In this document: positions 1 to 64,000 of the stretch, in pieces
How the letters are laid out: every line of letters starts with the position of its first letter
Numbering within the stretch: position 1 is the first letter of the stretch
NCBI GenBank assembly: GCA_035691845.1
Contig: DASSIN010000272.1
Location: 936 to 64,935 of the forward strand
Reading direction: 5' to 3'
DNA: 64,000 bases
DNA from: Candidatus Eiseniibacteriota bacterium
Lineage (GTDB): Bacteria > Eisenbacteria > RBG-16-71-46
Notes under the pieces: generated by a model
What the model saw: the letters and a program-made list of their open reading frames with translations, nothing else
Database searches by the model: none
What the model was told of the DNA's origin: nothing
Program-made: the position numbers and the translations under genes

Positions 1-1897
1 GGCGCGCTCGGCCAGCGAGGACCGCAAGATGCGCGCGCTGTACGCTTCGCTGCGCGACAGCCTGAAGGGGACCGCCGTGCACGTGCGCTGGGCGGTGGTG
101 GACACCGCCACGCTCGATCCCGGGGCGCCCACCGAGGCGCAGGTGGACGGGTTCTATCGCGCGCACCTGGCCGACTACTCGTTCTTCGACAGCCGCGCCG
201 GCAAGGTGGCCGAGCGCCCGTTGGCCGAGGTGCGCGACGACGTCGTCGCGCGCTGGCGGCACGAGCGCCGGCTGGACATGGCGCGCGCATCGGCCGACGG
301 CCTGCGCCAGGCGTGGTCGCAGGGCCGGCGCGATCCGGCGCTCGAACGCGCCGCGCGCGTGCGCGAGCTGGGTCCGCTGCTGCCCGGCGCGCCGATCGAC
401 TCCACCGTGGCGGGCCGCGTGCTCGCCGACACCGTCGCCGTGCGCGGCGCCAGGTTGGGAACGGGCGTGATCCGCGCCGGCACCGGCGTGGTCGTGTACC
501 AGACGTGGGGGCCGACGCCGGGATTCCAGCCGCCCTACGAGCAGGTGCGGCGCCGCCTGGCGCTGCGGCTGGCCGAGCGCGAAGCCGGCGAGGCCGAAGC
601 CGGGGCCAGGGCGCTGTATCACGCGCACCCCGAGTCGTTCGCGCTCGGCCGCACGCTGCACTATTCGCGCATCGTCGTGCCGCCGCCGGACATCCTGACC
701 GTGCCGCTGTCGCGCGCCGAGGTCGAGCGCTGGCATCGCGACCACCTCGACCAGTATTCGGCGCCCGAGGTGGTGACCGCCAGCCACATCCTGTTCGCGC
801 CGGCCGACAACACGCCCGCCGCCGACGCGCGGGCGCGCGCGCGCGCCGACAGCGTGCTCAAGCGGCTGGACGCGGGCGAGGACTTCGCCACGCTGGCGCG
901 GCAGGTCACGGACGACGAGGCCACCCGCGACGCGGGCGGCGATCTGGGCTCGTTCGGGCGCGGCGCGATGCTGCCGGCGTTCGAGAATGCGGCGTTCGCA
1001 CTCAAGGTGGGCGAGACCTCGCGCGTCGTCAAGAGCGAGGTCGGCTACCACATCATCCACGTGCGCGATCACCTGCCACCCATGATCCCGCCGCTGGCGC
1101 AGGTGTACGCCAACGTGTCCTCGGACGCGGCGCGCGCCAAGGCCGACACGATCGCGCACCAGCGCGCCGACAGCCTGCTGCGCGTGCTGCACACGCCGGC
1201 GCAGGCGCGCGCGTTCGCCCGGCGCAACGGATTCATGGCGGCACCCTATACGCGCACGATCGGCGAACCCACGGCCCAGCGCGAGATGCAGGGCTATCTG
1301 TTCGGGCTCGATCAATTGAAGCCCGGCCAGTTCTATCCCGGCACCGTCGAATTGAAGGGCCAGGGCTGGATGGTGAGCTGGGCGGACAGCGTCAGCGCGC
1401 CGGTGGCGCCGAGCTGGGATCAGGCGCGGCCGGCGGCGCTGCAGCGCTGGAACGCCTCCGCCGCCGACCGGGCGCTCGACGCCAAGCTGGCGGAGCTGGA
1501 CTCGCTGGTGCGCGCCGGGTGGTCGATCGACAGCCTGGGCGCCGGGTTCGGCGGGCTGACGCACATCGGCCCCGCGGGTCCCGGCATGGCGCTGCCCGGC
1601 ATCGGCGGGACGGGCGCGCTCGATTCGCTGGTGTTCGGCGCCGGCGGCGCCACCCCGCTCGCGCGCGGCAAATGGAGCGGCTGGCTGCGGACCCAGAGCG
1701 GCGCCGCGCGGGTGCGTGTCGACGACCGCCAGGAGCCCGGGGCGGATCAGATCGCGGCCGAGCTGGAGAAGTCGCGCCGGCTGGACGTCGAGCGCGGGCT
1801 CGAGGGCACGTTCGTCGATCTCAAGAAGCGCTATCCGGTGCGCATCTTGGACGACAAGCTCCGCCAGGTGCCGCTGCCGCCGTTGCCGCCCTCCTAG
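1..1897 (+). CDS. Parvulin-type peptidyl-prolyl cis-trans isomerase (PpiD/SurA-like), probably 5'-truncated at the window edge
   Basis: ORF 29..1897 lies in a frame that stays open back to position 2. It carries the PpiC/rotamase motif region 'SHILFAPAD...GGDLGSFGRGAMLPAFENAAFALKVGETS...GYHIIHV'. No N-terminal TM helix is present, which suggests the true start is upstream of the window. Confidence 0.75.
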   Translation, partial: ARSASEDRKMRALYASLRDSLKGTAVHVRWAVVDTATLDPGAPTEAQVDGFYRAHLADYSFFDSRAGKVAERPLAEVRDDVVARWRHERRLDMARASADGLRQAWSQGRRDPALERAARVRELGPLLPGAPIDSTVAGRVLADTVAVRGARLGTGVIRAGTGVVVYQTWGPTPGFQPPYEQVRRRLALRLAEREAGEAEAGARALYHAHPESFALGRTLHYSRIVVPPPDILTVPLSRAEVERWHRDHLDQYSAPEVVTASHILFAPADNTPAADARARARADSVLKRLDAGEDFATLARQVTDDEATRDAGGDLGSFGRGAMLPAFENAAFALKVGETSRVVKSEVGYHIIHVRDHLPPMIPPLAQVYANVSSDAARAKADTIAHQRADSLLRVLHTPAQARAFARRNGFMAAPYTRTIGEPTAQREMQGYLFGLDQLKPGQFYPGTVELKGQGWMVSWADSVSAPVAPSWDQARPAALQRWNASAADRALDAKLAELDSLVRAGWSIDSLGAGFGGLTHIGPAGPGMALPGIGGTGALDSLVFGAGGATPLARGKWSGWLRTQSGAARVRVDDRQEPGADQIAAELEKSRRLDVERGLEGTFVDLKKRYPVRILDDKLRQVPLPPLPPS

Positions 1898-2091
1898 CCG
1901 AGCGCAATCTGCACGGCCGCCTGCGGGCGGCCGTGCGGGGAGCACGATCGCGCGCCGGCGGTCGATGGGCGCAAGCCGGTGCGCGCCGCGCCGCTGCGGG
2001 ATTCCGGGGCAGGGTGTGCACGGCGCCGCGCGCGCGCCGCACGGCGCGGGCCGGCTGGTACGGTCCGTGCAGGATTCACGCGGACCTGCTC

Positions 2092-2988
2092 ATGACCCGA
2101 TCGCACGCGAATCCGGCCCTGCGGCGCATCGTGCTCGTCGACTTCGACGCGTGCGACGCCGATCTGCTGCCCGAGCTGCTGTCCCGCCCGGAGGTTTCGG
2201 TGCGCCTGGTGGCCGGCCGCCACGAGGACGAGCTGGGCGTGCGCATCGCGGAGCTGTGCGAGTTGCCGTCCACCACCGACCTCGGCGACCTGACGCGCGA
2301 GCTGTTCGATCTCGCGCTGGTGAGCGAGCGCAGTCCGCGCCGCGCGCAGATCGAGAGCCTGCTGCTGGCGCTCGGCACCCCGTGCGCGAGCCCGCGCGCG
2401 TTCCTCGAAGGCCGCGAGGACGAAGAGGCGGTGGCGCCCTCGATCGAGGCGCCGCTGGCGCTGCACGCGGCCGCGCTGGAATCCACGCTGGGCGGCGCCG
2501 CCTTCGACGCGCTCGCCTCGCACGCCATCGACGACATTCCCGATGACGCGCCGGTGCGCCCGGGACCGGTCGAGGTGCGCGCCGAGGCGGCGCTCGCCAC
2601 GCCGCTCGAGGATTTTCCGTCGCCGGAGGACCGGCTGGCGCTGGAGACCGCGCTGTCGGAGCTGGCGGCGCGCACCGGCGCGCTCGGCGCCGAGCTGCAC
2701 GCAGGCGAAGGCGGGGAACCGCGGCTCGTGGCGCGCATCGGCCAGGGTGACGCGCTACTCGACGGGCTGATCAAGCTGGCGCTGGAGCTGGACGCGCCCC
2801 AGGTGGTGAGCCCCGTGACCGGCCCGCACGAAGGGCGCGCGTGGGGCGCGTGGCCGTTCCGCACCGGCCGCCGCAGCGGCGTGGTGGCAGCGAACGGGAT
2901 CGATCCGGCCTCCGGCTGGCCGTCGTGGCAGAACCTGGTGGACGAGCTGCGCAAGCATCTGGGCGGCGGGGAGCAGGGCGGGAAGTGA
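2092..2988 (+). CDS. Hypothetical acidic protein (298 aa) upstream of mutL
   Basis: The ATG at 2092 was placed by arithmetic inside the long ORF 313..2988. The upstream part of that ORF is Arg-rich GC-frame noise. The 298-aa product is acidic (many D/E/L) with no recognisable motif. Confidence 0.4.
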   Translation: MTRSHANPALRRIVLVDFDACDADLLPELLSRPEVSVRLVAGRHEDELGVRIAELCELPSTTDLGDLTRELFDLALVSERSPRRAQIESLLLALGTPCASPRAFLEGREDEEAVAPSIEAPLALHAAALESTLGGAAFDALASHAIDDIPDDAPVRPGPVEVRAEAALATPLEDFPSPEDRLALETALSELAARTGALGAELHAGEGGEPRLVARIGQGDALLDGLIKLALELDAPQVVSPVTGPHEGRAWGAWPFRTGRRSGVVAANGIDPASGWPSWQNLVDELRKHLGGGEQGGK

Positions 2989-3076
2989 AGCGCCGCGCGC
3001 CCCAGGCGCGCGGGGATGGCGCGGCGCCGCACGCCGACGTTGCCCTCGGACTGCGGGCTCGTGTACTCCTCCTCGC

Positions 3077-4810
3077 GTGCCTGACACAGCCACGCCCGTC
3101 ATCCGCCGCCTGACTCCCGAAACCGCGTCGCGCATCGCCGCGGGCGAGGTGATCGAGCGCCCGCTCTCGGCGCTCAAGGAATTGATCGAGAACGCGCTCG
3201 ACGCGGGCGCGCGTGCCATCGAGGTGCGGGTGGAGCGCGCGCTCGACCACCGCTTCGTCGTGTCCGACGACGGCGCCGGCATCGCCGCCGACGAGCTGGC
3301 GCTGGCGCTCGAGCGCCACTGCACGAGCAAGATCGGCGGGCTCGAGGACCTGGACCGGCTCGTGACGCTCGGCTTTCGCGGCGAGGCGCTGCCCAGCATC
3401 GCCGCCGTCAGCCGCATGCGCATCACCACCCGCACGGCCGGCGGCGACGCGGCGGCCACGCTGCGCGCCGAGGGCGGCGCCGTGGTCGAGCAGGGCGTCG
3501 CCGCGCGCGCCCCGGGCACCACCGTCGAGGTGGCGGAGCTGTTCTTCAACACGCCCGCGCGCCGCAAGTTCCTCGGCACGCCCTCGGGCGAGCTGCGCGC
3601 CGCGCTGCGCATGCTCGAGGCGTACGCGCTCGGCTGGCCCGAGGTCGGATTCCGGCTGGTGGTGGACGAACGCGAGCGTTTCGACTGGCCGGCCGCGGGC
3701 TCGCGCCGCGATCGCGCGGCCGCGATCTGGGGCCCGCGGCACGCGGCGCAGTTGCTCGACGCCAATGGCGAGCGCGACGGCATCGCGGTCGAGGCGCTGC
3801 TGGGACTGCCCGAGCACGCGCGCGCCACGCGCGAGGGACAGGTGCTGCTCGTCAACCGCCGCTGGGTGCAGAGCCCGGTGCTGGGCGCCGCGCTGCGGCA
3901 GGCGTACGGCAACCTGATCCCGCCCGGCCGATTTCCCGCCGCCACGCTGTGGATCGCCGTTCCCCCCGCGCGGCTCGACGTCAACGTGCACCCGACCAAG
4001 CGCGAGGTGCGGTTCGCAGACGAGGACACGCTGTTCTCGCTGGTGGGCGCGACGTGCGCGCGGCCGCTCTCGGCGCTGCAGCCGCCGTTCACGGTGGTGC
4101 CGGGCGGGGGCGCGGAGCCGAAGTGGGCCGATCGCGTGCGCGAGCGCCCGCAGGATCAGACCGCGCTGCTGCTGGACGTGGCGTCGCCGCCGGCGGGCGC
4201 CTCCGCGCCGGCCGCCACATCCGCCGAAGCGCAGGCGGCCGAGCCCGATCTGTGGCAGCTGCATCGCACCTACGTGCTGGCCGCGGTGCGGGGCGGGCTC
4301 GTGATCGTGGACCAGCACGCGGCGCACGAGCGCATCCTGTTCGAGGAGGCGATGCACCGGTTCGTGGGCCGCGAGGGGCCTTCGCAGCTGCTGCTGTTCC
4401 CGGTCGTGGTGGACCTGGCGCGCGACCGCTACGAGCTGCTGCTGGAGGTGGGACCGTGGCTCGCGCAGCTGGGCTGGAACCTGCGCCCGCTCGGGCCGCC
4501 GACGGTGGTGATCCAGGGCGTGCCGTCGGGGCTGACGCACGAGCGCCCGGGGCAGCTGCTGCAGGACATGCTGGATGGCCTGCACGAGGAGACCGCGCGC
4601 GACGCGCGCGGCGAGCTGGCCGAGGCGCTGGCGCGCTCGTACGCGTGCCACGCGGCCATCAAGGCCGGCGATCCGCTGACGCGCGCCGAGATGCAGACGT
4701 TGATCGACCGGCTGTTCGCCACCTCGCGGCCACACGGCGATCCGCACGGCCGTGTCACGTTCGTGCGACTCGACCTGGACGAGCTCCACCGGCGCTTCGG
4801 GCGCGCCTAG
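3077..4810 (+). CDS. mutL: DNA mismatch repair protein MutL
   Basis: The N-terminal GHKL ATPase signature 'RRLTPETASRIAAGEVIERPLSALKELIENALDAGA' is present and the length is 577 aa. The start codon is GTG. Confidence 0.9.
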   Translation: MPDTATPVIRRLTPETASRIAAGEVIERPLSALKELIENALDAGARAIEVRVERALDHRFVVSDDGAGIAADELALALERHCTSKIGGLEDLDRLVTLGFRGEALPSIAAVSRMRITTRTAGGDAAATLRAEGGAVVEQGVAARAPGTTVEVAELFFNTPARRKFLGTPSGELRAALRMLEAYALGWPEVGFRLVVDERERFDWPAAGSRRDRAAAIWGPRHAAQLLDANGERDGIAVEALLGLPEHARATREGQVLLVNRRWVQSPVLGAALRQAYGNLIPPGRFPAATLWIAVPPARLDVNVHPTKREVRFADEDTLFSLVGATCARPLSALQPPFTVVPGGGAEPKWADRVRERPQDQTALLLDVASPPAGASAPAATSAEAQAAEPDLWQLHRTYVLAAVRGGLVIVDQHAAHERILFEEAMHRFVGREGPSQLLLFPVVVDLARDRYELLLEVGPWLAQLGWNLRPLGPPTVVIQGVPSGLTHERPGQLLQDMLDGLHEETARDARGELAEALARSYACHAAIKAGDPLTRAEMQTLIDRLFATSRPHGDPHGRVTFVRLDLDELHRRFGRA

Positions 4811-4821
4811 GCCGCCGCGGG

Positions 4822-5793
4822 ATGACGCGCGACGCGGCGGGCGGCGGCGAGGCGTCCGCGCCGTGCGTGGTCGCGCTGGTCGGCGCCACCGCCACCGGCA
4901 AGACCGAGCTGGGCGAGGCGCTGGCCGGGTCGCTGGGCGCGGACATCGTGTGCGCCGATTCGCGCCAGGTGTTCCGCGAGCTGGACGTCGGCACCGGCAA
5001 GCCGGATGCCGCCACGCGCGCGCTCCGGCCGCACCATCTGTTCGACTGGCTGGGGCTGGGGGAGACGCCGAGCGCCGGCGACTGGGCGCGCGCGGCGTCC
5101 GCGTGCCTGGACGAGATCCACGCGCGCGACGGCCGCGCGCTGCTGGTAGGCGGCTCCGGGCTCTACCTGCGCGCGCTGATGCACGGCCTGCCGCGCCATC
5201 CGCCGCGCGATCCGGCCGTACGCGAGCGGCTGCGGCACGAGCTGGCCGAGCGCGGCGCGCCGGCGCTGCACGCGCGGCTCGAGGAGGTCGACCCCGCCAG
5301 CGCACGCCGGCTGGCGCCCGCCGACCGCCAGCGCATCGTGCGCGCGCTCGAGGTGTGGGAGACGAGCGGGCGGCCGTGGTCGGAGTGGCGCGCGGCGCCG
5401 GCCGAGGGCTTCCGCGCCACGTGGCGCGTGATCGAGCTCACCGCCGACACGGCGGAGCTGGACCGGCGGATCGCGGCGCGCGCGCGCCACATGTTCGCGC
5501 ACGGCTTGATCGAGGAGACGGCGGGACTCGAGGAAGCCGGGCTCGGTCCGGCGCTCGAGGCGTTGTCGGCGGTGGGCTACGACGAGGCGCTGGCCGTGCT
5601 CGCCGGCCGCATGCCGCGCGACGCCGCCATCGCGCGCACCATCCTGCGCACGCGTCAACTGGCGAAGCGGCAGCGCACGTGGTTCCGTCACCAGGTGGCG
5701 GCGACGCGGCTCGATTCCGCGCGGCCACCCGGCGCGCTGCTGGCCGCGGCGCGCGCGGCGGCGGGGCACACCCCGGTCACGCCACCGCGTTGA
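4822..5793 (+). CDS. miaA: tRNA dimethylallyltransferase MiaA
   Basis: The P-loop 'VALVGATATGKTELGEALA' is followed by 'DIVCADSRQVFRELDVGTGKP'. The mutL-miaA order is a conserved synteny. Confidence 0.85.
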   Translation: MTRDAAGGGEASAPCVVALVGATATGKTELGEALAGSLGADIVCADSRQVFRELDVGTGKPDAATRALRPHHLFDWLGLGETPSAGDWARAASACLDEIHARDGRALLVGGSGLYLRALMHGLPRHPPRDPAVRERLRHELAERGAPALHARLEEVDPASARRLAPADRQRIVRALEVWETSGRPWSEWRAAPAEGFRATWRVIELTADTAELDRRIAARARHMFAHGLIEETAGLEEAGLGPALEALSAVGYDEALAVLAGRMPRDAAIARTILRTRQLAKRQRTWFRHQVAATRLDSARPPGALLAAARAAAGHTPVTPPR

Positions 5794-5840
5794 CACTGGC
5801 CGGGCGAGGTTCTAGCGTGAGTTGGCTGCCGCGCAGGCGT

Positions 5841-5916
5841 GCGGGCATAGCTCAGTTGGTAGAGCGCGAGCTTCCCAAGCTTGAGGTCGCGGGTTCGAAC
5901 CCCGTTGCCCGCTCCA
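5841..5916 (+). tRNA. tRNA-Gly (anticodon CCC)
   Basis: A cloverleaf can be read by eye. The acceptor stem is GCGGGCA/TGCCCGC and the D-arm is AGCTCAGTTGGTAGAGC. The anticodon stem-loop CGAGC-TTCCCAA-GCTTG gives anticodon CCC. The T-arm is GGTTCGAAC and the 3' CCA is encoded. Confidence 0.8.
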
Positions 5917-5929
5917 TTCGTTCCGGAGC

Positions 5930-5958
5930 CCCGGCGCGCCGGTCTCCGGTGCGCCGGG
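5930..5958 (+). terminator. GC-rich hairpin immediately downstream of tRNA-Gly (possible terminator or processing signal)
   Basis: A 13-bp imperfect inverted repeat cccggcgcgccgg / ccggtgcgccggg encloses a 3-nt loop. No clear U-tract follows it. Confidence 0.25.
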
Positions 5959-6109
5959 ATTCGGCTCGGGCCAGACCCGCTGTGACATCCCGGACCCCTT
6001 CGCGAACCGTTCCCGGCGCCGGCCGCCAGCTGCGTTCCGCCGCGGGCCATGGGCCCGACGGAGCGCCACCCCGGCGCCCTCGCGCCGTTTTCCCGGAGTG
6101 GATCCCGCG

Positions 6110-7420
6110 ATGGCCGCACCCGTCGTTGCCATCATCGGCCGCCCGAACGTGGGCAAGTCCACGTTCTTCAACCGCGTGCTCGGCGAACGCCGCGCGGTGG
6201 TGCACGACCGTCCCGGCATCACCGTGGATCGCAACGCGGTGCGCACGGAGTGGGCCGGCCGCCGATTCGTGCTCGTGGACACCGGCGGATTCCTGCCGGG
6301 CGCCGCGGAGGGCCGCGACGCGCTCGTGCGGCGGCAGGCCGAGGCCGCGATCGAGGTGGCGGACGTGGTGCTGTTCATGGTGGACGCCCACACCGGCCCC
6401 ACGGACCTGGACGCCGCGATCGCGCACAGCCTGCGCCGGCGCGCGCTGCCGACGCTGCTGGTCGTGAACAAGCTCGATCGACCGGGCGACGCGGCCGTTC
6501 ACGAATTCCACCGGCTGGGCCTGGACGAACCGCTGGCGATCTCGGCCGAGAATGGCTACGGGATCGGCGATCTGCTGGACGAGGTCAAGGCGCGGCTGCC
6601 CGCGCCCACGCCCGAGGAGCACGATCCGCGCGCGCGCGTCGCGATCGTCGGCCGCCCGAACGTGGGCAAGTCGTCGCTCGTGAACGCCGTGCTGGGCGAG
6701 ACCAGAGTGGTGGTCGAGCCCATGCCCGGCACCACGGTGGACGCGATCGACACGGTGTGGCACACGCAGGACGGCGACCTGGTGCTGGTGGACACGGCCG
6801 GCATCCGCCGCCAGGCGCACTTTCGCGATCAGGCCGAGTTCTTCGCCACCGTGCGCGCGGTGCAGGCGCTCGAGCGCGCCGACGTGGCGTGCCTCGTGGT
6901 GGACGCCACGCAGGGGTTCCAGCGCCAGGAGGCGCGGCTGGCGCAGGACGCGCTCGACGCCGGCTGCTCGCTGCTGCTGGTCTACAACAAGTGGGACCTG
7001 ATCGAGGGGCGCGAGCAGGCGTGGAAGCGGCTCGAGGGCGAGCGCGCCGAGCGCTATCCCACGCTGGCCGCGCTGCCGGCGGTGCCGATCTCGGCCACCA
7101 CCAAGCTCAACCTGGGGCGATTCCCGAAGCTCGTGCTGCAGCGCGTGGCCGAGCACCAGCGCAAGGTGCCGACGCGCGAGCTGAACGCGTGGCTGGCCGG
7201 GGTGCAGCGCCTGCGCCAGCCGCCGAGCACGCGGCTCGGGCACGCGCCGCGCATCTACTACGTCACCCAGACCGGCACCGGGCCGCCCGAGTTCACGCTG
7301 TTCGTGAACCACCCGTCGCGGCTGTCCGCCAACTACCGGCGGTTCCTGTGGCAGCAGCTGGTCGAGACGTTCGGGTTCCACGGCACGCCGGTGCGGCTGC
7401 GGGTGCGGGAGAGCACGTGA
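6110..7420 (+). CDS. der: Ribosome-associated GTPase Der/EngA (two tandem GTPase domains)
   Basis: There are two G-domains, with G1 motifs 'IIGRPNVGKSTFFNR' and 'IVGRPNVGKSSLVNA', and a C-terminal KH-like domain. The ATG at 6110 was chosen over the alternative GTG at 6098. Confidence 0.9.
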   Translation: MAAPVVAIIGRPNVGKSTFFNRVLGERRAVVHDRPGITVDRNAVRTEWAGRRFVLVDTGGFLPGAAEGRDALVRRQAEAAIEVADVVLFMVDAHTGPTDLDAAIAHSLRRRALPTLLVVNKLDRPGDAAVHEFHRLGLDEPLAISAENGYGIGDLLDEVKARLPAPTPEEHDPRARVAIVGRPNVGKSSLVNAVLGETRVVVEPMPGTTVDAIDTVWHTQDGDLVLVDTAGIRRQAHFRDQAEFFATVRAVQALERADVACLVVDATQGFQRQEARLAQDALDAGCSLLLVYNKWDLIEGREQAWKRLEGERAERYPTLAALPAVPISATTKLNLGRFPKLVLQRVAEHQRKVPTRELNAWLAGVQRLRQPPSTRLGHAPRIYYVTQTGTGPPEFTLFVNHPSRLSANYRRFLWQQLVETFGFHGTPVRLRVREST

Positions 7421-8046
7421 CACGCGCGCTGCTCCTGACGGTGCTCGCCGGCTACGTGGCGGGATCGCTGCCGTTCGGGTTGTGGCTCGGGCGCGCGCTG
7501 CGCGGCGTCGACGTGCGCACGCTGGGCTCGGGCAACCTGGGCGCCACGAACGTGTACCGCACGCTCGGGCCCGCGGTCGGCGTGCCCACGCTGGTGCTCG
7601 ACGTGCTGAAGGGCGCGCTCCCGGTGCTGCTGCTGCCGCGGCTCGCATTCACGCGCGACTTCCCGGGCGGCGCCGAGTGGTGCGCGATCGCGGCCGGCAT
7701 CGCCGCCGTGCTCGGCCACGTGTTCACGTTCCTGGCCGGGTTCCGGGGCGGCAAGGGCGTGGCCACGTCGGTGGGCGTGATGCTGGGGTTGGCGCCGGCG
7801 GCGTTCGCGGTGTTCCTCGCCACGTTCGTCGCGGCGGTGGCGATCACACGCTTCATCTCGGTGGGCTCGACGCTGGGGGCGCTGGCATTCGCCGTCGCGG
7901 TGGCGGTGACGCGCGGCGTGCGCACGCCCACGTTCGTGCTGGCGTGCGCGCTGGCGGTGGTGATCATCGCGCGCCATCGCGACAACTACCGCCGCCTCAG
8001 GCGCGGCGAGGAGCGCAGGTTCTCGTTCGGACGGGAGCGCGCGTGA
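7417..8046 (+). CDS. plsY: Glycerol-3-phosphate acyltransferase PlsY
   Basis: Motifs 'GSGNLGATNVYRTLG' and 'HVFTFLAGFRGGKGVATSVG' are present in a multi-TM protein. The GTG start overlaps the der stop codon (GTGA). Confidence 0.85.
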   Translation: MTRALLLTVLAGYVAGSLPFGLWLGRALRGVDVRTLGSGNLGATNVYRTLGPAVGVPTLVLDVLKGALPVLLLPRLAFTRDFPGGAEWCAIAAGIAAVLGHVFTFLAGFRGGKGVATSVGVMLGLAPAAFAVFLATFVAAVAITRFISVGSTLGALAFAVAVAVTRGVRTPTFVLACALAVVIIARHRDNYRRLRRGEERRFSFGRERA

Positions 8047-9029
8047 GCCGCGTCGCGGTGCTCGGCCCCGGATCGTGGGGGACCACGCTCGCCGTTCACC
8101 TGGCCCAGGCCGGGAACGAGGTCGCGCTGTGGGGGAACGACGCAACGGAGCTCGAGGCGCTCGCGAGCCGGCGCGAGAACGTCAAATTCCTGCCTGGCAT
8201 CGCGCTGCCGCGCGGGGTTAACGTTCAACCACAACTGGAAGCCGCGTTGGAGGGTGCGGAGTTCACGCTGTTCGTCGTCCCGTCCCAGGCGGTGCGCGCC
8301 GTGGCGGCGCAGGTGCGGGCCACTGGGGCGCGCAGCCTGTGGGTGTGCGCATCGAAAGGGCTCGAGGTCGCGACCCTCGGCCGTCTGAGCGAGGCGCTGC
8401 TGCAGACGCTGGACGATGCGGCGGTGGTGCTGACCGGTCCCAGTCACGCCGAGGAGGTCAGCCGCGGAATCCCAACATCGGTGGTGGCGGCGTGCGCGGA
8501 CGAGGCGCGTGCGCGGCGCGTGCAGGCGCTGTGCTCGACCGGAAGCTTCCGTGTCTACACCAACGCCGACGTGGCGGGCTGCGAGTACGGGGCGGCGCTC
8601 AAGAACGTGATCGCGATCGCCGCCGGGGTGTGCGACGGGCTGGGATTCGGCGACAACACCAAGGGCGCGTTGCTGACGCGCGGCCTGCACGAGATGGCGC
8701 GGGTGGGCGTGGCGCTGGGCGGCCGGCGCGAGACGTTCTTCGGGTTGTCGGGGCTCGGCGACCTGATCGCCACGGCGATGAGCCGCCACAGCCGCAACCG
8801 GCACGTGGGGGAATGCATCGGCCGCGGCGAGTCGCTGGAACGGGTGCTGGCCGGGATGGTGATGGTGGCCGAGGGCGTGACCACGGCGCGGGCGGCGCGC
8901 GACATCGCGCGTGCGCGCGGCATCGACGTGCCGATCATCGAACAGGTGGCGGGCATGCTGTTCGAATCCCGTCCACCGCGCGAGGCGCTGCAGGCGCTGA
9001 TGTCGCGCGAGTTGAAGGCCGAGAATTGA
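8043..9029 (+). CDS. gpsA: NAD(P)H-dependent glycerol-3-phosphate dehydrogenase GpsA
   Basis: The Rossmann motif 'VAVLGPGSWGTTLAVHLAQAG' and 'GLSGLGDLIATAMSRHSRNRHVG' are present. The GTG start overlaps the plsY stop. The der-plsY-gpsA order is conserved synteny. Confidence 0.9.
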   Translation: MSRVAVLGPGSWGTTLAVHLAQAGNEVALWGNDATELEALASRRENVKFLPGIALPRGVNVQPQLEAALEGAEFTLFVVPSQAVRAVAAQVRATGARSLWVCASKGLEVATLGRLSEALLQTLDDAAVVLTGPSHAEEVSRGIPTSVVAACADEARARRVQALCSTGSFRVYTNADVAGCEYGAALKNVIAIAAGVCDGLGFGDNTKGALLTRGLHEMARVGVALGGRRETFFGLSGLGDLIATAMSRHSRNRHVGECIGRGESLERVLAGMVMVAEGVTTARAARDIARARGIDVPIIEQVAGMLFESRPPREALQALMSRELKAEN

Positions 9030-9055
9030 CCCGGCGGCGTCCGGGAGGAGGCGAC

Positions 9056-9463
9056 GTGGCTGCGACCGACACCGAGGTGGACGCCAAGCTGTATCGCTCG
9101 ATCAGCGAGGTCAGTGGACTCGTGGACGTGAAGCCGCACGTGCTGCGCTACTGGGAGACGCAGTTCAGCATGCTGCGCCCGAGGAAGAACCGCGCCGGCA
9201 ACCGCATGTACCGGCCGGACGAGGTGCGGCTCGTGCTGCGCATCAAGGAATACCTGTACGAGCGGCGCTACACGATCGCGGGCGCCCGCCGCCGGCTGCT
9301 GGACGAGCGCCGCGGGGCTGCCGCCACCGCGACCTCCGCAGCCGAGGCGTTGCCCGTCACGGGTGCCGCGACCGCCGCGCAGCGCAGGGCGATCGCCGAG
9401 GTGCGCGAGGAGCTGGCGGCGCTGCTCGCGCGCCTGCGCGCCGACGTGCGCGTGGGCGCATGA
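9056..9463 (+). CDS. MerR-family transcriptional regulator
   Basis: The N-terminal HTH 'KLYRSISEVSGLVDVKPHVLRYWETQFSMLRPRKNRAGNRMY' is followed by a coiled-coil tail. A GGGAGGAGG RBS sits 6 nt upstream of the GTG start. Confidence 0.7.
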   Translation: MAATDTEVDAKLYRSISEVSGLVDVKPHVLRYWETQFSMLRPRKNRAGNRMYRPDEVRLVLRIKEYLYERRYTIAGARRRLLDERRGAAATATSAAEALPVTGAATAAQRRAIAEVREELAALLARLRADVRVGA

Positions 9464-9582
9464 CCCTGAGCCGCCCGGTGCCGCCACCGACGCCGGCCGC
9501 CCGGTCGAGCGGCGCGCGCCCGCGCGACTTGCGGGCGTGCGGAGGGTCGCCTAGATTCGTATCCCCTCCAGCAACGCCAGGT

Positions 9583-9659
9583 CGGGGCGTAGCGCAGCCT
9601 GGTAGCGCACCTGCATGGGGGGCAGGTGGTCGCTGGTTCAAATCCAGTCGCCCCGACCA
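9583..9659 (+). tRNA. tRNA-Pro (anticodon GGG)
   Basis: The acceptor stem is CGGGGCG/CGCCCCG. The anticodon arm CCTGC-ATGGGGG-GCAGG gives anticodon GGG. The T-loop is GGTTCAAATCC and the CCA end is encoded. Confidence 0.8.
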
Positions 9660-9766
9660 TTTTTCCTGCCGCCGCGCCCGGACGCGCTCCGAGGTCGCCT
9701 GCCGGCCGCCTCGGTTCCCCGCCGCGCCCGAGCCGTCCTACACGTGAGCGTGCGGAGCTTGGGATC

Positions 9767-10597
9767 GTGATCGCGCTCGTGTTCTACCGGTTCGCCGACC
9801 TGATCGTGCGCTGGCTTCCGCCGCGGCTCGCGGACGGGCTGTCGGTGGCGGTGGCGCGCGCCGCATTCGTGCTGCGGCTGCCGCCGCGGCAGTGCCTGGA
9901 GCGCAACCTCGAGCGGCTGATGCAGGCTCCGGGAGAGGGCGCCGTGCGCGACCGCGCGCGCGAGGCGTACGACAACTTCGCACTCACGTTCACCGACTTC
10001 CTGCGCCTCGGCCATGCCGGCGGCGAGCGCCTGGCCGGCGCGGTCGAGGTGCACGGCGGCGAGCACCTGGAGGCGGCGCGCGCATCGGGGCGCGGGGTCA
10101 TCCTGCTGTCCGCCCACCTCGGCAACTGGGAGCTGGGCGCGGCCTGGCTCGCCTCGCGCGGCACGCCCGTCAACGTGGTGGCGCGCCCGCACTCGAGCCG
10201 CGTGGAGCGGTTCTTCGCCGCGCGCCGCCGCCGGCTCGGCGTGCGCATGCTGCCGGGGCGTCCGCTGTGGCGCGCCGCGGCCGCCGCGCTGCGCCGCCAC
10301 GAGTGGGTGGCCGTGATGGCGGACCGCGAGGCGACCGCGCACTTGGACGGCGACGTCGCCTCGCCGCGCCACTCCGCGTGCGCGTGGGCGTCGGCGCTCT
10401 CGCGCCGCACCGGCGCGCTGGTGCTGCCGGGCGTGATCGTGCGGCTGCCCGACCGCCGCTACGCCGCGTACTTCGACAAGCCCATGGAGCCGGAGGCGCT
10501 GCGCGACGACACGCACGTCGAGGCGCTCCGCCGCTGGGTGCGCCGCTTCCCCGGGCAGTGGTTCGCGTTCGAGCCGCTGCCGCGCGGCCTGGCCTGA
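9767..10597 (+). CDS. Lipid A biosynthesis (Kdo2-lipid IVA) acyltransferase, LpxL/HtrB family
   Basis: An N-terminal TM helix 'VIALVFYRFADLIVRWLPP' and the family motif 'ILLSAHLGNWELGAAWLA' are present. The GTG at 9767 is the first canonical in-frame start after the tRNA. Confidence 0.65.
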   Translation: MIALVFYRFADLIVRWLPPRLADGLSVAVARAAFVLRLPPRQCLERNLERLMQAPGEGAVRDRAREAYDNFALTFTDFLRLGHAGGERLAGAVEVHGGEHLEAARASGRGVILLSAHLGNWELGAAWLASRGTPVNVVARPHSSRVERFFAARRRRLGVRMLPGRPLWRAAAAALRRHEWVAVMADREATAHLDGDVASPRHSACAWASALSRRTGALVLPGVIVRLPDRRYAAYFDKPMEPEALRDDTHVEALRRWVRRFPGQWFAFEPLPRGLA

Positions 10598-10609
10598 CGG
10601 GGCGTTCGC

Positions 10610-11317
10610 ATGCGCCTGGCGGCGCTGATCCCCGCGTACCAGGCGGCCGCGCACGTGGGTGAGGTGATCGAGCGGCTCCATCGCCTGCCGTCGCCGCCCG
10701 ACGTGCTGGTCGTCGACGACGGCTCGCGCGACGCCACCGCGCAGGTGGCGCGCGCGTCGGGCGCGCGCGTGGTGAGCCTGGCGGGCAATCGCGGCAAGGG
10801 GAACGCGCTGCTCGAGGGCTTCCGTCATCTGCGAGACTACGACGCCGTGATCACGCTCGATGCCGACGCCCAGCATCCGCCCGAGTGCGTGCCGGAGTTC
10901 GTGCGCGCGGCCGAGGCGGGCGCCGATCTCGTGCTCGGCCGGCGCGCGCGCACGGCCGAGATGCCATGGACGCGGCGGTTCGCCAATGGCTTCTCGTCCG
11001 GCTGGGCCACCCGGCTGGCCGGCCAGACGGTGTCCGACAGCCAGTGCGGGTTCCGGCTGCACCGCCGTGCGGTGCTGGCGGCGACGCCGCTCACCCCCGG
11101 CCGCTACGAGGTCGAGTCCGAGATGGTGGTGCGCGCGGCGCGGCTCGGATTCCGGCTGGCCGAGGTGACGATCCCCACGGTGTACGGCGCCGAGAGCCAG
11201 ATCCGCACCGGGCGCGACGTGCCGAAGATCGTGGCCACGCTGGCGCGGCTGACGTGGGAGGGGTTCGTGCCTCCCGCGCCGATGCGCGCCGCCGCGCGCG
11301 CGGGGATCGCGCGATGA
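10610..11317 (+). CDS. Family 2 glycosyltransferase (DPM1-like)
   Basis: The GT-A fold motifs 'LIPAYQAAAHVGEVIERL', 'DVLVVDDGSRD' and 'LDADAQHPP' are present. Confidence 0.75.
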   Translation: MRLAALIPAYQAAAHVGEVIERLHRLPSPPDVLVVDDGSRDATAQVARASGARVVSLAGNRGKGNALLEGFRHLRDYDAVITLDADAQHPPECVPEFVRAAEAGADLVLGRRARTAEMPWTRRFANGFSSGWATRLAGQTVSDSQCGFRLHRRAVLAATPLTPGRYEVESEMVVRAARLGFRLAEVTIPTVYGAESQIRTGRDVPKIVATLARLTWEGFVPPAPMRAAARAGIAR

Positions 11318-12060
11318 AGATCCTCGTCACCAACGACGACGGCATTCACGCGCCGGCGCTGCTGCGGCTGCGCGAGGCGTTGAGTCCGCTCGGCGACGTG
11401 GTGATCGTGGCGCCCGACCGCGACCAGAGCGCCACCTCGCACTCGCTGACGCTGCATCGTCCGTTCCGCATCCAGCGTCACGACGACAACGTGTTCAGCG
11501 TGGACGGAACGCCCACCGATTGCGTGGTGACGGCGTGGTACGGTCTGCTGGACGGGACGCCCGATCTGGTGGTGTCCGGCATCAACCACGGGCCCAACAT
11601 GGGCGAGGACGTGTTCTACTCGGGCACGGTCGCGGCCGCCATCGAAGGCACGCTGCAGGGCGCGCCCTCCATCGCCGTATCGCTCGCCAGCCGCGCGCCG
11701 GCCGACTTCGTCGATCCCGCGCGCTGGGCGGCAGGGCTGGCGCGCGAGGTGCTGGATCATGGCCTGCCGCGGCGCCAGCTGCTGAACGTCAACATACCGA
11801 ACCGCCCTTGGAGCGAGCTCGGCGGAGTGCAGGTGACGCGGCTCGGCAGCCGCGTCTATCGCGACACGCTGGTGCGCAAGACCGACCCGCGCGGGCGCGA
11901 CTACTACTGGATCGGCGGCCAGGATCCGGTATGGGAATCGGTGGAGGGCACCGATTTCCACGCCGTCCACGCCGGCTGCATCTCGGTCACGCCGATGCGG
12001 CTCGATCTCACCGACGAGGACGCGCTCGTGGACATCGAACGATGGCGGCTTCGGATCTGA
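11314..12060 (+). CDS. surE: 5'/3'-nucleotidase SurE
   Basis: The N-terminus reads 'MKILVTNDDGIHAPALLRLREAL...VAPDRDQSATSHSLTLHRP'. The start overlaps the GT2 stop (ATGA). Confidence 0.9.
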   Translation: MKILVTNDDGIHAPALLRLREALSPLGDVVIVAPDRDQSATSHSLTLHRPFRIQRHDDNVFSVDGTPTDCVVTAWYGLLDGTPDLVVSGINHGPNMGEDVFYSGTVAAAIEGTLQGAPSIAVSLASRAPADFVDPARWAAGLAREVLDHGLPRRQLLNVNIPNRPWSELGGVQVTRLGSRVYRDTLVRKTDPRGRDYYWIGGQDPVWESVEGTDFHAVHAGCISVTPMRLDLTDEDALVDIERWRLRI

Positions 12061-12737
12061 ACCAGCCCCCCGAGGGGTTCCGCTTCGAGGCGGAGCGCGC
12101 GCGCATGGTGGACGACCTCGCGCGCCGCGGCATCCGCGATCCGCGCGTGCTCGATGGGATGCGGCGCATGCCGCGCCACCTGTTCGTCGACGAAACCCTC
12201 GAGCCCGAGGCCTACGGCGACACGCCGCTGCCGACGGCGGCGGGGCAGACCATCTCGCAGCCGTGGATGGTGGCGAGGATGCTCGAGCTGTCGGAGCTCG
12301 CCCCCTGGCATCGCGTGCTCGAGATCGGCACCGGCAGCGGCTACCAGACCGCGCTGCTGGCCGCGCTGGCGCGCGAGGTGTGGTCGGTGGAGCGCGTGCC
12401 CGAGCTGCTGGAACAGGCGCGCGCACGCATCGCCTACCTCGGCCTCGAGCACGTGCACCTGGCGCTCGGTGACGGCTCGCTCGGCTGGCCGGAGGCCGCC
12501 CCCTATGATAGGGTCCTCGTCGCCGCAGCGGCGCCCCGCGTCCCCGAAGCGTTGAAATCGCAGGTGGGGGAGCGGGGCCTCCTCGTGATACCCGTCGGCG
12601 GACCGAAGCTTCAGCACCTCGAGGTGTGGCGCCGGCAGCCCGACGGCACGTGGGGCTCCCGCCGGCACGGGGAATGCCGCTTCGTCCCGCTGCTCGGCCG
12701 TGAGGCCTGGCCCGAGCAACGGGAGCCTGCGGAATGA
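12042..12737 (+). CDS. pcm: Protein-L-isoaspartate O-methyltransferase
   Basis: Motifs 'GQTISQPWMVARMLE' and 'VLEIGTGSGYQTALLA' are present. The start overlaps the surE 3' end. surE-pcm is a classical synteny. Confidence 0.85.
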   Translation: MAASDLNQPPEGFRFEAERARMVDDLARRGIRDPRVLDGMRRMPRHLFVDETLEPEAYGDTPLPTAAGQTISQPWMVARMLELSELAPWHRVLEIGTGSGYQTALLAALAREVWSVERVPELLEQARARIAYLGLEHVHLALGDGSLGWPEAAPYDRVLVAAAAPRVPEALKSQVGERGLLVIPVGGPKLQHLEVWRRQPDGTWGSRRHGECRFVPLLGREAWPEQREPAE

Positions 12738-12745
12738 CGACACGT

Positions 12746-12822
<77 letters not shown>

Positions 12823-12879
12823 TTCTATTCTCCGGCGTCCCGCGCGCGTCGCGACGGAGGCGGCCGAGGCGTTGCCCGC

Positions 12880-13161
12880 ATGCCGCACGTCCACGTGGTG
12901 ATTCACGGACAGGTGCAGGGTGTGGGGTTCCGCGCGTTCGTCGCGCGTGAAGCGGCCGCGCTCGCGCTGGCGGGTGAGGTGCGCAACCGGGCGGACGGCA
13001 CCGTCGAGGTGCATGCGGAAGGGCCGCGTGCGGCGCTGGAAACGCTGGTCGGGCGCCTCGCCCAGGGCCCGCGCTTCGCGCGCGTGTCACATCAGGAGGT
13101 GACGTGGAGCGACGCGCCGCAAGGGCACGCGCGGCGGCGGCGGTTCGTGATCGCGCCGTGA
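12880..13161 (+). CDS. acyP: Acylphosphatase
   Basis: A 93-aa protein with the motif '[14 protein letters not shown]' and the later '[13 protein letters not shown]'. Confidence 0.8.
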
Positions 13162-13174
13162 GCGGGGTCCGCGG

Positions 13175-14245
13175 GTGACCGCGCCCGATCTCGTCCGCTA
13201 CCGCGACCGCTTGAGCGAGGCGCTGGAGCTGGGGCGGCGCCGCGGGGTGATCGAGCCGCGCGAGCTCGAGGCGCTGCTGCTCGATCCTGAGTTCGACCCC
13301 GCCGAGTTCGAGCGCTTCCGAGCCGAGGCCGGCGCCGCCGGCATCCGGCTGCCGGAGGGCCTGGAGCCCGATGAGGCCGGCGCCCTGCGCGACACGCCGG
13401 ACGAGCCGGGACGCGACCTGCTCGACTTGTACCTGGCCGAGATCGGTCGCGTGCCGCTGCTCGAGCACGAGGCGCTGCTCGCGCTCTCGACGCGCGCGCG
13501 CCGCGGCGACGGCGCGGCGCGCAAGCACATCATTCTCGCCAACCTGCGGCTCGTGGTGCACGTGGCGCGCAGCTACCGCCACCGCGGCCTGCCGATGCTC
13601 GATTTGATCGAGGAGGGCAACCTGGGGCTGATCGAGGCCGTGGACCGGTTCGACCCCACGCGCGGGCTCAGGTTCAGCACCTACGCCGCGCTGTGGATCC
13701 GGCAGTCGATCCTGCGCGGCATCGCCGAGCAGTCGCGCGCGGTGCGCATCCCGGTGCAGATGTTCCAGCAAGTGAGCCGGTTCGTGCGCGTGCAGCGCGC
13801 GCAGCGCGCCCGGCTCGGACGCGAGCCGGGCCTGGACACGATCGCGGCCGAGCTCGACATCTCGCTGGACCGCACGCAGCGGCTGGCCGCGCTGATGGGC
13901 GGCCTGCGCTCGCTGGACGAGGGCACCAGCGCCGAGGCGTTCGAGCAGCTGTCGTCGGAGGATCTGGCGGAGGCGCCGCCGTCGGTCGAGCGGCTGATCG
14001 AGCTGCAGCTCGAGCACGAGAAGGTGGACCGCCTGCTGCGCTCCCTGTCGCAGCGCGAGGAACAGGTGCTGCGCATCCGCTACGGGTTCCTGGACGGCGT
14101 GGCGCGAACGCTGGCGCAGACCGGCGACCACTTCGGCATCTCGCGCGAGCGCGTGCGCCAGATCGAGGCGCGCGCGCTCGACAAGCTGCGCAAGGCGATC
14201 GAGCTGCAGGAGCTGGACCGCGCCAGCGGGACGGTGGTGCAGTGA
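13175..14245 (+). CDS. RNA polymerase sigma factor, sigma-70 family (RpoD/RpoS-like)
   Basis: Region 2 'IEEGNLGLIEAVDRFDPTRGLRFSTYAALWIRQSI' and region 4 'LDGVARTLAQTGDHFGISRERVRQIEARAL' are present. Its position after surE-pcm mirrors rpoS in E. coli. Confidence 0.85.
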   Translation: MTAPDLVRYRDRLSEALELGRRRGVIEPRELEALLLDPEFDPAEFERFRAEAGAAGIRLPEGLEPDEAGALRDTPDEPGRDLLDLYLAEIGRVPLLEHEALLALSTRARRGDGAARKHIILANLRLVVHVARSYRHRGLPMLDLIEEGNLGLIEAVDRFDPTRGLRFSTYAALWIRQSILRGIAEQSRAVRIPVQMFQQVSRFVRVQRAQRARLGREPGLDTIAAELDISLDRTQRLAALMGGLRSLDEGTSAEAFEQLSSEDLAEAPPSVERLIELQLEHEKVDRLLRSLSQREEQVLRIRYGFLDGVARTLAQTGDHFGISRERVRQIEARALDKLRKAIELQELDRASGTVVQ

Positions 14246-14829
14246 GCGCCGAGCGCGGCGCGGGCGCGGCGGGCGCACCCGCCCGGGGAGCCGTCCCAGG
14301 CTCGGGTGCGCTCGATCTGGCGGCATTCGTTCGCGACGTGCCCGACTTCCCGCGTGCGGGCATCCTGTTCAAGGACATCACGCCGCTGTTGCACTCGCCC
14401 GATGCGCTGGCCGAGTCGGTGCGCCGGCTCGCGGCCTCCGCGCCGCGCCCCGACGCGGTGGTGGCGATCGAATCGCGCGGGTTCGTGTTCGGCACCGGGC
14501 TCGCGCTCCACTGGGGCGTGCCGTTCGTGCCGGCGCGCAAGTTCGGCAAGCTGCCGGGGCGGACCGTGCACCAGACCTACGCGCTCGAGTACGGCGAGGA
14601 CCGGCTCGAGCTGCACGCCGACGCCCTGGCGCCGGGTCAGCGGGTGGCGATCGTGGACGACCTGCTCGCCACCGGCGGCACCGCGCTCGCGACGGTGCGG
14701 CTGGTGGAACAGCTGGGGGCGGTGACCGAGTCGCTGCTGTTCGTGATCGAGCTCGAGGGCCTGGGCGGGAGGGAGCGGCTCGCGCCCCATCGCGTCGAGG
14801 CCCTGCTCCGGTTTCAGGTCACGCAGTAG
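14242..14829 (+). CDS. apt: Adenine phosphoribosyltransferase
   Basis: Motifs 'VPDFPRAGILFKDITPLL' and the PRPP site 'VAIVDDLLATGGT' are present. The GTG start overlaps the sigma stop. It is the only canonical in-frame start, so the N-terminal extension of about 25 aa is uncertain. Confidence 0.8.
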   Translation: MSAERGAGAAGAPARGAVPGSGALDLAAFVRDVPDFPRAGILFKDITPLLHSPDALAESVRRLAASAPRPDAVVAIESRGFVFGTGLALHWGVPFVPARKFGKLPGRTVHQTYALEYGEDRLELHADALAPGQRVAIVDDLLATGGTALATVRLVEQLGAVTESLLFVIELEGLGGRERLAPHRVEALLRFQVTQ

Positions 14830-14904
14830 GCCGGGGCCGGACGGCCGTCACCGGGGCGCGTTGCCAGGATGGCGGAGGGCCGCTCCTTCCGCGGCGGGAT
14901 CCGC

Positions 14905-14939
14905 CTGAAAACGCCGAGGGGGCGGCTTGCGCCGCCCCC
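14905..14939 (-). terminator. Rho-independent terminator downstream of cspA (minus strand)
   Basis: A perfect 9-bp stem gggggcggc/gccgccccc encloses a 4-nt loop. On the minus strand it is followed by TCGGCGTTTTCAGG. It lies 27 nt after the cspA stop. Confidence 0.6.
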
Positions 14940-14965
14940 CGTTCGTGATGTGGTACCTCGGGCGA

Positions 14966-15166
14966 TCAGGCCCGGCGGACGTTCGAGGCCTGCAGGCCCT
15001 TCGGTCCCCGGGTCACGTCGAACTCGACAGCCTCACCCTCGGCGAGCGTCTTGAACCCATCGGCCTGAATGGCCGAAAAGTGCACGAACACGTCCTCGCC
15101 ACCCTCCTGCGAGATGAAGCCGAAACCCTTCGCCTCGTTGAACCACTTCACCGTACCACGAGCCAC
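14966..15166 (-). CDS. Cold-shock protein (CspA family, CSD)
   Basis: A 66-aa product with RNP1/RNP2 motifs '[15 protein letters not shown]' and 'VFVHFSAI'. A GTG start follows an AAGGAG RBS 6-7 nt upstream. It is the C-terminal part of the spurious ORF 14966..15775. Confidence 0.9.
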
Positions 15167-15268
15167 TTGGATGCTCCTTGACTGCGGGTCACTGCGACCC
15201 AACCTGCTGCCGTCCAACTCACACGACGGCGGTGTCCCGGCCACTCTGGCCGAATCCCGGACTCCCAT

Positions 15269-15297
15269 GAAAAAACCGCCAAGTGCTCCCTGGCGGT
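15269..15297 (-). terminator. Orphan terminator-like hairpin plus T-run on the minus strand, about 100 nt upstream of cspA
   Basis: Read on the minus strand, a 7-bp stem accgcca/tggcggt with a 9-nt loop is followed by TTTTTT. No annotated minus-strand gene ends within 1 kb upstream. Confidence 0.35.
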
Positions 15298-15583
15298 TGT
15301 GAACACGAAGTTCATCCATCCACGGGCGACCGAAGACGGTCCTGAATATGCACCGCGCGCCCCCGAAAAGGCAAGCGACCCCGGCCGGGCACGGACCCTG
15401 CCGGCGGATGGGCGGCCACCGGCCGAACTCCGCGCGCCGCCGCCCCTTGCGGCCGAAAACCCCTGGCGGCCGGTGCATCGCGGGCGTACCATGCGCGGCG
15501 GGCGGCCCTCCGGGGACCGCACGGAACGGGCGCACGATGCGCCCCGCGGCACCCGCCGCCGATCGTTCGCAGGGAGGCGTTCG

Positions 15584-15763
15584 ATGAATCACGTGTTCCG
15601 CTTCACGCTGTGGCTGTTCGCGTTGCTGCTTCCGGCGCTGGCGGCCGTGAGCGCGGCGAGTCGCGCGCCGCTGCTCACCGCTCCGACGGTGCGCCACATC
15701 GATCTTCCGCTCCACGCCTTGACCCACGTTTCCACGGTCCAGCATCCGGCCGTCGTGCACTGA
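15584..15763 (+). CDS. Small putative secreted protein (59 aa), weakly supported
   Basis: A GGGAGG RBS precedes the ATG. The N-terminus '[28 protein letters not shown]' looks like a signal peptide. There is no homology clue. Confidence 0.25.
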
Positions 15764-15825
15764 CGAGGGCCACACGCCGGACGCGGCCGCCTGCGCGATG
15801 CGGGCGGCCGCGTTACAATTTCCGC

Positions 15826-16299
15826 ATGAAGCCCGGCGTCATCATCCGGCTGGCGGTGCTCGCCGGCGGCCTCGCGCTGGTCGCGGGCCGCGCGGATGCC
15901 GCTTCGCGCTTCTCCACGCCGCGCACGTTCACCTGAGCGGGCGACGCGGTCCCGTCGGGACCGGTGGTGGATCCCGATTTCGCGCTGTTCCACATGCAGC
16001 GCGCGCTGTGGGATCCGGTCGATCCGGCCGCGCTGGGATCGCTCGCCCCCAACCTGCGCGCGCGCGTCAACGGCGAGATCTACCGGTTCGCGAACCCGCA
16101 CACGCTCGAGCGCTTCGTGGCGGCGCCCGTGTTGTACTGCGGCCTGCTGCGCGATCCGGTCACGGGTGCCAGGTTCTGGCCGTCGACGCACTCGCCACGC
16201 CTGCAGTGGAGGGACGGCCCGTATTTCTTCGCCAGCGATTCCACGCGCCAGGCGTTCGCGGCCGCGCCCTCGAAATACGAGGTGCGCCGCGATCTGTAG
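15826..16299 (+). pseudogene. Signal peptide ORF (15826..15936) followed in the same frame, after a TGA stop at 15934..15936, by a tandem cysteine-less YHS-like domain ORF (15964..16299)
   Basis: Both ORFs are in frame 1. '[27 protein letters not shown]' looks like a signal peptide. The downstream ORF has two repeats resembling the YHS domain ('DPV.G.......YFFAS....F.A.P.KY') but lacks the Cys ligands. Confidence 0.4.
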
Positions 16300-16302
16300 C
16301 CG

Positions 16303-17553
16303 TCAGGCGGCCTGCTCCTCGGGCGGCTTCAGATTCCGGAACGCGCGATACAGCAGCACGTCGTACGCGATCTTCATGGCCGCGCCGAGGTAGAGCGGCA
16401 CGGCCAGCGCGGGGCCGCGCATCACGAGGCCGGCCAGCGCCGGCGCCACCGCCCAGCCGGCGAGCCGCACCAGCAGCGTGACGCCGTTGGCGAACGTGCG
16501 CTCCCCGGGCTCGACCACGGCCAGCACGTACGACGAGCGCGTGGGCACGTCCATCTCGACCAGCGACTCGCGCAACAGGAACAGCGCCGCCGCGACGCCG
16601 AAGCTGGGTGCGATGCCGACGGTGAGCAGCAGCAGGCTCGAGGGCAGATGGGTGAACACCATCGTGTTGACGAGCCCGATGCGGCGCGCCAGCCACGCGG
16701 CGCCGAGGTGCGACAGCGCATTCGCCACGCGCGCGCCGAAGAACAGCAGGCTCACGGCCCCGAGTCCGGCGTGAAAGCGCTCGAAGAAGAACCAGCCCAG
16801 CAGTGCCGTGGTCAGGAACCCTCCGCCCAGGCTGTCGAGCGCGAACAGCGAGGAGATCTGCCACAGCACGCGCCGGGTGCGCGGCGTGATCGGCGCGCGC
16901 GAGGCGCCCGTGTCCGTCACCCGCATCGGAATGCGCGGATACAGCAGCAGCGAGGCCAGGAACAGCGCGGCATACAGCGCGAACGCGCCGCGGTCGGCGG
17001 TGGCCGCGGGCGCGGCGTGCACCCGCACGATCAGCACCGGCAGCCCGGCCAGCGCGGCGCCGAGCGCGTGGCCGGCGTCCTGCGCCACGCTGTACCAGGC
17101 GAGCGCCGCGGTGCGGCCGCTCGCGCCGGTGGTGGCGGGCAGCAACGCCTGCTCGATCACGAGCGCCGCGCCGCGGTCGCGGCCCATGCCGTTCACGAGC
17201 CCGAGGAACGCCACCAGCACGAGCCCCCACGCGCCGCTCACGAACATCAGCCCAACGCCGCCGGCCGCGGCCAGCGCGGCGCTCGCCAGCAGCACGTGGC
17301 GCGGGGCATTGCGGGCCCACGTGGTGGCGAACAGCGTGGCGAGCGCGCCGCCCGCCAGCCCGGCGGCCACCACGAACCCGCTGGCGGCCGCGCCGATGCC
17401 GAGCTGCGCCAGGTGGACGCCCAGCAGCACGCCCACCATGCCGATCGCGAGCGCGCGCAGGAACGCGGCGGCGTAGAGCAGCCGCCGCGCCCGCGCCGGA
17501 TCGGCGGTGGCGGCGTCGGCGGGGGGCGCGATACCGGCGGAGGGGGCGTGCAC
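16303..17553 (-). CDS. MFS transporter
   Basis: The 416-aa C-terminal part of ORF 16303..18765 has about 12 predicted TM helices and MFS-like loops ('GLVNGMGRDRGAAL'). A GTG start is inferred; the upstream 400 aa of the ORF is Arg-rich artefact overlapping the outer-membrane protein gene. Confidence 0.8.
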   Translation of the reverse strand: MHAPSAGIAPPADAATADPARARRLLYAAAFLRALAIGMVGVLLGVHLAQLGIGAAASGFVVAAGLAGGALATLFATTWARNAPRHVLLASAALAAAGGVGLMFVSGAWGLVLVAFLGLVNGMGRDRGAALVIEQALLPATTGASGRTAALAWYSVAQDAGHALGAALAGLPVLIVRVHAAPAATADRGAFALYAALFLASLLLYPRIPMRVTDTGASRAPITPRTRRVLWQISSLFALDSLGGGFLTTALLGWFFFERFHAGLGAVSLLFFGARVANALSHLGAAWLARRIGLVNTMVFTHLPSSLLLLTVGIAPSFGVAAALFLLRESLVEMDVPTRSSYVLAVVEPGERTFANGVTLLVRLAGWAVAPALAGLVMRGPALAVPLYLGAAMKIAYDVLLYRAFRNLKPPEEQAA

Positions 17554-17591
17554 GGCGGCATTGTGCCACGCGCGGAGCGGCGGCGCGCGGG

Positions 17592-18809
17592 TCAGAACGC
17601 GATCGAGAGCTGCGCCCCCACCAGCGCGACGCGCGTCCGGCCGAGCACGGGCTGCCCGTAGCGCGTCTGCTGCCACACCAGCTTGGCCGTGGCGTTGCGG
17701 TCGAAGCGATAGCCGGCGCCCGCTTCGACGCGGCGCGCGTTGGCGTCCCACGCGCGGCGTGCCCCCGTGGAATCGGTGATGTCCGCGAACGTGATCGCAT
17801 CCCAGCGGCCGGCCAGATAGGCGCCGAACGCGAACGCGTACTTCAGCTCGGCGTAGCCGCTCGACACGCCCAGCGCGCCCAGTGTCGGCGTCTTCCACAC
17901 GTTGCGCGCGCCCTCGGCGCGCAGCTCGACGTGGCCCGCCAGCAGCTCGGCGTCGGCCATGCCGAGCTCCTGCGGGTAGTCGTCTGGCGACTTGCCGGGC
18001 GGCAGGCGTTTCGTGACGCCCTGCACGAGGTAGGGGCCGTAGGCGCCCGACACGCCGAGCCGCACGCCGGGCAGCGGCGCTAGGCCGAGCCGCCCGAGCA
18101 CGGACTTGCCGGTGTTGTCGTCCTCCGACGTGCTGCCCCAGCTCGGCGCGCCGGCCGCCACGCCGAGCGCGTACTCCAGCGGACGCGCGCTGCCCGACAG
18201 CGTGGCGGACACGTCCCAGTACGAATCGTCCACGATCGCCATGCCGCGTCCCTGGCCGCCGAAGTAGTCGGTGGACGCCTGGCCGGCACCGGACAGCGAC
18301 AGCAGCTTGTCGGCGTTGGGCGGAATCTCGTACCACAGCAGCGTGGAGTGGTACTGGTACATCAGCGGGCAGCCGATCAGCGGATTGCGATCCGAATACG
18401 TGCGTGGCGCCCACGTGCCGATCGCCCACGGCTGCTTGCCCGCCTGCAGATGGAGATCGCGCTCCGGCTGCGGCGTGAACGTCAGGTAGGCGCCGTCCAC
18501 GTACGGCGCGGTGGCGTCGCGCAGCACGAGCTGGGTGAACACCTGGAGGCGCGGATTCAGCGTGGCGTCGGCGAACGCGCGCAGGCCGTAGCCGTCGAAC
18601 GGCGAGTCGCCCCGCATCAGCAGATTGCTCTCGAACGCCGCGCCGCGCTCGGCAGCCACGACGTCGAGCAGTCCGTGGAAGTGGAACTGGGTGTCGGCGA
18701 TCGCCGGGCGGGATCCGGTGAGCGCGGCGGGAGCTGCGATCCACGTCGCGAGCACGGGGATCCACGTCGCGATCCGAGGCCTTCGGCGCACGGGCTCCTC
18801 CATGAGCAT
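17592..18809 (-). CDS. Outer-membrane beta-barrel protein (porin-like)
   Basis: A signal peptide 'RIATWIPVLATWIAAPAALTGSRPAIA' is present. The sequence has alternating amphipathic character and ends in the terminal aromatic 'LSIAF', typical of outer-membrane beta-barrel proteins. It lies 38 nt upstream of the MFS gene. Confidence 0.6.
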   Translation of the reverse strand: MLMEEPVRRRPRIATWIPVLATWIAAPAALTGSRPAIADTQFHFHGLLDVVAAERGAAFESNLLMRGDSPFDGYGLRAFADATLNPRLQVFTQLVLRDATAPYVDGAYLTFTPQPERDLHLQAGKQPWAIGTWAPRTYSDRNPLIGCPLMYQYHSTLLWYEIPPNADKLLSLSGAGQASTDYFGGQGRGMAIVDDSYWDVSATLSGSARPLEYALGVAAGAPSWGSTSEDDNTGKSVLGRLGLAPLPGVRLGVSGAYGPYLVQGVTKRLPPGKSPDDYPQELGMADAELLAGHVELRAEGARNVWKTPTLGALGVSSGYAELKYAFAFGAYLAGRWDAITFADITDSTGARRAWDANARRVEAGAGYRFDRNATAKLVWQQTRYGQPVLGRTRVALVGAQLSIAF

Positions 18810-18896
18810 CGGGCCTGGCCCGCGGCCGCGGTCAGGCGTGGTCGTCCGAAGTGATCGGCACGCCCCGATCCGCGCTTGAGCGTGTTCTGGGGACCG

Positions 18897-19763
18897 TCAG
18901 CGCCCGAGCAGGGCGATGCCCGAGAACCGCCGCCAGCGCTCGCGCGCGCGCGGCGGCGACAGTGCCGCGAGCGCGTCGAACATCCAGGCCGCGCGCATCC
19001 TGCGGTTCAGCCGGCGCGCCTCCTCCCAGGTCGAGCGCCATTCGCGCTCGCGCCAGCCGGCGCCGGCGAAGAACGCCGTGCCCTCGGCCGGCGCGAACCG
19101 GAACGGCGCGCGACCGCGCGCCACGGCCCGGCCCCAGGTCTTGTCCATGCGCCGCACCAGCGCGGGCGTGGCGAGGTCGAGGATCCACGCCTCGAACGCG
19201 GCATGCATCGCCAGATCGCGCGCCAGCGCGGCGACCTCGGCCGGATCGAGGTAGATGAGCAGGCCTTCGGTGAGCACGACCGCGTGGCGGGCGTCGGCGG
19301 CGAGTTCCGCCAGCAGCGCGCGGCGCGCGATGGCATCGCTCAAGTCGGCCGCGCGCGCCTGGTAGCGGCAGCGCGGCGCCGCGCCTGCGAGCCCCGCCTG
19401 CTTGTATGCCAGCATCGCCGGCAGGTCCACGTCCACCCAGCGCAGCGTCGCGGGCAGATCGAGACGCCAGGGCCGCGCATCGAGTCCCGCCGCCAGATCC
19501 ACCACCGTGTCCACCGCGCCCGCGCGCACCAGGCCGAGCAGCAGCTCGTCGAACACCGCGGTGCGCACCACCATCGGCCAGCCCATCGTCTTCGCGTGCG
19601 GGATCGCATCCAGAATGCGCGGCCCGCGCTCGCCCGCCAGCCGGCGTGCGAACGGATCGCGGAACAGCGCGTCCGGCCGCTCGCTCTCGATGGCGCGGTA
19701 CATCGCCACCCACAGCGCGGTGTCGGACACGTCACGAAGCTCGCCGGCGATGGTTTCGGTCAC
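18897..19763 (-). CDS. SAM-dependent O-methyltransferase, leucine carboxyl methyltransferase/TcmP family
   Basis: The N-terminal region 'TALWVAMYRAIESERPDALFRDPFARRLAG' and 'VVDLAAGLDARPWRL' is characteristic of PF04072-type methyltransferases. Confidence 0.7.
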   Translation of the reverse strand: MTETIAGELRDVSDTALWVAMYRAIESERPDALFRDPFARRLAGERGPRILDAIPHAKTMGWPMVVRTAVFDELLLGLVRAGAVDTVVDLAAGLDARPWRLDLPATLRWVDVDLPAMLAYKQAGLAGAAPRCRYQARAADLSDAIARRALLAELAADARHAVVLTEGLLIYLDPAEVAALARDLAMHAAFEAWILDLATPALVRRMDKTWGRAVARGRAPFRFAPAEGTAFFAGAGWREREWRSTWEEARRLNRRMRAAWMFDALAALSPPRARERWRRFSGIALLGR

Positions 19764-19830
19764 GATCGGCCTCCGCGTGAGGGACGCGCGAGTGTAACGC
19801 GGCGCCGGGACACCGTGATACCGTGACGCG

Positions 19831-21264
19831 GTGAACGACGAGGAATTCCGCCGCTTCGGTCACGCGCTCGTGGAGTGGGTCGCAGACTACCGCCGGCGCA
19901 TGCCGGAGCTGCCCGTCATGAGCCCGGTCGCTCCGGGCGAGATCCGACGTCGATTCCCGGCCGCGCCGCCGCGGCAGGGCGGCGGGTTCGCGGACGTGGC
20001 CGCCGCGCTGGATCGCGACGTGGTGCCCGGCATCACTCACTGGAACCATCCCGCGTTCTTCGCCTATTTCCCCAGCAATACCAGCTACGCCGCGATCCTC
20101 GCCGACCTGGTCGCATCAGGTCTCGGCGCGCAGTGCATGAGCTGGGAGACGAGCCCCGCCGCCACCGAGCTGGAGGAGGTGGTGATGGAGTGGCTGCGGC
20201 AGATCGTGGACCTGCCCGCGAGCTTCACGGGCGTGATCCACGACACCGCCTCCACCGCGACGCTGTGCGCGCTGCTGTGCGCGCGCGAGCGCGCCACCGG
20301 CTACGCCCAGGAGCAACGCGGGCTGCAGGACGGCGGGCCGCCGCTGGTCGTCTACGCCTCGGATCAGGCGCATTTCTCCGTGCTCAAGGCGGCGCGGCTG
20401 GCGGGGTTCGGCGGCGCGCACGTGCGCGCGATCGAGACCGACGACGCGCACGCGCTGCGGCCGGACGCGCTCGAGGCCGCGCTGGCGCGCGACGTGCGCG
20501 CGGGAATGAGGCCGTGCGCGATCGTGGCCACCACCGGCACCACCGGCACCACGGCGCTCGATCCGGTGGGCGAGATCGCGGCGCTGGCCGGTCGCCACGG
20601 CGCCTGGCTGCACGTGGACGGCGCGCTCGCCGGCATCGCCATGGCGCTGCCCGAATGCCGGTGGATGTGGCGCGGCATCGAGCGCGCCGACTCGGTGGTG
20701 CTGAACCCGCACAAGTGGATGGGCGTGGGCTTCGATTTGAGCGCCTATTTCGTGCGCGATCCGGAGCACCTGGTGCGGGTGATGGGCGCGCGCGCGAGCT
20801 ACATCCGCACCGCCCACGATCGCGAGGTGAAGAATTTCCGCGACTGGGGCATCCCGCTCGGGCGCCGGTTCCGCGCGCTCAAGCTGTGGTTCCTGCTCGC
20901 GGACATCGGCGTGGAGGGACTGCAGGAGCGGCTGCGCCGCGATCTCGCGAACGCGCAGTGGCTCAAGTCCGAGGTCGAGCGCGCGCCCGGCTGGGAGCTG
21001 CTGGCGCCGGTGCCGCTCCAGACCGTGGTGATGCGCCACCGGCCCGAAGGCGTGCGCGACGAGGCATGGCTCACGCGCCACAACCTGGCGATCGCCGCGC
21101 GCGTGAACGAGGGCGGCAGCGCCTACCTCACGCCCAGCATGCTGAAGGCGCGCCAGTCCGTGCGGGTGAGCATCGGCGCCGAGACCACGCAGCGCGCCCA
21201 CGTGGCCGCGGTGTGGCAGGCGCTGCAGTCCGCCGCCGTCCAGGACGCCACGACGCCGGCCTGA
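19831..21264 (+). CDS. PLP-dependent aromatic-L-amino-acid decarboxylase (group II decarboxylase)
   Basis: Motifs 'HWNHPAFFAYFPSNTSYAAILADL' and the PLP-lysine region 'SVVLNPHKWMGVGFDLSAYFVRD' are present. Confidence 0.8.
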   Translation: MNDEEFRRFGHALVEWVADYRRRMPELPVMSPVAPGEIRRRFPAAPPRQGGGFADVAAALDRDVVPGITHWNHPAFFAYFPSNTSYAAILADLVASGLGAQCMSWETSPAATELEEVVMEWLRQIVDLPASFTGVIHDTASTATLCALLCARERATGYAQEQRGLQDGGPPLVVYASDQAHFSVLKAARLAGFGGAHVRAIETDDAHALRPDALEAALARDVRAGMRPCAIVATTGTTGTTALDPVGEIAALAGRHGAWLHVDGALAGIAMALPECRWMWRGIERADSVVLNPHKWMGVGFDLSAYFVRDPEHLVRVMGARASYIRTAHDREVKNFRDWGIPLGRRFRALKLWFLLADIGVEGLQERLRRDLANAQWLKSEVERAPGWELLAPVPLQTVVMRHRPEGVRDEAWLTRHNLAIAARVNEGGSAYLTPSMLKARQSVRVSIGAETTQRAHVAAVWQALQSAAVQDATTPA

Positions 21265-21392
21265 TCGGACGTCGCGCGCGCGACGGGGTCCGCCGCCGGC
21301 TCCCGGAGGCCGCCTGTTCGCGGTCGATCGGGCCTCCAGCACCCCGTCCGAAAACGGCGAGTCGCAACCGCGCCATGCGGTAACCTGCCGGC

Positions 21393-23018
21393 ATGGAACT
21401 CGACCCGCACACCTGTTGGCGCGCATTCGCCGCGCGCGATCGCCGCTTCGACGGCCGGTTCGTCACCGGCGTACTCACCACCGGGATCTACTGCCGCCCG
21501 GCGTGTCCGGCGCCACGGCCCCGGCCGCGCAACGTACGGTTCTTCGCGTGCGCGGCGGCGGCCGAGGAGGCCGGCTTCCGGCCGTGCCTGCGGTGCCGGC
21601 CCGAAGCGGCGCCGGGCACGCCGGCGTGGCTCGGCACGTCGGCCACCGTCAGCCGCGCGCTGCGGCTGATCGGCGATGGCCATCTCGACGCGCACGGCGT
21701 GGACGATCTCGCCGCCCGGCTCGGCGTCGGGGCGCGTCATTTGCGGCGGCTGTTCGACCAGCAGCTCGGCGCCTCCCCGGTGGCGATCGCGCGCACGCGC
21801 CGCGTTCACTTCGCGCGCCGGCTGCTGGACCAGACCGACCTGCCGATCACCGAGATCGCGCTGGCGTCGGGGTTCAACAGCCTGCGGCGCTTCAATCACA
21901 CGATGCGTGACACGTTCCGGCGTCCGCCGCGCGCGCTGCGGCGCGAACGCGGGCGCATCGCGCCCGAGGGCGGCGGGCTCGCGCTGCGCGTTCCCTACCG
22001 GCCGCCGCTCGACTGGCCGGCGCTGCTCGCGTTCCTCGGGGCGCGCGCGATTCCGGGCGTCGAGCACGTCGAGCGCGGCGTCTATCGCCGTACGTTCCGC
22101 ACGCCGGGTGCGAGCGGAACGCTGGAGGTGCGCCCGGTGCCCTGCGAGCCGGCGCTGGCGCTCACGCTCGATCTCGAGCGCCCGGCGGAGCTGATCCAGG
22201 TGGTGGAGCGCGTGACCCGGCTGTTCGATCTCGGCGCCGATCCCGCGCTGATCCGGCGGCAGCTCGCGCGCGATCCACGGCTCGCGCGCGCGCTCGCCGG
22301 ACGGCGCGGCGTGCGGGTGCCGGGCGCGTGGGAGCCGTTCGAGCTCGCGGTGCGGGCGATCCTCGGGCAGCAGGTGTCGGTGGCCGCGGCCCGCACGCTG
22401 GCCGGGCGCGTGGCGGAGCAGTTCGGTGAGCCGCTGCCAGCGGCGCGCGCGCCGCTGGCGCGGCAGTTCCCGACGCCGGCCGCCCTGGCCGACGCCGACC
22501 TCACGCGCGTGGGCGTGACGCGTGCGCGCGCCGAGGCGATCCGCGGCCTGGCGCGCGCCGTGCGCGACGGCGCGCTGGAGTTCGCGCGCCTGGGCGGTGT
22601 TCCCGAGTGCATCGCGCGGCTCACGGCGCTGCCCGGCGTGGGGGAATGGACCGCGCACTACATCGCGATGCGCGGACTGGGCGAGCCCGACGCGTTCCCG
22701 GCCGGCGATCTCGGCGTGCGGCGCGCACTGGCCGACGGGGGTCCGCTGCCGGCGACCGCCGACCTCGCGCGGCGCGCCGAGACGTGGCGGCCGTGGCGCG
22801 CCTACGCGGTGATGGCGCTGTGGACCGAATCGAACGCTTCGAACCCTGGAGGACCCGATGAACCTCACGACGACGAACGTCGAGACGCCACTCGGCACCG
22901 TGATGCTGGTCGCGAGCGGCGACAGACTGTGCGCGCTGGACTGGGCCGCGAAGCGCGCCCGCGTGGTGCGCGACCTGCGCCGCCGGTTCGGCGCCGTCAC
23001 GCTGTCTCCGGCACGTGA
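21393..23018 (+). CDS. Ada-type fusion: methylphosphotriester Zn domain + AraC HTH + AlkA (DNA-3-methyladenine glycosylase II)
   Basis: An Ada N-terminal Cys4 motif 'CRPACP...CLRC' is followed by the HTH 'LAARLGVGARHLRRLF...EIALASGFNSLRRFNHTMRDTF'. Then come an AlkA N-domain and an HhH-GPD domain ('VSVAAARTLAGRVAEQFGEP'). The 3' end overlaps ogt by 161 nt in a different frame. Confidence 0.8.
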   Translation: MELDPHTCWRAFAARDRRFDGRFVTGVLTTGIYCRPACPAPRPRPRNVRFFACAAAAEEAGFRPCLRCRPEAAPGTPAWLGTSATVSRALRLIGDGHLDAHGVDDLAARLGVGARHLRRLFDQQLGASPVAIARTRRVHFARRLLDQTDLPITEIALASGFNSLRRFNHTMRDTFRRPPRALRRERGRIAPEGGGLALRVPYRPPLDWPALLAFLGARAIPGVEHVERGVYRRTFRTPGASGTLEVRPVPCEPALALTLDLERPAELIQVVERVTRLFDLGADPALIRRQLARDPRLARALAGRRGVRVPGAWEPFELAVRAILGQQVSVAAARTLAGRVAEQFGEPLPAARAPLARQFPTPAALADADLTRVGVTRARAEAIRGLARAVRDGALEFARLGGVPECIARLTALPGVGEWTAHYIAMRGLGEPDAFPAGDLGVRRALADGGPLPATADLARRAETWRPWRAYAVMALWTESNASNPGGPDEPHDDERRDATRHRDAGRERRQTVRAGLGREARPRGARPAPPVRRRHAVSGT

Positions 23019-23382
23019 TCCGGCCGGCGCCGCGCGCGCGCTGCGCGCCTACTTCCGCGGGCGGCTGGACGCGCCGGGGCGCGTGCGCGTGGATCTGGGC
23101 GGCACGCCGTTCCAGCGGCGCGTGTGGGCCGCCCTGCGTCGCATCCCGCCCGGCCGCACCGTGAGCTACGCCCGGCTCGCCGCCCGCATCGGACGGCCCG
23201 GCGCGGTGCGCGCGGTCGGCGCCGCCAACGGGCGCAATCCGGCGTCGATCGTGGTGCCGTGCCACCGCGTGATCGCTTCGGGCGGCGGACTGGGCGGCTA
23301 CGGGGGCGGGCTCGCGCGCAAGCGCTGGCTGCTCGCCCACGAACGGAGCCCGCGTTCGCACGTCAAACGACCGCGTTCGTGA
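22858..23382 (+). CDS. ogt: Methylated-DNA--protein-cysteine methyltransferase
   Basis: The active site 'IVVPCHRVIASGGGLGGY' and 'TPFQRRVWAALRRIPPGRTVSY' are present. Confidence 0.85.
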   Translation: MNLTTTNVETPLGTVMLVASGDRLCALDWAAKRARVVRDLRRRFGAVTLSPARDPAGAARALRAYFRGRLDAPGRVRVDLGGTPFQRRVWAALRRIPPGRTVSYARLAARIGRPGAVRAVGAANGRNPASIVVPCHRVIASGGGLGGYGGGLARKRWLLAHERSPRSHVKRPRS

Positions 23383-23541
23383 GCCGGCGCGGCGTCGGGG
23401 TCGAAATCCGGCCGTGGCAGAAACGGTGGGAACATTGTCATTGTGCCACGCGCCCGAACCGCTCACCCTCGTGCCGTGACCCGTCGAACCCACGCCCACC
23501 GCCGCGCCGCGCGCCCCGGACCGCGCACGCGCCGCATCGCC

Positions 23542-24543
23542 ATGCTGGCGTACCCGGACATCCAGATCCTGGACGTCATGGGGCCGCTGGAAGTGTTCGC
23601 CCGCACCTCGCGTTGGCTCAAGGAGCACGGGGCTCGCCGTGACGACGCCTACACGGTCGAGATTCTCGGGCTGACCCGCGGGGCGTTTCCCGCCTCGTCC
23701 GGGCTCCGCATCCACGCCGATCACCGCTACGACCAGGCGCCGCCGGGGATCGACACGCTGCTGGTCGCGGGCGGGAGGGGCGCCGAGAAGTACCGCGCGC
23801 ATCCGGGCCTCCAGCACTGGATCCGGCGCCAGAGCCGCGTGGTGCGGCGCCTGGGATCGATCTGCACGGGCGCGTTCCTGCTGGCCGAGGCCGGGCTGCT
23901 CGACGGCCACCGCGCCACCACGCACTGGGCATCGTGCGACGAGCTGGCGCGGCGCTACCCGCAGGTGCGCGTCGAGCCCGACACCATCTACGTGCGTGAG
24001 GGCGCGTTGTACACCAGCGCCGGCGTCACCGCCGGCATGGACCTCGCCCTGGCGATGGTCGAGGACGATCTCGGGCGCGACGTGGCGCTGGCCGTGGCGC
24101 GTGCGCTGGTGATGTTCCTGCGACGACCGGGCGGGCAGTCGCAGTTCAGCGCCCAGCTCGCGGCGCAGCTCGCCGAACACGAGCCGCTGCGCGACCTGCA
24201 GACCTGGATCGTCGAGCATCCGCGTCACGAGCTGTCGGTGCCGGCGCTGGCGCGGCGCGTGGCGATGAGCCCGCGCAACTTCGCGCGCGCGTTCACGCGC
24301 GAGGTGGGCACCACGCCCGCGAAGTTCGTGGCCTCGGTGCGCGCCGAGACCGCGCGCCGGTTGCTCGAGGAGACGTCGCACGGGCTCGAGGCGATCTGCG
24401 CCGAGAGCGGCTTCGGCACCGTCGAGGCGATGCGGCGCGTGTTCCTGCGGACGGTCGGCGTCGCCCCCGGCCAGTACCGCCAGCGTTTTTCCGCTCCCCG
24501 CACGCGGCCTCGCGCCGCGTCACGAAATGGAGGACCTTCATGA
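23542..24543 (+). CDS. GlxA-family transcriptional regulator (DJ-1/PfpI domain + AraC HTH)
   Basis: The DJ-1-like part 'MLAYPDIQILDVMGPLEVF...ICTGAFLLAEAGLLDG' is followed by the AraC HTH 'SVPALARRVAMSPRNFARAFTREVGTTPAKFV'. The N-terminal 33 aa of the ORF were trimmed as Arg-rich. Confidence 0.8.
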   Translation: MLAYPDIQILDVMGPLEVFARTSRWLKEHGARRDDAYTVEILGLTRGAFPASSGLRIHADHRYDQAPPGIDTLLVAGGRGAEKYRAHPGLQHWIRRQSRVVRRLGSICTGAFLLAEAGLLDGHRATTHWASCDELARRYPQVRVEPDTIYVREGALYTSAGVTAGMDLALAMVEDDLGRDVALAVARALVMFLRRPGGQSQFSAQLAAQLAEHEPLRDLQTWIVEHPRHELSVPALARRVAMSPRNFARAFTREVGTTPAKFVASVRAETARRLLEETSHGLEAICAESGFGTVEAMRRVFLRTVGVAPGQYRQRFSAPRTRPRAASRNGGPS

Positions 24544-25670
24544 TCCGGTGCGTTTCCCGCCCGTTGTCGCGGCTCGCCGTGCTGCTGTGCCTGGCGCTCG
24601 CGCTGTTCGCCAGCCGCGCCGTGGCGGACACGAAGCACTACGTGTGCCCGCCGTGCGGTTCACCTTGCGACACGATGGCGTTCGACCATCCCGGCGTGTG
24701 CCCGAAGTGCGGCATGACGCTCGTGGACCAGGCCACGCTGGCGGCCGCCCAGGCGGCCCAGCCGGCGCCCAAACGCGTCGCCATCCTGGTGTTCGACGGT
24801 GTCGAGATCATCGACTCGATGGGCCCCTACGAAGTGTTCGGCGCGGCCGGCTACGACGTCTACACCGTGGGCGCCACGCACGACGCCGTCACCTCGGCGA
24901 TGGGGCAGAAGATGGTGCCGAAGTACGCATTTGCCGACGCGCCCCAGCCGGACGTGCTGGTGGTGCCCGGTGGCGGGGTGTACGCCGCATTGCACAGTCC
25001 GGCCACACTCGATTGGGTGCGACAGGAGACGGCGCGGGACACGCACACGATGTCGGTGTGCAACGGGGCGTTCATCCTCGCGAGCGCCGGGCTGCTGGAC
25101 GGCCTCACCGCCACCACGACCGCGCACAACATTCCTAAGCTCAAGGCGCAGTATCCCAAGGTGCGCGTGGTCGCGGACCAGCGCTACGTCGACAACGGCA
25201 AGATCATCACCACCGGCGGGCTGTCGGCCGGCATCGACGGCGCGCTGCACGTCGTGGACCTCATGGACGGCGCCGGCACCGCCGAGCAGGTGGCGCTGGG
25301 CGAGGAGTACGACTGGCACGCGCACTCCGGCTTCGCGCGCGCCGCGCTGGCCGACCAGCAGATCCCCGACGTGCCGCTCGACAGCCTCGGGCACTGGCAC
25401 ATCGTGCGCACGGAGGGCGACCGGCAGCACTGGGACGTGGAGTTCGCCGGCACCTCCGAGCTCGATGCCGGCGCGCTGCTCCAGCGCATCGACCGCGCGT
25501 TCGCCGAGAAGGGCAACTGGCAGCCGCTCGGCGCGCCGACGCGCGGCACGCCGGCGCGCGCCGCATGGAAGTTCACCGGCACCGACGGCGCCCCGTGGCG
25601 CGGCACGCTGATGATCGAGCCGGGCGCGAATCACGAGCTCACGGCACGGCTGTCGATCGCGCGCAGCTGA
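24540..25670 (+). CDS. Secreted DJ-1/PfpI-family protein with an N-terminal Cys4 zinc-ribbon (YHS/TRASH-like)
   Basis: A signal peptide 'LSRLAVLLCLALALFASRAVA' is followed by 'CPPCGSPCD...CPKCGMTLV'. The DJ-1/PfpI core has the nucleophile-elbow Cys in 'MSVCNGAFILASAGLLDG'. A C-terminal extension of about 120 aa follows. The start overlaps the glxA stop (ATGA) and an AGGAGG-like RBS is present. Confidence 0.7.
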   Translation: MIRCVSRPLSRLAVLLCLALALFASRAVADTKHYVCPPCGSPCDTMAFDHPGVCPKCGMTLVDQATLAAAQAAQPAPKRVAILVFDGVEIIDSMGPYEVFGAAGYDVYTVGATHDAVTSAMGQKMVPKYAFADAPQPDVLVVPGGGVYAALHSPATLDWVRQETARDTHTMSVCNGAFILASAGLLDGLTATTTAHNIPKLKAQYPKVRVVADQRYVDNGKIITTGGLSAGIDGALHVVDLMDGAGTAEQVALGEEYDWHAHSGFARAALADQQIPDVPLDSLGHWHIVRTEGDRQHWDVEFAGTSELDAGALLQRIDRAFAEKGNWQPLGAPTRGTPARAAWKFTGTDGAPWRGTLMIEPGANHELTARLSIARS

Positions 25671-25729
25671 CGGGGAAACGAGGCGGGCGGCCCCGGGGTG
25701 GGGGGCCGCCCGCGCGCAGCCGCGATTCG

Positions 25730-26203
25730 TCAGGCGTTCTTCGCCATCTCGGCCGCGAGGCGGCGCTCCATCTCCTCGGCGGTCACGTCCTCGATGTGGG
25801 TCGCGATCCCCCACGTGTGCCCGAACGGATCGGTGATCTTGGCGTAGCGGTCGCCCCAGAACTTGTCGCCGGGCGGCATGTCGCCGGTGGCCCCGGCCGC
25901 GAGCGCGCGCTGGTACACCGCGTCGCAGTCCTCGGTGTACAAGTTGAGACTCACGGGCGAGCCGCCCAGCGTGTGCGGCGAGCGCGTGCCCCATTCCGGC
26001 GACTCGTCTCCCAGGAAGATCACCGAGTCGCCGATCGTGAGCTCCGCGTGCGCCACGCTCTCGCCATCCGGGCCGTACATCACGTCCTTGACCTTGGCGC
26101 CGAACGCGGCCTCGTAGAACGCGATCGCCTTCCGGCCGCCCTTGACGATCAGGGCGGGGGTGACGCAGTGCTGTCCTTCGGGAATGTGTTTCACATTAGC
26201 CAT
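25730..26203 (-). CDS. VOC-family protein (glyoxalase/bleomycin resistance/PhnB-like)
   Basis: The 157-aa C-terminal part of ORF 25730..26422 begins 'MANVKHIPEGQHCVTPALIVKGG' and contains 'GDKFWGDRYAKITDPFGHTWGIATH', typical of the PhnB/VOC fold. Confidence 0.75.
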   Translation of the reverse strand: MANVKHIPEGQHCVTPALIVKGGRKAIAFYEAAFGAKVKDVMYGPDGESVAHAELTIGDSVIFLGDESPEWGTRSPHTLGGSPVSLNLYTEDCDAVYQRALAAGATGDMPPGDKFWGDRYAKITDPFGHTWGIATHIEDVTAEEMERRLAAEMAKNA

Positions 26204-26603
26204 CGTGTTCTCCACGCGGGCGCACGGGCGCCCGTGACGCGACCATGCGCCGGATGGACCGGGCGCTCCGTCGCACCGGCGATGCGGGGATGGCGGCGCA
26301 GGGTAGGGGGGACGTCGGGCGGCGGCAAGTCGCCGCGATCGGCGGTCGGCGTTTGTCATCGCTAAACACGGCGGCTTGGGTGCAGACGAGGGGTGCACGC
26401 GAGTGGCCTCTTCGCTTTTCATTGCCGTCGCCGGCGCGCGTTGGGGTACGCTGGGCGTCAGCCGGTACGTCGAGCCTCACGATGTTCCGGCGAGGTGCTC
26501 CTGGCCCCAGGGGCGGTGACCCGGCGTTCGAGCTTCGCCCCCGTGCTTCGCAACGCGCCTTTGATCCCGCAGGTCTGCTCTGGTGCAGAAAGGAGAATCC
26601 CCC

Positions 26604-27278
26604 ATGCACTTCGTTTCCACGCGTCACGCCGTGCGACTGGCGCTCGCGGCCGCGCTCGTCGCCGGCCTCTCGACCGCCGCGCGCGCCGCCGTGATTACGT
26701 ATACGGCCGTTCTGAACGGCGCCAGCGAGTCTCCGCCCAACGCGTCGCCGGGGACCGGTTCGGCCACCGCCGACGCGGACGCCACCGCGAACACGCTGCA
26801 CCTGAACTTCAGCTGGAGCGGGCTGGTGGGAACCACCACCGCGTCGCACATTCACGCGCCCACGCTCACCGCGGGCACCGGAACGGCCGGCGTGGCGACG
26901 ACGACGCCGTACTTCCTCGGATTCCCGACCGGCGTGACGGCCGGAACGTTCGACATCACGCTCGACCTCACGCTGTCGTCGAGCTACAACGGCTCGTTCA
27001 TCACCGCCAACGGCGGCACCACCGCCGGGGCCGAGGCCGCGTTGCTGTCGGCCATCGCCAACGGCAAGGCGTATCTCAACATCCACTCCAGCGTCTACGG
27101 CGGCGGCGAGATCCGCGGGTTCCTGATGCCGGTGGCCACGCCGACCGAGCGCACGACGTGGGGACGCGTGAAGTCGATGTACATGTCGTCGCTGCTGACC
27201 CTTCCCACCGGGCCGGCCGTGCTCGGGGACGTCGCGATGACGGCCGGCTGCCCCGCCACGCCCGGGTGCTGCGAATGA
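26604..27278 (+). CDS. Secreted CHRD domain-containing protein
   Basis: An AGGAG RBS and a signal peptide are present. The CHRD hallmarks are 'HIHAPT...G..GV', 'AYLNIHSSVYGGGEIRGFL' and 'ESPPN'. The protein ends in the Cys cluster 'CPATPGCCE'. Confidence 0.65.
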   Translation: MHFVSTRHAVRLALAAALVAGLSTAARAAVITYTAVLNGASESPPNASPGTGSATADADATANTLHLNFSWSGLVGTTTASHIHAPTLTAGTGTAGVATTTPYFLGFPTGVTAGTFDITLDLTLSSSYNGSFITANGGTTAGAEAALLSAIANGKAYLNIHSSVYGGGEIRGFLMPVATPTERTTWGRVKSMYMSSLLTLPTGPAVLGDVAMTAGCPATPGCCE

Positions 27279-27302
27279 CGTGAGGTTCGGCCGCGATCGA
27301 AC

Positions 27303-27340
27303 GCCCCCGCGCCCTCGCGGCGCGGGGGCTTCGGTTTTCG
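27303..27340 (+). terminator. Rho-independent terminator after the CHRD gene
   Basis: A perfect 11-bp stem gcccccgcgcc/ggcgcgggggc encloses a 5-nt loop and is followed by TTCGGTTTTCG. Confidence 0.6.
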
Positions 27341-27380
27341 CTCGCGCATCGGGATCGGCGTCCGATGGCGGGACGCCCGA

Positions 27381-28208
27381 TCAAGCCCGCGCCGGAATCC
27401 TTCCCGCCACGACCGGCACCATCCACGCCGCATAGCGCTCCGGGTCCAGGATGTCGGCGATCATCTGATCGAAGCAGGCCGTCGCCTGCGCGGACGAGAA
27501 CGGCGTCAGCTCGCCGATGGATTCGACGTAGCCGTCGCGCCACGCCGTCATGATCTGCGCGAACGTCTCGCGCGGCACGCGCAGCGTGTCCACCACGACG
27601 TAGTCCACGGCGATGTCCTCGAGCCCGAGGCGCCGCATGTGTCCGTAGCCGTGGCGGCCGACGAACAGATCGGTGTTCGTGCCGGCGCCGAACGCCGCCG
27701 AGGCGCGATGCCAGAACTCGCGCACGTCGCAGCGCCCGCCCACCGGGAAGTGCAGCATCCCGTAGTCCTCGGGGATCAGGTGCAGCCAGCCGCCCGGCCG
27801 CGTCACGCGCGCCAGCTCGGCGATCACCCGCTCGGGGTGGGGGATGGAGTGGACGACGTGCCGGCACACGGTGAGATCGAACGACGCCTCCGGCGCATTC
27901 AGCTCGAACACGCTCTGGTGCTCGAACCGCAACCGCGGGGCGAGCGCCGCGTAACGCTCGCGCGCCAGCGCCAGATGATGGTCGAGGATGTCCACGCCCA
28001 GCACGGCCGCCTGAGGATAGAGCGCGGCCAGCCGCGAGGCACCTTCGCCCGTGCCGCAGCCGGCGTCGAGCACGCGGATCGCTCCCGACAGGCCGTAGCG
28101 CTCGAACAGCCGCGATTCCTGCGGCCAGATGGCGCGCGCCTGCGCGTCGAGATTGCGCACCATCGATTCGTCCGACATCTGCTTGTGCTGGGGATTCAGG
28201 TCGGTCAC
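27381..28208 (-). CDS. Class I SAM-dependent methyltransferase
   Basis: The SAM motif I 'VLDAGCGTGEGASRLAA' and the post-I acidic residue 'VLGVDI' are present. Confidence 0.75.
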   Translation of the reverse strand: MTDLNPQHKQMSDESMVRNLDAQARAIWPQESRLFERYGLSGAIRVLDAGCGTGEGASRLAALYPQAAVLGVDILDHHLALARERYAALAPRLRFEHQSVFELNAPEASFDLTVCRHVVHSIPHPERVIAELARVTRPGGWLHLIPEDYGMLHFPVGGRCDVREFWHRASAAFGAGTNTDLFVGRHGYGHMRRLGLEDIAVDYVVVDTLRVPRETFAQIMTAWRDGYVESIGELTPFSSAQATACFDQMIADILDPERYAAWMVPVVAGRIPARA

Positions 28209-28369
28209 GCGGATCTCCCAAGGGCGTGGTCACGTCGGGGGGATGTGGCTGCGCCTGGATGCTGCCGTCGACGACGGCCGATCCCACCATGCCGCGGCGG
28301 AGCGCGCAACGCGGGCGGAACGCGAACGGCCGGCGGTGGCATCCGCCGGCCGTCGCGCGTCGCCAGCGT

Positions 28370-29269
28370 TCAACGGATGAACGTGCCCTGCTCCAGCTCG
28401 CGGTAGGCCTGCAGCAGCTCGGCGCGCGTGTTCATCACGATCGGCCCGTACCACGCGACCGGCTCCTCGATCGGCCGGCCGGAGACGAGCAGGAACCGGA
28501 TCCCGCGCTCGCCGGCCTGCACCACGATCTCGTCCCCCGCGTCGAACATCACCAGCGACCGGTCGCCGGCCGGCTCGCGCACCACGCGCTCCTCCGGTCC
28601 CGGCGTGTCGGTCAGCACGCCCTGCGGCTCGGAGGCGTCGCGGAACGTGCCGCTGCCCTCGAACACGTATGCGAACGCGTTCCGGCGCGTGTCCACCGCC
28701 AGCGTGCGCCGGCGGCCGGGAGGGACGGTGACGTCGAGATAGCCCGGGTCCGCGGCCACGCGATCCACCGGCCCCTTCCGGCCCCAGAACGTGCCGCACA
28801 CCACGCGCACGCGCGTGCCGTCGTCGTCCACGATCTCGGGGATGTCGCGCGCCGCGATGTCCTGGTAACGCGGCGCCGAGAGCTTGAGGGACGACGGCAG
28901 GTTGGCCCACAGCTGGAACCCGTGCATGCGCCCGGCGGGGTCGCCCTGCGGCATCTCCTGATGCAGGATGCCGCGTCCAGCCGTCATCCACTGCACGTCG
29001 CCCGCGCCCAGCGAGCCCGAGTTCCCGAGACTGTCGCCGTGATCCACGCTGCCGGCGAGCACGTAGGTGATGGTCTCGATGCCGCGATGCGGATGCCACG
29101 GGAACCCGGCCCGGTAGTCGTCGGGCCGGTCGTTGCGGAAGTCGTCGAGCAGCAGGAACGGGTCGGTCTCGGCCGTGTCGCCGAACCCGAACGCCCGCCG
29201 CAGCCGGACGCCCGCGCCCTCCACGGTCGGTCGGGCCTGAACGATGCGTTTCACCGCGCGGATGGACAT
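28370..29269 (-). CDS. Pirin-family protein (bicupin)
   Basis: The 299-aa C-terminal part of ORF 28370..29551 contains 'FPWHPHRGIETITYVLAGSVDHGDSLGNSG' and 'GDVQWMTAGRGILHQEMP'. An AGGAGA RBS precedes it. Confidence 0.85.
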   Translation of the reverse strand: MSIRAVKRIVQARPTVEGAGVRLRRAFGFGDTAETDPFLLLDDFRNDRPDDYRAGFPWHPHRGIETITYVLAGSVDHGDSLGNSGSLGAGDVQWMTAGRGILHQEMPQGDPAGRMHGFQLWANLPSSLKLSAPRYQDIAARDIPEIVDDDGTRVRVVCGTFWGRKGPVDRVAADPGYLDVTVPPGRRRTLAVDTRRNAFAYVFEGSGTFRDASEPQGVLTDTPGPEERVVREPAGDRSLVMFDAGDEIVVQAGERGIRFLLVSGRPIEEPVAWYGPIVMNTRAELLQAYRELEQGTFIR

Positions 29270-29369
29270 GGGCTCTCCTGCACGTGGAGGGTGGCGCGAA
29301 CGGGACGGAGCAAGCCTACGCCAGGCGTCAAACCGTCGCCGGTCGGAGCCCGCCGACACCCGAGCCCGG

Positions 29370-29398
29370 TTGACGGGTCCGGTGGCGAAGGGTTCAAT
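29370..29398 (+). promoter_or_regulatory. Candidate sigma-70-type promoter for the crcB operon
   Basis: TTGACG (29370-75) is separated by 17 nt from TTCAAT (29393-98), about 55 nt upstream of the ATG at 29451. Confidence 0.3.
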
Positions 29399-29450
29399 GC
29401 GCCCCGCGCCGTTCCGACGCGACCCCGTCATCCCTTCGATAGGAGCCGAT

Positions 29451-29774
29451 ATGCTGCTGATTCGAGAGATCATGTTCTGCAAGCCGGGCCAGGTGCGTCC
29501 GCTGGTCGAGAAGTTCGTGGCGATGTCGAAGTTGAGCCAGAAGATGGGCATGCCCCCGATGAAGGTGATGACCGACGTGAGCGCCGAGCGCTACTGGACC
29601 GTGGTGGGCGAGATGGAGGTCGAGAGCCTGGACGCGTTCGAGAAGATGATGCTCGGCCCGCCGCCCCAGGACCCGAAGCGCCAGCAGGACATGAAGGAGA
29701 TGGAGGCGCTGATGAAGGGCTATCACGAGCTCGTGGACCACGGCCGGCGCGAGATCTACAAGATCGAGGGCTGA
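29451..29774 (+). CDS. Small hypothetical protein (107 aa), first gene of the crcB operon
   Basis: An AGGAG RBS precedes it. The sequence is 'MLLIREIMFCKPGQVRPLVEKFVAMSKL...' with a KE-rich C-terminus. GC content is about 62%, lower than the neighbours. It may have a dimeric alpha/beta-barrel (NIPSNAP/Dabb-like) fold; this is a weak guess. Confidence 0.45.
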   Translation: MLLIREIMFCKPGQVRPLVEKFVAMSKLSQKMGMPPMKVMTDVSAERYWTVVGEMEVESLDAFEKMMLGPPPQDPKRQQDMKEMEALMKGYHELVDHGRREIYKIEG

Positions 29775-29825
29775 ACCAGGGCAGAAGCCCGTGCGCCACC
29801 CCCGCGGAGGCCGCCCATTTCCCGG

Positions 29826-30215
29826 TTGATGCCGTTCGTGTGGATCTCGCTCGGCGCCGTGATCGGCGCCAATCTGCGCTATCTGACGACCCGGGCCACC
29901 ACCCAGTGGCTCGGGCCCTCGTTCCCGTACGGGACGCTGTTCGTGAACGTGTTCGGCTGCCTCGCCATCGGCGTGATCGGCACGATGGTGACCGGCCGGC
30001 TCGTGGATCGCCCCGAGGTCGTGCGGCAGCTCGTGATCGTCGGATTCCTCGGCTCGCTCACCACGTTCTCGTCGTTCGCGTTCGAGACCCACAGCCTGTT
30101 CCAGGACGGCGAGTGGCTGCGGGCGTGGCTCAACATCGGGGCCAGCGTGCTGGCCGGGCTCGCCGGTGTGCGGCTCGGCATCGAGCTGACCCCGCACCTG
30201 AAGGGCCTGCTGTGA
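29826..30215 (+). CDS. crcB: Fluoride ion channel CrcB/Fluc
   Basis: A 129-aa protein with four TM helices and the signature 'GFLGSLTTFSSFAFE'. Confidence 0.85.
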   Translation: MMPFVWISLGAVIGANLRYLTTRATTQWLGPSFPYGTLFVNVFGCLAIGVIGTMVTGRLVDRPEVVRQLVIVGFLGSLTTFSSFAFETHSLFQDGEWLRAWLNIGASVLAGLAGVRLGIELTPHLKGLL

Positions 30216-30556
30216 CCGAGACGGGCGAGCGCACGCTGCTGCGCATGCACATGAGCAACTTCGCCCGCTGGCATGCGGGCCCGCTGTACGAGGCGCTGGT
30301 CGAGCGCGCGCGGCGCGAGCGGCTGTCCGGCGCCACCGTGCTGGCCGGATTCCAGGGCTTCGTGGGCGCGGGTCCGGTGCTCGGCGGACACCCGCACGCC
30401 GTCCAGGTCGAGCGCCCGGTGGTGGTCGAGATCGTGGACGCCGAGGACCGGCTGCAGCGGTTCCTGGCCGCGGTCGAGCCGATGCTCGCGTCACACCCGG
30501 TGCTGGTCACGCTGGAGCGCGCGCAGGTGGTGCGCTACGGAGGCGCGGCGTCGTGA
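30212..30556 (+). CDS. DUF190 (PII-like) protein, crcB-associated
   Basis: The 114-aa C-terminal part of ORF 28226..30556 begins with a GTG that overlaps the crcB stop. It contains 'LLRMHMSNFARWHAGPLYEALVERARRERLSGATVLAGFQGF'. Confidence 0.7.
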   Translation: MTETGERTLLRMHMSNFARWHAGPLYEALVERARRERLSGATVLAGFQGFVGAGPVLGGHPHAVQVERPVVVEIVDAEDRLQRFLAAVEPMLASHPVLVTLERAQVVRYGGAAS

Positions 30557-30882
30557 TCCGCGAGAGCGATGGCATGCTGCTGCGGATCTTCATCGGCGAC
30601 TCCGATCGGCACGCCGGACGTCCGCTCTACCAGGTGCTGGTCGAGCGCGCGCGCGCGGAGGGGCTGTCAGGGGCGACGGTGCTGCACGGACCGATGGGGT
30701 TCGGGCGCCACTCGCGCATGCACACGGCCAAGCTGGTCGAGCTGTCGAGCGATCTGCCGATCGTGATCGAGCTCGTGGACAGCGAGCCGGCGATCCAGCG
30801 TTTCATGCACAGCGTGAACGCGCTGGTGCAGGAGGGGCTCGTCACGCTGGAGCGCGTCCGTATCGTACACTACGGCGGCTGA
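30553..30882 (+). CDS. DUF190 (PII-like) protein, second tandem copy
   Basis: 'LLRIFIGDSDRHAGRPLYQVLVERARAEGLSGATVLHGPMGFG' is a paralogue of the preceding gene. Confidence 0.7.
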   Translation: MIRESDGMLLRIFIGDSDRHAGRPLYQVLVERARAEGLSGATVLHGPMGFGRHSRMHTAKLVELSSDLPIVIELVDSEPAIQRFMHSVNALVQEGLVTLERVRIVHYGG

Positions 30883-30919
30883 GGGCAGCGCCCGCCTGGC
30901 AGCACTGACGCCGCCCCCG

Positions 30920-31615
30920 ATGCCCGACCGGGTTGGCGCAACCGGACTGGCGAATGCCGCGCCGATGCGGTTCCATGGCGGCATGCGCCGGGCCGCGGTC
31001 ATCGTCCTCGCAGCGCTGGTGCTGCTCATCGTCGTCTACGTCCTGCTCGTGCGGCCGTGGCACCGGCACTGGGGCGCGACGCCGGCCGAGGTGGCGCGCC
31101 CGATGCCGGGCGACAGCCTCGTCGGCGATCCGCAGGAGGTGACGACGCGCGCGATCACGATCCGCGCGCGGCCGGAACAGGTGTGGCCGTGGCTCGCGCA
31201 GATGGGGCGCGGGCGCGGAGGGCTCTACAGCTACGACGCGCTCGACCGCGCGTTCGGGGTGCTCGATGCCCCGAGCGCGCAGGCGCTGCTGCCGCAGTTC
31301 CAGCGGCTCGCGCCGGGCGATACCATCCCGATCGGCGGCAGTGCCGGCTGGCCGGTGGCGATCGCGGATCCGAATCGCACGCTGCTGCTGAACGTGAACG
31401 AAGCCGGGGCCCGCGTGACGTGGGTATTCGTGGTGGCGCCGATCTCGGGCGGCGAGACGCGGCTCGTGACACGCGTGCGCGCGCGCCTCCCCGCCGGCTG
31501 GAAATCGGCGCTCATCGGGGCCGCGCTCGATCCCGCGGAGTTCGTGATGGTGCGCCGCATGCTGCTCAACCTGCGCGACCGCGCCGAGCGGCTCGCGCGC
31601 CGCGCCGCGCCGTGA
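30920..31615 (+). CDS. SRPBCC-family (START/Bet v1-like, polyketide-cyclase-like) protein with an N-terminal TM helix
   Basis: The TM helix 'AAVIVLAALVLLIVVYVLLV' is followed by 'RPEQVWPWLAQMGRGRGGLYSYDALD'. The start may be the internal Met at 30965 or 30983. Confidence 0.55.
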   Translation: MPDRVGATGLANAAPMRFHGGMRRAAVIVLAALVLLIVVYVLLVRPWHRHWGATPAEVARPMPGDSLVGDPQEVTTRAITIRARPEQVWPWLAQMGRGRGGLYSYDALDRAFGVLDAPSAQALLPQFQRLAPGDTIPIGGSAGWPVAIADPNRTLLLNVNEAGARVTWVFVVAPISGGETRLVTRVRARLPAGWKSALIGAALDPAEFVMVRRMLLNLRDRAERLARRAAP

Positions 31616-32304
31616 CGGGCCACCTCGAGCGGCACTTCGCCCAGCGCATCGGCTGGTTGCGCGCCGCGGTGCTGGGCGCCAACGACGGCATCGTTTCGAC
31701 GGCGAGCCTGGTGGTGGGCGTGGCGGCGGCGGACAGCGGGCGGCAGAGCATCATGCTCGCCGGGCTCGCCGGCTTGGTGGCGGGAGCGATGTCGATGGCG
31801 GCGGGGGAATACGTCTCCGTCAGCTCGCAGTCCGACACCGAGCGCGCGGACGTGGAGCGCGAGCGCCGCGAGCTGGCGGCCGAGCCCGAGGCGGAGCTGC
31901 GCGAGCTGCAGGGAATCTACCAGGCGCGCGGGCTCGATCCCGGGCTGGCGCGCCAGGTGGCGGTGCAGATGACCGCGCACGGCGCGCTCGACGCGCACGC
32001 GCGCGACGAGCTCGGGTTGAGCGAGGTGCATGCCGCACGGCCCGTGCAGGCGGCGATGGCCTCGGCCGCGACGTTCGCCGTGGGAGCGGCGCTGCCGCTG
32101 GTCGTGGCGGCGCTGGTGCCCACCGGGCGCATCCTGCCCGCGGTGTCGCTGGCATCGCTCGTGTGCCTGGCCACGCTCGGCAGCCTGGCGGCGGGCGCGG
32201 GCGGCGCGAGCCGCGTGCGCGGCGCGATGCGCGTCACGTTCTGGGGCGCGCTCGCGATGGCGATCACCGCCTGGATCGGGCGGCTGTTCGGCACCGTGGC
32301 GTGA
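31612..32304 (+). CDS. VIT1/CCC1-family iron/manganese transporter (MbfA-like)
   Basis: The family region 'LGANDGIVSTASLVVGVAAA...GLVAGAMSMAAGEYVSVSSQSD' and a C-terminal TM region are present. The GTG start overlaps the upstream stop. Confidence 0.7.
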   Translation: MTGHLERHFAQRIGWLRAAVLGANDGIVSTASLVVGVAAADSGRQSIMLAGLAGLVAGAMSMAAGEYVSVSSQSDTERADVERERRELAAEPEAELRELQGIYQARGLDPGLARQVAVQMTAHGALDAHARDELGLSEVHAARPVQAAMASAATFAVGAALPLVVAALVPTGRILPAVSLASLVCLATLGSLAAGAGGASRVRGAMRVTFWGALAMAITAWIGRLFGTVA

Positions 32305-32344
32305 ACGAAATCCCGCACGCGGCCCGTGTTGGGTGAGCCCGACT

Positions 32345-33463
32345 TCAGAACCGCGACACCAGGGCGAGCTTCCCGTCGGGGCGCGCTTCGAGGTGCGCGA
32401 TCATGCGCCGACCCTTGGCGGTGGCGCTCGGCGTGATGGCGAGATCGTAGACGGTGCTGAACGCCTGCGCGCCGCCCGCGAGCAGGCCGAGGATCACCAT
32501 TGCGCCGGTCCCGGCATTGCCGTCCTCGAACGCCATCCCGACGCCGAGCGCCCCGACCACCATCCCGCCCGCGGCCACGCCCCGAATGATGAGCCCGCGT
32601 TTGGCGAGATCCCAGCGGCCGCCGGCCGTAAGCCCCACACTGGGTCCCACCAGCGCGCCCACCTCGCCGCCCAGTCCCAACGCCGCCTCCCACGCGAATT
32701 CCCGATCGCTGCCCGGGCGATCGATCGCGACGGCAATGATGGCAGGCGCGAGCGTGGCGCCGATTCCGATCGTCAGCGCCTGCGAGGGCGAGCGCGCATG
32801 CTTTCCGACGCTGGCGACGGCCGACGGCGGCCCCGCCGGGGGCGCCGTCGGCACACCCTGCGCGCGCGGCCTGCGCCACACCGTCCTCCAGCCCGAAGCC
32901 AGCGCGCCGATGCCTGCCCCCAGTCCGATCGAACCTGCCGCCGCCGCGGCGTTGATGACGGCCGGCGCCGCCTCGCGGTTGAATGCCCCCCGCACGAACG
33001 CCAGGCCCACCCCGGCGCCGATCAACGTCCCCGCCAGCACGTGCGAGCGCCGCACTTCGAGCCGTTCGACCTCGTTCCACTCGAGCGGCGAGGCGTGGGG
33101 CTGGGCCGGCGGACGCACGGCCACCACGCGCTGCTGCGAAGCCGCGAACCAGATCCCGACCGTGTCGAGATCGGCGCGTGGAAACAGCAGCGCGCCGCGC
33201 GCGAGCCACGCACGCACCGACTTCGATCCGATCTGACGCCGCAGCTTCGCCACCTCGGCGGACGAGGGGCCGATCCCGGGATCGCGCGACGCCGGCGCGT
33301 CGCCGGCGATCTCGAGCCGCTCGCCGAACGACGCCGGAGCGCCGGCGGCGTGCGCGGACGGCGCGGATGCGAGCGCGCATGCCGCCAGCACAGCCGCCAC
33401 CGCGGCGGCGTGGCGACGACGAAGGCTGGAGTGCACCCGTCCCATGCCCTCGCGCGGTCGCAT
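32345..33463 (-). CDS. Hypothetical secreted/membrane protein with Gly-zipper segments
   Basis: The signal peptide 'AAVAAVLAACALASAPSAHA' is followed by Gly/Ala-rich segments 'GAGVGLAFV', 'GSIGLGAGIGALASG' and 'GLGGEVGALVGPSVG'. No homology clue. The start may be at 33445. Confidence 0.4.
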   Translation of the reverse strand: MRPREGMGRVHSSLRRRHAAAVAAVLAACALASAPSAHAAGAPASFGERLEIAGDAPASRDPGIGPSSAEVAKLRRQIGSKSVRAWLARGALLFPRADLDTVGIWFAASQQRVVAVRPPAQPHASPLEWNEVERLEVRRSHVLAGTLIGAGVGLAFVRGAFNREAAPAVINAAAAAGSIGLGAGIGALASGWRTVWRRPRAQGVPTAPPAGPPSAVASVGKHARSPSQALTIGIGATLAPAIIAVAIDRPGSDREFAWEAALGLGGEVGALVGPSVGLTAGGRWDLAKRGLIIRGVAAGGMVVGALGVGMAFEDGNAGTGAMVILGLLAGGAQAFSTVYDLAITPSATAKGRRMIAHLEARPDGKLALVSRF

Positions 33464-33674
33464 CGTTCGTGCCGGATGATCCCTGGGCGGGATGCGGCCA
33501 GCGCGTTCTGCGCGCGCGTGTTGCGCGAGCGACGGCGATGCGCCGCCCCGCCGTTGCTGCCGTCATGGCAGCCGGATGTCGATCCGGCAGCGGGGGCAGG
33601 CGCAGCGATCCCGGTGGCGCTAGGATGCCAGCCGGGTCCGAAGTCGGTGTCGGCGCCAACGGGAGGAGCGCGGG

Positions 33675-34442
33675 ATGGGACGTCTCGACGGCAAGGCGGC
33701 GGTGGTGACGGGCGCGGCGCTCGGCATCGGACGCGCGACAGCGGAGCTGTTCGCGCGCGAGGGCGCGCGGGTGGCGGTGACGGACGTGCTCGAGGACGAC
33801 GGGCGCAAGCTGGTGGATGCGCTGCGCGCGCGCGGCGCGACGGCGGAGTTCTGGCGGCTCGACGTGTCCCACGAGCGCGACGTGGAGCGCGTGCTCGCGG
33901 ACGTGGTGCAGCGTTTCGGCCGGCTCGACGTGCTCGTCAACAACGCCGGCATCGGCGGGGCCAGCCGGCCCACCGACCAGATCACCGAGCAGGAGTGGGA
34001 TCAGGTGATGGCGGTGAACGTGAAGGGCGTGTTCTTCTGCACCAAGCACGCGATCGCGCACATGCGCCGGACGGGCGGTGGCAGCATCGTCAACATCTCG
34101 TCCATCTACGGCCTGGTCGGGGCGGTGGACGCCCCGCCCTATCACGCCTCCAAGGGCGCCGTTCGGCTGATGACCAAGACCGACGCGCTGTTCTACGCGC
34201 GCGACAACATTCGTGTGAACTCGGTGCACCCGGGGTTCATCTGGACGCCGATGGTGCAGAATTTCCTCGCCAAGGCCGACGACCCGGCCGCCGCGCGCAA
34301 GGCGATCGACGACCTGCACCCGCTCGGCCACATGGGCGAGGCCGAGGACATCGCCTACGGCATCCTGTACCTGAGCTGCGGCGAATCGAAGTTCGTCACC
34401 GGCAGCGAACTCGTGATCGACGGCGGCTACACCGCGCGATGA
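33675..34442 (+). CDS. SDR-family oxidoreductase (3-oxoacyl-ACP reductase/glucose dehydrogenase-like)
   Basis: Motifs 'GKAAVVTGAALGIGRA', 'NNAGIGG' and the catalytic 'YHASKGAV' are present. Confidence 0.85.
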   Translation: MGRLDGKAAVVTGAALGIGRATAELFAREGARVAVTDVLEDDGRKLVDALRARGATAEFWRLDVSHERDVERVLADVVQRFGRLDVLVNNAGIGGASRPTDQITEQEWDQVMAVNVKGVFFCTKHAIAHMRRTGGGSIVNISSIYGLVGAVDAPPYHASKGAVRLMTKTDALFYARDNIRVNSVHPGFIWTPMVQNFLAKADDPAAARKAIDDLHPLGHMGEAEDIAYGILYLSCGESKFVTGSELVIDGGYTAR

Positions 34443-34491
34443 CGGCAGGCCCTCCCGTGCGTCCGGGCGGGGTCGGCGCGATCGTCGCCGC

Positions 34492-34968
34492 ATGATCGTG
34501 ATCCGGGTTGCGACCGCGGACGACCGCGAGCCGCTCGGCCGCTGGGGCGCGGCGCTGATGCAGCAGCACCATGCCGCGGATGCGCGCCGCTTCATCCTCA
34601 CCGAACGCCCCGAGCAGGGCTACGGCCGCTTCCTGGTGTCGCAGCTCGACGACGCGGACGCCGTCGTGCTGATCGCGGAACGCGCCGGGGAACCGGTGGG
34701 ATACCTGTACTGCACCCTCGAGCCGTTGAGCTGGCGCGATCTGCGCGGACCATGCGGTTTCGTGCACGACGTGTTCGTCGCGGAGGCAGCGCGCCGCCAG
34801 GGCGCGGGCCGCGCGCTGATGCGAGGGGCGCTGGCATGGTTCCGCGCGCGCGGAACGACGCAGGTCGTGCTGTGGAGCGCAGCTGGGAACGCGGGCGCGC
34901 AGCGCATGTTCGCGACGCTCGGGTTCCGGCCGACGATGACGGAGATGACGCTCGACTTCGAGCCGTGA
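34492..34968 (+). CDS. GNAT-family N-acetyltransferase
   Basis: The acetyl-CoA motif 'VFVAEAARRQGAGRALMRGALAWFRARG' is present. Confidence 0.8.
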   Translation: MIVIRVATADDREPLGRWGAALMQQHHAADARRFILTERPEQGYGRFLVSQLDDADAVVLIAERAGEPVGYLYCTLEPLSWRDLRGPCGFVHDVFVAEAARRQGAGRALMRGALAWFRARGTTQVVLWSAAGNAGAQRMFATLGFRPTMTEMTLDFEP

Positions 34969-34977
34969 GCGCGACCG

Positions 34978-35661
34978 CTAACGCGGCGCGCGCTCCGACG
35001 CCGGGCGCCGCCGCCGGGCGAGGGCGTGCCGCGCACCACCCGCGCCGGCCCTGGCCGCCGGACCCTGAAGTCCCGTCAGCACGCATTCGAACGCCTGATC
35101 CACGAAACCCCTCGTCACCGGCTCGAAGCGGATGAACTTGCGGTAGAACATCGGCCCGTAGAGCAGGTCGCCTGCCGCCAGCGGCGAGATGTCGCGGCGC
35201 AGCAGTCCGTCGTCCTGCGCGCGCTTGATCGCCGCCGCGGTCGCCTTGCGGCGCGGTCTGAACAATCGGTTGCGCAGCGCGGTGCGGATGTCGGGATCGT
35301 GCTCGGCCTCGCCCAGCAGCGCGATCAGCAACCGCCCGGACAACCCCTCGGCCGCGCGCCCCACGAGCTGCAGGGCGTGTCGCAGCTCCGCCAGCGGCTC
35401 GCCGGTGCCGGTCGGCGGCGCCGCCCGGGACGCGACCTCGACCAGCAGATCCACCACCAACGCGGCACGATTGGGCCACCAGCGATAGATCGTGGTCTTC
35501 GCCACGCCCGAGCGTTCCGCGACCGCCTCGATCGTCGCCGCCTCGTAGCCGCCCTTTTCGACCAGCGCCTGCACGGCCGCGAGGATCGCCCGCCGCGCCG
35601 GCTCGCTGCGTGGCCGCCCGCGCCCCTTCGTATCGGATGACGCCCCGGTCGCCGACTGCAT
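34978..35661 (-). CDS. TetR/AcrR-family transcriptional regulator
   Basis: The HTH 'ATIEAVAERSGVAKTTIYRWWPNRAALV' is present. Confidence 0.8.
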   Translation of the reverse strand: MQSATGASSDTKGRGRPRSEPARRAILAAVQALVEKGGYEAATIEAVAERSGVAKTTIYRWWPNRAALVVDLLVEVASRAAPPTGTGEPLAELRHALQLVGRAAEGLSGRLLIALLGEAEHDPDIRTALRNRLFRPRRKATAAAIKRAQDDGLLRRDISPLAAGDLLYGPMFYRKFIRFEPVTRGFVDQAFECVLTGLQGPAARAGAGGARHALARRRRPASERAPR

Positions 35662-35753
35662 GCCCGCAACTTACGCTACTTCTCGTGTCGAAACAAACGT
35701 CGCGGGTGGATCCGTAGAACTGCGTACGCCTTTCGGCGACGAACTTTCTGGAT

Positions 35754-35770
35754 CGCTACGCAACGTAGCG
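35754..35770. promoter_or_regulatory. Perfect 7-3-7 palindrome cgctacg-caa-cgtagcg in the TetR/cupredoxin divergent intergenic region (candidate operator)
   Basis: The inverted repeat was seen directly. It lies between the divergent genes at 35661 and 35855. Confidence 0.3.
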
Positions 35771-35854
35771 TATCCAAGGTGCCCATCGCTCTCGTCCCCG
35801 CCGGCCGCGCACCGGCCTCCGGGGTGCACGGCTCCACACCACGAGGAGGCGCTC

Positions 35855-36241
35855 ATGTTGGCAAGGCTTGGAACCCCGTCGCTCGCCGCGCTGCTGCTGG
35901 CGCTGGCGATGTCGTCGACGTCGTGCTCGTCCAAGAGCGGCGGCGGCGGCAACAACTATGTCACCAGCCCGGCGCCGCAGCTGGAGCTGAACTCCGGCGA
36001 CATCGCGCCCGGCGGCACTTACGTGCACCGCTTCGCGGCGGCCGGCACGTACGGATACCACTGCATCCATCACGCCCCGATGACCGGCAATGTCCAGGTC
36101 AGCGCCAGCGCGGCCGACACGCTCGTCAGCGTCAGCATCACCAGCTCCACCTCGCCGTTTCCGGCGGCGGCGGTGAAGCCGGGCGGAACGGTGGTGTGGA
36201 CCAACAATTCGGGAATGCTGCACACCGTCACCAGCAACTGA
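35855..36241 (+). CDS. Secreted cupredoxin-like (pseudoazurin/plastocyanin-like) protein
   Basis: An AGGAGG RBS and a signal peptide or lipoprotein-like N-terminus 'LAALLLALAMSSTSCSS' are present. The type-1 copper ligand pattern 'HCIHHAPMTGNV' (C-x2-H-x2-M) follows an upstream His in 'TYVHRF'. Confidence 0.5.
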   Translation: MLARLGTPSLAALLLALAMSSTSCSSKSGGGGNNYVTSPAPQLELNSGDIAPGGTYVHRFAAAGTYGYHCIHHAPMTGNVQVSASAADTLVSVSITSSTSPFPAAAVKPGGTVVWTNNSGMLHTVTSN

Positions 36242-36299
36242 TGTCCTGGCCGGCGCCACGCGGCGCCGGCCCTTCACCCCAGCCCTGGAGAACCTCGTC

Positions 36300-36818
36300 A
36301 TGACCCGATTCGCCGTCATCGTCGCGATCGCCGCCTCGTGCGTGACCTTCTCGACCGCCTTCGCTCAGGGTTCCGCCAATCACACGTTCGCATTCAACGC
36401 CCAGGACATCAGCGGTTTCCCCAGCGGCGCCGTGTCGCTCACCGGCGGCGGCACGTTCGACGCCGCCACCGGCTTCATTCACGCGGGCGGCAGTTTCAGC
36501 TGCACGCGCGACATCGACCAGGGGCCGCTCGCCGGCTGCAAGGCAGGCGAAGGCATCCGCTGGGACTCGGCCGAGATCGTGAGCTCGTTCGGCATCAAGT
36601 GCAGCGGCGCCCTCAGCGAGCCGGCGAAGCTGGCGGTGACCGGCAACACGGCGATCGTGCTGAAGGCCGACTTCTACCGCGCCGGCGACGGAACGCACGA
36701 GTCGTTCACGGCGAACATGGTCGTGTCGTCGGTGGATCTGGACCCCGCGCAGCCCGGCGTCCAGAACATCTGGATCCAGGGCGTGGGATGTGGCGAAGCC
36801 AACGTGACGTTTCAGTAG
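36300..36818 (+). CDS. Secreted hypothetical protein (172 aa)
   Basis: The signal peptide 'AVIVAIAASCVTFSTAFAQ' is present and the mature part is Gly/Ser/Thr-rich with 4 Cys. No homology clue. Confidence 0.45.
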   Translation: MTRFAVIVAIAASCVTFSTAFAQGSANHTFAFNAQDISGFPSGAVSLTGGGTFDAATGFIHAGGSFSCTRDIDQGPLAGCKAGEGIRWDSAEIVSSFGIKCSGALSEPAKLAVTGNTAIVLKADFYRAGDGTHESFTANMVVSSVDLDPAQPGVQNIWIQGVGCGEANVTFQ

Positions 36819-36850
36819 GCGAACCGCGGCCGGCAGGGAAGGGGATCGAC

Positions 36851-38608
36851 ATGCGTCACATGTGCTGGTTCGTTCCCGTGGCGGTCGTCGCGAGCGTGGT
36901 GCCGGGGTCGCTCCTGGCTCCACGCGTCGCCTCGGCCGCCTGGCCGCCGTTCGGACGCGCGATCGCGACGGCTGTCAACGACCAACTGGGACCGAAGATC
37001 GTCCCGGACGGTGCGGGCGGCGCGATCGTCGCCTGGCTGGACCGCCGCACGCCCGCGCTGAATCTCTACGCCGATCACGTGCTGGCGTCTGGCGATCTGG
37101 ATGCGGGCTGGCCCGTGAACGGTCGGGCGCTGCTCACCGACTCGCTGGCCGCGGCGATCTTTCCCGAGGGCCAGGAGTTTCCCGCCGTCGCGCCGGACGG
37201 CGCGGGCGGCGCGATCGTGAGCTGGCCCGATGCCCGCAGCGCCTCCACGGGGCTCGACGTCTACGCCCAGCACGTGCTGGCCTCGGGCATCGTGGATCCC
37301 GCATGGCCCGTCAATGGCGCGGCGCTGTGCGCGGTGGCGGGGGCGCAGAATTCCGTCGTCATGCTCGCCGACGGAGCGGGTGGCGCATTCGTCGCGTGGA
37401 TCGACGGCCGCAGCGACCCCACCGCGGACGGGCTCGACATCTACGCGCAGCACGTGCTGGCCTCGGGCGCGGTGGATCCCGCATGGGCCGCCGGCGGCAC
37501 GGCCGTGTGCGTGGCAAATGGCGCACAAATTGGTCCGGTGCTCGCTTCGGACGGCGCCGGCGGTCTGCTCGTGAGCTGGTACGACCTGCGCAGCAGCGTC
37601 ACGGGTGACGACATCTACGCCCAGCACGTGCTGGGTTCGGGGACGGTGGATCCTGCATGGCCCATGAACGGCCGCGCCCTGTGCACCGCCCCCGGCACGC
37701 AGGCCGCGCCCGACATCGTCCCCGACGGCGCCCACGGCGCCATCGTCGCATGGCACGACGCGCGCGACGGCGTCAATCACATCTACGCGCAGCGCGTGCT
37801 GGCCTCGGGCGCGATCGCCCCCGGGTGGCCGGCCAACGGCCTGCCGGTGTCGGTCACGGGCGTCGACGAGGTCATCGCCAAGCTCGTTCCGGACGTCGCG
37901 GGCGGCGCGATCGTAACGTGGGGCGACGCGAGCGCGGGACATCATGCGATGCGCGCGGCGCACGTGCTCGGAGCGGGCGCCGTGGATCCCGCGTGGCCGG
38001 CCGGCGGCGTGGCGTTGAGCGGCACGCCGTCGGAGCAGACCTCGCAGGACGTGGCCCCCGACGGAAGCGGCGGAGCGTTCGTCGTCTGGCAGGTGGGCCT
38101 GGACGTCGTGGCGCAGCACGTGCTCGCCTCGGGGGCGCTCGACTCCGCGTTCCCGGCCGACGGACGCCCGGTGTGCGACCTGCCGAGCCGGCAGCAGAAT
38201 CCGGCGATCACAGACGATGGCGCGGGCGGGGCGATCGTGACCTGGATGGATTTCCGCAACGGCGTGGATTCGGACATCTTCGGGCTGCAGGTGCTGGCCG
38301 CGGGCACCTCCGGCGTGGCCGGCCCGACGCCGCGCGGGATCACGCTGGTGGCGGCTCCGAACCCGGCGCACGGTCCGCTGGCGCTGCGGTTCGCGCTGCC
38401 GCGGGCGATGCCGGTGACGCTCGCCATCTACGACGCGGACGGGCGGCGCGTGCGCACCCTGGCGGACGGCATGCGGCCGGCGGGCACGGAGATCGTGGGC
38501 TGGGACGTGCGCGACCGGGGTGGACGCGCGGTTCCCCCCGGGCTCTACTTCGCCCGGCTCGCGGCGGACGGACACGTGCTCGTCCGCCGGATCGCGAGAA
38601 TGCCGTGA
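36851..38608 (+). CDS. Secreted repeat protein with eight repeats of about 50 aa and a C-terminal FlgD-Ig / T9SS-like sorting domain
   Basis: After a signal peptide there are eight repeats with consensus 'PDGAGGAIV.W.D.R......DIYAQHVLASG.VDPAWP.NG.AL'. The C-terminal domain reads 'PNPAHGPLALRFALPRAMPVTLAIYDADGRRVRTLADG...GLYFARLAADG'. Confidence 0.7.
   Translation: MRHMCWFVPVAVVASVVPGSLLAPRVASAAWPPFGRAIATAVNDQLGPKIVPDGAGGAIVAWLDRRTPALNLYADHVLASGDLDAGWPVNGRALLTDSLAAAIFPEGQEFPAVAPDGAGGAIVSWPDARSASTGLDVYAQHVLASGIVDPAWPVNGAALCAVAGAQNSVVMLADGAGGAFVAWIDGRSDPTADGLDIYAQHVLASGAVDPAWAAGGTAVCVANGAQIGPVLASDGAGGLLVSWYDLRSSVTGDDIYAQHVLGSGTVDPAWPMNGRALCTAPGTQAAPDIVPDGAHGAIVAWHDARDGVNHIYAQRVLASGAIAPGWPANGLPVSVTGVDEVIAKLVPDVAGGAIVTWGDASAGHHAMRAAHVLGAGAVDPAWPAGGVALSGTPSEQTSQDVAPDGSGGAFVVWQVGLDVVAQHVLASGALDSAFPADGRPVCDLPSRQQNPAITDDGAGGAIVTWMDFRNGVDSDIFGLQVLAAGTSGVAGPTPRGITLVAAPNPAHGPLALRFALPRAMPVTLAIYDADGRRVRTLADGMRPAGTEIVGWDVRDRGGRAVPPGLYFARLAADGHVLVRRIARMP
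36962..38321 (+). repeat. Intragenic tandem DNA repeats of about 150 bp, eight units, diverged
   Basis: Recurring strings such as 'ccggacggcgcgggcggcgcgatcgt...tgg' and 'tacgcccagcacgtgctggcctcgggc' appear at roughly 150-180 bp intervals. Confidence 0.6.
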
Positions 38609-38628
38609 CGCCGGTGCCGGCGCCGGGA

Positions 38629-39672
38629 CTAACCCGCGTGCGCCGGGACGCGGGCGGGCCGCCGGTCCGCGCGCGCGCGGCGGGCGCGGCGCCACGCCGC
38701 CGGCGACTCGCCGACCTCGCGCTTGAACGCGCGCGAGAACGCGGCCTCGTTCTCGTAGCCGACCTCGAGCGCGATCTCGATCACCTTGGCATCCGTGTCG
38801 CGCAGCCACCCCGCGGCGAGCTGCATCCGCCAACGCGCCAGGTACTGAATCGGCGGCTGTCCGATGAAGTGAACGAAGCGCTCGTGCAGCGTGGAGCGCG
38901 ACAGCGCGGCCTGCTCGGCCAGACGCTCGAGCGTCCACGGCTCGCCCGGCCGCTCGTGGATGAGCGCGAGCGCGCGCCCCGCCGCCGGATCGCGCATGCC
39001 GGACAGCCATCCGGTGTGCTCGGCGGGCAGCGCGTCGGCGTAGCGCCGCAGCACCTCCACGAACAGCATCTCGCTCATGCGCTCCAGCACGGCTTCGCCG
39101 CCTGGCCGCTTGCGGTTCGACTCCTCCACGGCCGAGCCGAGGAAGTGGGCGATCCACGGGCTGCCTTGGGCGACGCCGGCCATGCGCACCGCGCGTGGCA
39201 GCGACGCCAGCAGCGGATTGAACGGCCGCGCGTCGCAGCCCAGGAACCCGCACACCAGCGTGGTGCGCTGGTCGCCGCCGCCATCCAGCAGCGCGGTGGT
39301 CTCGCCGCTGGCGGTCACGCTCAACGAGAACGGCAGTTGCGGCGGCTTGGGGGTGAAGTAGATGCGCGGATCCACCACCTCCGCGCGCAGGCCGGGCGCG
39401 CTCGACATCACGTGATGATCGCCGTGCGGGAACAGCACGACGTCCCCCTCGTGCAGGCGGATCGGCTCCTGGCCGACGATGGCGGCCCAGCACGAGCCGC
39501 GCGCGACGCCGTGGAACTCCATCATGTGCTCGACGCCCGGAAGGATCGCGGGAATGAGCTCGCGCTGGTTCGGCGTCTCGGCCACCCACGGGTCGGCGCC
39601 CTCGATGTAGAAGAACACCGCGCCGCGCAGTCGCACCGCGCGCAGCAGATCGGAAAGGGTGTCGCCGCTCAT
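38629..39672 (-). CDS. AraC-family transcriptional regulator with an N-terminal cupin-type sensor domain
   Basis: The AraC HTH 'TLERLAEQAALSRSTLHERFVHFIGQPPIQYLARWRMQLAAGWL...AFKREVGESPAAWRR' is present. Confidence 0.8.
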   Translation of the reverse strand: MSGDTLSDLLRAVRLRGAVFFYIEGADPWVAETPNQRELIPAILPGVEHMMEFHGVARGSCWAAIVGQEPIRLHEGDVVLFPHGDHHVMSSAPGLRAEVVDPRIYFTPKPPQLPFSLSVTASGETTALLDGGGDQRTTLVCGFLGCDARPFNPLLASLPRAVRMAGVAQGSPWIAHFLGSAVEESNRKRPGGEAVLERMSEMLFVEVLRRYADALPAEHTGWLSGMRDPAAGRALALIHERPGEPWTLERLAEQAALSRSTLHERFVHFIGQPPIQYLARWRMQLAAGWLRDTDAKVIEIALEVGYENEAAFSRAFKREVGESPAAWRRARRARADRRPARVPAHAG

Positions 39673-39845
39673 CGTGTCTCCAGCGGGGGCCAGGCCGGGA
39701 CGGCGGGGGATCCGTCATCGGGGGATCCGGCGTCGGACGATCGGCACAGTGTTTCCGACGGGGGGCAGGGCGTCAACGCCGGCGTTTGCGGCAGGGTGCG
39801 CATCTGCAGATGAGCACACGCCGTCAACCCCCGAGGAGGCAGCCC

Positions 39846-40670
39846 ATGAGCACCTTGAACGTTCAGTCCGCGCCCGACGACGCCATCAAGTCACGCCAGC
39901 AGGCCACCTGGAGCTCTGCCGACTACGGTCGCATCGGGATTCGGCTGCAGATCGTGGGCGAGTCGCTGTGCGAAGCGGTCGATCTCCGCGCTACCGACGC
40001 CGTGATCGACGTCGCCGCCGGCAATGGCAACGCCTCGCTGGCCGCGGCCCGGCGGTTCGCCGACGTGACGTCCACCGACTACGTGGCCGAGTTGCTCGAC
40101 CAGGGGCTGCGGCGCGCGGAGGCCGAGGGGCTCGCGATCGTGACCCGCGTGGCCGACGCCGAGCGGCTGCCGTTCGGCGACGGCGCGTTCGACGTGGCGC
40201 TGTCCACGTTCGGGGTGATGTTCGCCCCGAACCAGCCCCGCGCCGCCTCCGAGCTGCTGCGCGTCGTCAAGCCGGGTGGCCGCATCGGGCTCGCCAACTG
40301 GACGCCCGACGGATTCGTGGGCGAGCTGTTCCGCGTGATCGGGCGGTTCGTGCCGCCGCCGCCCGGGATCGCGCCGCCGGTCGCGTGGGGCATGGAGACG
40401 CGGCTGGTCGAGCTGTTCGGCCCGCACGCCAGCGACATCCGCACCGAACGCAAGGCGTACGTGTTCCGGTACGTGTCGGCCGCGCACTGGATCGACGAAT
40501 TCCGCCGCTTCTACGGCCCGGTGCACAAGGCGTTCGAGGCGCTCGACGCCGCCGGCCAGCAGCAGTTGCAGCGGGCGCTGCAGGAGCTGCTCGACAAGCA
40601 CAATCGGGGCGGCGCCGACGCGCTGCTCGTGCCTTCCGAATACCTGGAGATCGTGATCCGTCGCGCGTGA
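39846..40670 (+). CDS. Class I SAM-dependent methyltransferase (Methyltransf_11-like)
   Basis: A GAGGAGG RBS precedes it. The SAM motif 'VIDVAAGNGNASLAAARR' and motif II 'VKPGGRIGLANW' are present. Confidence 0.75.
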   Translation: MSTLNVQSAPDDAIKSRQQATWSSADYGRIGIRLQIVGESLCEAVDLRATDAVIDVAAGNGNASLAAARRFADVTSTDYVAELLDQGLRRAEAEGLAIVTRVADAERLPFGDGAFDVALSTFGVMFAPNQPRAASELLRVVKPGGRIGLANWTPDGFVGELFRVIGRFVPPPPGIAPPVAWGMETRLVELFGPHASDIRTERKAYVFRYVSAAHWIDEFRRFYGPVHKAFEALDAAGQQQLQRALQELLDKHNRGGADALLVPSEYLEIVIRRA

Positions 40671-40842
40671 CGCGGGGATCGATGAAGCAGGCGCTGGCAC
40701 AGGCGGCGCCCCAGCCGGCGATGCCGGCGCTATATAGTGACGCTCGTCTTGGGGCTCTCCACGACTGGAACCCGGACGACGAGCGGTTCCACCCGGTCCG
40801 ACGCATCCATCGGTCGCACGGCGACCTCACGAGGAGGACACC

Positions 40843-42228
40843 ATGGCCTCTCTGCAGCAACTGAAGATCGACGAGCTGGGTGCCGGATTCTCGGGCCAGC
40901 TGCTGGCGCCCGGCAGCGACGGATACGATGTCGCCCGCCGCATCTGGAACGCGATGGTGGACAAACGCCCGGCGCTGATCGCGCGCTGCGTCACGCGCGA
41001 GGACGTGGTGCGGGCGGTGGACTTCGCGCGCCGTTACGGCCTGGCGCTCGCGGTGCGCGGCGGCGGCCACAACATCGCGGGCAGCGCGATGCTGGACGGC
41101 GGCCTGGTGATCGACCTGTCGCCGATGCGAGCGGTGACGGTGGACGTGCCCGGGCGGCGGGTGACGATCGAAGGCGGCGCCACGCTCGCCGACCTGGACG
41201 CGGCCACCCAGCCCCACGGACTCGCCACGCCGGCCGGCATCAACTCCACGACCGGCATCGCCGGATTGACGCTGGGCGGCGGGTTCGGCTGGCTGAGCCG
41301 GAAGTACGGGATGACGGTCGACAACCTGATCTCGGCCGAAGTGGTCACCGCCGCGGGCGAGGTGGTGCGCGCCAGCGCGACCGAGCACCCGGACCTGTTC
41401 TGGGCGCTGTGCGGCGGCAGCGGGAACTTCGGCGTGGTGACGCGCTTCGAGTTCCAGCTGCACGCGGTCGGCCCGGACGTGTTGAGCGGTCTGATCGTGT
41501 ACCCGATCGCGCAGGCGAAGGCGGTGCTGCAGCGGTATCGCGAGTTCGTGGCTGCCGCGCCGGACGAGCTCACCGTGTGGGGCGTGATGCGACTCGCGCC
41601 GCCGCTGCCGTTCCTGCCGCCGGACGTGCACGGCCGGCCGGTGCTGGTGCTGGCGCTGATGTACGCGGGCGATCCGCAGCGGGGCGAACAGCTGATCGCG
41701 CCGCTGACGCAGTTCGGCACGCCGGCCGGCGCTCACGTCGGGGTGCAGCCGTACGCGGCGTGGCAGCAGGCGTTCGATCCGCTGCTCACGCCCGGCGCAC
41801 GCAACTACTGGAAGTCGCACAACATGGTCGCGCTCGAGGACGGGTTGGTGGATGCCGCGATCGCCGCGGTCGGCACGCTGCCGTCGCCGCACGGCGAGAT
41901 CTTCATCGCATCGCTGGGCGGCGCGACGATGCGGCCCGCGCCGGAGGCAACCGCCTACGCCCATCGCGGCACGCGCTACGTGCTGAACGTGCACGCCCGC
42001 TGGGAGGATGCGGCCGACGACGCGAGCAACGTGCGCTGGGCACGCGACGTGTTCGAGGCGATGGCGCCGTTCGCGAGCGCCGGCGTGTACGTCAACTTCC
42101 TGACCGCGGACGAGGCGGATCGCGTGCGTGTGGCGTACGGGCCGAACTACGAGCGTCTGGCGCAGGTGAAGCGTCGCTACGATCCGGACAACCTGTTCCG
42201 CTCGAACCAGAACATCACGCCGGCGTGA
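40843..42228 (+). CDS. FAD-linked oxidase (FAD_binding_4 + BBE-like C-terminal domain)
   Basis: Motifs 'LAVRGGGHNIAGSAMLDGGLVIDLS' and 'AGLTLGGGFGWLSRKYG' are present and the C-terminus reads 'YDPDNLFRSNQNI'. Confidence 0.8.
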   Translation: MASLQQLKIDELGAGFSGQLLAPGSDGYDVARRIWNAMVDKRPALIARCVTREDVVRAVDFARRYGLALAVRGGGHNIAGSAMLDGGLVIDLSPMRAVTVDVPGRRVTIEGGATLADLDAATQPHGLATPAGINSTTGIAGLTLGGGFGWLSRKYGMTVDNLISAEVVTAAGEVVRASATEHPDLFWALCGGSGNFGVVTRFEFQLHAVGPDVLSGLIVYPIAQAKAVLQRYREFVAAAPDELTVWGVMRLAPPLPFLPPDVHGRPVLVLALMYAGDPQRGEQLIAPLTQFGTPAGAHVGVQPYAAWQQAFDPLLTPGARNYWKSHNMVALEDGLVDAAIAAVGTLPSPHGEIFIASLGGATMRPAPEATAYAHRGTRYVLNVHARWEDAADDASNVRWARDVFEAMAPFASAGVYVNFLTADEADRVRVAYGPNYERLAQVKRRYDPDNLFRSNQNITPA

Positions 42229-42383
42229 ACCAGGGGCCGGCGTGCCAGCGGTGTCCGTCCGGGCGGCCGGGAAGCCTGCTCGACCGGTCGCGGTCCGCGG
42301 AGGGCTACGCGGGCTGTGTGAGGGCACGGCGAACCCCGGCCGTTCGGCGGGCGTGATTCCCATATGATGTCCAGGGAGGTCGC

Positions 42384-43643
42384 ATGTTGCAGCGGGTGAT
42401 GGCGTGGATGGCGGTCGCGGCGGTGTCGCTCGCACTCGGGGCCCCGGCGCGCGCGCAGGAATGGAGGCGCGTCACGGCGCTGCCCGCGAGCGACGTGTTC
42501 GCGTTGCGGGCGATGGGCGACACGCTCGTCGCCGGCATGGACACCACCGTGTTCGTGAGCACGGATGGCGGCGGCACATGGCGCCCGCCCGTTCGGGTCG
42601 CGGTCGATGTGGCGGTGGTGGACGCGGTCCTGCTCCGGAACGGCCGGTCGTATGCGGGCACGTTGGGCCAGGGCGTGTTCGTCAGCGACGACCTGGGCGC
42701 GAGCTGGCAGCCGTTCAACGACGGCCTGACCGGCGGCCTGTTCGACTCGCAGCTCGACGTGGCCGATCTCGAAGCGAGGGGCGACAGCCTGTACGCGGCC
42801 ACCCAGGGTGCCGGCGTGTACGTGCGCAGGCTGACCCCGGCCGACACGTGGCATCCGTACGGTGACGCGTTCGAGCCCAACCAGGCGCCGAACGTCAGCG
42901 ACCTGGCGTCCGACGGCGCGCGGCTGGTGGCGTGCGCGGGCGGGAACGGCATGATGTTCACGCGCGATCCCGCCGACCCCGACTGGACGGTGAGCTTTCT
43001 CGACGACGTCGGCATCCACGCGGGGCTCGCCCCCGAAGCCGCGCTGTGGACGGGCTCGAGCTGGGTGGTGGGCACGAATCTCGGCGTGTTCGCGAGCCCC
43101 ACGGGCCTGCAGCCGTGGACGCGGACGCAGACGCCGCTCACCCAGGTCCACGGCAGCGCGTTCGCGCTGCGCGGTGGAACGCTGATCGGCGCGTTCGACC
43201 TGCAGGATCTCGCGGTGATCCAGGAGAGCGTGGACCAGGGCGCGACCTGGTCCAACGTGGAGACGCTGTTGCAGACGTTCGTCTACCAGCTCGTGGTGCA
43301 GGGCGGGAACCTGTTCGCCGCGCGCGCGGACGGGCTGTGGGTGCGCCGGGCCACGACGTCCGTGCCGGAGGCCCGTGGGCCGGGCGCGCTGCGAGTCGCG
43401 CTCGTCGGGCCCAACCCCGTTCGTGACGTGGCGCAGTTCCGGTTCGAGCTGCCGCGCGCGGGCGAGGCGGCGCTCGAGCTGTTCGACGTGGCGGGACGCG
43501 CCGCGGCGCGCGTATCGGGGTTCTGGAGCGCGGGCGTGCACGAGACGAGCGTGGATGCCGCCCAGCTCGCGCCCGGCGTCTACGGCGCGCGGCTGACCTC
43601 GGGCGGCGCCAGCGCCACGACGCGGGTGGTTCGGGTACTCTAG
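42384..43643 (+). CDS. Secreted BNR/Asp-box repeat protein (Ycf48/sialidase-like beta-propeller) with a FlgD-Ig / T9SS-like C-terminal domain
   Basis: The signal peptide 'MAWMAVAAVSLALGAPARA' is present. The Asp-box motifs are 'STDGGGTWRP', 'SDDLGASWQP' and 'DQGATWSNV'. The C-terminal domain reads 'VGPNPVRDVAQFRFELPRAGEAALELFDVAGR...GVYGARL'. Confidence 0.7.
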   Translation: MLQRVMAWMAVAAVSLALGAPARAQEWRRVTALPASDVFALRAMGDTLVAGMDTTVFVSTDGGGTWRPPVRVAVDVAVVDAVLLRNGRSYAGTLGQGVFVSDDLGASWQPFNDGLTGGLFDSQLDVADLEARGDSLYAATQGAGVYVRRLTPADTWHPYGDAFEPNQAPNVSDLASDGARLVACAGGNGMMFTRDPADPDWTVSFLDDVGIHAGLAPEAALWTGSSWVVGTNLGVFASPTGLQPWTRTQTPLTQVHGSAFALRGGTLIGAFDLQDLAVIQESVDQGATWSNVETLLQTFVYQLVVQGGNLFAARADGLWVRRATTSVPEARGPGALRVALVGPNPVRDVAQFRFELPRAGEAALELFDVAGRAAARVSGFWSAGVHETSVDAAQLAPGVYGARLTSGGASATTRVVRVL

Positions 43644-43714
43644 GGCGACCCGCAGCGGTTCGACCGGTCCACATGCCCGACGGACCGCCCGGGGGACCGC
43701 CCCGAGGGGACCCG

Positions 43715-44596
43715 ATGGCCGTGCCCACCCAGACCATCGCCTCGCCGCCTCAGTCGCCGGCGTCCGGCGCGTCCAACGGACTGCTCCGGTTCTTCGTCCT
43801 CACGTTCGCGTTCACGTGGACCTGCTTTCTGCTCGCGGTCGCGTGGACGCGCGGGCGCGCGCCCGGCGCGAGCCTGTCGGCGGGGGTGCAGGCGATCGTG
43901 CTGCTCGGCACGTTCGCGCCGGCGATCGTGGCGCTCGCGCTCACCGCGCGCGCATCGCATGCCCCTGGCGTGCGCGCGCTGCTCGCGCGGCTCGTGCGCT
44001 GGGAGGTGGGCGGCCGCTGGTACGCGTTCGCGCTCGGCTACACGGTTGCGGTCAAGCTCGGCGGCGCCGTGCTGACGCACATCGTGACCGGCGCCTGGCC
44101 GCGGTTCGCCTGGGCCGCCGCGCCACTACTGCTGGCGGCCACGCTGTTCTCGACGCTGGTCGGCGGACAGCTGGGGGAGGAGCTCGGCTGGCGCGGGTTC
44201 GCGTTGCCACGGCTCGCCCGGCGCATCGGACTTTCGGGCGCGAGCCTGGTGCTGGGTGCGATCTGGGCGGCCTGGCACCTGCCGCTGTTCTACGTGCATG
44301 GGGCCGACACGTTCGGGCAGTCGTTCCCGTTCTACCTGCTGCAGGTGAGCGGACTGTCGGTGGCGGTGGCGTGGCTGTGGTGGCGCACCCGGGGCAGCCT
44401 GCTGCTCACGATGCTGATGCACGCCGCGATCAACAACCTGAGCCCGATCGTTCCTGCGCTGGCGCGCGCGCCGGCCGATCCGTTCACGCCCGCGGCACCG
44501 CTGCAGTCGTGGGTGACGCTCGCCGTGCTGTGGGCCACCGCGGCCGTGCTGCTGTGGCAGATGCGCAACGCCGATCCAGCCGCGTGGGAGCGCTGA
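43715..44596 (+). CDS. CPBP-family intramembrane metalloprotease (CAAX protease-like)
   Basis: Multiple TM helices, the motif 'GEELGWRGFALPRL' and the second motif 'LLTMLMHAAINN' are present. Confidence 0.75.
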   Translation: MAVPTQTIASPPQSPASGASNGLLRFFVLTFAFTWTCFLLAVAWTRGRAPGASLSAGVQAIVLLGTFAPAIVALALTARASHAPGVRALLARLVRWEVGGRWYAFALGYTVAVKLGGAVLTHIVTGAWPRFAWAAAPLLLAATLFSTLVGGQLGEELGWRGFALPRLARRIGLSGASLVLGAIWAAWHLPLFYVHGADTFGQSFPFYLLQVSGLSVAVAWLWWRTRGSLLLTMLMHAAINNLSPIVPALARAPADPFTPAAPLQSWVTLAVLWATAAVLLWQMRNADPAAWER

Positions 44597-44605
44597 CGGC
44601 GCGCA

Positions 44606-45151
44606 TCACGCGCGCCCGAGCCGCTCCATGTCCTCCGCCAGCGCCGCCAGCGCTTCGCCGGTGAGCATGTCCCTCGCCATCGGGAACAGGATCATCTCCT
44701 CCTTCTCGAAGTGGGCGTCGATCAGCGCCAGCAGCCGTCCGGCGGCGGCGTGCAGCGTCGCGGCGTCCGCATCCCCCGCCGCAAGGGCTCCCAGCCGTGC
44801 GCCGCCTGCCACGATGGCAGGATGCTCGACCTCCTCCAGCTCGTGGAGCGTGGCGCGGAACCGCGCGGTCTGCTCATGGATGTCGCGGTGCTCGTCCCGC
44901 ATCGCCGCGGTGGGCCCGCCACCCTCGCCGAACACGCGCTCCAGCGCGGGAAACAGCACCTCGTCCTCCTTGCGCGCGTGGGCCGCCAGCGCCTCGCCCA
45001 ATGCATGCACCACACCCGCCAGGTTCAAGCCCGGCCGCATGATGGCGGGCCCGGCCCCCGCATCCGGCGGGCGCGCGGCCGCGCGCAGCGGCGCGAGCTG
45101 GCCGGCGATCCGGCGGTGATCCTCCAGCAGCACATCGATGGCATCACCCAT
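44606..45151 (-). CDS. Hemerythrin HHE cation-binding domain protein
   Basis: 'IDVLLEDHRRIAGQL' and 'LIDAHFEKEEMILFPMA' are present, with the H/E ligands spaced as in the hemerythrin fold. The N-terminal 31 aa of the ORF were trimmed. Confidence 0.7.
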   Translation of the reverse strand: MGDAIDVLLEDHRRIAGQLAPLRAAARPPDAGAGPAIMRPGLNLAGVVHALGEALAAHARKEDEVLFPALERVFGEGGGPTAAMRDEHRDIHEQTARFRATLHELEEVEHPAIVAGGARLGALAAGDADAATLHAAAGRLLALIDAHFEKEEMILFPMARDMLTGEALAALAEDMERLGRA

Positions 45152-45252
45152 GGCGTCCTCCGCGGGGTGGCGCGCCGGCGCCGCGGCGCCGCAGTCGGCG
45201 GCGTGCCGGCCTCGATCCGGCGCATCGGCCACCGCGCCCGTCACATTGCACC

Positions 45253-45287
45253 TTGACAGAGTTCGACTGCGGATTCAAATTTTGAAT
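45253..45287 (+). promoter_or_regulatory. AT-rich promoter/operator patch: TTGACA -35 box plus perfect 7-1-7 palindrome ATTCAAATTTTGAAT upstream of the TetR-led aryl-CoA operon
   Basis: This is the only AT-rich stretch in the 153-bp divergent intergenic region. TTGACA is at 45253-58 and the palindrome at 45273-87. Confidence 0.35.
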
Positions 45288-45304
45288 GTAGCTTCAAACG
45301 CAAC

Positions 45305-45994
45305 GTGCCGATGATCCGGGGACAGGTCGTCATGGCTCGATCCCAGCACTCGCACGCACCCGCCGCCCGCCGCACCCGGCGCCGCCCGCCGGCCTCCGCC
45401 AACGGCGGCACGCCGCGCATCCGCGCCAAGCGCCAGCGCCGGCGCGCCGAGATCCTGCACGCCGCGCTGCGCGCGTTCGCCGAGAAGGGCTACCACCGCA
45501 CCACGCTCGACCACATCGCCGAGCACGTGGGCGTGGGGAAGACCGCCCTCTACCATTACTTCCCCGACAAGGAAGCGATCCTGTACGCGTGCCACCGCGA
45601 GTCGCTCGACGAGCTGGCGCGCATCCTGCGCGAGGCCGACCGGCTCGACTCCGCCTCGGACCGGCTGGCGCATGTCGTGCGCGAACACGTGCGCGTCATG
45701 ACCGACACGCTGCAGGGCTCTCCGCTGGCGTTCGAAGTGACGGCGCTGTCGCCCGCCCGGCAGGCCGGGCTGATCGCGGAGCGTGACCGCTACGAGCGCC
45801 GGCTGCGGCGCATCATCGAGGATGGCATGCGCGGCGGCGAGTTCCGCAAGGGGAATTCCAAGATCGCGGTGTTCGTGGTGCTGGGCGCGATCAACTGGAT
45901 CGCGCGCTGGTACCACCCGGAAGGGGAGCTGCACGCCTCGGAGCTGGGGCGCGAGTTCGTGGACCGGCTGATGGGAGGCCTCGCACGACGATGA
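45305..45994 (+). CDS. TetR-family transcriptional regulator (first gene of the operon)
   Basis: The HTH 'TTLDHIAEHVGVGKTALYHYFPDKEAIL' is present. The stop overlaps the next start (ATGA). Confidence 0.8.
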   Translation: MPMIRGQVVMARSQHSHAPAARRTRRRPPASANGGTPRIRAKRQRRRAEILHAALRAFAEKGYHRTTLDHIAEHVGVGKTALYHYFPDKEAILYACHRESLDELARILREADRLDSASDRLAHVVREHVRVMTDTLQGSPLAFEVTALSPARQAGLIAERDRYERRLRRIIEDGMRGGEFRKGNSKIAVFVVLGAINWIARWYHPEGELHASELGREFVDRLMGGLARR

Positions 45995-47100
45995 GCACGG
46001 GACTGGAGCACGGAAGTCGCGCCGGACGGGGACGCCCACGCGCGGAGACGATGAAGGCGGTGCGACTGGTGGCGGTGGGGCAGCCGCTGATCGTGGACGA
46101 GGTGCCGGTGCCGCGGCCCGGGCCCGACGAGGTGCTGATCCGGGTGGCGGGCTGCGGCGTGTGTCATACCGACATCGGCTTCTGGAAGGACGGCGTGCCC
46201 ACGCGGCACGCGCTGCCGCTCACGCTCGGACACGAGATCAGCGGCACGGTGGTGGAAGCGGGGCCGGGACGCGCCGAGCTGCTGGATCGCGAGGTGATCG
46301 TGCCGGCGGTGATTCCGTGCGGCGCGTGCGAGCTGTGTCGCGCGGGGCGCGGGAACATCTGCCGGCGGCAGCTCATGCCCGGCAACGACATGGACGGCGG
46401 GTTCGCCGAGTACGTGGTCGCGCCGGCGCGCGGCCTGTGCGTTGTGGAGGCGCGCGGAGCGTACGCGCTCGCCGAGCTGTCGGTGGTCGCCGACGCCGTC
46501 ACCACGCCCTACCAGGCGGTGGCGCGCAGCGGCCTCCAGGCCGGCGACCTCGCGATCGTGGTGGGCGCCGGCGGGGTGGGCGCCTATTGCGTCCAGATCG
46601 CCGCGGCGCGCGGGGCGCGCGTGATCGCGATCGACGTGAACGCGCGCCGCCTGGCCTCGCTCGCCGCGCACGGCGCCGGGCTCGGCATCGACGCCGCGGC
46701 GAACGACTTCAAAGCGATCAAGCGGCAGGTGCAGTCGCAGGCCGCGTCGTGGAGATGCGCGGAGCACGGCTGGAAGATCTTCGAGTGCTCGGGCCAGCCC
46801 CGGGGACAGGAGACGGCATTCGGGCTGCTGACACACGCCGCGACGCTGATGGTGATCGGCTTCACACTGGCGAAGACCGAGCTGCGATTGAGCAACGTCA
46901 TGGCGTTCGACGCAACGGTGCAGGGCACGTGGGGATGCCGTCCGGAGCTGTACCCCGAAGCGCTGCGGCTCGTCACCGACGGCGCGGTCACGCTGGCGCC
47001 GTTCATCGAGCGTCACCCGATGCGCGACGCCCCCGCCGTGATGCAGAAGGTGGCCGACCACGCGCTCGACAGGCGCGCGATCCTCGTGCCGGACTGGTAA
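45991..47100 (+). CDS. Zn-dependent MDR alcohol dehydrogenase, candidate 6-hydroxycyclohex-1-ene-1-carbonyl-CoA dehydrogenase (Had)
   Basis: The Zn-ADH signature 'GCGVCHTDIGFWKDG...LGHEISGTVVEAGPG' and the Rossmann motif 'VVGAGGVGAYCVQIA' are present. The Had assignment rests on operon context. Confidence 0.65.
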   Translation: MSTGLEHGSRAGRGRPRAETMKAVRLVAVGQPLIVDEVPVPRPGPDEVLIRVAGCGVCHTDIGFWKDGVPTRHALPLTLGHEISGTVVEAGPGRAELLDREVIVPAVIPCGACELCRAGRGNICRRQLMPGNDMDGGFAEYVVAPARGLCVVEARGAYALAELSVVADAVTTPYQAVARSGLQAGDLAIVVGAGGVGAYCVQIAAARGARVIAIDVNARRLASLAAHGAGLGIDAAANDFKAIKRQVQSQAASWRCAEHGWKIFECSGQPRGQETAFGLLTHAATLMVIGFTLAKTELRLSNVMAFDATVQGTWGCRPELYPEALRLVTDGAVTLAPFIERHPMRDAPAVMQKVADHALDRRAILVPDW

Positions 47101-47136
47101 ACCCGCCGGCGCGGCCGGGCAGGGAAGGAGCAACCC

Positions 47137-48240
47137 ATGCTGAAGAGCCACACGCTGGTGCAGGACATCGCGTTCCGGAACATCGGCTACGAGCTCAAGC
47201 CGGCGCGGGATCCGGCCGGCAACGCCGTGTCCGGACTGTTCAACGCCTGGATCGTGCTCGACAACCCATCGCAGCACAACAGCTACACCACCGAGGCCGT
47301 GAAGGAGATCGTGCTGGCGTTCCGGCAGGCCAGCATGGATCGCCGCGTGGTGGCATGCGTGTTCACGGCGGTGGGGAACCGCGCGTTCTGCACCGGCGGC
47401 AACACCCGCGAGTACGCCGAGTACTACGCGGGCAATCCGCAGGAATACAAGCAGTACATGCGGCTGTTCAACGACATGATCGACACCATCCTGCGCTGCG
47501 ACAAGCCGGTGATCAACCGCGTGAACGGCATGCGGGTCGCAGGCGGGCAGGAGATCGGCATGGCGTGCGACTTCAGCGTCGCCGCCGACACCGCCACGTT
47601 CGGGCAGGCCGGGCCGCGCCACGGCTCGGCCCCGGACGGCGGCTCCACCGACTTCCTGCCGCTGTACGTGGGGTTCGCGCACGCGATCGAGAGCGGCGTG
47701 CTGTGCGACCTGTGGAGCGCGCACAAGGCGCTCCAGCTCGGGCTCCTGAACCAGATCGTGCCGGCGCTGAAGGTGAACGGCGAGTGGATCGCGAATCCGC
47801 TCGTGATCACCGACCGCATGACGGACGCGTTCGGCAACCTGGTGTTCGGTGACTTCAAGCACGGCGCCGAGCGCGAGGCCGCCGAGCGCGTGCTGGCCGG
47901 CGCCACCGCCGATCTGACCCGCCTCGACCAGGCGGTGGAGCAGTTGTGCACGCGGCTGCTGATGCTGATGCCGGAGTGCGTCTCGAAGACGCTGAGCAGC
48001 CTGCGCAAGCACAAGCAGTGGCACTGGGACAACACCAGCGTCACCAATCGCGAGTGGCTCGCGCTCAACATGATGACCGAGGGCCGGATCGGGTTCCGCG
48101 CCTTCAACGCCGGCGCGCGCGGCCGGCGCGAGGTGGACTTCATCAAGCTCCGCCAGCTGCTGGCCGAGGGGCACGCGTGGGATGACGAGCTGATGCGCGC
48201 CGTGTCGCCGGACGGGGCGCGGCTGCAGGAGCAGCACTAG
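47137..48240 (+). CDS. oah: 6-oxocyclohex-1-ene-1-carbonyl-CoA hydrolase (Oah/BamA-type ring-cleaving crotonase)
   Basis: This is a 367-aa crotonase-fold protein, whereas typical enoyl-CoA hydratases are about 260 aa. It has 'FCTGGN' and 'VNGMRVAGGQEIGMACD'. It also has 'QHNSYTT' and 'GQEIGMA', matching as I recall them the peptide motifs targeted by the published bamA marker primers. It sits next to a Zn-ADH and a BCR-like enzyme. Confidence 0.75.
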   Translation: MLKSHTLVQDIAFRNIGYELKPARDPAGNAVSGLFNAWIVLDNPSQHNSYTTEAVKEIVLAFRQASMDRRVVACVFTAVGNRAFCTGGNTREYAEYYAGNPQEYKQYMRLFNDMIDTILRCDKPVINRVNGMRVAGGQEIGMACDFSVAADTATFGQAGPRHGSAPDGGSTDFLPLYVGFAHAIESGVLCDLWSAHKALQLGLLNQIVPALKVNGEWIANPLVITDRMTDAFGNLVFGDFKHGAEREAAERVLAGATADLTRLDQAVEQLCTRLLMLMPECVSKTLSSLRKHKQWHWDNTSVTNREWLALNMMTEGRIGFRAFNAGARGRREVDFIKLRQLLAEGHAWDDELMRAVSPDGARLQEQH

Positions 48241-48250
48241 ACGCCGGGCG

Positions 48251-49024
48251 GTGGCGCGCGCGGCGAAGGAGCGGTCGACGATGGATCTCGGGCTGCGGAA
48301 CAAGGTGGCGATCGTGACCGGCGGAGCCGACGGCATCGGCGGCGCGATCGCCGTCGCGCTGGCGGCCGAGGGCTGCGACGTTGCGATCGTGGACCGCAGC
48401 GCCGATGCCGGCTGCACGCTGCAGGCGGTGGCCGCACACGGCCGGCGCGGGCGCGCGATCCAGGCCGACGTGCGCGACGCGGCGGCCGCCGCGGCCATCG
48501 TGGCGGACGTGGCGCGCGAGTTCGGGCGGCTCGACATCGTGGTGTGCAACGCCGGCATCACCGCGGACGCCACGCTCGCGCGGATGACCGAGGCGCAGTG
48601 GGACGACGTCATCGACGTCAATCTCAAGGGCTGCTTCAACTACATGCACGCCGCCGCCCGCCACTTCATGGAGCGCAAGGGCGGCCGGATCGTGAACATC
48701 GCGTCGATCAACGGGCTGCGCGGCAAGTTCGGGCAGGCCAACTACGCCGCCTCCAAGGGCGGGATGATCGCGATGAGCAAGACGGCCGCCCGCGAGCTGG
48801 GGCGCTACAACGTGACGGTGAACGTGGTCGCGCCCGGCATGGTGATGACGCCGATGGCGCGGCGGCTGCCCGCCGATGTGATCGAGCGGGCGGTGGACGA
48901 GACGGTGCTCGGGCGGCTGGTGACGCCCGAGGACTGCGCGAACGCCGTGGTGTTCCTGTGCTCCGAGGGGGCGCGGCACATCACCGGAGAGGTGATCCAG
49001 GTCGATGGCGGCCAGTATCTCTAG
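48251..49024 (+). CDS. SDR-family 3-hydroxyacyl-CoA dehydrogenase/oxoacyl reductase
   Basis: 'KVAIVTGGADGIGGAIAVALAAEG', 'CNAGIT' and the catalytic 'YAASKGGM' are present. An alternative start is at 48281. Confidence 0.8.
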   Translation: MARAAKERSTMDLGLRNKVAIVTGGADGIGGAIAVALAAEGCDVAIVDRSADAGCTLQAVAAHGRRGRAIQADVRDAAAAAAIVADVAREFGRLDIVVCNAGITADATLARMTEAQWDDVIDVNLKGCFNYMHAAARHFMERKGGRIVNIASINGLRGKFGQANYAASKGGMIAMSKTAARELGRYNVTVNVVAPGMVMTPMARRLPADVIERAVDETVLGRLVTPEDCANAVVFLCSEGARHITGEVIQVDGGQYL

Positions 49025-50198
49025 ACATGCCGGCCGGGACGGCCGGCCCAGGGTCGGAATCGTCGGCATCGGCCATACCGCGTTCGGCCGGCGCGGCGAC
49101 GCCAGCGTGCAGGAGCTGGCGTTCGAGGCGTTCGCGGCGGCGCTGAACGACGCCGGGATCGGGCGCGACGACGTCGACGCCTCGGTGATCGCCGCGGTGC
49201 CCGAGTACCACAAGCAGCGCTCGCCCGCGGGCGTGGTGCACGAGTACCTGGGGCTCCCGCCCCGGCCGACGTGGCTGGTCGAGGCGGCGTGCGCCTCGGG
49301 CAGCGCCGCGATCCGCACGGCGTGGCTCGAGATCCGCGCCGGCGCCCACGACGTGGTGGCCGTGATCGGCTGCCAGAAGATGACCGAGCTGCCGACGGCC
49401 GAGCTGCTCGGCCTGATGGGGCGCGTCGGGGACGTGCAGTGGGAGTCGTGCTTCGGCACCACGTTCCCGGCCTACTACGCGATGTTCGCGCGCCGGCACA
49501 TGCACGAGCACGGCACCACCTCCGAGCAGCTCGGCGCGGTGGCGGTCAAGAACCACTACTACGGCGCGCGCAATCCGCTGGCGATGTTCCGCAAGGAGGT
49601 GACGCCGGAGCAGGTGGCGCAGTCGGAGCCGGTGGCGACGCCGCTCAAGGTGTTCGACTGCTGCGCCAACGCGGACGGCGCCGCATGCGTGATCCTGGCG
49701 CGCGAAGAGCGCGCGCGCGACATCTCCGATCGCCCCGTATGGCTGGCCGGCATGGGCGGCGCGTCCGACACCATGTCGGTGCTGCGGCGCACGGATCTCG
49801 CCGGCCTGCCGAGCGCGCAGCGCGCGGCCGCCGAGGCCTACGCCATGGCCGGCGTCGGTCCGCGCGACATCCGCGTGGCCGAGGTCCACGACTGCTTCAC
49901 CATCGCCGAGCTGCTGGCGTACGAGGACCTGAGGTTCTGCGCGCGCGGCGCGGGCGGGCGGTTCGTGGTCGAAGGCGAGAGCCGCGTGGGCGGGAGGACG
50001 CCGGTGAACGTGGACGGCGGCCTCAAGGCCAAGGGCCATCCGATCGGCGCGACCGGCGTGTCGATGACGTGCGAGATCGTGAAGCAGCTGCGCGGCGAGG
50101 CGGGCGAGCGCCAGGTGCCGGGGGCCGACATCGGGCTCACCCACAACGTCGGAGGAATCGGCCAGTACTGCTTCGTGCAGGTGCTGGCGAGGGAGTAG
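49005..50198 (+). CDS. Thiolase-like protein (SCP2/nsLTP-type, non-canonical thiolase)
   Basis: 'RVGIVGIGHTAFGRRGD' is present, with the active-site Cys in 'VEAACASGSAAIRTA' and the C-terminal 'HPIGATGVSMTCE'. Confidence 0.75.
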   Translation: MAASISRHAGRDGRPRVGIVGIGHTAFGRRGDASVQELAFEAFAAALNDAGIGRDDVDASVIAAVPEYHKQRSPAGVVHEYLGLPPRPTWLVEAACASGSAAIRTAWLEIRAGAHDVVAVIGCQKMTELPTAELLGLMGRVGDVQWESCFGTTFPAYYAMFARRHMHEHGTTSEQLGAVAVKNHYYGARNPLAMFRKEVTPEQVAQSEPVATPLKVFDCCANADGAACVILAREERARDISDRPVWLAGMGGASDTMSVLRRTDLAGLPSAQRAAAEAYAMAGVGPRDIRVAEVHDCFTIAELLAYEDLRFCARGAGGRFVVEGESRVGGRTPVNVDGGLKAKGHPIGATGVSMTCEIVKQLRGEAGERQVPGADIGLTHNVGGIGQYCFVQVLARE

Positions 50199-50201
50199 GC
50201 G

Positions 50202-50699
50202 ATGTTCAAGTGGTTCGGCAAGGTGAACTTCACGCCGTGCACGCGCGTGGCGGAGTTCGCGGCGCACCTGAAGGACGGCCGCATGATGGCGGCGCGCTGC
50301 CGCGGCTGCGGCGCGCACAGCTTTCCGCCGCGCGCCGACTGCGAGGCGTGCATGGGCCGCAGCTTCGAGTTCGTCGAGATCAGCGGCCGCGGCACGCTGT
50401 ACACGTACACGACCGTGGCGGCGGCGCCCACCGGCTTCGAGCGCGCGGCGCCGTACACGATCGGGGTGGTGGCGCTGGAGGAGGGCGGGCGGGCGCTGGC
50501 GTGGATCGGCGACACCATCCACGAGCGCGACCTGCGGATCGGGATGCCGCTGCAGCTCGTGCCGCGGGTCGATGACGAATGCGAGCAGATCGCCGTCTCG
50601 TACACGCTCGAACGCGCGGGCACCACGTGGTTCAAGGCGGAGACGGCGGGACCGCGCGAGCCCGAAACCGCCGCCGCGCACGAAGGAGGCCCGCGATGA
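50202..50699 (+). CDS. DUF35 Zn-ribbon/OB-fold protein (partner of the SCP2-type thiolase)
   Basis: The Cys4 ribbon 'CRGCGAHSFPPRADCEAC' is followed by an OB-fold segment 'GRGTLYTYTTV'. Confidence 0.75.
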   Translation: MFKWFGKVNFTPCTRVAEFAAHLKDGRMMAARCRGCGAHSFPPRADCEACMGRSFEFVEISGRGTLYTYTTVAAAPTGFERAAPYTIGVVALEEGGRALAWIGDTIHERDLRIGMPLQLVPRVDDECEQIAVSYTLERAGTTWFKAETAGPREPETAAAHEGGPR

Positions 50700-51451
50700 T
50701 CCACACCTCGATTCGCGACGGGATCGCGACGCTGACGCTCGACCACCCACCGCTCAACATCCTGACGCAGGCGATGCTGGTCGAGCTGCGCGGCGCGCTC
50801 GGGCAGCTCGCGGACGACCACGACGTGCGCGTGCTGGTGGTACGGGCCGCAGGCGATCAGTTCTCGGCCGGCGCCGACGTGGGCGAGCATCTCCCGCCGC
50901 GCCACCGCGAACTGATTCCCGAGTTCGTCGCCACCGTGCGCCGGCTGGCGGAGTTCCCGACGCCGGTGGTGGCGGCGGTGCGTGGCCGCTGCCTGGGCGG
51001 CGGGTTCGAGCTGGTGCAGGCGGCCGACATCGTCGTGGCGGGCGAGGGCGCCACGTTCGGCCAGCCCGAGATCCGGCTCGGCGTCTCGCCGCCGGCCGCG
51101 TGCGCGCTGTTGCCCGGGCTCGTCGGCCCCGCGTTCGCCGCCGAGCTGGTGCTGTTGGGCGACATCGTGGACGCCGCGCGCGCGCGGGACGCGGGGCTGG
51201 TCGGCCGCGTCGTGCCCGACGCGCGCGTGGACGACGAGGCGCACGCGCTGGCCGCGCGGATGGCGCGTTCCAGCGGCGCCGCGCTGCGGCTCACCAAGCG
51301 CGCGCTGCGGCAGGGGCTCGACGCCCGGCGCGCCCAGGCGCTGGCCGCATGCCAGGCGATCTATCTCGATGAGCTGATGCGCACCGAAGACGCCGAGGAG
51401 GGCCTGCGGGCGTTCCTCGAGAAACGGACTCCCCAGTGGACGCACGCATGA
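50696..51451 (+). CDS. Enoyl-CoA hydratase/isomerase (candidate cyclohexa-1,5-diene-1-carbonyl-CoA hydratase, Dch)
   Basis: The crotonase motifs '[16 protein letters not shown]' and '[19 protein letters not shown]' are present. An AAGGAGG RBS precedes it and the start overlaps the DUF35 stop. Confidence 0.7.
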
Positions 51452-52617
51452 ACACGCCACGCACGTTCCCGGAATGGGAAGGGAAGCCGATCGAGGAGAT
51501 CCTGTACCACTGCCGCGAGGCGCTGGAGGATCCCGCGTTCCCGACGGTGAAACGCTGGCGCGAAGCCGGCGGCAAGGTGCTCGGGCACTTCCAGGTGTAC
51601 TTCCCCGAGGAGATCGCGCACGCGGCCGGCATGCTGCCGTTCAAGCTGCGCGGCGCCCCGGTCGAGCCCACCCAGGCCGATTCGCGCTTCGGGTCGTACC
51701 TGTGCTCGATCGTCAAGACCACGCTCGAGATCGCGCTCACGCACGCCGTCGACCTCGACATGTTCGTCACCCACCCGATCTGCGACGCGGCCCGCAACCT
51801 GGCCGGCGTGTGGGGCCGCAATTTCGAGTTCCCGTGCGAGATCCTGTACCTGCCCCAGAACGCGAATTCCGCCCACGCCCCCGAATACCTGCGCGGCGAG
51901 TACCAGCGCCTGCTGCATCGGATCGAAGGCGTCGCCGGACGGCACGTCACCGACGACGACCTGCGCCGCTCGCTGGCGGTGTTCAACGACAACCGCGCGC
52001 TGCTGCGGCGCCTGTACGACGTCAAGCGCGCCACGCCGTGGCGACTGGCCGCGGACGACGCCTACGCGCTGATGGCGGTCGGCGGCATGATCCCGCGCGA
52101 AGAGCACAACCGGCTGCTGTCCGCGGCGCTGCCGCTGATCGAACAATCCGGGGCGCGCGCCCAGGACCGCATCCGCATCGTGTTCGAGGGCGGGTTCTGC
52201 GAGCAGCCACCGCTCGAGCTGATCCGCGCCATCGGCCGCTCGTGCTACGTCGTGGACGACGATCTGCTGATCGGCATGCGCTGGATCACGGACGACGTCC
52301 CGCGCGACGGCGACCCGCTGCTGCAGCTCGCGCGCGCGTACCTCGAGCGGTCGTCGTACAGCCCGGTGCAGCACGATCTGCGCAAGCCGAAGGAGCGGAT
52401 GCTGCTGCAGCGCATCGAGCGCTCCTCGGCGCGGGCCGCGATCCTCACCGCCGCCAAGATGTGCGAGCCCGGCCTCGAGGAGCAGGTCGCCTACACCCAC
52501 GCGCTCGACGAAGCGCGCGTTCCGTATTTCGTGAGCGAGTTCCAGGAGAACATGACCAGCTACGAACAGCTCGCGATCCAGCTCGAGACGTTCGTCGAGA
52601 ACCTGATGTTCGACTGA
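51448..52617 (+). CDS. 2-hydroxyacyl-CoA dehydratase / benzoyl-CoA reductase family subunit (HGD-D fold; BcrC/BadD-like)
   Basis: The family N-terminus '[29 protein letters not shown]' and '[15 protein letters not shown]' are present. The ATG overlaps the upstream stop (ATGA); an alternative GTG is at 51436. Confidence 0.7.
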
Positions 52618-52629
52618 GAGGCCATCCCA

Positions 52630-53933
52630 TGCACGATCCACCGGCTGACGCGACGCTCGCAGGGCGGGGCAACCACGAAGGCGCCCGGCTGTTCCGGGCG
52701 TGGTTCGACGACTTGAGCGCGGCGGCGCAGGCCGGCCGCGGCGCCGCGTACGTGTTCGTGATGGGCAGCCTGGCCGAGCTGCTGCGCACGTTCGACCTGC
52801 CGGTGGTGTTCCCGGAGATCAACTCGCTGCAGACCGCGGTGCGGCACGTGGCGCACGATTACCTGAACCAGGCCGAAGACTACGGCTATTCGCCCGACAT
52901 CTGCGGCTACGTGAAGGCCGACGTGGCCACGCAGATGCGCGCGGGCGCGCTGCCGATGGGGACGATCCCCAAGCCGGCGATCGCGCTGAGCACGAACGCG
53001 TGCAACACCTACATCAAGTGGGCGGAGATCTGGGAGCGCATGTACGGCATCCCCACGGTCACGCTCGACGTGCCCGGCAACCGCGCGGCCGGGGCGGCGT
53101 CCCAGCCCGGCAGCCCGGAGTTCGAGAACGATCTGCGCTACGTTGCCGCGCAGCTGCGCGAACTGATTCCGCTGCTCGAGAAGGTGAGCGGCGTCGCGTT
53201 CGACGTCGACCGGCTGCGCGAGCACATGGCACACGCCAACGCCATGAATCGCGACTGGAAACGCGTGCTCGAGCTGAACCGCAGCCACCCGGCGCCGTTC
53301 AACGCGTTGTCGGACGGCACCATCTTCCTCGGCGTCGCCAACGCGCAGCGCGGCACGCCGGAGGGTGCGCGCTACTTCGCCGAGCTGGTGGAGGAGATGG
53401 AGTACAAGAGCGCGCACGGGATCGGCACGCCCACCGCGGAGCACTACCGGCTGATCTTCGTGGGCGTGCCGTGCTATCCGATCTTCCGGCGGTTCTCGGA
53501 GCTGTTCAGCGAGCTGGGTGGCGCGTTCGTCCACTCCACATATCTGTGGTTCGCGTCCGGCGGCGCGCATACGGGATTCCAGTGCCGGCTCGACGATCCG
53601 CTGATGGGCCTCGCCGAGGGGCTGCTGGTCACGGTGCGCGAGGCGATGGACAGCATGTTCTTCGTCGCCGATCCGCTGCTGCACATGGTGCGTGACTACG
53701 CCGCGGACGGCGTGGTGTTCCATCCCATCAAGAGCTGCCGCACGGTGTCGACCGGACTGGCCGACACCCGCCGCGCGCTGATGCAGGCGCGCGACGTCCC
53801 AAGCCTGTTCATCGAATCGGACATGATGGACCGCCGCGTGGTGTCGGAGGCGCAGCTCAAGAATCGCATCGACGCATTCTTCGAAGGCCTGGCGACGCGC
53901 CGGCGGCAGGCGGCCGTCGTCGCGCAGGCGTGA
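52630..53933 (+). CDS. 2-hydroxyacyl-CoA dehydratase / benzoyl-CoA reductase family subunit (HGD-D fold; BcrB/BadE-like)
   Basis: '[28 protein letters not shown]' and '[12 protein letters not shown]' are present. It is 434 aa long. Confidence 0.7.
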
Positions 53934-53944
53934 GCGGGGGGACC

Positions 53945-54763
53945 ATGGCATACGCAGCCGGCGTGGACGTCGGATCCACGCAGACCAAGGCGGTGATCAT
54001 CGACGAACACCGCAGGATCGTGGCGCGCGCGCTGATCGAGACCGGCGCCAACGTGACCGCCGCGGCCGAGAGCGCGTTCCAGCAGGCGCGCGCGGCCGGC
54101 GACGTGGCCGAGGAGGAGGTCGAGTACGTGGTCGGCACCGGCTATGGGCGCTACAAGGTCACGTTCGGAAACTCGCAGGTGACCGAGATCAGCTGCCACG
54201 GACGCGGCGCGGTGCAGATGTTCCCGCTCACGCGCACGGTGGTGGACATGGGCGGGCAGGACACCAAGGCGATCCGCGTGTCGCCCACCGGCGAGATCCT
54301 CGACTTCTGCATGAACGACAAGTGCGCGGCCGGCACCGGCCGGTTCCTGGGCGCGGCCTCGTCCGCGCTCGACATCCCGCTCGACCAGCTCGGGCCCACC
54401 GCGCTGCGCGGCGAGCGCCCGGTCAAGATCAGCACCACCTGCACGGTGTTCGCCGAGTCCGAAGTGCTGTCGTGGCTCGGCAAGGGCAAGAAGATCCAGG
54501 ACATCCTGCTCGGCGTGCACCAGTCGATCGCCGTGCGCTCGGCCGGTCTGCTGCGCCGCGTCGGGATCGAGCCGCAGGTGACGTTCACGGGCGGCGTGGC
54601 GCGCAACGTCGCCATGATCAAGACGCTCGAGGAGCGCCTCGGGCTCACCGTCAACGTGAGCGAGGACTCGCATTACATGGGCGCGCTCGGCGCCGCGCTG
54701 TTCGCGCTCGACCACATTCTCGCCGGACGCGCGGCGCCGCAGCCGAGCCAGGGGGCCGCATGA
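53945..54763 (+). CDS. BadF/BadG/BcrA/BcrD-type ATPase (acyl-CoA reductase/dehydratase activator subunit)
   Basis: The ASKHA fold motifs '[16 protein letters not shown]' and '[16 protein letters not shown]' (cluster-ligating Cys) and '[10 protein letters not shown]' are present. Confidence 0.75.
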
Positions 54764-55617
54764 CATACACGTCGGGCATCGACATCGGCTCCACGTACAC
54801 CAAGGTCGTGATCCTGAACGAGCGCTGCGAGATCGCGGCGAGGATCATGATGCCGACCGGCTTCCAGCTCGCGCAGGTGGCGGAGCAGGCGCATGGTCGC
54901 GCCGTGGCCGCCGCGGGGCTCAGCCCCGAGGACGTGGCATACGCCGTCGCCACCGGGTTCGGCCGGCATCAGGCGACGTTCGTGGACATCCAGGTGACGG
55001 ACCTCACCGCGGCGGCGCGCGGCGCCACGGCGCTGTTCCCCGGGACGCGCACCATCCTCGACGTGGGCGGCCAGACGATGAAGGCCAGCGGCCTCACCGA
55101 GGACGCGCGCGTGAAATCGTTCCGGCTGAACGACAAGTGCGCGGCCGGCACCGGCGCGTTCCTCGAGAAGACCGCGCGCTACATGGGATTCTCGACCGGC
55201 GAGATCGGGCCGCTGGTCGCCACCTCCAAGACACCGGTTCCGATCTCGGGGGTGTGCGCCGTGTTCGCCGAATCCGAGGTCATCAATCATCTGTCGCAGG
55301 GCGCCGCGCCGGCCGACATCATGCACGGCGCGATCGTGTCGCTGGTGGGGCGCTCCGTGCAGCTCATGAAACGCGTCAGGATGGAGCCCGAGTTCACGCT
55401 GATCGGCGGAATCCTGCGGTTCTCGACGATGGTGGACGTCATCCGCCGCGAGCTGAAGTCGGAGGTCAACGTGCCGGAAGGGGACCTGGTGCAGTTCATC
55501 CCCGCCTACGGCGCCGCGTACCTGGGACAGCGCCGGCTGCAGCGGCTCGCGGCCGCGGGCTCCGAGACCGCGCTCGCCGAGCGCAGCGGCGCGCCGGACG
55601 TGGCGCCGCTGCGATGA
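54760..55617 (+). CDS. BadF/BadG/BcrA/BcrD-type ATPase, second paralogous subunit
   Basis: '[17 protein letters not shown]', '[16 protein letters not shown]' and '[10 protein letters not shown]' are present. The start overlaps the preceding stop (ATGA). Confidence 0.75.
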
Positions 55618-55940
55618 GCGCGGGCGGGAGCGCGCCGCCGCCGCGCCGCGGCGATCCGCTCCCCATCGTCGCGGGCGTCCCGCCGCGTCCGGCGTCCTCG
55701 CCGCCACCGGACGATCTCGGCGAAGCGGACCCCGCGCGCCTGGCCCAGGGCTGGGAACGCCGCTTCATCGCCCAGGGCGCGCGCCTGGACGAGATGATGC
55801 GCCTCTATGAGGCGCTGGGCTACGAGGTGGCGGCCGATCCCGTCTCCGGCGGGCGGCCCGGCGTCGAATGCGAGGGGTGCCGGCTCGCCACCGGGCTCGG
55901 GTTCAAGTTGATCTACACGCGCAGCAGGCGCACATCGTGA
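55614..55940 (+). CDS. Small hypothetical protein (108 aa), last gene of the operon, with a C-terminal 'ECEGC' motif
   Basis: It is translationally coupled to the previous gene (ATGA). It has a Pro-rich N-terminus and contains 'RLDEMMRLYEALGYEVAADPVSGGRPGVECEGCRLATGLGFKLIY'. No homology clue. Confidence 0.4.
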   Translation: MSAGGSAPPPRRGDPLPIVAGVPPRPASSPPPDDLGEADPARLAQGWERRFIAQGARLDEMMRLYEALGYEVAADPVSGGRPGVECEGCRLATGLGFKLIYTRSRRTS

Positions 55941-55990
55941 AACCGGATGGCGCACACCGCCGCTCCGGATCCGCGGCCGGGAGGCCCGAC

Positions 55991-56377
55991 ATGAATCGAT
56001 TCGAGCACACCGTGACCAGCGCCAGGTCGTTCGACGACGCCGTCGCCGCGATCGAGCGGGTCGCGGTCGAGAAGGGGTTCCGCGTGCTGCACACGCACGA
56101 CGTCGCCGCCACGCTGGCCGAGAAGGGGTTCACGCGCGACCCGCTCAAGATCGTCGAGATCTGCAATGCGAAGTACGCCAGCCAGGTGCTGGCGAAGGAC
56201 GTGAAGATCGCGCTGATGCTGCCATGCCCGATCAGCGTCTACACCGAGGGCGGCAAGACTCGGATCAGTACGCTGCTGCCCTCCGTGATCTCCCAGTTCT
56301 ACCCCGACGCGCACGTGGAGGACGTGGCCGCCCAGGTCGAGAACGGCGTGCTCGACATCGTCGAGACCGCGAAATAG
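55991..56377 (+). CDS. DUF302 domain protein
   Basis: 'FDDAVAAIERVAVEKGFRVLHTHDVAATLAEKGF...LPCPISVY' is typical of the DUF302 (TT1751-like) fold. Confidence 0.75.
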   Translation: MNRFEHTVTSARSFDDAVAAIERVAVEKGFRVLHTHDVAATLAEKGFTRDPLKIVEICNAKYASQVLAKDVKIALMLPCPISVYTEGGKTRISTLLPSVISQFYPDAHVEDVAAQVENGVLDIVETAK

Positions 56378-56899
56378 TCTCCGGGCAGCCGCCGTCACGC
56401 TGTTCGTCGCGCCGCTGATCGAACACGCCTGGGGCGCAGCGCGTCGCATGGGTCGTGATCCCAGGTGGGCGACGTCCATGGTGCACAACAACCCGACGCG
56501 TGGTCTGCGCGTCTGACAGGGCTGGACTGTCAGTCTGTCCGCACGCGTCCCGCGCGCACTTCGTCCGGCGGCGTCAACAGCGTCCCATGCATGCACATCG
56601 GCGCGGCGGGCTCCCGGCACGCGCGATGCTCAGCTGTGGCGTTGCGTCGCCGGCGGCATCCGGCGATCGCGGCCGTGGCGCTGCCGGCGCCGGTCGCCGG
56701 CCGGGCCGCAGCACGCAGCGCGCAGCAGATGGCTGACGCCGACCGGGTCCGCCGTGAGATGGCGAGCAAATGGTGACTCGCTTCAGCGGACTGTCCGGCC
56801 CCGTTCGGACGGGTGGCCACCTGCGGCTGGCAGGGGCGCGCCGCCACATGGAGCAGTCACGCGACCGCATGAAGCGGCCGCGCAGAAAAGGGGAATGCC

Positions 56900-57295
56900 A
56901 TGAAGGGGTTCGTGGGGAACATCGAGGAGATGGTCGAGCACAATGCGGATTTCCGTCACGTCACGTACACCGGCAAGAAGCTTCAGCTCGTGCTGATGTC
57001 GCTCAAGCCGGGTGAGGAGATCGGCGAGGAGCTGCACCCCGATCACGACCAGTTCTTCCGGATCGAAAAAGGCAAGGGAGTGGTCACGATCGACGGACAC
57101 CGGACCGAGATCAAGGGCGACTTCGGCGTGCTGGTTCCGGCCGGCTCGAAGCACAACATCAAGAACACGGGCGACCGCGAGATGAAGCTGTACACGCTGT
57201 ACGGTCCGCCGCAGCACGAGGACGGCACGGTGCAGGTCACCAAGGCCGATGCCATCTCGTCGAAGGAGCATTTCGCCGGGCACACCACCGAGTGA
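56900..57295 (+). CDS. Cupin-domain protein (131 aa), compositionally atypical at about 55-60% GC
   Basis: The cupin motifs 'GEEIGEELHPDHDQFFRIEKG' and 'VLVPAGSKHNIKNTG' are present. GC content is visibly lower than the 70%+ flanks. Confidence 0.7.
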   Translation: MKGFVGNIEEMVEHNADFRHVTYTGKKLQLVLMSLKPGEEIGEELHPDHDQFFRIEKGKGVVTIDGHRTEIKGDFGVLVPAGSKHNIKNTGDREMKLYTLYGPPQHEDGTVQVTKADAISSKEHFAGHTTE

Positions 57296-57439
57296 AGCGC
57301 CGCCTGCGGCTCGCACCGCGGGCGTGATGCGAACACGGCCACCCGACTCGCACGGGTGGCCGTTTCGTCTCCCGCCCCCTCGCGCACGCGCCGGCGGGAG
57401 TGCTTTCCATCGCCGTCGCCGGACCGGTATGGTCGGCGC

Positions 57440-59599
57440 GTGCGTCACGCCCTGATCCGGAACGCGCGCGTCGGCGCGGCGCCCGTCGCACTGTTCGCCA
57501 CGCTGCTCGCGTGCGCGTGCGTGGCCCGCGCGCACGCGTCGGGCTATCCGCCCACCCGGCGCGACAGCGTGGTGGACGACCTTCACGGCGTTCAGGTGGC
57601 CGATCCCTATCGCTGGCTCGAGCGGCTGGACGACGACTCCACGCGCGACTGGGTGAACGCCCAGACCGGGGTCACCGAGGCGTACCTGGCCCGCGTTCCC
57701 GGCCGCGACGCGATCCGGCGGCGGCTCGAGACGCTGTGGAACGTTCCCCGGACCGATGTCCCGTGGCGCGAGGCCGGGCGACTGTTCTACGTCGCCAGCT
57801 CCGGCCGGCAGCGCCAGCCCGTGCTGTACACGGTGCGCAACCCGGGCGACCGGCCACGGGTCGTGCTCGATCCGCACACGATCTCGCCCGATGGCTCGAT
57901 CGAGGTGGGGGACTACGCCGTGTCGCCCGACGGGCGCTGGCTGTCGTACTCCGTGTCGCGCGGGGGCGCCGACATCGGCGAGACCCACGTGCGGGATCTC
58001 GCCACCGGCCGCGACCGCGACGACGTGGTGCATGGCGCGTGGGGCGAGGCGTGCTGGACGTTCGACGGCGGCGGGTTCTTCTACATGCGCCCGCCGGCGG
58101 CGGCCCCGGGGGATTCGTCCGGCGCGGCGCGCGCGGGCAAGCAGCTGTTCTATCACGTGCTCGGCCAGCCCCAGTCGCGCGACCGGCTGCTGCGCCAGTG
58201 GAACGACGACGTGCGCTGGGTCTACACGATGCTGAGCGACGACGGACGCCGGGCGATCGTCGTGGCGCAGCGGGGCGAGAACGCCTCGATGAGCGTGATG
58301 GATCTCGGGCACGCGCGCGCCCCCGATCTGTCCGCACCGCTCGTGCCGCTGCTCGCCGGCCACGACGTCGGCAACACGCCGATCGGCACGGTGGGCGATG
58401 TGCTGTACGTGGTCACCCACCTCGACGCGCCCCGCGGCCGGGTGATCGCGCTCGATCTGCGCCAGGGCGCGGGCGCCCGGCCGCGCACGGTGATTCCGGA
58501 ATCGGACGACGTGATCCAGAACGCCACCGTGGCCGGCGACCGGCTCGCGCTCCAATACCTGCACGACGTGTGCAGCCGGCTCTCGCTGTTCGCGCTCGAC
58601 GGGCGCGCCGTGCGCGAGGTGGCGTTGCCCGGGGTGGGCGCCATCGGCTGGCCGCTCAACGGCCGCAACTCGGCGCCGGAGCTGTGGTACGCGTTCACGT
58701 CGTACCTGACGCCGGCCACCGTGTATCGCTGCGACATCGCGAGCGGACGCAGCGCCGCGTTCCATCCTGCGCACGTGCCATTCGACCCCGGCGCGTACGA
58801 GACCCGGCAGGTGTTCTATCGCTCGAAGGACGGCACGCGCGTGCCGATGTTCGTCACCGCGCGCCGCGGCATCGCGCTCGACGGCTCGCATCCGGTACTG
58901 CTCACCGGCTACGGGGGGTTCGGCACCGTGTTCGCGCCCCCCTACCGCCCCGATCTGCCGCCGTGGCTCGAGCACGGCGGCGTCTACGCGGCCGCCAACC
59001 TGCGCGGGGGCGGCGAATACGGCGAGCCGTGGCACCGCGCCGGCAGCCGCGAACACAAGCAGACCAGCTTCGACGACTTCATCGCGGCGGCGGAATACCT
59101 GGTGGCGCGCGGCTACACGCGTCCGGAGCGGCTGGCGATCTACGGGCACTCGAACGGCGGGCTGCTGATCGGCGCCGCGATCACGCAGCGGCCCGACCTG
59201 TTCGCGGCCGCGGTGCCGAACGCGGGCCACTACGACATGCTGCGCTTCCATCGCTTCACGGTCGGGGCCGGCTGGATTCCCGAGTACGGATCACCCGACA
59301 GCGCCGCCGATTTCGCCGTGCTGCGCGCGTACTCGCCGCTGCACAACGTCCGCGCCGGCACATGCTATCCGGCCACGCTGCTGCTCGCCGCCGACCACGA
59401 CGACCGCGTGGTGCCGAGCCATTCCTACAAGTTCACCGCCGCGCTGCAGGCGGCGCAGGCGTGCGACGCGCCGGTGCTGCTGCGTGTCGCACGCAACGCC
59501 AGCCACAGCTACGCGTCCGACACCGAGGCGATCGCCGAGGCCACCGACATGTGGGCGTTCGTCGCGGCGCGCGTGGGCGTGTCGTTGACGTCGCCGTGA
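57440..59599 (+). CDS. Prolyl oligopeptidase (S9A family serine peptidase), secreted
   Basis: The N-terminal beta-propeller region 'DPYRWLERLDDDSTRDWVNAQT' is present. The catalytic Ser is in 'GHSNGGLLIGAAITQRPDLFAAAV' and the Asp/His are in the C-terminal region. The GTG start gives a signal peptide; ATG 57356 is an alternative. Confidence 0.8.
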   Translation: MRHALIRNARVGAAPVALFATLLACACVARAHASGYPPTRRDSVVDDLHGVQVADPYRWLERLDDDSTRDWVNAQTGVTEAYLARVPGRDAIRRRLETLWNVPRTDVPWREAGRLFYVASSGRQRQPVLYTVRNPGDRPRVVLDPHTISPDGSIEVGDYAVSPDGRWLSYSVSRGGADIGETHVRDLATGRDRDDVVHGAWGEACWTFDGGGFFYMRPPAAAPGDSSGAARAGKQLFYHVLGQPQSRDRLLRQWNDDVRWVYTMLSDDGRRAIVVAQRGENASMSVMDLGHARAPDLSAPLVPLLAGHDVGNTPIGTVGDVLYVVTHLDAPRGRVIALDLRQGAGARPRTVIPESDDVIQNATVAGDRLALQYLHDVCSRLSLFALDGRAVREVALPGVGAIGWPLNGRNSAPELWYAFTSYLTPATVYRCDIASGRSAAFHPAHVPFDPGAYETRQVFYRSKDGTRVPMFVTARRGIALDGSHPVLLTGYGGFGTVFAPPYRPDLPPWLEHGGVYAAANLRGGGEYGEPWHRAGSREHKQTSFDDFIAAAEYLVARGYTRPERLAIYGHSNGGLLIGAAITQRPDLFAAAVPNAGHYDMLRFHRFTVGAGWIPEYGSPDSAADFAVLRAYSPLHNVRAGTCYPATLLLAADHDDRVVPSHSYKFTAALQAAQACDAPVLLRVARNASHSYASDTEAIAEATDMWAFVAARVGVSLTSP

Positions 59600-59627
59600 G
59601 CGCCGCGCACGGACGCGCGCCCGGCGC

Positions 59628-60596
59628 TCATTTTGCGGCGACCACCGGCGGGCCGACGTCGCGCCGCACCGGCGGCACCGTCATCAGATAGCGGTAGATC
59701 GCGCGCAGGTCGTCCTCGCGCATGCGGCGGAATCCCTGCCACGGCATCGGCGAGCCCGGCAGCAGCCGGCCGGCGCGGAACCGCTGCACGAACTGGTCTT
59801 CGGTCAGCTTCCCGAGCCGCCCGGTCGCCGGGTCGCGCGTGATGTTGGGCGGCGCCCAGATCATGCCGGGAGTGTCGGAGCTGGTGAAGCGCGTGGCGCC
59901 GCCGAACCGCGGGCCGTCGAGCGCGCCAGTGCGCTCGTCGCGCTCGGTGTGGCACGCCCAGCACAGGCCCACCGACTCCACCAGACAGTGCCCGTTCTCG
60001 ACCGTGGCGCCGCGCGGACTCGCCTGGAGTGGCGGCGCGCTCGGACCGACGGGGTTCGCGAGGAGGGTGGCCTTCACCACCTTGCCGAGCAGGGTGTACT
60101 CGTGCGCGGGCACGGGATGGTGAACGGGCGGCTGCGAGCGCAGGTAGGAGACGACGGCCTCAAGATCGTCGTCCGACAGGCCCTGCATCTCCATGAATGG
60201 CAGCAGCGCGCGCCCGTCGGGGCCGACGCCGAAGCGCAGCGCGCGTGCGACCGCGCCATCCGCGTAGCGTCCGATGCCGGTCTGCGAGTCCGGCGTGATG
60301 TTGCGCGCCCGGAACTTGCCGGGCGGGATGTCGAACGTGAATCCGCCGCTCAACGGCACGTCGGCGCCGTCCATCCACGCCGCGCGCTGCGCCGGGTCGC
60401 CGTGGCACTGAGCGCAATTGGCGACGTTGCGCACCAGGTAGCGCCCGCGCGCGACCACGGCCGTGTCGGCGCTGGCGGCCACGGCAGGGTATGGCACGTC
60501 GAACGTGAGGTGCTGCCGCGAGGACACGAACACGGCGCCGGCGGCGACCGCCAGCACGATCACTCCAGGCAACGCGAACAGGATTCTGCGAAGCAT
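59628..60596 (-). CDS. Membrane-anchored di-heme c-type cytochrome
   Basis: The 322-aa C-terminal part of ORF 59628..61121 has an N-terminal TM helix 'ILFALPGVIVLAVAAGAVFV' and two CxxCH motifs, 'CAQCH' and 'CWACH'. A GGAGG RBS precedes it. Confidence 0.75.
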   Translation of the reverse strand: MLRRILFALPGVIVLAVAAGAVFVSSRQHLTFDVPYPAVAASADTAVVARGRYLVRNVANCAQCHGDPAQRAAWMDGADVPLSGGFTFDIPPGKFRARNITPDSQTGIGRYADGAVARALRFGVGPDGRALLPFMEMQGLSDDDLEAVVSYLRSQPPVHHPVPAHEYTLLGKVVKATLLANPVGPSAPPLQASPRGATVENGHCLVESVGLCWACHTERDERTGALDGPRFGGATRFTSSDTPGMIWAPPNITRDPATGRLGKLTEDQFVQRFRAGRLLPGSPMPWQGFRRMREDDLRAIYRYLMTVPPVRRDVGPPVVAAK

Positions 60597-60725
60597 GCGG
60601 GCCTCCGGGGGCGGCGGTGGCGCGCCCGCGTTCCCCGGACCGTCGCAGGCGTCTCCGTGACACCCATCACGCGAACGGCGGCCGCGGAGTGCGTGTCCAG
60701 CGCGCAGTTGGGGTACTTTCGTAAC

Positions 60726-63383
60726 ATGCAGCTCCCTTCGGGCGCCAGGCTGGGCCCCTACCAGATCCTCCGTCCGCTCGGCGCCGGCGGCATGGGGGAG
60801 GTGTATCGCGCCCTGGACCCCCGCCTCGGGCGCGAGGTCGCGATCAAGGTGCTGCCCCAGCATCTGTCCGCCCAGCCCGAGGTGCGCGCGCGCTTCGAAC
60901 GCGAGGCGAAGACCGTGTCGAGCCTCAACCATCCGAACATCTGCACGCTGTTCGACGTGGGCCGCGAAGGCGATACCGATTTCCTGGTGATGGAGCTGGT
61001 GGACGGCGAGACGCTGGCCGAGCGGCTCGGGCGCGGCGCGCTGCCGGTGGGCGAGACGCTCCGGATCGGCGCACAGATCGCCGATGCCCTGGACCGTGCT
61101 CATCGCGCGGGGGTGATCCACCGCGACCTGAAGCCCGGCAACATCATGCTCACGAAGTCAGGCGCCAAGCTGATGGACTTCGGGCTCGCGCGCGCCGACG
61201 GGCTCGCCGGCCCGGCGCCGGGCTCGGGCGCGTCGCCCGCCGCGCTCACCCAATCGCCCACCGTCGCGCAACCTCTGACGGCCGAAGGCACCATCGTCGG
61301 CACCTTCCAGTACATGGCGCCGGAGCAGCTCGAGGGCCGCGAGGCCGACGCGCGAACCGACATCTGGGCGCTGGGCTGCGTGCTGTACGAGATGGCGACC
61401 GGCCGCCGCGCGTTCGAGGGCCGCAGCCATGCCTCGCTGATCGCGGCGATCCTCGAGCGCGAGCCCGCGCCCGCCTCGCTGCTGTCGCCCGCGAGCCCGC
61501 CCGCGCTCGACCGGCTGATCGGACGCTGCCTCGCCAAGGACCCTGACGACCGCTGGCAGACCGCACGCGACCTGATGCACGAGCTGCGCGCGATCCCGGA
61601 CGCGACCGGCGGCGCGGCCGGCGCGCCGGTGGTGCGCGCCCGCGCCAGCCGCGGCCCAACGCTGCCGTGGGCGATCGCCGGCGCGGCCCTGCTCGCGGCG
61701 CTCGGCCTCGGTGCGGCGTGGGTCACGCGCACGTCCGGGCCGCGCGAGCCGGTGCAGCTCTCGCTGCTGCCGGCCGAGCGCTCGGTGTTCACCCCGTACA
61801 GCTCGCTGATCGCGATCTCGCCCGACGGCCGCAGCATCGCCTACTGTGCGGCGGATCCGGGCAGTCACCAGCGCCTCGCGCTCTACGTCCAGTCGCTCGA
61901 CTCGCGCACGCCGGTCCATCTGATGGACGGCGAGACGCCGCTGGAGCCGTTCTGGTCTCCCAACGGGCGCGAGCTCGGCGTGCTCAGCATGGGCGGCCGG
62001 CAGCTGGTGACGATCCCGGTGAGCGGCGGAAGCCCCACCGTGGTGTGCCCGAGTCCGGGAGGCCGGGGCGGCACGTGGAATCGAAACGGCGAGATCGTGT
62101 TCGCGCCCAGCGCATCGGGCCCGCTGTATCGGGTTTCGGCGAGTGGAGGACAGCCGCAACAGGCGACGTGGCCAGACACCGCCCGCCACGAGATCGGCCA
62201 TCGCTTCCCATGCTTCCTTCCCGACGGCCGGCACTTCCTGTACGTCTCGCTGCCGCGCGGACCGGACGGGTTCCCGATCTACGTGGCGGCGCTCGACTCG
62301 CACGCGGCGCGGCAGATCACGGGCGCGGATTCGGCTCCGACCTACGCCGAGCCCGGCTATTTGCTGTTCCGGCGCGCGGGGAAGGTCATGGCGCAGCGCT
62401 TCGACGCTCGCGCCCTGAAGCTCGCGGGAGCGCCGGTGGCGATCGCGGACGCGCCGCCGATCAGCGACCTCGACGCGGAGCCGGTCGCGGCAGCGTCGCG
62501 CAACGGACGGCTGGTGATGGTGGACGCGCGCGCCCCCGACACGCAGCTCGAGTGGCTGGATCCGAGCGGCGCGCCGCATGGCGTGCTCGCGCTGCCGGCG
62601 GCGCCGTGGGGGCCTCCCAGGCTGTCGCCCGACGGCCGCTTCGCGATCGTGGCGAAGGAGGGCGACCTCTGGAGCGTGGACCTCCAGCGCTCGGTCGCCA
62701 CGCGCATCACCTCGAGCGGCCTCGTGCGCGGCGACGCGGTGTGGTCGCCGGACGGCCGCCGCATCGCGTTCCCGGAGGATCATGGCCGCGAGGAGATCAT
62801 GATGATGAACGCGGACGGCTCGGGCAAGGCCGAGACCGTTGCGACCACCGACGATCTGTTCAAGCTGCCGGAGGACTGGTCGAGCGCGGGCCTCGTATTC
62901 CAGGTCATCGCGCGCCAGACCCTGCGCGACCAGTGGTTGCTGCCCACGGACGGCGGCAAGCCGGTTCCACTGCTGCAGACGCCATTCCCCGAATACGGCG
63001 GGCGGGTATCGCCAGACGGGCGCTGGATCGCGTACCTGTCCACCGAGAGCGGGCACGACGACGTCTACGTGCAGTCGTTCCCGACCCTGGGCCACAAGCT
63101 GCGCGTGTCCACCGAGGGCGCGCAGCGGGTGTGGTGGATGCCGGGCAGCGACGGACTGTGGTACGCGCGCTCAGACGACAACGCGGTGATGCGGGTGACG
63201 CTCACGCGCCGCGGCGATGCGCTCGTGGTGGGGGAGCCGCACGCCCAGCGACCCTCTCCGCCGGGGCTGATCGGCGGCGACATCGCGCGTGACGGCCGGC
63301 GCGTGCTCGCCACCATCGCTCGCGCATCGGGGTCGAGCAGCGCGCGCGTGACGCTGGACTGGACGGCCCTGCTCCGGCCTTGA
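60726..63383 (+). CDS. Serine/threonine protein kinase fused to a TM segment and a TolB-like (PD40) beta-propeller
   Basis: The kinase subdomains 'LGAGGMGEVYRALD...VAIKVL', 'HRDLKPGNIML', 'DFGLAR' and 'GTFQYMAPEQ' are present. The C-terminal half has repeated 'SPDGR...A' PD40-like blades. The ATG at 60726 was placed by arithmetic within ORF 59949..63383. Confidence 0.8.
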   Translation: MQLPSGARLGPYQILRPLGAGGMGEVYRALDPRLGREVAIKVLPQHLSAQPEVRARFEREAKTVSSLNHPNICTLFDVGREGDTDFLVMELVDGETLAERLGRGALPVGETLRIGAQIADALDRAHRAGVIHRDLKPGNIMLTKSGAKLMDFGLARADGLAGPAPGSGASPAALTQSPTVAQPLTAEGTIVGTFQYMAPEQLEGREADARTDIWALGCVLYEMATGRRAFEGRSHASLIAAILEREPAPASLLSPASPPALDRLIGRCLAKDPDDRWQTARDLMHELRAIPDATGGAAGAPVVRARASRGPTLPWAIAGAALLAALGLGAAWVTRTSGPREPVQLSLLPAERSVFTPYSSLIAISPDGRSIAYCAADPGSHQRLALYVQSLDSRTPVHLMDGETPLEPFWSPNGRELGVLSMGGRQLVTIPVSGGSPTVVCPSPGGRGGTWNRNGEIVFAPSASGPLYRVSASGGQPQQATWPDTARHEIGHRFPCFLPDGRHFLYVSLPRGPDGFPIYVAALDSHAARQITGADSAPTYAEPGYLLFRRAGKVMAQRFDARALKLAGAPVAIADAPPISDLDAEPVAAASRNGRLVMVDARAPDTQLEWLDPSGAPHGVLALPAAPWGPPRLSPDGRFAIVAKEGDLWSVDLQRSVATRITSSGLVRGDAVWSPDGRRIAFPEDHGREEIMMMNADGSGKAETVATTDDLFKLPEDWSSAGLVFQVIARQTLRDQWLLPTDGGKPVPLLQTPFPEYGGRVSPDGRWIAYLSTESGHDDVYVQSFPTLGHKLRVSTEGAQRVWWMPGSDGLWYARSDDNAVMRVTLTRRGDALVVGEPHAQRPSPPGLIGGDIARDGRRVLATIARASGSSSARVTLDWTALLRP

Positions 63384-63473
63384 TCGCGCGCGTTGGATCG
63401 CGCCGCAACGCGAACGGGGCGTCGCGCGTTTCGCGCGGCGCCCCGTGGCGTTCGAACCCGGGTTCCCTCGGGC

Positions 63474-64000
63474 CTAGCGGGCGGACTCCGGGCCGATCTT
63501 CACCACGCCGCCTTCCGGCGCGTCCGGCTCGACCTGGGTGACGCCGCGGATGCGGGCCGGATTGCCGATCGTGCGCGCGGCCAGGTCGTGCACCACGCGC
63601 TGGGCGATGTCGCCGGCCTGCTCGGCGCTGCGGGCGGTCACGGTGACGCGCAGCGGCCGCTGCCCGGCGGCGTCCGCGTTCAGCCACGTCGCGGCCTCGA
63701 GCACGATCGGAGCCGGCGTGCCGCTCGCGCCCGGCGTGTCGGAATCGAGCAGGCTGCCGGAGAACGCCAGCGTCGATCCCTGAGGACCGACCGTGCGAAA
63801 CGCGCTCACCCGGAAGCCTTCGCCCACGACGTTGCGCTTGTTGCCGGCCTTGTCGTAGGCCTCGAATACGTAGCTGTAGGTGAGCCCCGGCAGCACCGGC
63901 TCGCCGGTGGTGGAACGGCCGTCCCACACGATCTCGTGCGGCGGCTCGCCGCGGCCGGCGAACGACGCCACCGGCGTGCCCTTGGCGTTCGCGACCACGA
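63474..64000 (-). CDS. Hypothetical protein, partial (runs off the window end); contains a FlgD-Ig-like segment
   Basis: ORF 63474..63998 on the minus strand contains 'EIVWDGRSTTGEPVLPGLTYSYVFEAYDKAGN', which resembles FlgD Ig-like / T9SS C-terminal-domain-type beta-sandwich motifs. The true start may lie beyond position 64000. Confidence 0.4.
   Translation of the reverse strand, partial: VVANAKGTPVASFAGRGEPPHEIVWDGRSTTGEPVLPGLTYSYVFEAYDKAGNKRNVVGEGFRVSAFRTVGPQGSTLAFSGSLLDSDTPGASGTPAPIVLEAATWLNADAAGQRPLRVTVTARSAEQAGDIAQRVVHDLAARTIGNPARIRGVTQVEPDAPEGGVVKIGPESAR

Follow-up and report, generated by a model that had tools for sequence, protein, structure and literature searches.

A Candidatus Eiseniibacteriota repeat protein with a predicted eight-bladed beta-propeller and a FlgD-Ig-type C-terminal domain related to T9SS sorting tails

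The window, a stretch of 64,000 nucleotides from a Candidatus Eiseniibacteriota contig, encodes a 585-aa protein laid out as a signal-peptide-like N-terminus (residues 1-29), a region of tandem repeats (31-489), a linker (490-502) and an Ig-like domain (503-585). The repeats most likely form a closed eight-bladed beta-propeller, with the blade number and the closure taken from predicted secondary structure, pTM and the number of units found in relatives. On balance, we lean towards a protein that would be exported by T9SS, displayed at the cell surface and used there as a non-catalytic binding propeller. The gene itself points to no unusual mechanism, and its product is an ordinary kind of protein.

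The gene and its eight repeat units

The GC content of the open reading frame by codon position (0.76/0.57/0.89; GC3 0.89) follows the pattern expected in a window of 72% GC, indicating a real gene. An orthologue of equal length (P0001) is 91% identical to the window protein, and the exact protein is absent from the contig collection that we searched. A scan of positions 35500-38900 found neither a sigma-70-like promoter nor an intrinsic terminator. The features of the gene are as follows.

36835..36845, + strand: purine-rich ribosome-binding-like stretch AGGGAAGGGGA, ending 5 nt before the ATG (read from sequence)
36851..38608, + strand: whole gene, 585 codons plus stop (stop-free translation)
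36851..36937, + strand: Sec-type signal peptide, residues 1-29 (MRH, a hydrophobic core, then PRVASA), by sequence reading
36941..37108, + strand: blade/unit 1, residues 31-86 (alignment A2; leave-one-out 67 bits)
37109..37303, + strand: blade/unit 2, residues 87-151 (alignment A2; leave-one-out 76.5 bits)
37304..37483, + strand: blade/unit 3, residues 152-211 (alignment A2; leave-one-out 72.8 bits)
37484..37657, + strand: blade/unit 4, residues 212-269 (alignment A2; leave-one-out 72.1 bits)
37658..37825, + strand: blade/unit 5, residues 270-325 (alignment A2; leave-one-out 80.1 bits)
37826..37993, + strand: blade/unit 6, residues 326-381, the most diverged (alignment A2; leave-one-out 47.2 bits)
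37994..38149, + strand: blade/unit 7, residues 382-433, third loop shortened (alignment A2; leave-one-out 53.6 bits)
38150..38317, + strand: blade/unit 8, residues 434-489 (alignment A2; leave-one-out 55.6 bits)
38318..38356, + strand: low-confidence linker, residues 490-502 (pLDDT <50 over 486-495)
38357..38605, + strand: C-terminal Ig-like beta-sandwich, residues 503-585, ending ...PPGLYFARLAADGHVLVRRIARMP (FlgD_ig / T9SS type A sorting-domain homologue)

The tandem repeats over residues 31-489, anchored at D53, 116, 174, 234, 292, 348, 404 and 456, are 52-65 aa long with a mean of 57, rather than the 50 aa or so estimated in an earlier note on this DNA. That note's count of eight holds: each unit was scored against a profile built from the seven remaining units, with 2000 shuffled units as a control, and the units reached 47-80 bits (E 1e-13 to 1e-23) while the best shuffle reached at most 15 bits. 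We had also considered that unit 8 is truncated and completed by an N-terminal 'velcro' strand, but dropped this idea, as all eight units are complete once the register is shifted to W-P-x-N-G ... S-G-x-V-D-P-x (alignment A2).

The units share 38-62% identity in pairwise comparison (mean 0.47), making the window protein moderately repetitive, and only G5, D23, G27, V30, W32, V49, L50 and G53 are strictly invariant. The aromatic and glycine positions, previously described as invariant, are so in part; unit 8 has Phe in place of the first Trp, and DIYAQ does not always keep its Tyr. Unit 2 has a 7-residue insertion in its first loop, which contains a short helix in the model of the propeller alone. 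The underlying DNA units are repeated and diverged, as had been noted, with 60-84% identity to a reference copy, but they measure 156-195 nt and not about 150 bp. Tandem Repeats Finder detected no long-period DNA repeat because the units are too diverged; repeat search and alignment did reveal them.

The repeat family and its predicted fold

Of the curated models, TIGR04275 (beta_prop_Msarc, 'beta-propeller repeat protein') alone detects the repeat, matching the window protein at 21.8 bits (E 1.2e-4) against a cut-off of 85. All 64 orthologues match it at E <=1 (best E 8e-25), and ten further orthologues shown singly score at most 67 bits, again below 85. Within the unit, the match spans Q..P.I..DG.GG.IV.W.D, and the model has 40 positions, whereas the window unit has ~57 aa and an extra conserved DIYAQHVLASG.VDP.WP segment. 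The window repeat is a sub-threshold relative of TIGR04275: the earlier note did not recognise it as a named family, and no Pfam model covers it, but it is not wholly unrecognised. We know of no function attached to TIGR04275, which is named after Methanosarcina and may cover surface proteins there. With its cut-off not reached and no function for it known to us, the repeat does not reduce to a defined family of known function.

Two other models match some orthologues below their cut-offs, and neither is among the reported matches of the window protein. These are delta-60 (TIGR02608; 7/64 orthologues, best 4.4e-9, at most 36 bits against 76.5) and the PDIAV-motif lipoprotein NF053835 (41/64 orthologues, best 4.2e-8, at most 33 bits against 90), the latter a lipoprotein family, unlike the window protein, which has no Cys after its cleavage site. 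The delta-60 repeat, whose Pfam counterpart we take to be DUF5122 (PF17164), presumably has a similar period (57-61 aa), with its elements arranged as in the window unit, namely a strand, a D-G-x-hydrophobic strand and a G-x-x-D-x-x-F/W-G loop. Among the 64 orthologues, DUF5122 is not one of the 25 most frequently matched Pfam families, and Pfam gave no match to the repeat in the whole protein, the eight single units or the 64 orthologues. NHL, YVTN, Kelch, WD40, PQQ and BNR were likewise absent from the reported Pfam and NCBIfam matches of these three sets, which answers the question of whether the repeat is an NHL, YVTN or Kelch variant; the only related repeat signal was PD40 (E 0.02, 4/64 orthologues). 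Searches of PDB sequences with the protein, a family profile and an 89-unit profile matched only the tail (FlgD, PorU), with no match to the repeat below E 0.03 and none to the repeat-unit profile below E 0.6. Literature searches on Eisenbacteria with T9SS, TIGR04275, delta-60, PDIAV and CV39L returned nothing relevant.

For the fold, the earlier note had named a beta-propeller or a beta-helix, and AlphaFold2, Foldseek and the unit numbers of relatives all favor the propeller. AlphaFold2 predicts 32 strands in eight groups of four, with one four-stranded antiparallel sheet per unit (in unit 1, strands 36-39, 45-52, 58-64 and 71-77), as suggested for an eight-bladed propeller. The full protein was modeled with pLDDT 89.1 and pTM 0.77, and the propeller alone (residues 30-490) with pLDDT 94.6 and pTM 0.93. 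All listed Foldseek matches (best 50 per search, probability 1.00) are beta-propellers, a likeness at the level of the fold only, with 8-15% identity and, for the propeller alone, TM values of at most 0.57. Unit counts among 264 relatives, mostly 8 (165), 16 (53) or 24 (2), fit closed eight-bladed rings. Many of the counts of 14-15 contain a gap left by a diverged unit that went undetected. In a few relatives, 14 or 10 units follow one another without a break, and eight is not absolute.

The two best matches listed for the propeller alone are the alkylating enzyme CylK (7fh6, TMq 0.57) and the lectin CV39L (6gxs, TMq 0.55). These two, GH145 (5mvh/5mul) and a PL42 lyase (7esn) have four-stranded blades in common with our model, but resemble it only at TMq <=0.57 and 11-15% identity, and we take them to have seven blades, against eight here. 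The lectin CV39L is consistent with a binding role for the window propeller. Many of the best listed matches are catalytic, however, including sialidases, GH145, GH43, PL24/PL25/PL42 lyases and CylK, and hydrolases are common among T9SS cargo (PMC11205867). The propeller could be an enzyme exported to the surface, for instance a polysaccharide lyase or a sialidase-like hydrolase, with glycans or other polymers as its substrates. We consider this unlikely, given that the structural likeness does not go beyond the fold and that no BNR, GH or PL family appears in the reported Pfam and NCBIfam matches of the protein and its 64 orthologues.

Two further observations weigh against an enzyme and are compatible with a non-catalytic module. 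First, conservation among the 64 orthologues follows the repeat skeleton; conserved residues peculiar to one blade are limited to A213, V113, V349, G478 and V489, none of them polar, and the conserved D, R and H residues recur in every blade, the pattern of a structural motif. Second, 14 longer relatives carry additional modules, Ig-like or lectin-like ones among them (PKD, TIG, Big_12, HYDIN/ASH-type Ig, Laminin_G_3, LTD, CARDB, MopE, DUF5719 and TIR), with no catalytic domain above the Pfam cut-off in any of the 14.

The C-terminal domain and probable export

The earlier claim that the protein is secreted agrees with its N-terminus, which by sequence reading has the shape of a signal peptide, with predicted cleavage after A-S-A and before A30. 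AlphaFold2 models residues 7-21 as a low-confidence helix, and the orthologue consensus at the end of the signal peptide is PRPASAxWP. There is no lipobox, since the residue at +1 after A-S-A is A and not Cys. The Sec signal peptide that characterizes T9SS type A cargo can therefore be read here, and it is conserved in orthologues.

At the other end of the protein, Pfam FlgD_ig (PF13860) matches residues 509-572 at 33.1 bits (cut-off 27), whereas the Por_Secre_tail models stay below their cut-offs (PF18962, 12.1 against 27 bits; TIGR04183, 17.7 against 23). TIGR04183 matches 64/64 orthologues, and 7 of the 10 tested pass its cut-off (23.3-32.8 bits), which supports the homology of the tail. 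These matches bear out the earlier assignment of a T9SS/FlgD-Ig-type C-terminal domain. Among PDB sequences, our family profile also picks up the C-terminal part of PorU (E 3.4e-5), and FlgD chains align to residues 477-573. The motif G-x-Y-F-x-R-L ... followed by a basic ending at the extreme C-terminus is typical of type A T9SS tails.

As a whole, the protein resembles T9SS type A cargo (TIGR04183 / PF18962) in having a signal peptide, a passenger and a C-terminal beta-sandwich of ~80 aa, and in the distribution of its family, which lies mainly in metagenome-assembled genomes (MAGs) of the FCB superphylum. It differs in that the window tail is sub-threshold and that the passenger belongs to a repeat family without a studied member. 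T9SS has been reported for the FCB (Fibrobacteres-Bacteroidetes-Chlorobi) superphylum (PMC11205867). The tail might instead be a plain Ig-like FlgD_ig fold with no T9SS signal, leaving the protein in the periplasm or exporting it by another route. The window tail does fall under both curated T9SS cut-offs while passing that of FlgD_ig, and some family members come from MAGs labeled as phyla not known for T9SS. We nonetheless regard this alternative as quite improbable: orthologous tails pass TIGR04183, the profile matches PorU, the tail lies at the extreme C-terminus and ends in the motif above, and the labels outside the FCB group may be binning errors.

Two specific identities suggested by this domain were rejected. 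A FlgD hook-capping protein does not fit, as only the Ig-like part matches and full-length FlgD models reach 26 bits against 230; homologues that JGI calls 'FlgD' are misannotated. The second was a component of the T9SS machinery like PorZ, which combines beta-propellers with a C-terminal domain. Foldseek lists PorZ (5m11) among its matches when queried with the full model, and NF052228 (T9SS_PorZ) is weakly matched by 13/64 orthologues, but the match displayed, that of P0073, covers the tail only (697-753 of 757) at 22.7 bits against a cut-off of 260. PorZ is a propeller-bearing machinery component, whereas the window family is multi-copy per genome with thousands of divergent members, and no T9SS genes adjoin the propeller gene in the four neighborhoods examined. 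We therefore give a PorZ-like role very little credence. A Pfam scan of 18 window ORFs found no T9SS component, a point against T9SS export of the protein.

Gene order offers no further clue to function. The order TetR / cupredoxin / 172-aa protein / propeller / BNR protein recurs on one contig (L001, 90% identical) and partly on a second (L002), but is not preserved over the set of 83 loci searched, nor in one further locus, and an operon-based function was dropped for this reason.

Proposed surface role and evolution of the family

Taking the T9SS-exported binding propeller as our working hypothesis, we envision the following sequence of events. The Sec signal peptide would direct the protein into the periplasm. 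Residues 31-489 would close into the eight-bladed propeller, each repeat supplying one blade of four antiparallel strands. The Ig-like domain (503-585) would be recognised by T9SS, so that the protein crosses the outer membrane and is either linked to the cell surface or released. At the surface, the propeller would serve as a non-catalytic binding module of the adhesin or lectin type.

The strand order of the blades also suggests where a ligand might bind. In a four-strand meander, loops would alternate between the two propeller faces, an arrangement that would place the DG-GG and SG-VDP-WP-NG loops, near-identical in all eight blades, on one face. The opposite face would present the loop after strand 1 and the D-R...D loop, both of which vary between blades and between paralogues. 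This variability makes the opposite face the likelier place for ligand specificity.

The same eightfold-conserved face could alternatively serve for self-assembly or envelope attachment, making the protein a structural unit of an S-layer-like coat without a specific ligand. The family is very abundant and multi-copy, it includes giant relatives with 24 or more units (P0121, 4506 aa; P0139, 5506 aa), the propeller is strongly acidic (45 D+E against 16 K+R), and TIGR04275, if it covers surface proteins of Methanosarcina, would point the same way. We think a coat rather unlikely, however, as the gene context is not conserved and as variable loops and many diverging paralogues suit diversified binding better than a uniform lattice.

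A search for the repeat in other genomes, as the earlier note had proposed, returned >7,500 homologues, and the unit profile hits ~20,000 clusters built at 50% identity. Database sources name family members only after their tail. Most members come from FCB lineages (mostly uncultured Eisenbacteria, Ignavibacteria, Latescibacteria and Bacteroidota, and also Krumholzibacteriota and Fibrobacter), with several copies per MAG. The nearest named relatives are Candidatus Eisenbacteria, and not the Gemmatimonadota that had been mentioned. Other matches lie in MAGs labeled Udaeobacter, Saccharimonadaceae, Anaerolineae, Actinomycetota, Acidobacteriota, Vicinamibacterales, Gammaproteobacteria, Deferrimicrobium and an archaeon.

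T9SS surface proteins shape adhesion to and feeding on particles in Bacteroidota and their uncultured relatives. The family ranks among the larger groups of candidate T9SS cargo that still lack a name, and it has neither a Pfam model nor a relative of solved structure. A family model together with a single structure would put a name to thousands of proteins that are currently called 'hypothetical' or 'FlgD-like'. In a broader and more speculative picture, which as a whole we hold to be rather improbable, the family would be a very large unnamed eight-bladed lineage in which uncultured FCB bacteria keep rebuilding propellers from single blades, yielding T9SS-displayed, diversifying surface receptors with one constant, eightfold symmetric face and one variable face.

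A survey by Pereira and Lupas (2022, PMC9218822) describes highly repetitive beta-propellers that arise from single blades by amplification and differentiation, and assigns propellers to ECOD families; a word search of the paper found no mention of SBBP or DUF5122. The family of the window protein matches the amplify-and-differentiate pattern. Within-protein unit identity across the family ranges from 0.35 to 0.77, and the blades of one protein are at least as similar to each other as to the blades of different proteins. With blade identities spread from 35% to 77% and unit counts mostly at 8, 16 and 24, the family is a convenient case of propeller rebuilding from single blades.

The repeat protein and its predicted fold

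The propeller gene (36851-38608, plus strand) translates as a stop-free open reading frame of 585 residues. Its codon-position GC of 0.76/0.57/0.89, within a window of ~72% GC, is that of a genuine coding frame, and the long open reading frames that overlap the gene in the remaining frames are typical artefacts of high GC. Between 5 and 15 nt upstream of the ATG there is a purine-rich stretch. Residues 1-29, comprising MRH, a hydrophobic core and then PRVASA preceding A30, look like a Sec signal peptide by sequence; the orthologues have the consensus PRPASAxWP at its end.

Eight tandem repeats occupy residues 31-489, and shifting the register to start at W-P-x-N-G makes all eight units complete.

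Units of the window protein, by alignment, and the linker that follows them
Residues 31-86: unit 1
Residues 87-151: unit 2
Residues 152-211: unit 3
Residues 212-269: unit 4
Residues 270-325: unit 5
Residues 326-381: unit 6
Residues 382-433: unit 7
Residues 434-489: unit 8
Residues 490-502: linker, of low confidence in the AlphaFold2 model

The earlier note's eight tandem repeats were borne out: in a leave-one-out comparison every unit, tested against a profile of the seven remaining ones, scored 47-80 bits, whereas the best of 2000 shuffled copies reached at most 15 bits. Unit length is 52-65 aa (mean 57, not about 50 as had been proposed), pairwise identity is 38-62%, and, contrary to the earlier note, not all aromatic positions are invariant across the eight. 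The corresponding DNA units measure 156-195 nt and are 60-84% identical to the reference copy. Positions 37188-37411 and 37542-37765 form a 224-nt direct repeat (71% identical) whose spacing of 354 nt equals two units, a hint of block duplication of a blade pair. Column 9 of the unit, in the short first strand, is Cys in the family consensus G-x-A-L-C-T-A and is kept in four of the eight window blades (C160, C220, C278 and C442); these residues would form a ring in the central channel if the first strand lines it.

The earlier note had suggested a beta-propeller or beta-helix, and modeling upheld the former. AlphaFold2 placed eight sets of four strands (32 in all) both in the full protein (alignment depth 64 sequences, pLDDT 89.1, pTM 0.77) and in the propeller alone (residues 30-490; depth 88 sequences, pLDDT 94.6, pTM 0.93). 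The matches listed by Foldseek against the PDB were beta-propellers only, each with probability 1.00 and none close (8-15% identity). For the propeller alone the top matches were CylK (7fh6, TMq 0.57) and the lectin CV39L (6gxs, TMq 0.55, TMt 0.68); others were GH145 and PL42 enzymes (~0.5), sialidases and DPP8. Among 264 relatives, 165 have 8 units, 53 have 16 and 2 have 24; many of those with 14-15 have a gap at a missed, diverged unit, and a few have 14 or 10 contiguous units. Because these counts cluster at multiples of eight, they support closed eight-bladed rings; the blade number and closure type of the window propeller are themselves inferences. Judging by strand and loop lengths, we think that each blade is contiguous, with the short G-x-A-V-C strand innermost and D-I-Y-A-Q-H-V outermost. 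The structural reading of the window protein is sound and the finding is real.

A widespread repeat family

No Pfam model matched the repeat in the whole protein, in single units or in 64 orthologues, and profile searches reported no match to NHL, YVTN, Kelch, WD40, PQQ or BNR, so that a variant of NHL, YVTN or Kelch, which would have overturned the earlier note, was not found. The NCBIfam model TIGR04275 (beta_prop_Msarc) gave a weak match to the window protein (E 1.2e-4; 21.8 bits, cut-off 85) and also matched all 64 orthologues, at best with E 8e-25; the ten displayed one by one scored no more than 67 bits. Far below cut-off, a PDIAV lipoprotein model was weakly matched by 41 of the 64 orthologues and a delta-60 repeat model by seven. 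An 89-unit profile found nothing below E 0.6 among PDB sequences. Given these profile results, the repeat is, on sequence comparison, a distinct, unmodelled branch and a distant relative of the named but uncharacterised propeller repeat TIGR04275. The claim of an unnamed repeat thus stands as regards a dedicated model, but not as regards this weak kinship. What is new is a repeat with neither a dedicated Pfam or NCBIfam model nor a solved relative.

What is already known is that the family is abundant and distantly recognisable, and that a propeller passenger on a T9SS tail is a familiar kind of protein. A word-seeded search gave 7,544 significant homologues among 8,000 candidates scored (best 91% identical). 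The eight-unit window profile matched 20,094 clusters (50% identity) at E <=1e-3, and 6,379 at E <=1e-30, among 1.84 billion representatives. At least 555 loci in species-representative genomes match the family; of the best 80, 78 carry an explicit MAG label and the remaining two are uncultured bins. Taxa include Candidatus Eisenbacteria (best, 52-54% identity), Ignavibacteria, Bacteroidota, Latescibacteria, Krumholzibacteriota, Fibrobacter and others, frequently with several copies per MAG. On this distribution, the source of the window is most likely an Eisenbacteria-like bacterium of the FCB group and not a Gemmatimonadota. Four giant relatives, P0121 (4506 aa), P0123 (4286 aa), P0139 (5506 aa) and P0129 (2485 aa), carry 22-34 units by a threshold-dependent count, which suggests three or more propellers per chain.

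Window units pair position by position with those of orthologues at least ~57% identical (diagonal identity 0.60-0.92, off-diagonal 0.48). In homologues at or below ~50% identity, diagonal and off-diagonal identities are equal, and in several of these blades resemble one another within a protein (0.60-0.77) more than between proteins. Because positional correspondence is lost while within-protein likeness is higher, the pattern is consistent with repeated rounds of re-amplification, each from one blade, or with concerted evolution, both known in propellers (PMC9218822). Among P0165, P0237, P0051, P0025, P0002 and other homologues, some have a mean blade identity of 0.70-0.77, and up to 0.96 for a pair.

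The C-terminal tail and possible function

The tail (residues 503-585) matched Pfam FlgD_ig at 33.1 bits, above the 27-bit cut-off, in keeping with the FlgD-Ig half of the earlier assignment. Its T9SS half drew support from the orthologues, all 64 of which matched TIGR04183 (seven of ten scanned singly passed the cut-off); the window tail itself stayed below threshold for PF18962 (12.1 bits, cut-off 27) and TIGR04183 (17.7, cut-off 23). These sub-threshold scores make it possible that the tail is an Ig-like domain and not a T9SS signal. T9SS has been reported for the FCB (Fibrobacteres-Bacteroidetes-Chlorobi) superphylum (PMC11205867). The family profile matched the C-terminal region of a PorU chain in the PDB (E 3.4e-5); a PorZ-like role in the machinery is very unlikely given the family's copy number and the confinement of similarity to the tail.

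We rejected identity with flagellar FlgD, and 'FlgD' names on homologues are misannotations, because only the Ig-like part of FlgD matches. The JGI names of homologues P0012, P0018, P0037, P0067, P0072 and P0098 ('flagellar hook capping protein FlgD', 'head-tail adaptor') are misleading; they seem to derive from the Ig-like tail or from a weak Phage_HCP match.

Only fold-level Foldseek matches suggest that the propeller could be an exported enzyme, and the conservation pattern opposes this. Across the 64 orthologues the repeat skeleton is what is conserved, and no catalytic constellation is apparent, since the only conserved residues peculiar to a single blade are A213, V113, V349, G478 and V489. 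The DG-GG and SG-VDP-WP-NG loops are conserved in all blades; the D-R...D loop varies, as does the loop following strand 1, which in blade 2 has a 7-residue insertion. By beta-meander topology, the conserved loops would lie on one face and the variable loops on the other. The propeller is acidic (45 D+E versus 16 K+R). Fourteen longer relatives add PKD, TIG, Big_12, HYDIN/ASH-type Ig, Laminin_G_3, LTD, CARDB, MopE, DUF5719 or TIR modules, with no catalytic domain above Pfam cut-off. Taking the conservation, loop, charge, partner-domain and gene-context clues together, we favour a predicted surface-displayed, non-catalytic binding module; a structural coat protein is possible.

Gene neighbourhood

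Context around the propeller gene is conserved in close relatives only. Apart from two window-only inserts, of 3.7 kb (38628-42357, three genes) and 0.9 kb (43658-44527, most of a protease gene), gene order in the window follows contig L001 collinearly, at 90-93% DNA identity.

Genes near the propeller gene and elsewhere in the window
35855-36241, plus strand: small cupredoxin (PF00127, 27.1 bits), upstream of the propeller gene
36300-36818, plus strand: 172-aa protein, signal-peptide-like start, no family
38629-39672, minus strand: AraC/Cupin_6 regulator, first insert
39786-40670: SAM methyltransferase, first insert
40843-42228: BBE-type FAD oxidase, first insert
42384-43643, plus strand: 419-aa protein with BNR/Asp-box and Sortilin-like matches
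43673-44596: CAAX/Rce1-like protease
59949-63383, plus strand: 1144-aa Ser/Thr protein kinase fused to PD40 propeller repeats

Because 32 nt separate the end of the 172-aa gene from the propeller gene, the 172-aa gene and the cupredoxin gene may be co-transcribed with the latter; this order recurs in L001 only. In L001 the BNR gene directly follows the propeller gene, whereas in the window the first insert lies between the two. The C-terminal domain of the 419-aa BNR protein is 33% identical to the propeller tail over 109 aa (Por_Secre_tail 19.5 bits), and the protein is likely a second T9SS cargo. A kinase similar to that of the window and bearing Tricorn/PD40 domains is encoded at 2632-5337 of contig L002, close to the orthologous propeller gene there. 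In a Krumholzibacteriota MAG (L052, 11362-13044), an AraC regulator (72% identical) adjoins a cupredoxin (57% identical) ~4-5 kb from a propeller-family gene, so counterparts of the window's AraC and cupredoxin genes are found close to a family member in a second phylum as well.

Follow-up and report, generated by a model that had tools for sequence, protein, structure and literature searches.

A TetR-controlled operon predicted to encode an MBR-type aryl-CoA ring reductase and a ring-opening route in an uncultured Candidatus Eisenbacteria genome

Results

We analysed a 64,000-nt stretch (the window) of contig DASSIN010000272.1 (GCA_035691845.1, Candidatus Eiseniibacteriota bacterium) and conclude that it very probably carries a TetR-controlled operon for the anaerobic breakdown of aromatic rings, encoding a class I ATP-dependent, MBR-type (MbdONQP-like) aryl-CoA ring reductase, Thauera-type ring opening and a short beta-oxidation module. 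All four reductase subunits match MbdN, MbdO, MbdQ or MbdP best (291–552 bits), in agreement with the initial annotation of the window, which had proposed a class I ATP-dependent benzoyl-CoA reductase-type enzyme. The host is an uncultured Candidatus Eisenbacteria MAG; of the two lineages suggested initially, FCB-related fits (Der is 100% identical to an NCBI record) and Gemmatimonadota does not. Similarly, of the FlgD-Ig/T9SS-type C-terminal domains proposed for its secreted proteins, FlgD_ig is present (36851–38608, 33.1 bits, cut-off 27), while the Pfam match to Por_Secre_tail on 42384–43643 is sub-threshold (19.5 bits, cut-off 27).

Organisation and control of the operon

Twelve tightly packed, co-directional genes occupy 45311–55940 on the + strand, with gaps of 3–56 nt and overlaps of 4–20 nt, and third-position GC of 0.85–1.0 in the called frames supports all of them on that strand. 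To call gene starts we used possible start codons, the Shine-Dalgarno-like motifs ahead of them and profile alignments. The initial annotation had counted 13 genes between 45305 and 55940 with gaps of 0–36 nt; its tight packing and its overlaps stand, its gene number does not, and the start of its interval, 45253, falls on a TTGACA hexamer and not on the first gene. Every protein domain that it named was found again with Pfam. Next after the operon, outside the interval, lies a DUF302 gene ending at 56377 (start at 55937 or 55991) that is absent in 80/80 related loci.

The first gene (45311–45994, +) encodes a TetR-family regulator (Pfam TetR_N and TetR_C_24, 67 and 102 bits). In the PDB it comes nearest to uncharacterised members of that family (99 bits) and then to TetRs that sense acyl-CoA, KstR2 among them (62 bits). 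MbdR (4uds) scored only 39.7 bits, and we rejected orthology with it. A perfect palindrome upstream, ATTCAAA-T-TTTGAAT (45273–45287), is present in a single copy in the 64-kb window, where 0.01 copies would be expected. Allowing up to two mismatches, 27/45 related loci have TTCAAA-N-TTTGAA no more than 260 nt ahead of the TetR gene, with only 30 matches across the whole 1.23 Mb of related loci. This AT-rich palindrome is probably the TetR operator. The TTGACA hexamer (45253–45258, +), read from the sequence, may be the -35 box of the promoter, the evidence being weak because a consensus scan gave no full sigma-70 promoter. Beyond it, a divergent gene (44606–45244, −) encodes a hemerythrin-domain protein (Hemerythrin, 82.9 bits); in 16 related loci such a gene borders the cluster, ahead of it or past the small ORF, and we tentatively associate this recurrent neighbour with the operon.

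The reductase subunits

The gamma gene (HGD-D; MbdN/BcrC-like; 51448–52617, +) gives 389 aa from an ATG, or the initially reported 393 aa from a GTG, and its product matches MbdN (PDB 9g87_B) over its full length with 552 bits and 59.7% identity. Beta (HGD-D; MbdO/BcrB-like; 434 aa; 52629–53933, +) likewise matches MbdO (PDB 9g87_A) over its full length, with 518 bits and 54.2% identity. Two different BcrAD_BadFG (Pfam) ATPase genes follow: alpha (MbdQ-like, 272 aa; 53945–54763, +; 208 bits) matches MbdQ (PDB 9gai_D) over residues 1–264 with 419 bits, and delta (MbdP-like, 285 aa; 54760–55617, +; 172 bits) matches MbdP (PDB 9gai_C) over residues 1–269 with 291 bits.

Among NCBIfam models, BcrC ranks first for gamma and BcrB for beta, ahead of the HAD models. 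All BCR equivalog cut-offs (BcrA–D, BzdN/O/Q) are nevertheless missed, in a collection that offers no curated MBR-specific model: gamma scores 253 bits against a cut-off of 421, beta 215 against 487, and the two ATPases 215/578 and 125/313. Since all four subunits fall well under these cut-offs, the enzyme lies outside the BcrCBAD/BadDEFG subfamily and, with BcrB and BcrC missed, is not of the Thauera BCR type.

The Fe-S ligand cysteines of all four subunits are invariant across 68–80 orthologues per subunit. In gamma these are Cys86, Cys112 and Cys339 (71 orthologues), aligned with the same-position cysteines of HadC, and in beta Cys92, Cys125 and Cys370 (80 orthologues), aligned with Cys95, Cys128 and Cys380 of BzdO, whose Fe-S ligands are described in PMC11971306; Cys127 and Cys166 are invariant in both alpha and delta. 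The pattern is that of MbdONQP, with one [4Fe-4S] per catalytic subunit and Cys127/Cys166 per ATPase, and we predict a single [4Fe-4S] cluster in gamma and an active-site [4Fe-4S] cluster in beta. The extra cysteines of BzdN were not found in the gamma alignment, so we do not expect an [8Fe-9S] double cubane, and the enzyme is not of the BZD type. Judged by sequence position, Glu63 in the conserved 'PE' motif of beta probably corresponds to BzdO Glu65. Tyr128 of beta aligns with the catalytic His131 of BzdO, where MbdO has Phe, and proton-delivery details may therefore differ.

The last gene (55614–55940, +), whose start overlaps the delta stop codon by 4 nt, encodes a 108-aa CxxC protein. It belongs to a family of 744 representatives of about 100 aa with the conserved core GWERRF...LY..LG.EV.ADP...C..C.L...F..IYTR and with no match by Pfam, by PDB sequence or by fold. 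The gene follows delta in 61/65 related loci. Of four family members inspected, the three with a readable upstream flank each have a BcrAD_BadFG ATPase gene ahead of them, and the fourth gave no information here. The protein is a conserved, previously unannotated fifth component of the reductase module, perhaps with a role in assembly, protection or electron delivery.

Ring-opening and beta-oxidation genes

The Zn-ADH gene (46051–47100, +) encodes a protein with Zn-ADH domains that scores 453.3 bits against the Had equivalog TIGR03201 (cut-off 338.65), upholding the initial description as Had-like, and by this profile it is 6-hydroxycyclohex-1-ene-1-carbonyl-CoA dehydrogenase (Had). Its initially annotated start at 45991 is possible, but profiles align only from residue 21, favouring the ATG at 46051, which is preceded by a GGAG motif. 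The adjacent 367-aa crotonase (47137–48240, +) passes the Oah equivalog TIGR03200 with 535.6 bits (cut-off 464.45) while reaching only 113 bits with BadI; its proposed grouping with Oah/BamA is thus borne out at the profile level, identifying it as the predicted ring-cleaving enzyme, 6-oxocyclohex-1-ene-1-carbonyl-CoA hydrolase. The route is accordingly of the Thauera type (Dch/Had/Oah) and not the Rhodopseudomonas BadK/H/I type.

The remaining genes are less specific. A FabG-like SDR (48281–49024, +; adh_short_C2, 216 bits) passes no specific NCBIfam equivalog model and, from its genomic context, is the putative 3-hydroxypimelyl-CoA dehydrogenase. For the SCP-x-type thiolase (49005–50198, +; NF004720, 488 bits, cut-off 420) we infer a role as 3-oxopimelyl-CoA thiolase, with the DUF35 protein (50202–50699, +; zinc ribbon and OB fold; OB_ChsH2_C 70.7 bits, zf-ChsH2 39.2 bits; weak NCBIfam match to BbsA) as its presumed partner. 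The enoyl-CoA hydratase (50696–51451, +; ECH_1, 182.6 bits) had been proposed as Dch. Its position fits, the gene lying directly upstream of gamma in 55/69 related loci with room for it; its score with the Dch model TIGR03189 does not (178.7 against a cut-off of 292.5, with EchA19 at 184), and its PDB matches are generic crotonases. We therefore assign it as a candidate dienoyl-CoA hydratase by gene position only.

Recurrence in related loci and functions outside the window

Tens of MAGs from Gemmatimonadota and Eisenbacteria share this gene order. All four reductase subunits are present in 68/80 related loci, and the whole TetR-Had-Oah-SDR-ECH block in 27 of the 51 with enough upstream sequence; a TetR gene heads the cluster in 44 loci, and the SDR gene keeps its position in 52. 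The thiolase was detected in only 18, which makes it an optional module, and DUF35 in 22, including every locus with a detected thiolase.

Among the window genes scanned by Pfam or cysteine content, there is no CoA ligase, ferredoxin, 2-oxoacid:ferredoxin oxidoreductase or glutaryl-CoA dehydrogenase, consistent with the initial remark that benzoate-CoA ligase and ferredoxin genes are missing. Calling the dearomatisation and ring-cleavage route complete was, on the other hand, an overstatement, as the window has neither the ligase nor the electron donor nor the post-glutaryl-CoA steps. An AMP-binding ligase is not a recurrent neighbour of the related loci. Immediately downstream of 10–12 of them there is an IOR-like 2-oxoacid:ferredoxin oxidoreductase, which fits the need for a low-potential ferredoxin.

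Discussion

In the mechanism that we propose, the TetR repressor would sit on the palindrome and be released by an acyl- or aryl-CoA. A ligase encoded elsewhere would supply benzoyl-CoA or an analogue substituted in the meta or para position. A [4Fe-4S] cluster bound by Cys127 and Cys166 from both subunits would bridge the alpha/delta ATPase dimer, and ATP hydrolysis would push ferredoxin-derived electrons to the gamma [4Fe-4S] and on to the three-Cys, water-bearing [4Fe-4S] of beta, where the substrate would be reduced to a cyclic 1,5-dienoyl-CoA. The hydratase would add water to the dienoyl-CoA, Had would oxidise the alcohol, and Oah would open the ring to 3-hydroxypimelyl-CoA, from which the SDR and the thiolase/DUF35 pair could yield glutaryl-CoA and acetyl-CoA.

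Of the known systems, the closest is MbdONQP (PDB 9g87, 9gai, 9gal, 9gba), whose MbdN, MbdO, MbdQ and MbdP correspond one-to-one to gamma, beta, alpha and delta. The Eisenbacteria operon differs from mbd in its N-O-Q-P order with the downstream-pathway genes first, in having neither a ferredoxin (MbdM) nor a ligase (MbdA) gene in the cluster, in its small CxxC gene, which has no counterpart among the solved-complex chains, and in its host (Eisenbacteria/Gemmatimonadota rather than Betaproteobacteria). BcrCBAD of Thauera aromatica and BadDEFG of Rhodopseudomonas palustris share the heterotetrameric architecture. BzdNOPQ (Aromatoleum/Azoarcus; PDB 8s02) shares the enzyme family and the three-Cys active-site cluster of the O/beta subunit, but BzdNO match gamma and beta with only 84–90 bits.

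It is possible, though unlikely, that the same class of enzyme is specialised here for a substituted ring (3-methyl-, halo- or hydroxy-benzoyl-CoA) and that the downstream enzymes accept intermediates with the substituent, as happens in Azoarcus sp. CIB with its mbd pathway. The nearest characterised relative is, after all, named 3-methylbenzoyl-CoA reductase, the mbd cluster likewise has TetR control and its own hydratase, dehydrogenase and hydrolase genes (PMC4424350), and the missed benzoyl-CoA reductase cut-offs point the same way. Yet identity to MbdO and MbdN is only 54–60%, the regulator is not the MbdR orthologue and its putative operator is a different kind of sequence, and Had and Oah pass models built for the unsubstituted pathway. 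MBR is itself reportedly promiscuous, reducing benzoyl-CoA as well, in line with the title of Tiedt et al. (2018), so similarity to it does not imply methyl specificity. The same missed cut-offs, the generic hydratase and the lack of a nearby benzoate-CoA ligase, here or in related loci, would also suit an MBR-like reductase with a non-benzoyl substrate, such as a partially reduced polycyclic or alicyclic acyl-CoA, with neighbours serving another ring-opening route; we consider this highly improbable, given that Had and Oah pass cut-offs of specific equivalogs for C6 monocyclic intermediates and keep their synteny with the reductase across tens of genomes.

A 2-hydroxyacyl-CoA dehydratase (HgdAB/HadBC-like) whose activator gene was duplicated, serving amino-acid fermentation, is disfavoured by the present data to the point of being barely credible. 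Both catalytic subunits do carry the Pfam HGD-D domain, NCBI names their orthologues '2-hydroxyacyl-CoA dehydratase family protein', both ATPases pass the activator-domain model TIGR00241, and 2-hydroxyisocaproyl-CoA dehydratase (HadBC with HadI) shares the HGD-D superfamily fold, the Fe-S ligand positions and a homologous ATPase. However, grouping with these dehydratases, named beforehand as the outcome that would speak against a reductase, was not found: HadC and HadB match gamma and beta in the PDB with 113 and 103 bits, about five times weaker than MbdN and MbdO, and the HadB and HadC equivalogs, whose cut-offs are 750 and 700, reach 137 and 143 bits. The Had system uses one homodimeric activator (HadI), unlike the two distinct ATPases here, which pair one-to-one with MbdQ and MbdP, and its genomic context is different, whereas our genes are embedded with Had and Oah, both equivalogs from the benzoyl-CoA pathway.

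The initial annotation had held that this pathway is not a well-characterised trait in such hosts, which is right for the biochemistry, although MAG surveys covering Gemmatimonadota and one Eisenbacteria MAG do note the trait briefly. The MBR-type reading thus describes a kind of pathway that is well understood, in a host that has been little studied, because the reductase is closest to the structurally solved MBR while the host is an uncultured member of Eisenbacteria, with the cluster common to many Gemmatimonadota genomes.

Gene layout of the operon

The window has a uniformly high G+C content (0.69-0.76), and most of its mechanically called ORFs are therefore spurious; genes were called from third-position G+C, candidate starts and upstream Shine-Dalgarno-like motifs. 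A single coding frame runs along the whole interval, with third-codon-position G+C of 0.85-1.0, and it holds 12 genes, all on the + strand, between 45311 and 55940, with gaps of 3-56 nt and overlaps of 4-20 nt. These are a TetR regulator (45311-45994), a Zn-ADH (46051-47100, with a possible start at 45991), a 367-aa crotonase (47137-48240), an SDR (48281-49024), a thiolase (49005-50198), a DUF35 protein (50202-50699), a 251-aa enoyl-CoA hydratase (50696-51451), the HGD-D subunits gamma (51448-52617; PF06050, 203 bits) and beta (52629-53933; PF06050, 214 bits), the BcrAD_BadFG ATPases alpha (53945-54763; PF01869, 208 bits) and delta (54760-55617; PF01869, 172 bits), and a small ORF of 108 aa (55614-55940), which overlaps the delta stop codon by 4 nt. 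The initial annotation had proposed a compact same-strand operon here, which the frame, start and Shine-Dalgarno-like evidence confirms, and Pfam recovered every domain it had named; its count of 13 genes was one too many.

Three genes lie 3’ of the operon on the same strand, encoding a DUF302 protein (55937 or 55991 to 56377), a cupin (56900-57295) and an S9 prolyl oligopeptidase (57356-59599). They are probably unrelated to the operon, because they have no counterpart in any of the 80 related loci with which it was compared (the best 80, each of them from a MAG, out of at least 578 related stretches in species-representative genomes). Recent horizontal transfer of the operon is unsupported, its G+C of 0.69-0.73 matching the rest of the window. 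The host had been placed in Gemmatimonadota or an FCB-related lineage; its Der GTPase (6110-7420) shares 100% identity with a protein recorded at NCBI for a Candidatus Eisenbacteria MAG, which favours the second option over the first.

Elsewhere in the window, a large Ada/AlkA fusion (21393-23018, +) combines Ada Zn-binding, AraC HTH, AlkA_N and HhH-GPD glycosylase domains, and is followed by a small gene (22858-23382) whose putative product resembles a methylated-DNA methyltransferase. Two DJ-1/PfpI-domain genes on the + strand overlap by 4 nt, one (23476-24543) fused to an AraC-type HTH and the other (24540-25670) with an N-terminal heavy-metal-binding (HMBD) motif. Three further well-supported coding regions with high third-position G+C, of 324 aa (2014-2988, +), 403 aa (17592-18803, -) and 351 aa (32345-33400, -), gave no Pfam match at E <= 1e-4.

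Class and subfamily of the reductase

By Pfam, adjacent genes encode two different catalytic subunits of the HGD-D fold, and each of the two distinct BcrAD_BadFG ATPases has a different Mbd subunit as its best match among PDB sequences. In essentially full-length alignments to the four chains of 3-methylbenzoyl-CoA reductase MbdONQP (PDB entries 9g87 and 9gai), gamma matched MbdN with 552 bits and 59.7% identity, beta matched MbdO with 518 bits and 54.2% identity, and alpha and delta matched MbdQ and MbdP with 419 and 291 bits, while the best non-Mbd PDB matches of gamma, beta, alpha and delta scored 113, 103, 220 and 170 bits. The Pfam and Mbd matches bear out the earlier reading of two dehydratase-like and two ATPase subunits as a class I aryl-CoA reductase architecture, and support a predicted class I ATP-dependent aryl-CoA reductase of the BCR/HAD radical enzyme family, which would reduce its aryl-CoA by two electrons to a cyclic dienoyl-CoA.

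A 2-hydroxyacyl-CoA dehydratase, in which HadBC or HgdAB is paired with a single homodimeric activator, would be an alternative outside the aryl-CoA reductases, but gamma and beta score only 103-113 bits against HadBC (2-hydroxyisocaproyl-CoA dehydratase); against BzdNO they score 84-90 bits. The dehydratase equivalogs NF052455 and NF052456 gave 136.9 and 143.1 bits against cut-offs of 750 and 700, and two distinct ATPase genes are present, so that the distinction from dehydratases drawn in the initial annotation holds. Class I enzymes themselves split into BCR-, MBR- and BZD-types (Fuchs et al. 2025, PMC11971306). The top NCBIfam models of the catalytic subunits were BcrC (253 bits) and BcrB (215 bits), both far under their equivalog cut-offs, and no subunit reached the cut-offs of the Thauera BCR-type models TIGR02259-02263 (BcrC, 253.4 against 421.15; BcrB, 215 against 486.55; BcrA, 215.4 against 578; BcrD, 124.9 against 312.85) or of the BZD-type models TIGR03190-03192 (BzdN, 78.7 against 453.8; BzdO, 102.8 against 448.6; BzdQ, 184.5 against 380.2). 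By sequence comparison, the PDB and NCBIfam scores thus place the reductase as MBR-type within this scheme, neither Thauera BCR-type nor BZD-type, in a subfamily for which no curated threshold exists. A tblastn search of plasmids with the beta subunit returned distant HAD-like genes only (<=27.6% identity), and no annotated proteobacterial reference cluster.

The cofactor-ligand pattern fits this predicted MBR-type placement. In beta, Cys92, Cys125 and Cys370 are invariant in 80 orthologues and align with BzdO Cys95, Cys128 and Cys380, the ligands of the water-bearing [4Fe-4S] cluster (PMC11971306), giving the substrate-binding subunit the three-Cys active-site [4Fe-4S] pattern with an open iron site; the catalytic His131 of BzdO, on the other hand, is Tyr128 in beta and Phe in MbdO. 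In gamma, Cys86, Cys112 and Cys339 are invariant and align with the same-position cysteines of HadC. The alignment shows in gamma neither the second CxxC cysteine of BzdN nor the DDQC cysteine, and gamma thus differs from BzdN, whose six Cys ligands hold an [8Fe-9S] double cubane. Both ATPases carry invariant Cys127 and Cys166, positions which, from the HgdC structure, we take to be the ligands of the bridging [4Fe-4S] cluster. Taken over all four subunits, the cysteine ligands are invariant in 68-80 orthologues.

Ring-opening and beta-oxidation enzymes

Of the Dch, Had and Oah candidates named in the initial annotation, two passed their models and one did not. The Zn-ADH scored 453.3 against the Had equivalog TIGR03201 (cut-off 338.65), and the crotonase scored 535.6 against the Oah equivalog TIGR03200 (cut-off 464.45), covering 2-358 of 360 profile positions, which upholds their assignment as Had-like and Oah/BamA-type, respectively. 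The BadI model gave the crotonase only 113 bits, and the route is therefore of the Thauera rather than the Rhodopseudomonas type. The hydratase stayed under the Dch equivalog TIGR03189 (178.7 against 292.5), scored slightly higher with EchA19 (184), and has generic crotonases as its PDB relatives. Because its gene lies directly upstream of the gamma gene in 55/69 loci (among the best 80 of at least 578 stretches), we infer that it is a candidate dienoyl-CoA hydratase, by conserved gene position alone.

Downstream in the pathway, the SDR and then the thiolase/DUF35 pair would oxidise and thiolyse 3-hydroxypimelyl-CoA to glutaryl-CoA and acetyl-CoA; the thiolase is SCP-x-type (NF004720, 488 against a cut-off of 420), and the pair is optional among related loci. 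Among the window genes covered by Pfam scans or cysteine counts, none encoded an aryl-CoA ligase, a ferredoxin, a 2-oxoacid:ferredoxin oxidoreductase or a glutaryl-CoA dehydrogenase, in agreement with the earlier remark on the first two, and an AMP-binding ligase was not recurrent near the reductase in related loci. The route had been described as a complete dearomatisation and ring-cleavage pathway; the Had/Oah route genes are indeed present, but the window lacks part of the pathway at either end. The physiological substrate could be benzoyl-CoA or substituted analogues.

Distribution and gene neighbourhoods

Counted from record titles, 59 of the 80 related loci belong to Gemmatimonadota including Longimicrobiales, ten to Candidatus Eisenbacteria, four to Acidobacteriota-type bins and three to other phyla, with 4/80 carrying no taxon. 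All four reductase subunits are found in 68/80 loci, and the whole TetR-Had-Oah-SDR-ECH block (ECH being the enoyl-CoA hydratase) in 27 of the 51 with enough upstream sequence; eight loci are arranged differently, the Had gene being divergent and placed after the small ORF. The matches listed for the beta subunit comprise more than 120 protein clusters at 75-84% identity. These are named ‘benzoyl-CoA reductase subunit B’ at JGI and only ‘2-hydroxyacyl-CoA dehydratase family’ at NCBI, and label-based surveys therefore overlook the trait. Seven loci (L029, L042, L050, L007, L053, L061 and L074) carry the cluster at 70-76% beta identity in bins assigned to Caldilineaceae, Akkermansiaceae, Acidimicrobiia or Acidobacteriota, which could reflect mis-binning or horizontal transfer. 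Benzoyl-CoA degradation genes have been mentioned in passing for Gemmatimonadota MAGs (PMC10581226), and benzoyl-CoA pathway genes for one Eisenbacteria MAG (bioRxiv 10.1101/2025.11.25.690425).

Several neighbours recur among these best 80 of at least 578 stretches (example coordinates are those of the numbered loci). Hemerythrin genes flank the cluster in the window (44606-45244, -) and in 16 of the 80 loci (for example L023 13213-13764 and L084 7753-8493), and their product may help to shield the oxygen-sensitive enzyme or to repair it; the L084 protein combines ScdA_N with hemerythrin, an architecture shared with Fe-S repair proteins. Within a few kb downstream of the reductase genes, 10-12 Gemmatimonadota loci encode a two-subunit IOR-like 2-oxoacid:ferredoxin oxidoreductase, which the window lacks. 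It consists of a 573-aa alpha subunit with TPP, POR_N and 2[4Fe-4S] domains (10 loci; L015 14690-16411) and a 191-aa POR gamma-type subunit (12 loci; L014 18456-19031), and is a candidate for low-potential ferredoxin supply or for a link to aromatic amino-acid breakdown. A GltD-like Fe-S flavoprotein occurs in five loci. For four other neighbours, no part in the benzoyl-CoA pathway is evident; these are an HMGL-like enzyme (23 loci; L018 14198-15448), a TPR/zinc-ribbon protein (17 loci; L079 8622-9326), a beta-eliminating lyase of the tyrosine phenol-lyase/tryptophanase type (eight loci; L060 4204-5562) and an isocitrate/isopropylmalate dehydrogenase (seven loci; L022 13334-14413, -).

TetR regulator and putative operator

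The TetR gene is separated from the divergent hemerythrin gene by a region with a TTGACA hexamer at 45253-45258 and, at 45273-45287, the perfect palindrome ATTCAAA-T-TTTGAAT, which is found once in the whole window against 0.01 expected. With up to two mismatches allowed, TTCAAA-N-TTTGAA precedes the TetR gene in 27/45 related loci, and the 1.23 Mb of related-locus sequence contain only 30 such matches. The palindrome is probably the TetR operator. A consensus scan of the window found no promoter and no + strand terminator.

The C-terminal domain of the regulator is TetR_C_24. The solved structures nearest to the regulator belong to uncharacterised TetR-family proteins (99 bits), ahead of acyl-CoA-sensing TetRs, among them KstR2 (62 bits). 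Since its solved relatives include acyl-CoA-sensing proteins, an acyl- or aryl-CoA inducer is plausible. Orthology with MbdR was rejected, as PDB entry 4uds scored 39.7 bits and ranked 29th among PDB TetR proteins.

A conserved small CxxC protein

The small ORF, identical to ‘hypothetical protein VFK69_12855’ of Candidatus Eisenbacteria, encodes a CxxC protein, and 61 of the 65 related loci with room for it have a homologue directly after the delta gene (among the best 80 of at least 578 stretches; for example at L002 7754-8077 and L084 5005-5244). Among 1.84 billion representative proteins, a profile search detected 744 relatives (244 with E <= 1e-10); lengths are 70-130 aa in nearly all of the 150 relatives listed. 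A core of about 65 residues is strongly conserved: DP.R.A.GWERRF..D..R..E...LY..LG.EV.ADP......C..C.L.....F..IYTR. Gene context was read from four contigs of five distant members, the fifth contig being too short. All three members with a readable upstream flank lie downstream of a BcrAD_BadFG ATPase gene, one of them in a full HGD-D/HGD-D/ATPase/ATPase cluster, and the fourth, whose upstream flank is cut off, is followed by TPR-like and HMGL-like genes, as in Gemmatimonadota loci. Ten family members carry only the name ‘hypothetical protein’ in protein cluster records; Pfam scans of ten members at E <= 1 and a profile search of PDB sequences gave nothing meaningful, and no fold match was obtained.

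One tentative reading, which we consider rather unlikely, is that the CxxC protein belongs, as a hitherto unrecognised fifth component, to a large clade of MBR-like reductases, so far of Gemmatimonadota and Eisenbacteria MAGs, and acts as an electron adaptor or as an assembly or protection factor. In the first role, it would form a dimer-bridged metal or Fe-S adaptor replacing the operon-encoded ferredoxin of proteobacterial systems; in the second, it would serve the assembly or protection of the oxygen-sensitive reductase. If a fifth component of this kind is indeed present, class I ring reductases of these phyla, which are abundant in soil and sediment, would use an accessory set unlike that of the textbook enzymes.

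Implications

Overall, the analysis supports the initial interpretation and refines it to an MBR-type enzyme, predicted from sequence, with Dch assigned by context alone, in a 12-gene operon of Candidatus Eisenbacteria. Two elements are modestly new, the small CxxC gene and the putative operator, both conserved, and they provide two concrete handles on the system. Most work on class I benzoyl-CoA reductases concerns a few Proteobacteria. Here, an MBR-like reductase with the full ring-opening set appears as a conserved trait, shared in synteny by many uncultured members of Gemmatimonadota and Eisenbacteria. Both are common soil and sediment phyla and may therefore contribute, under anoxia, to the turnover of aromatic pollutants or of aromatics from lignin or amino acids.
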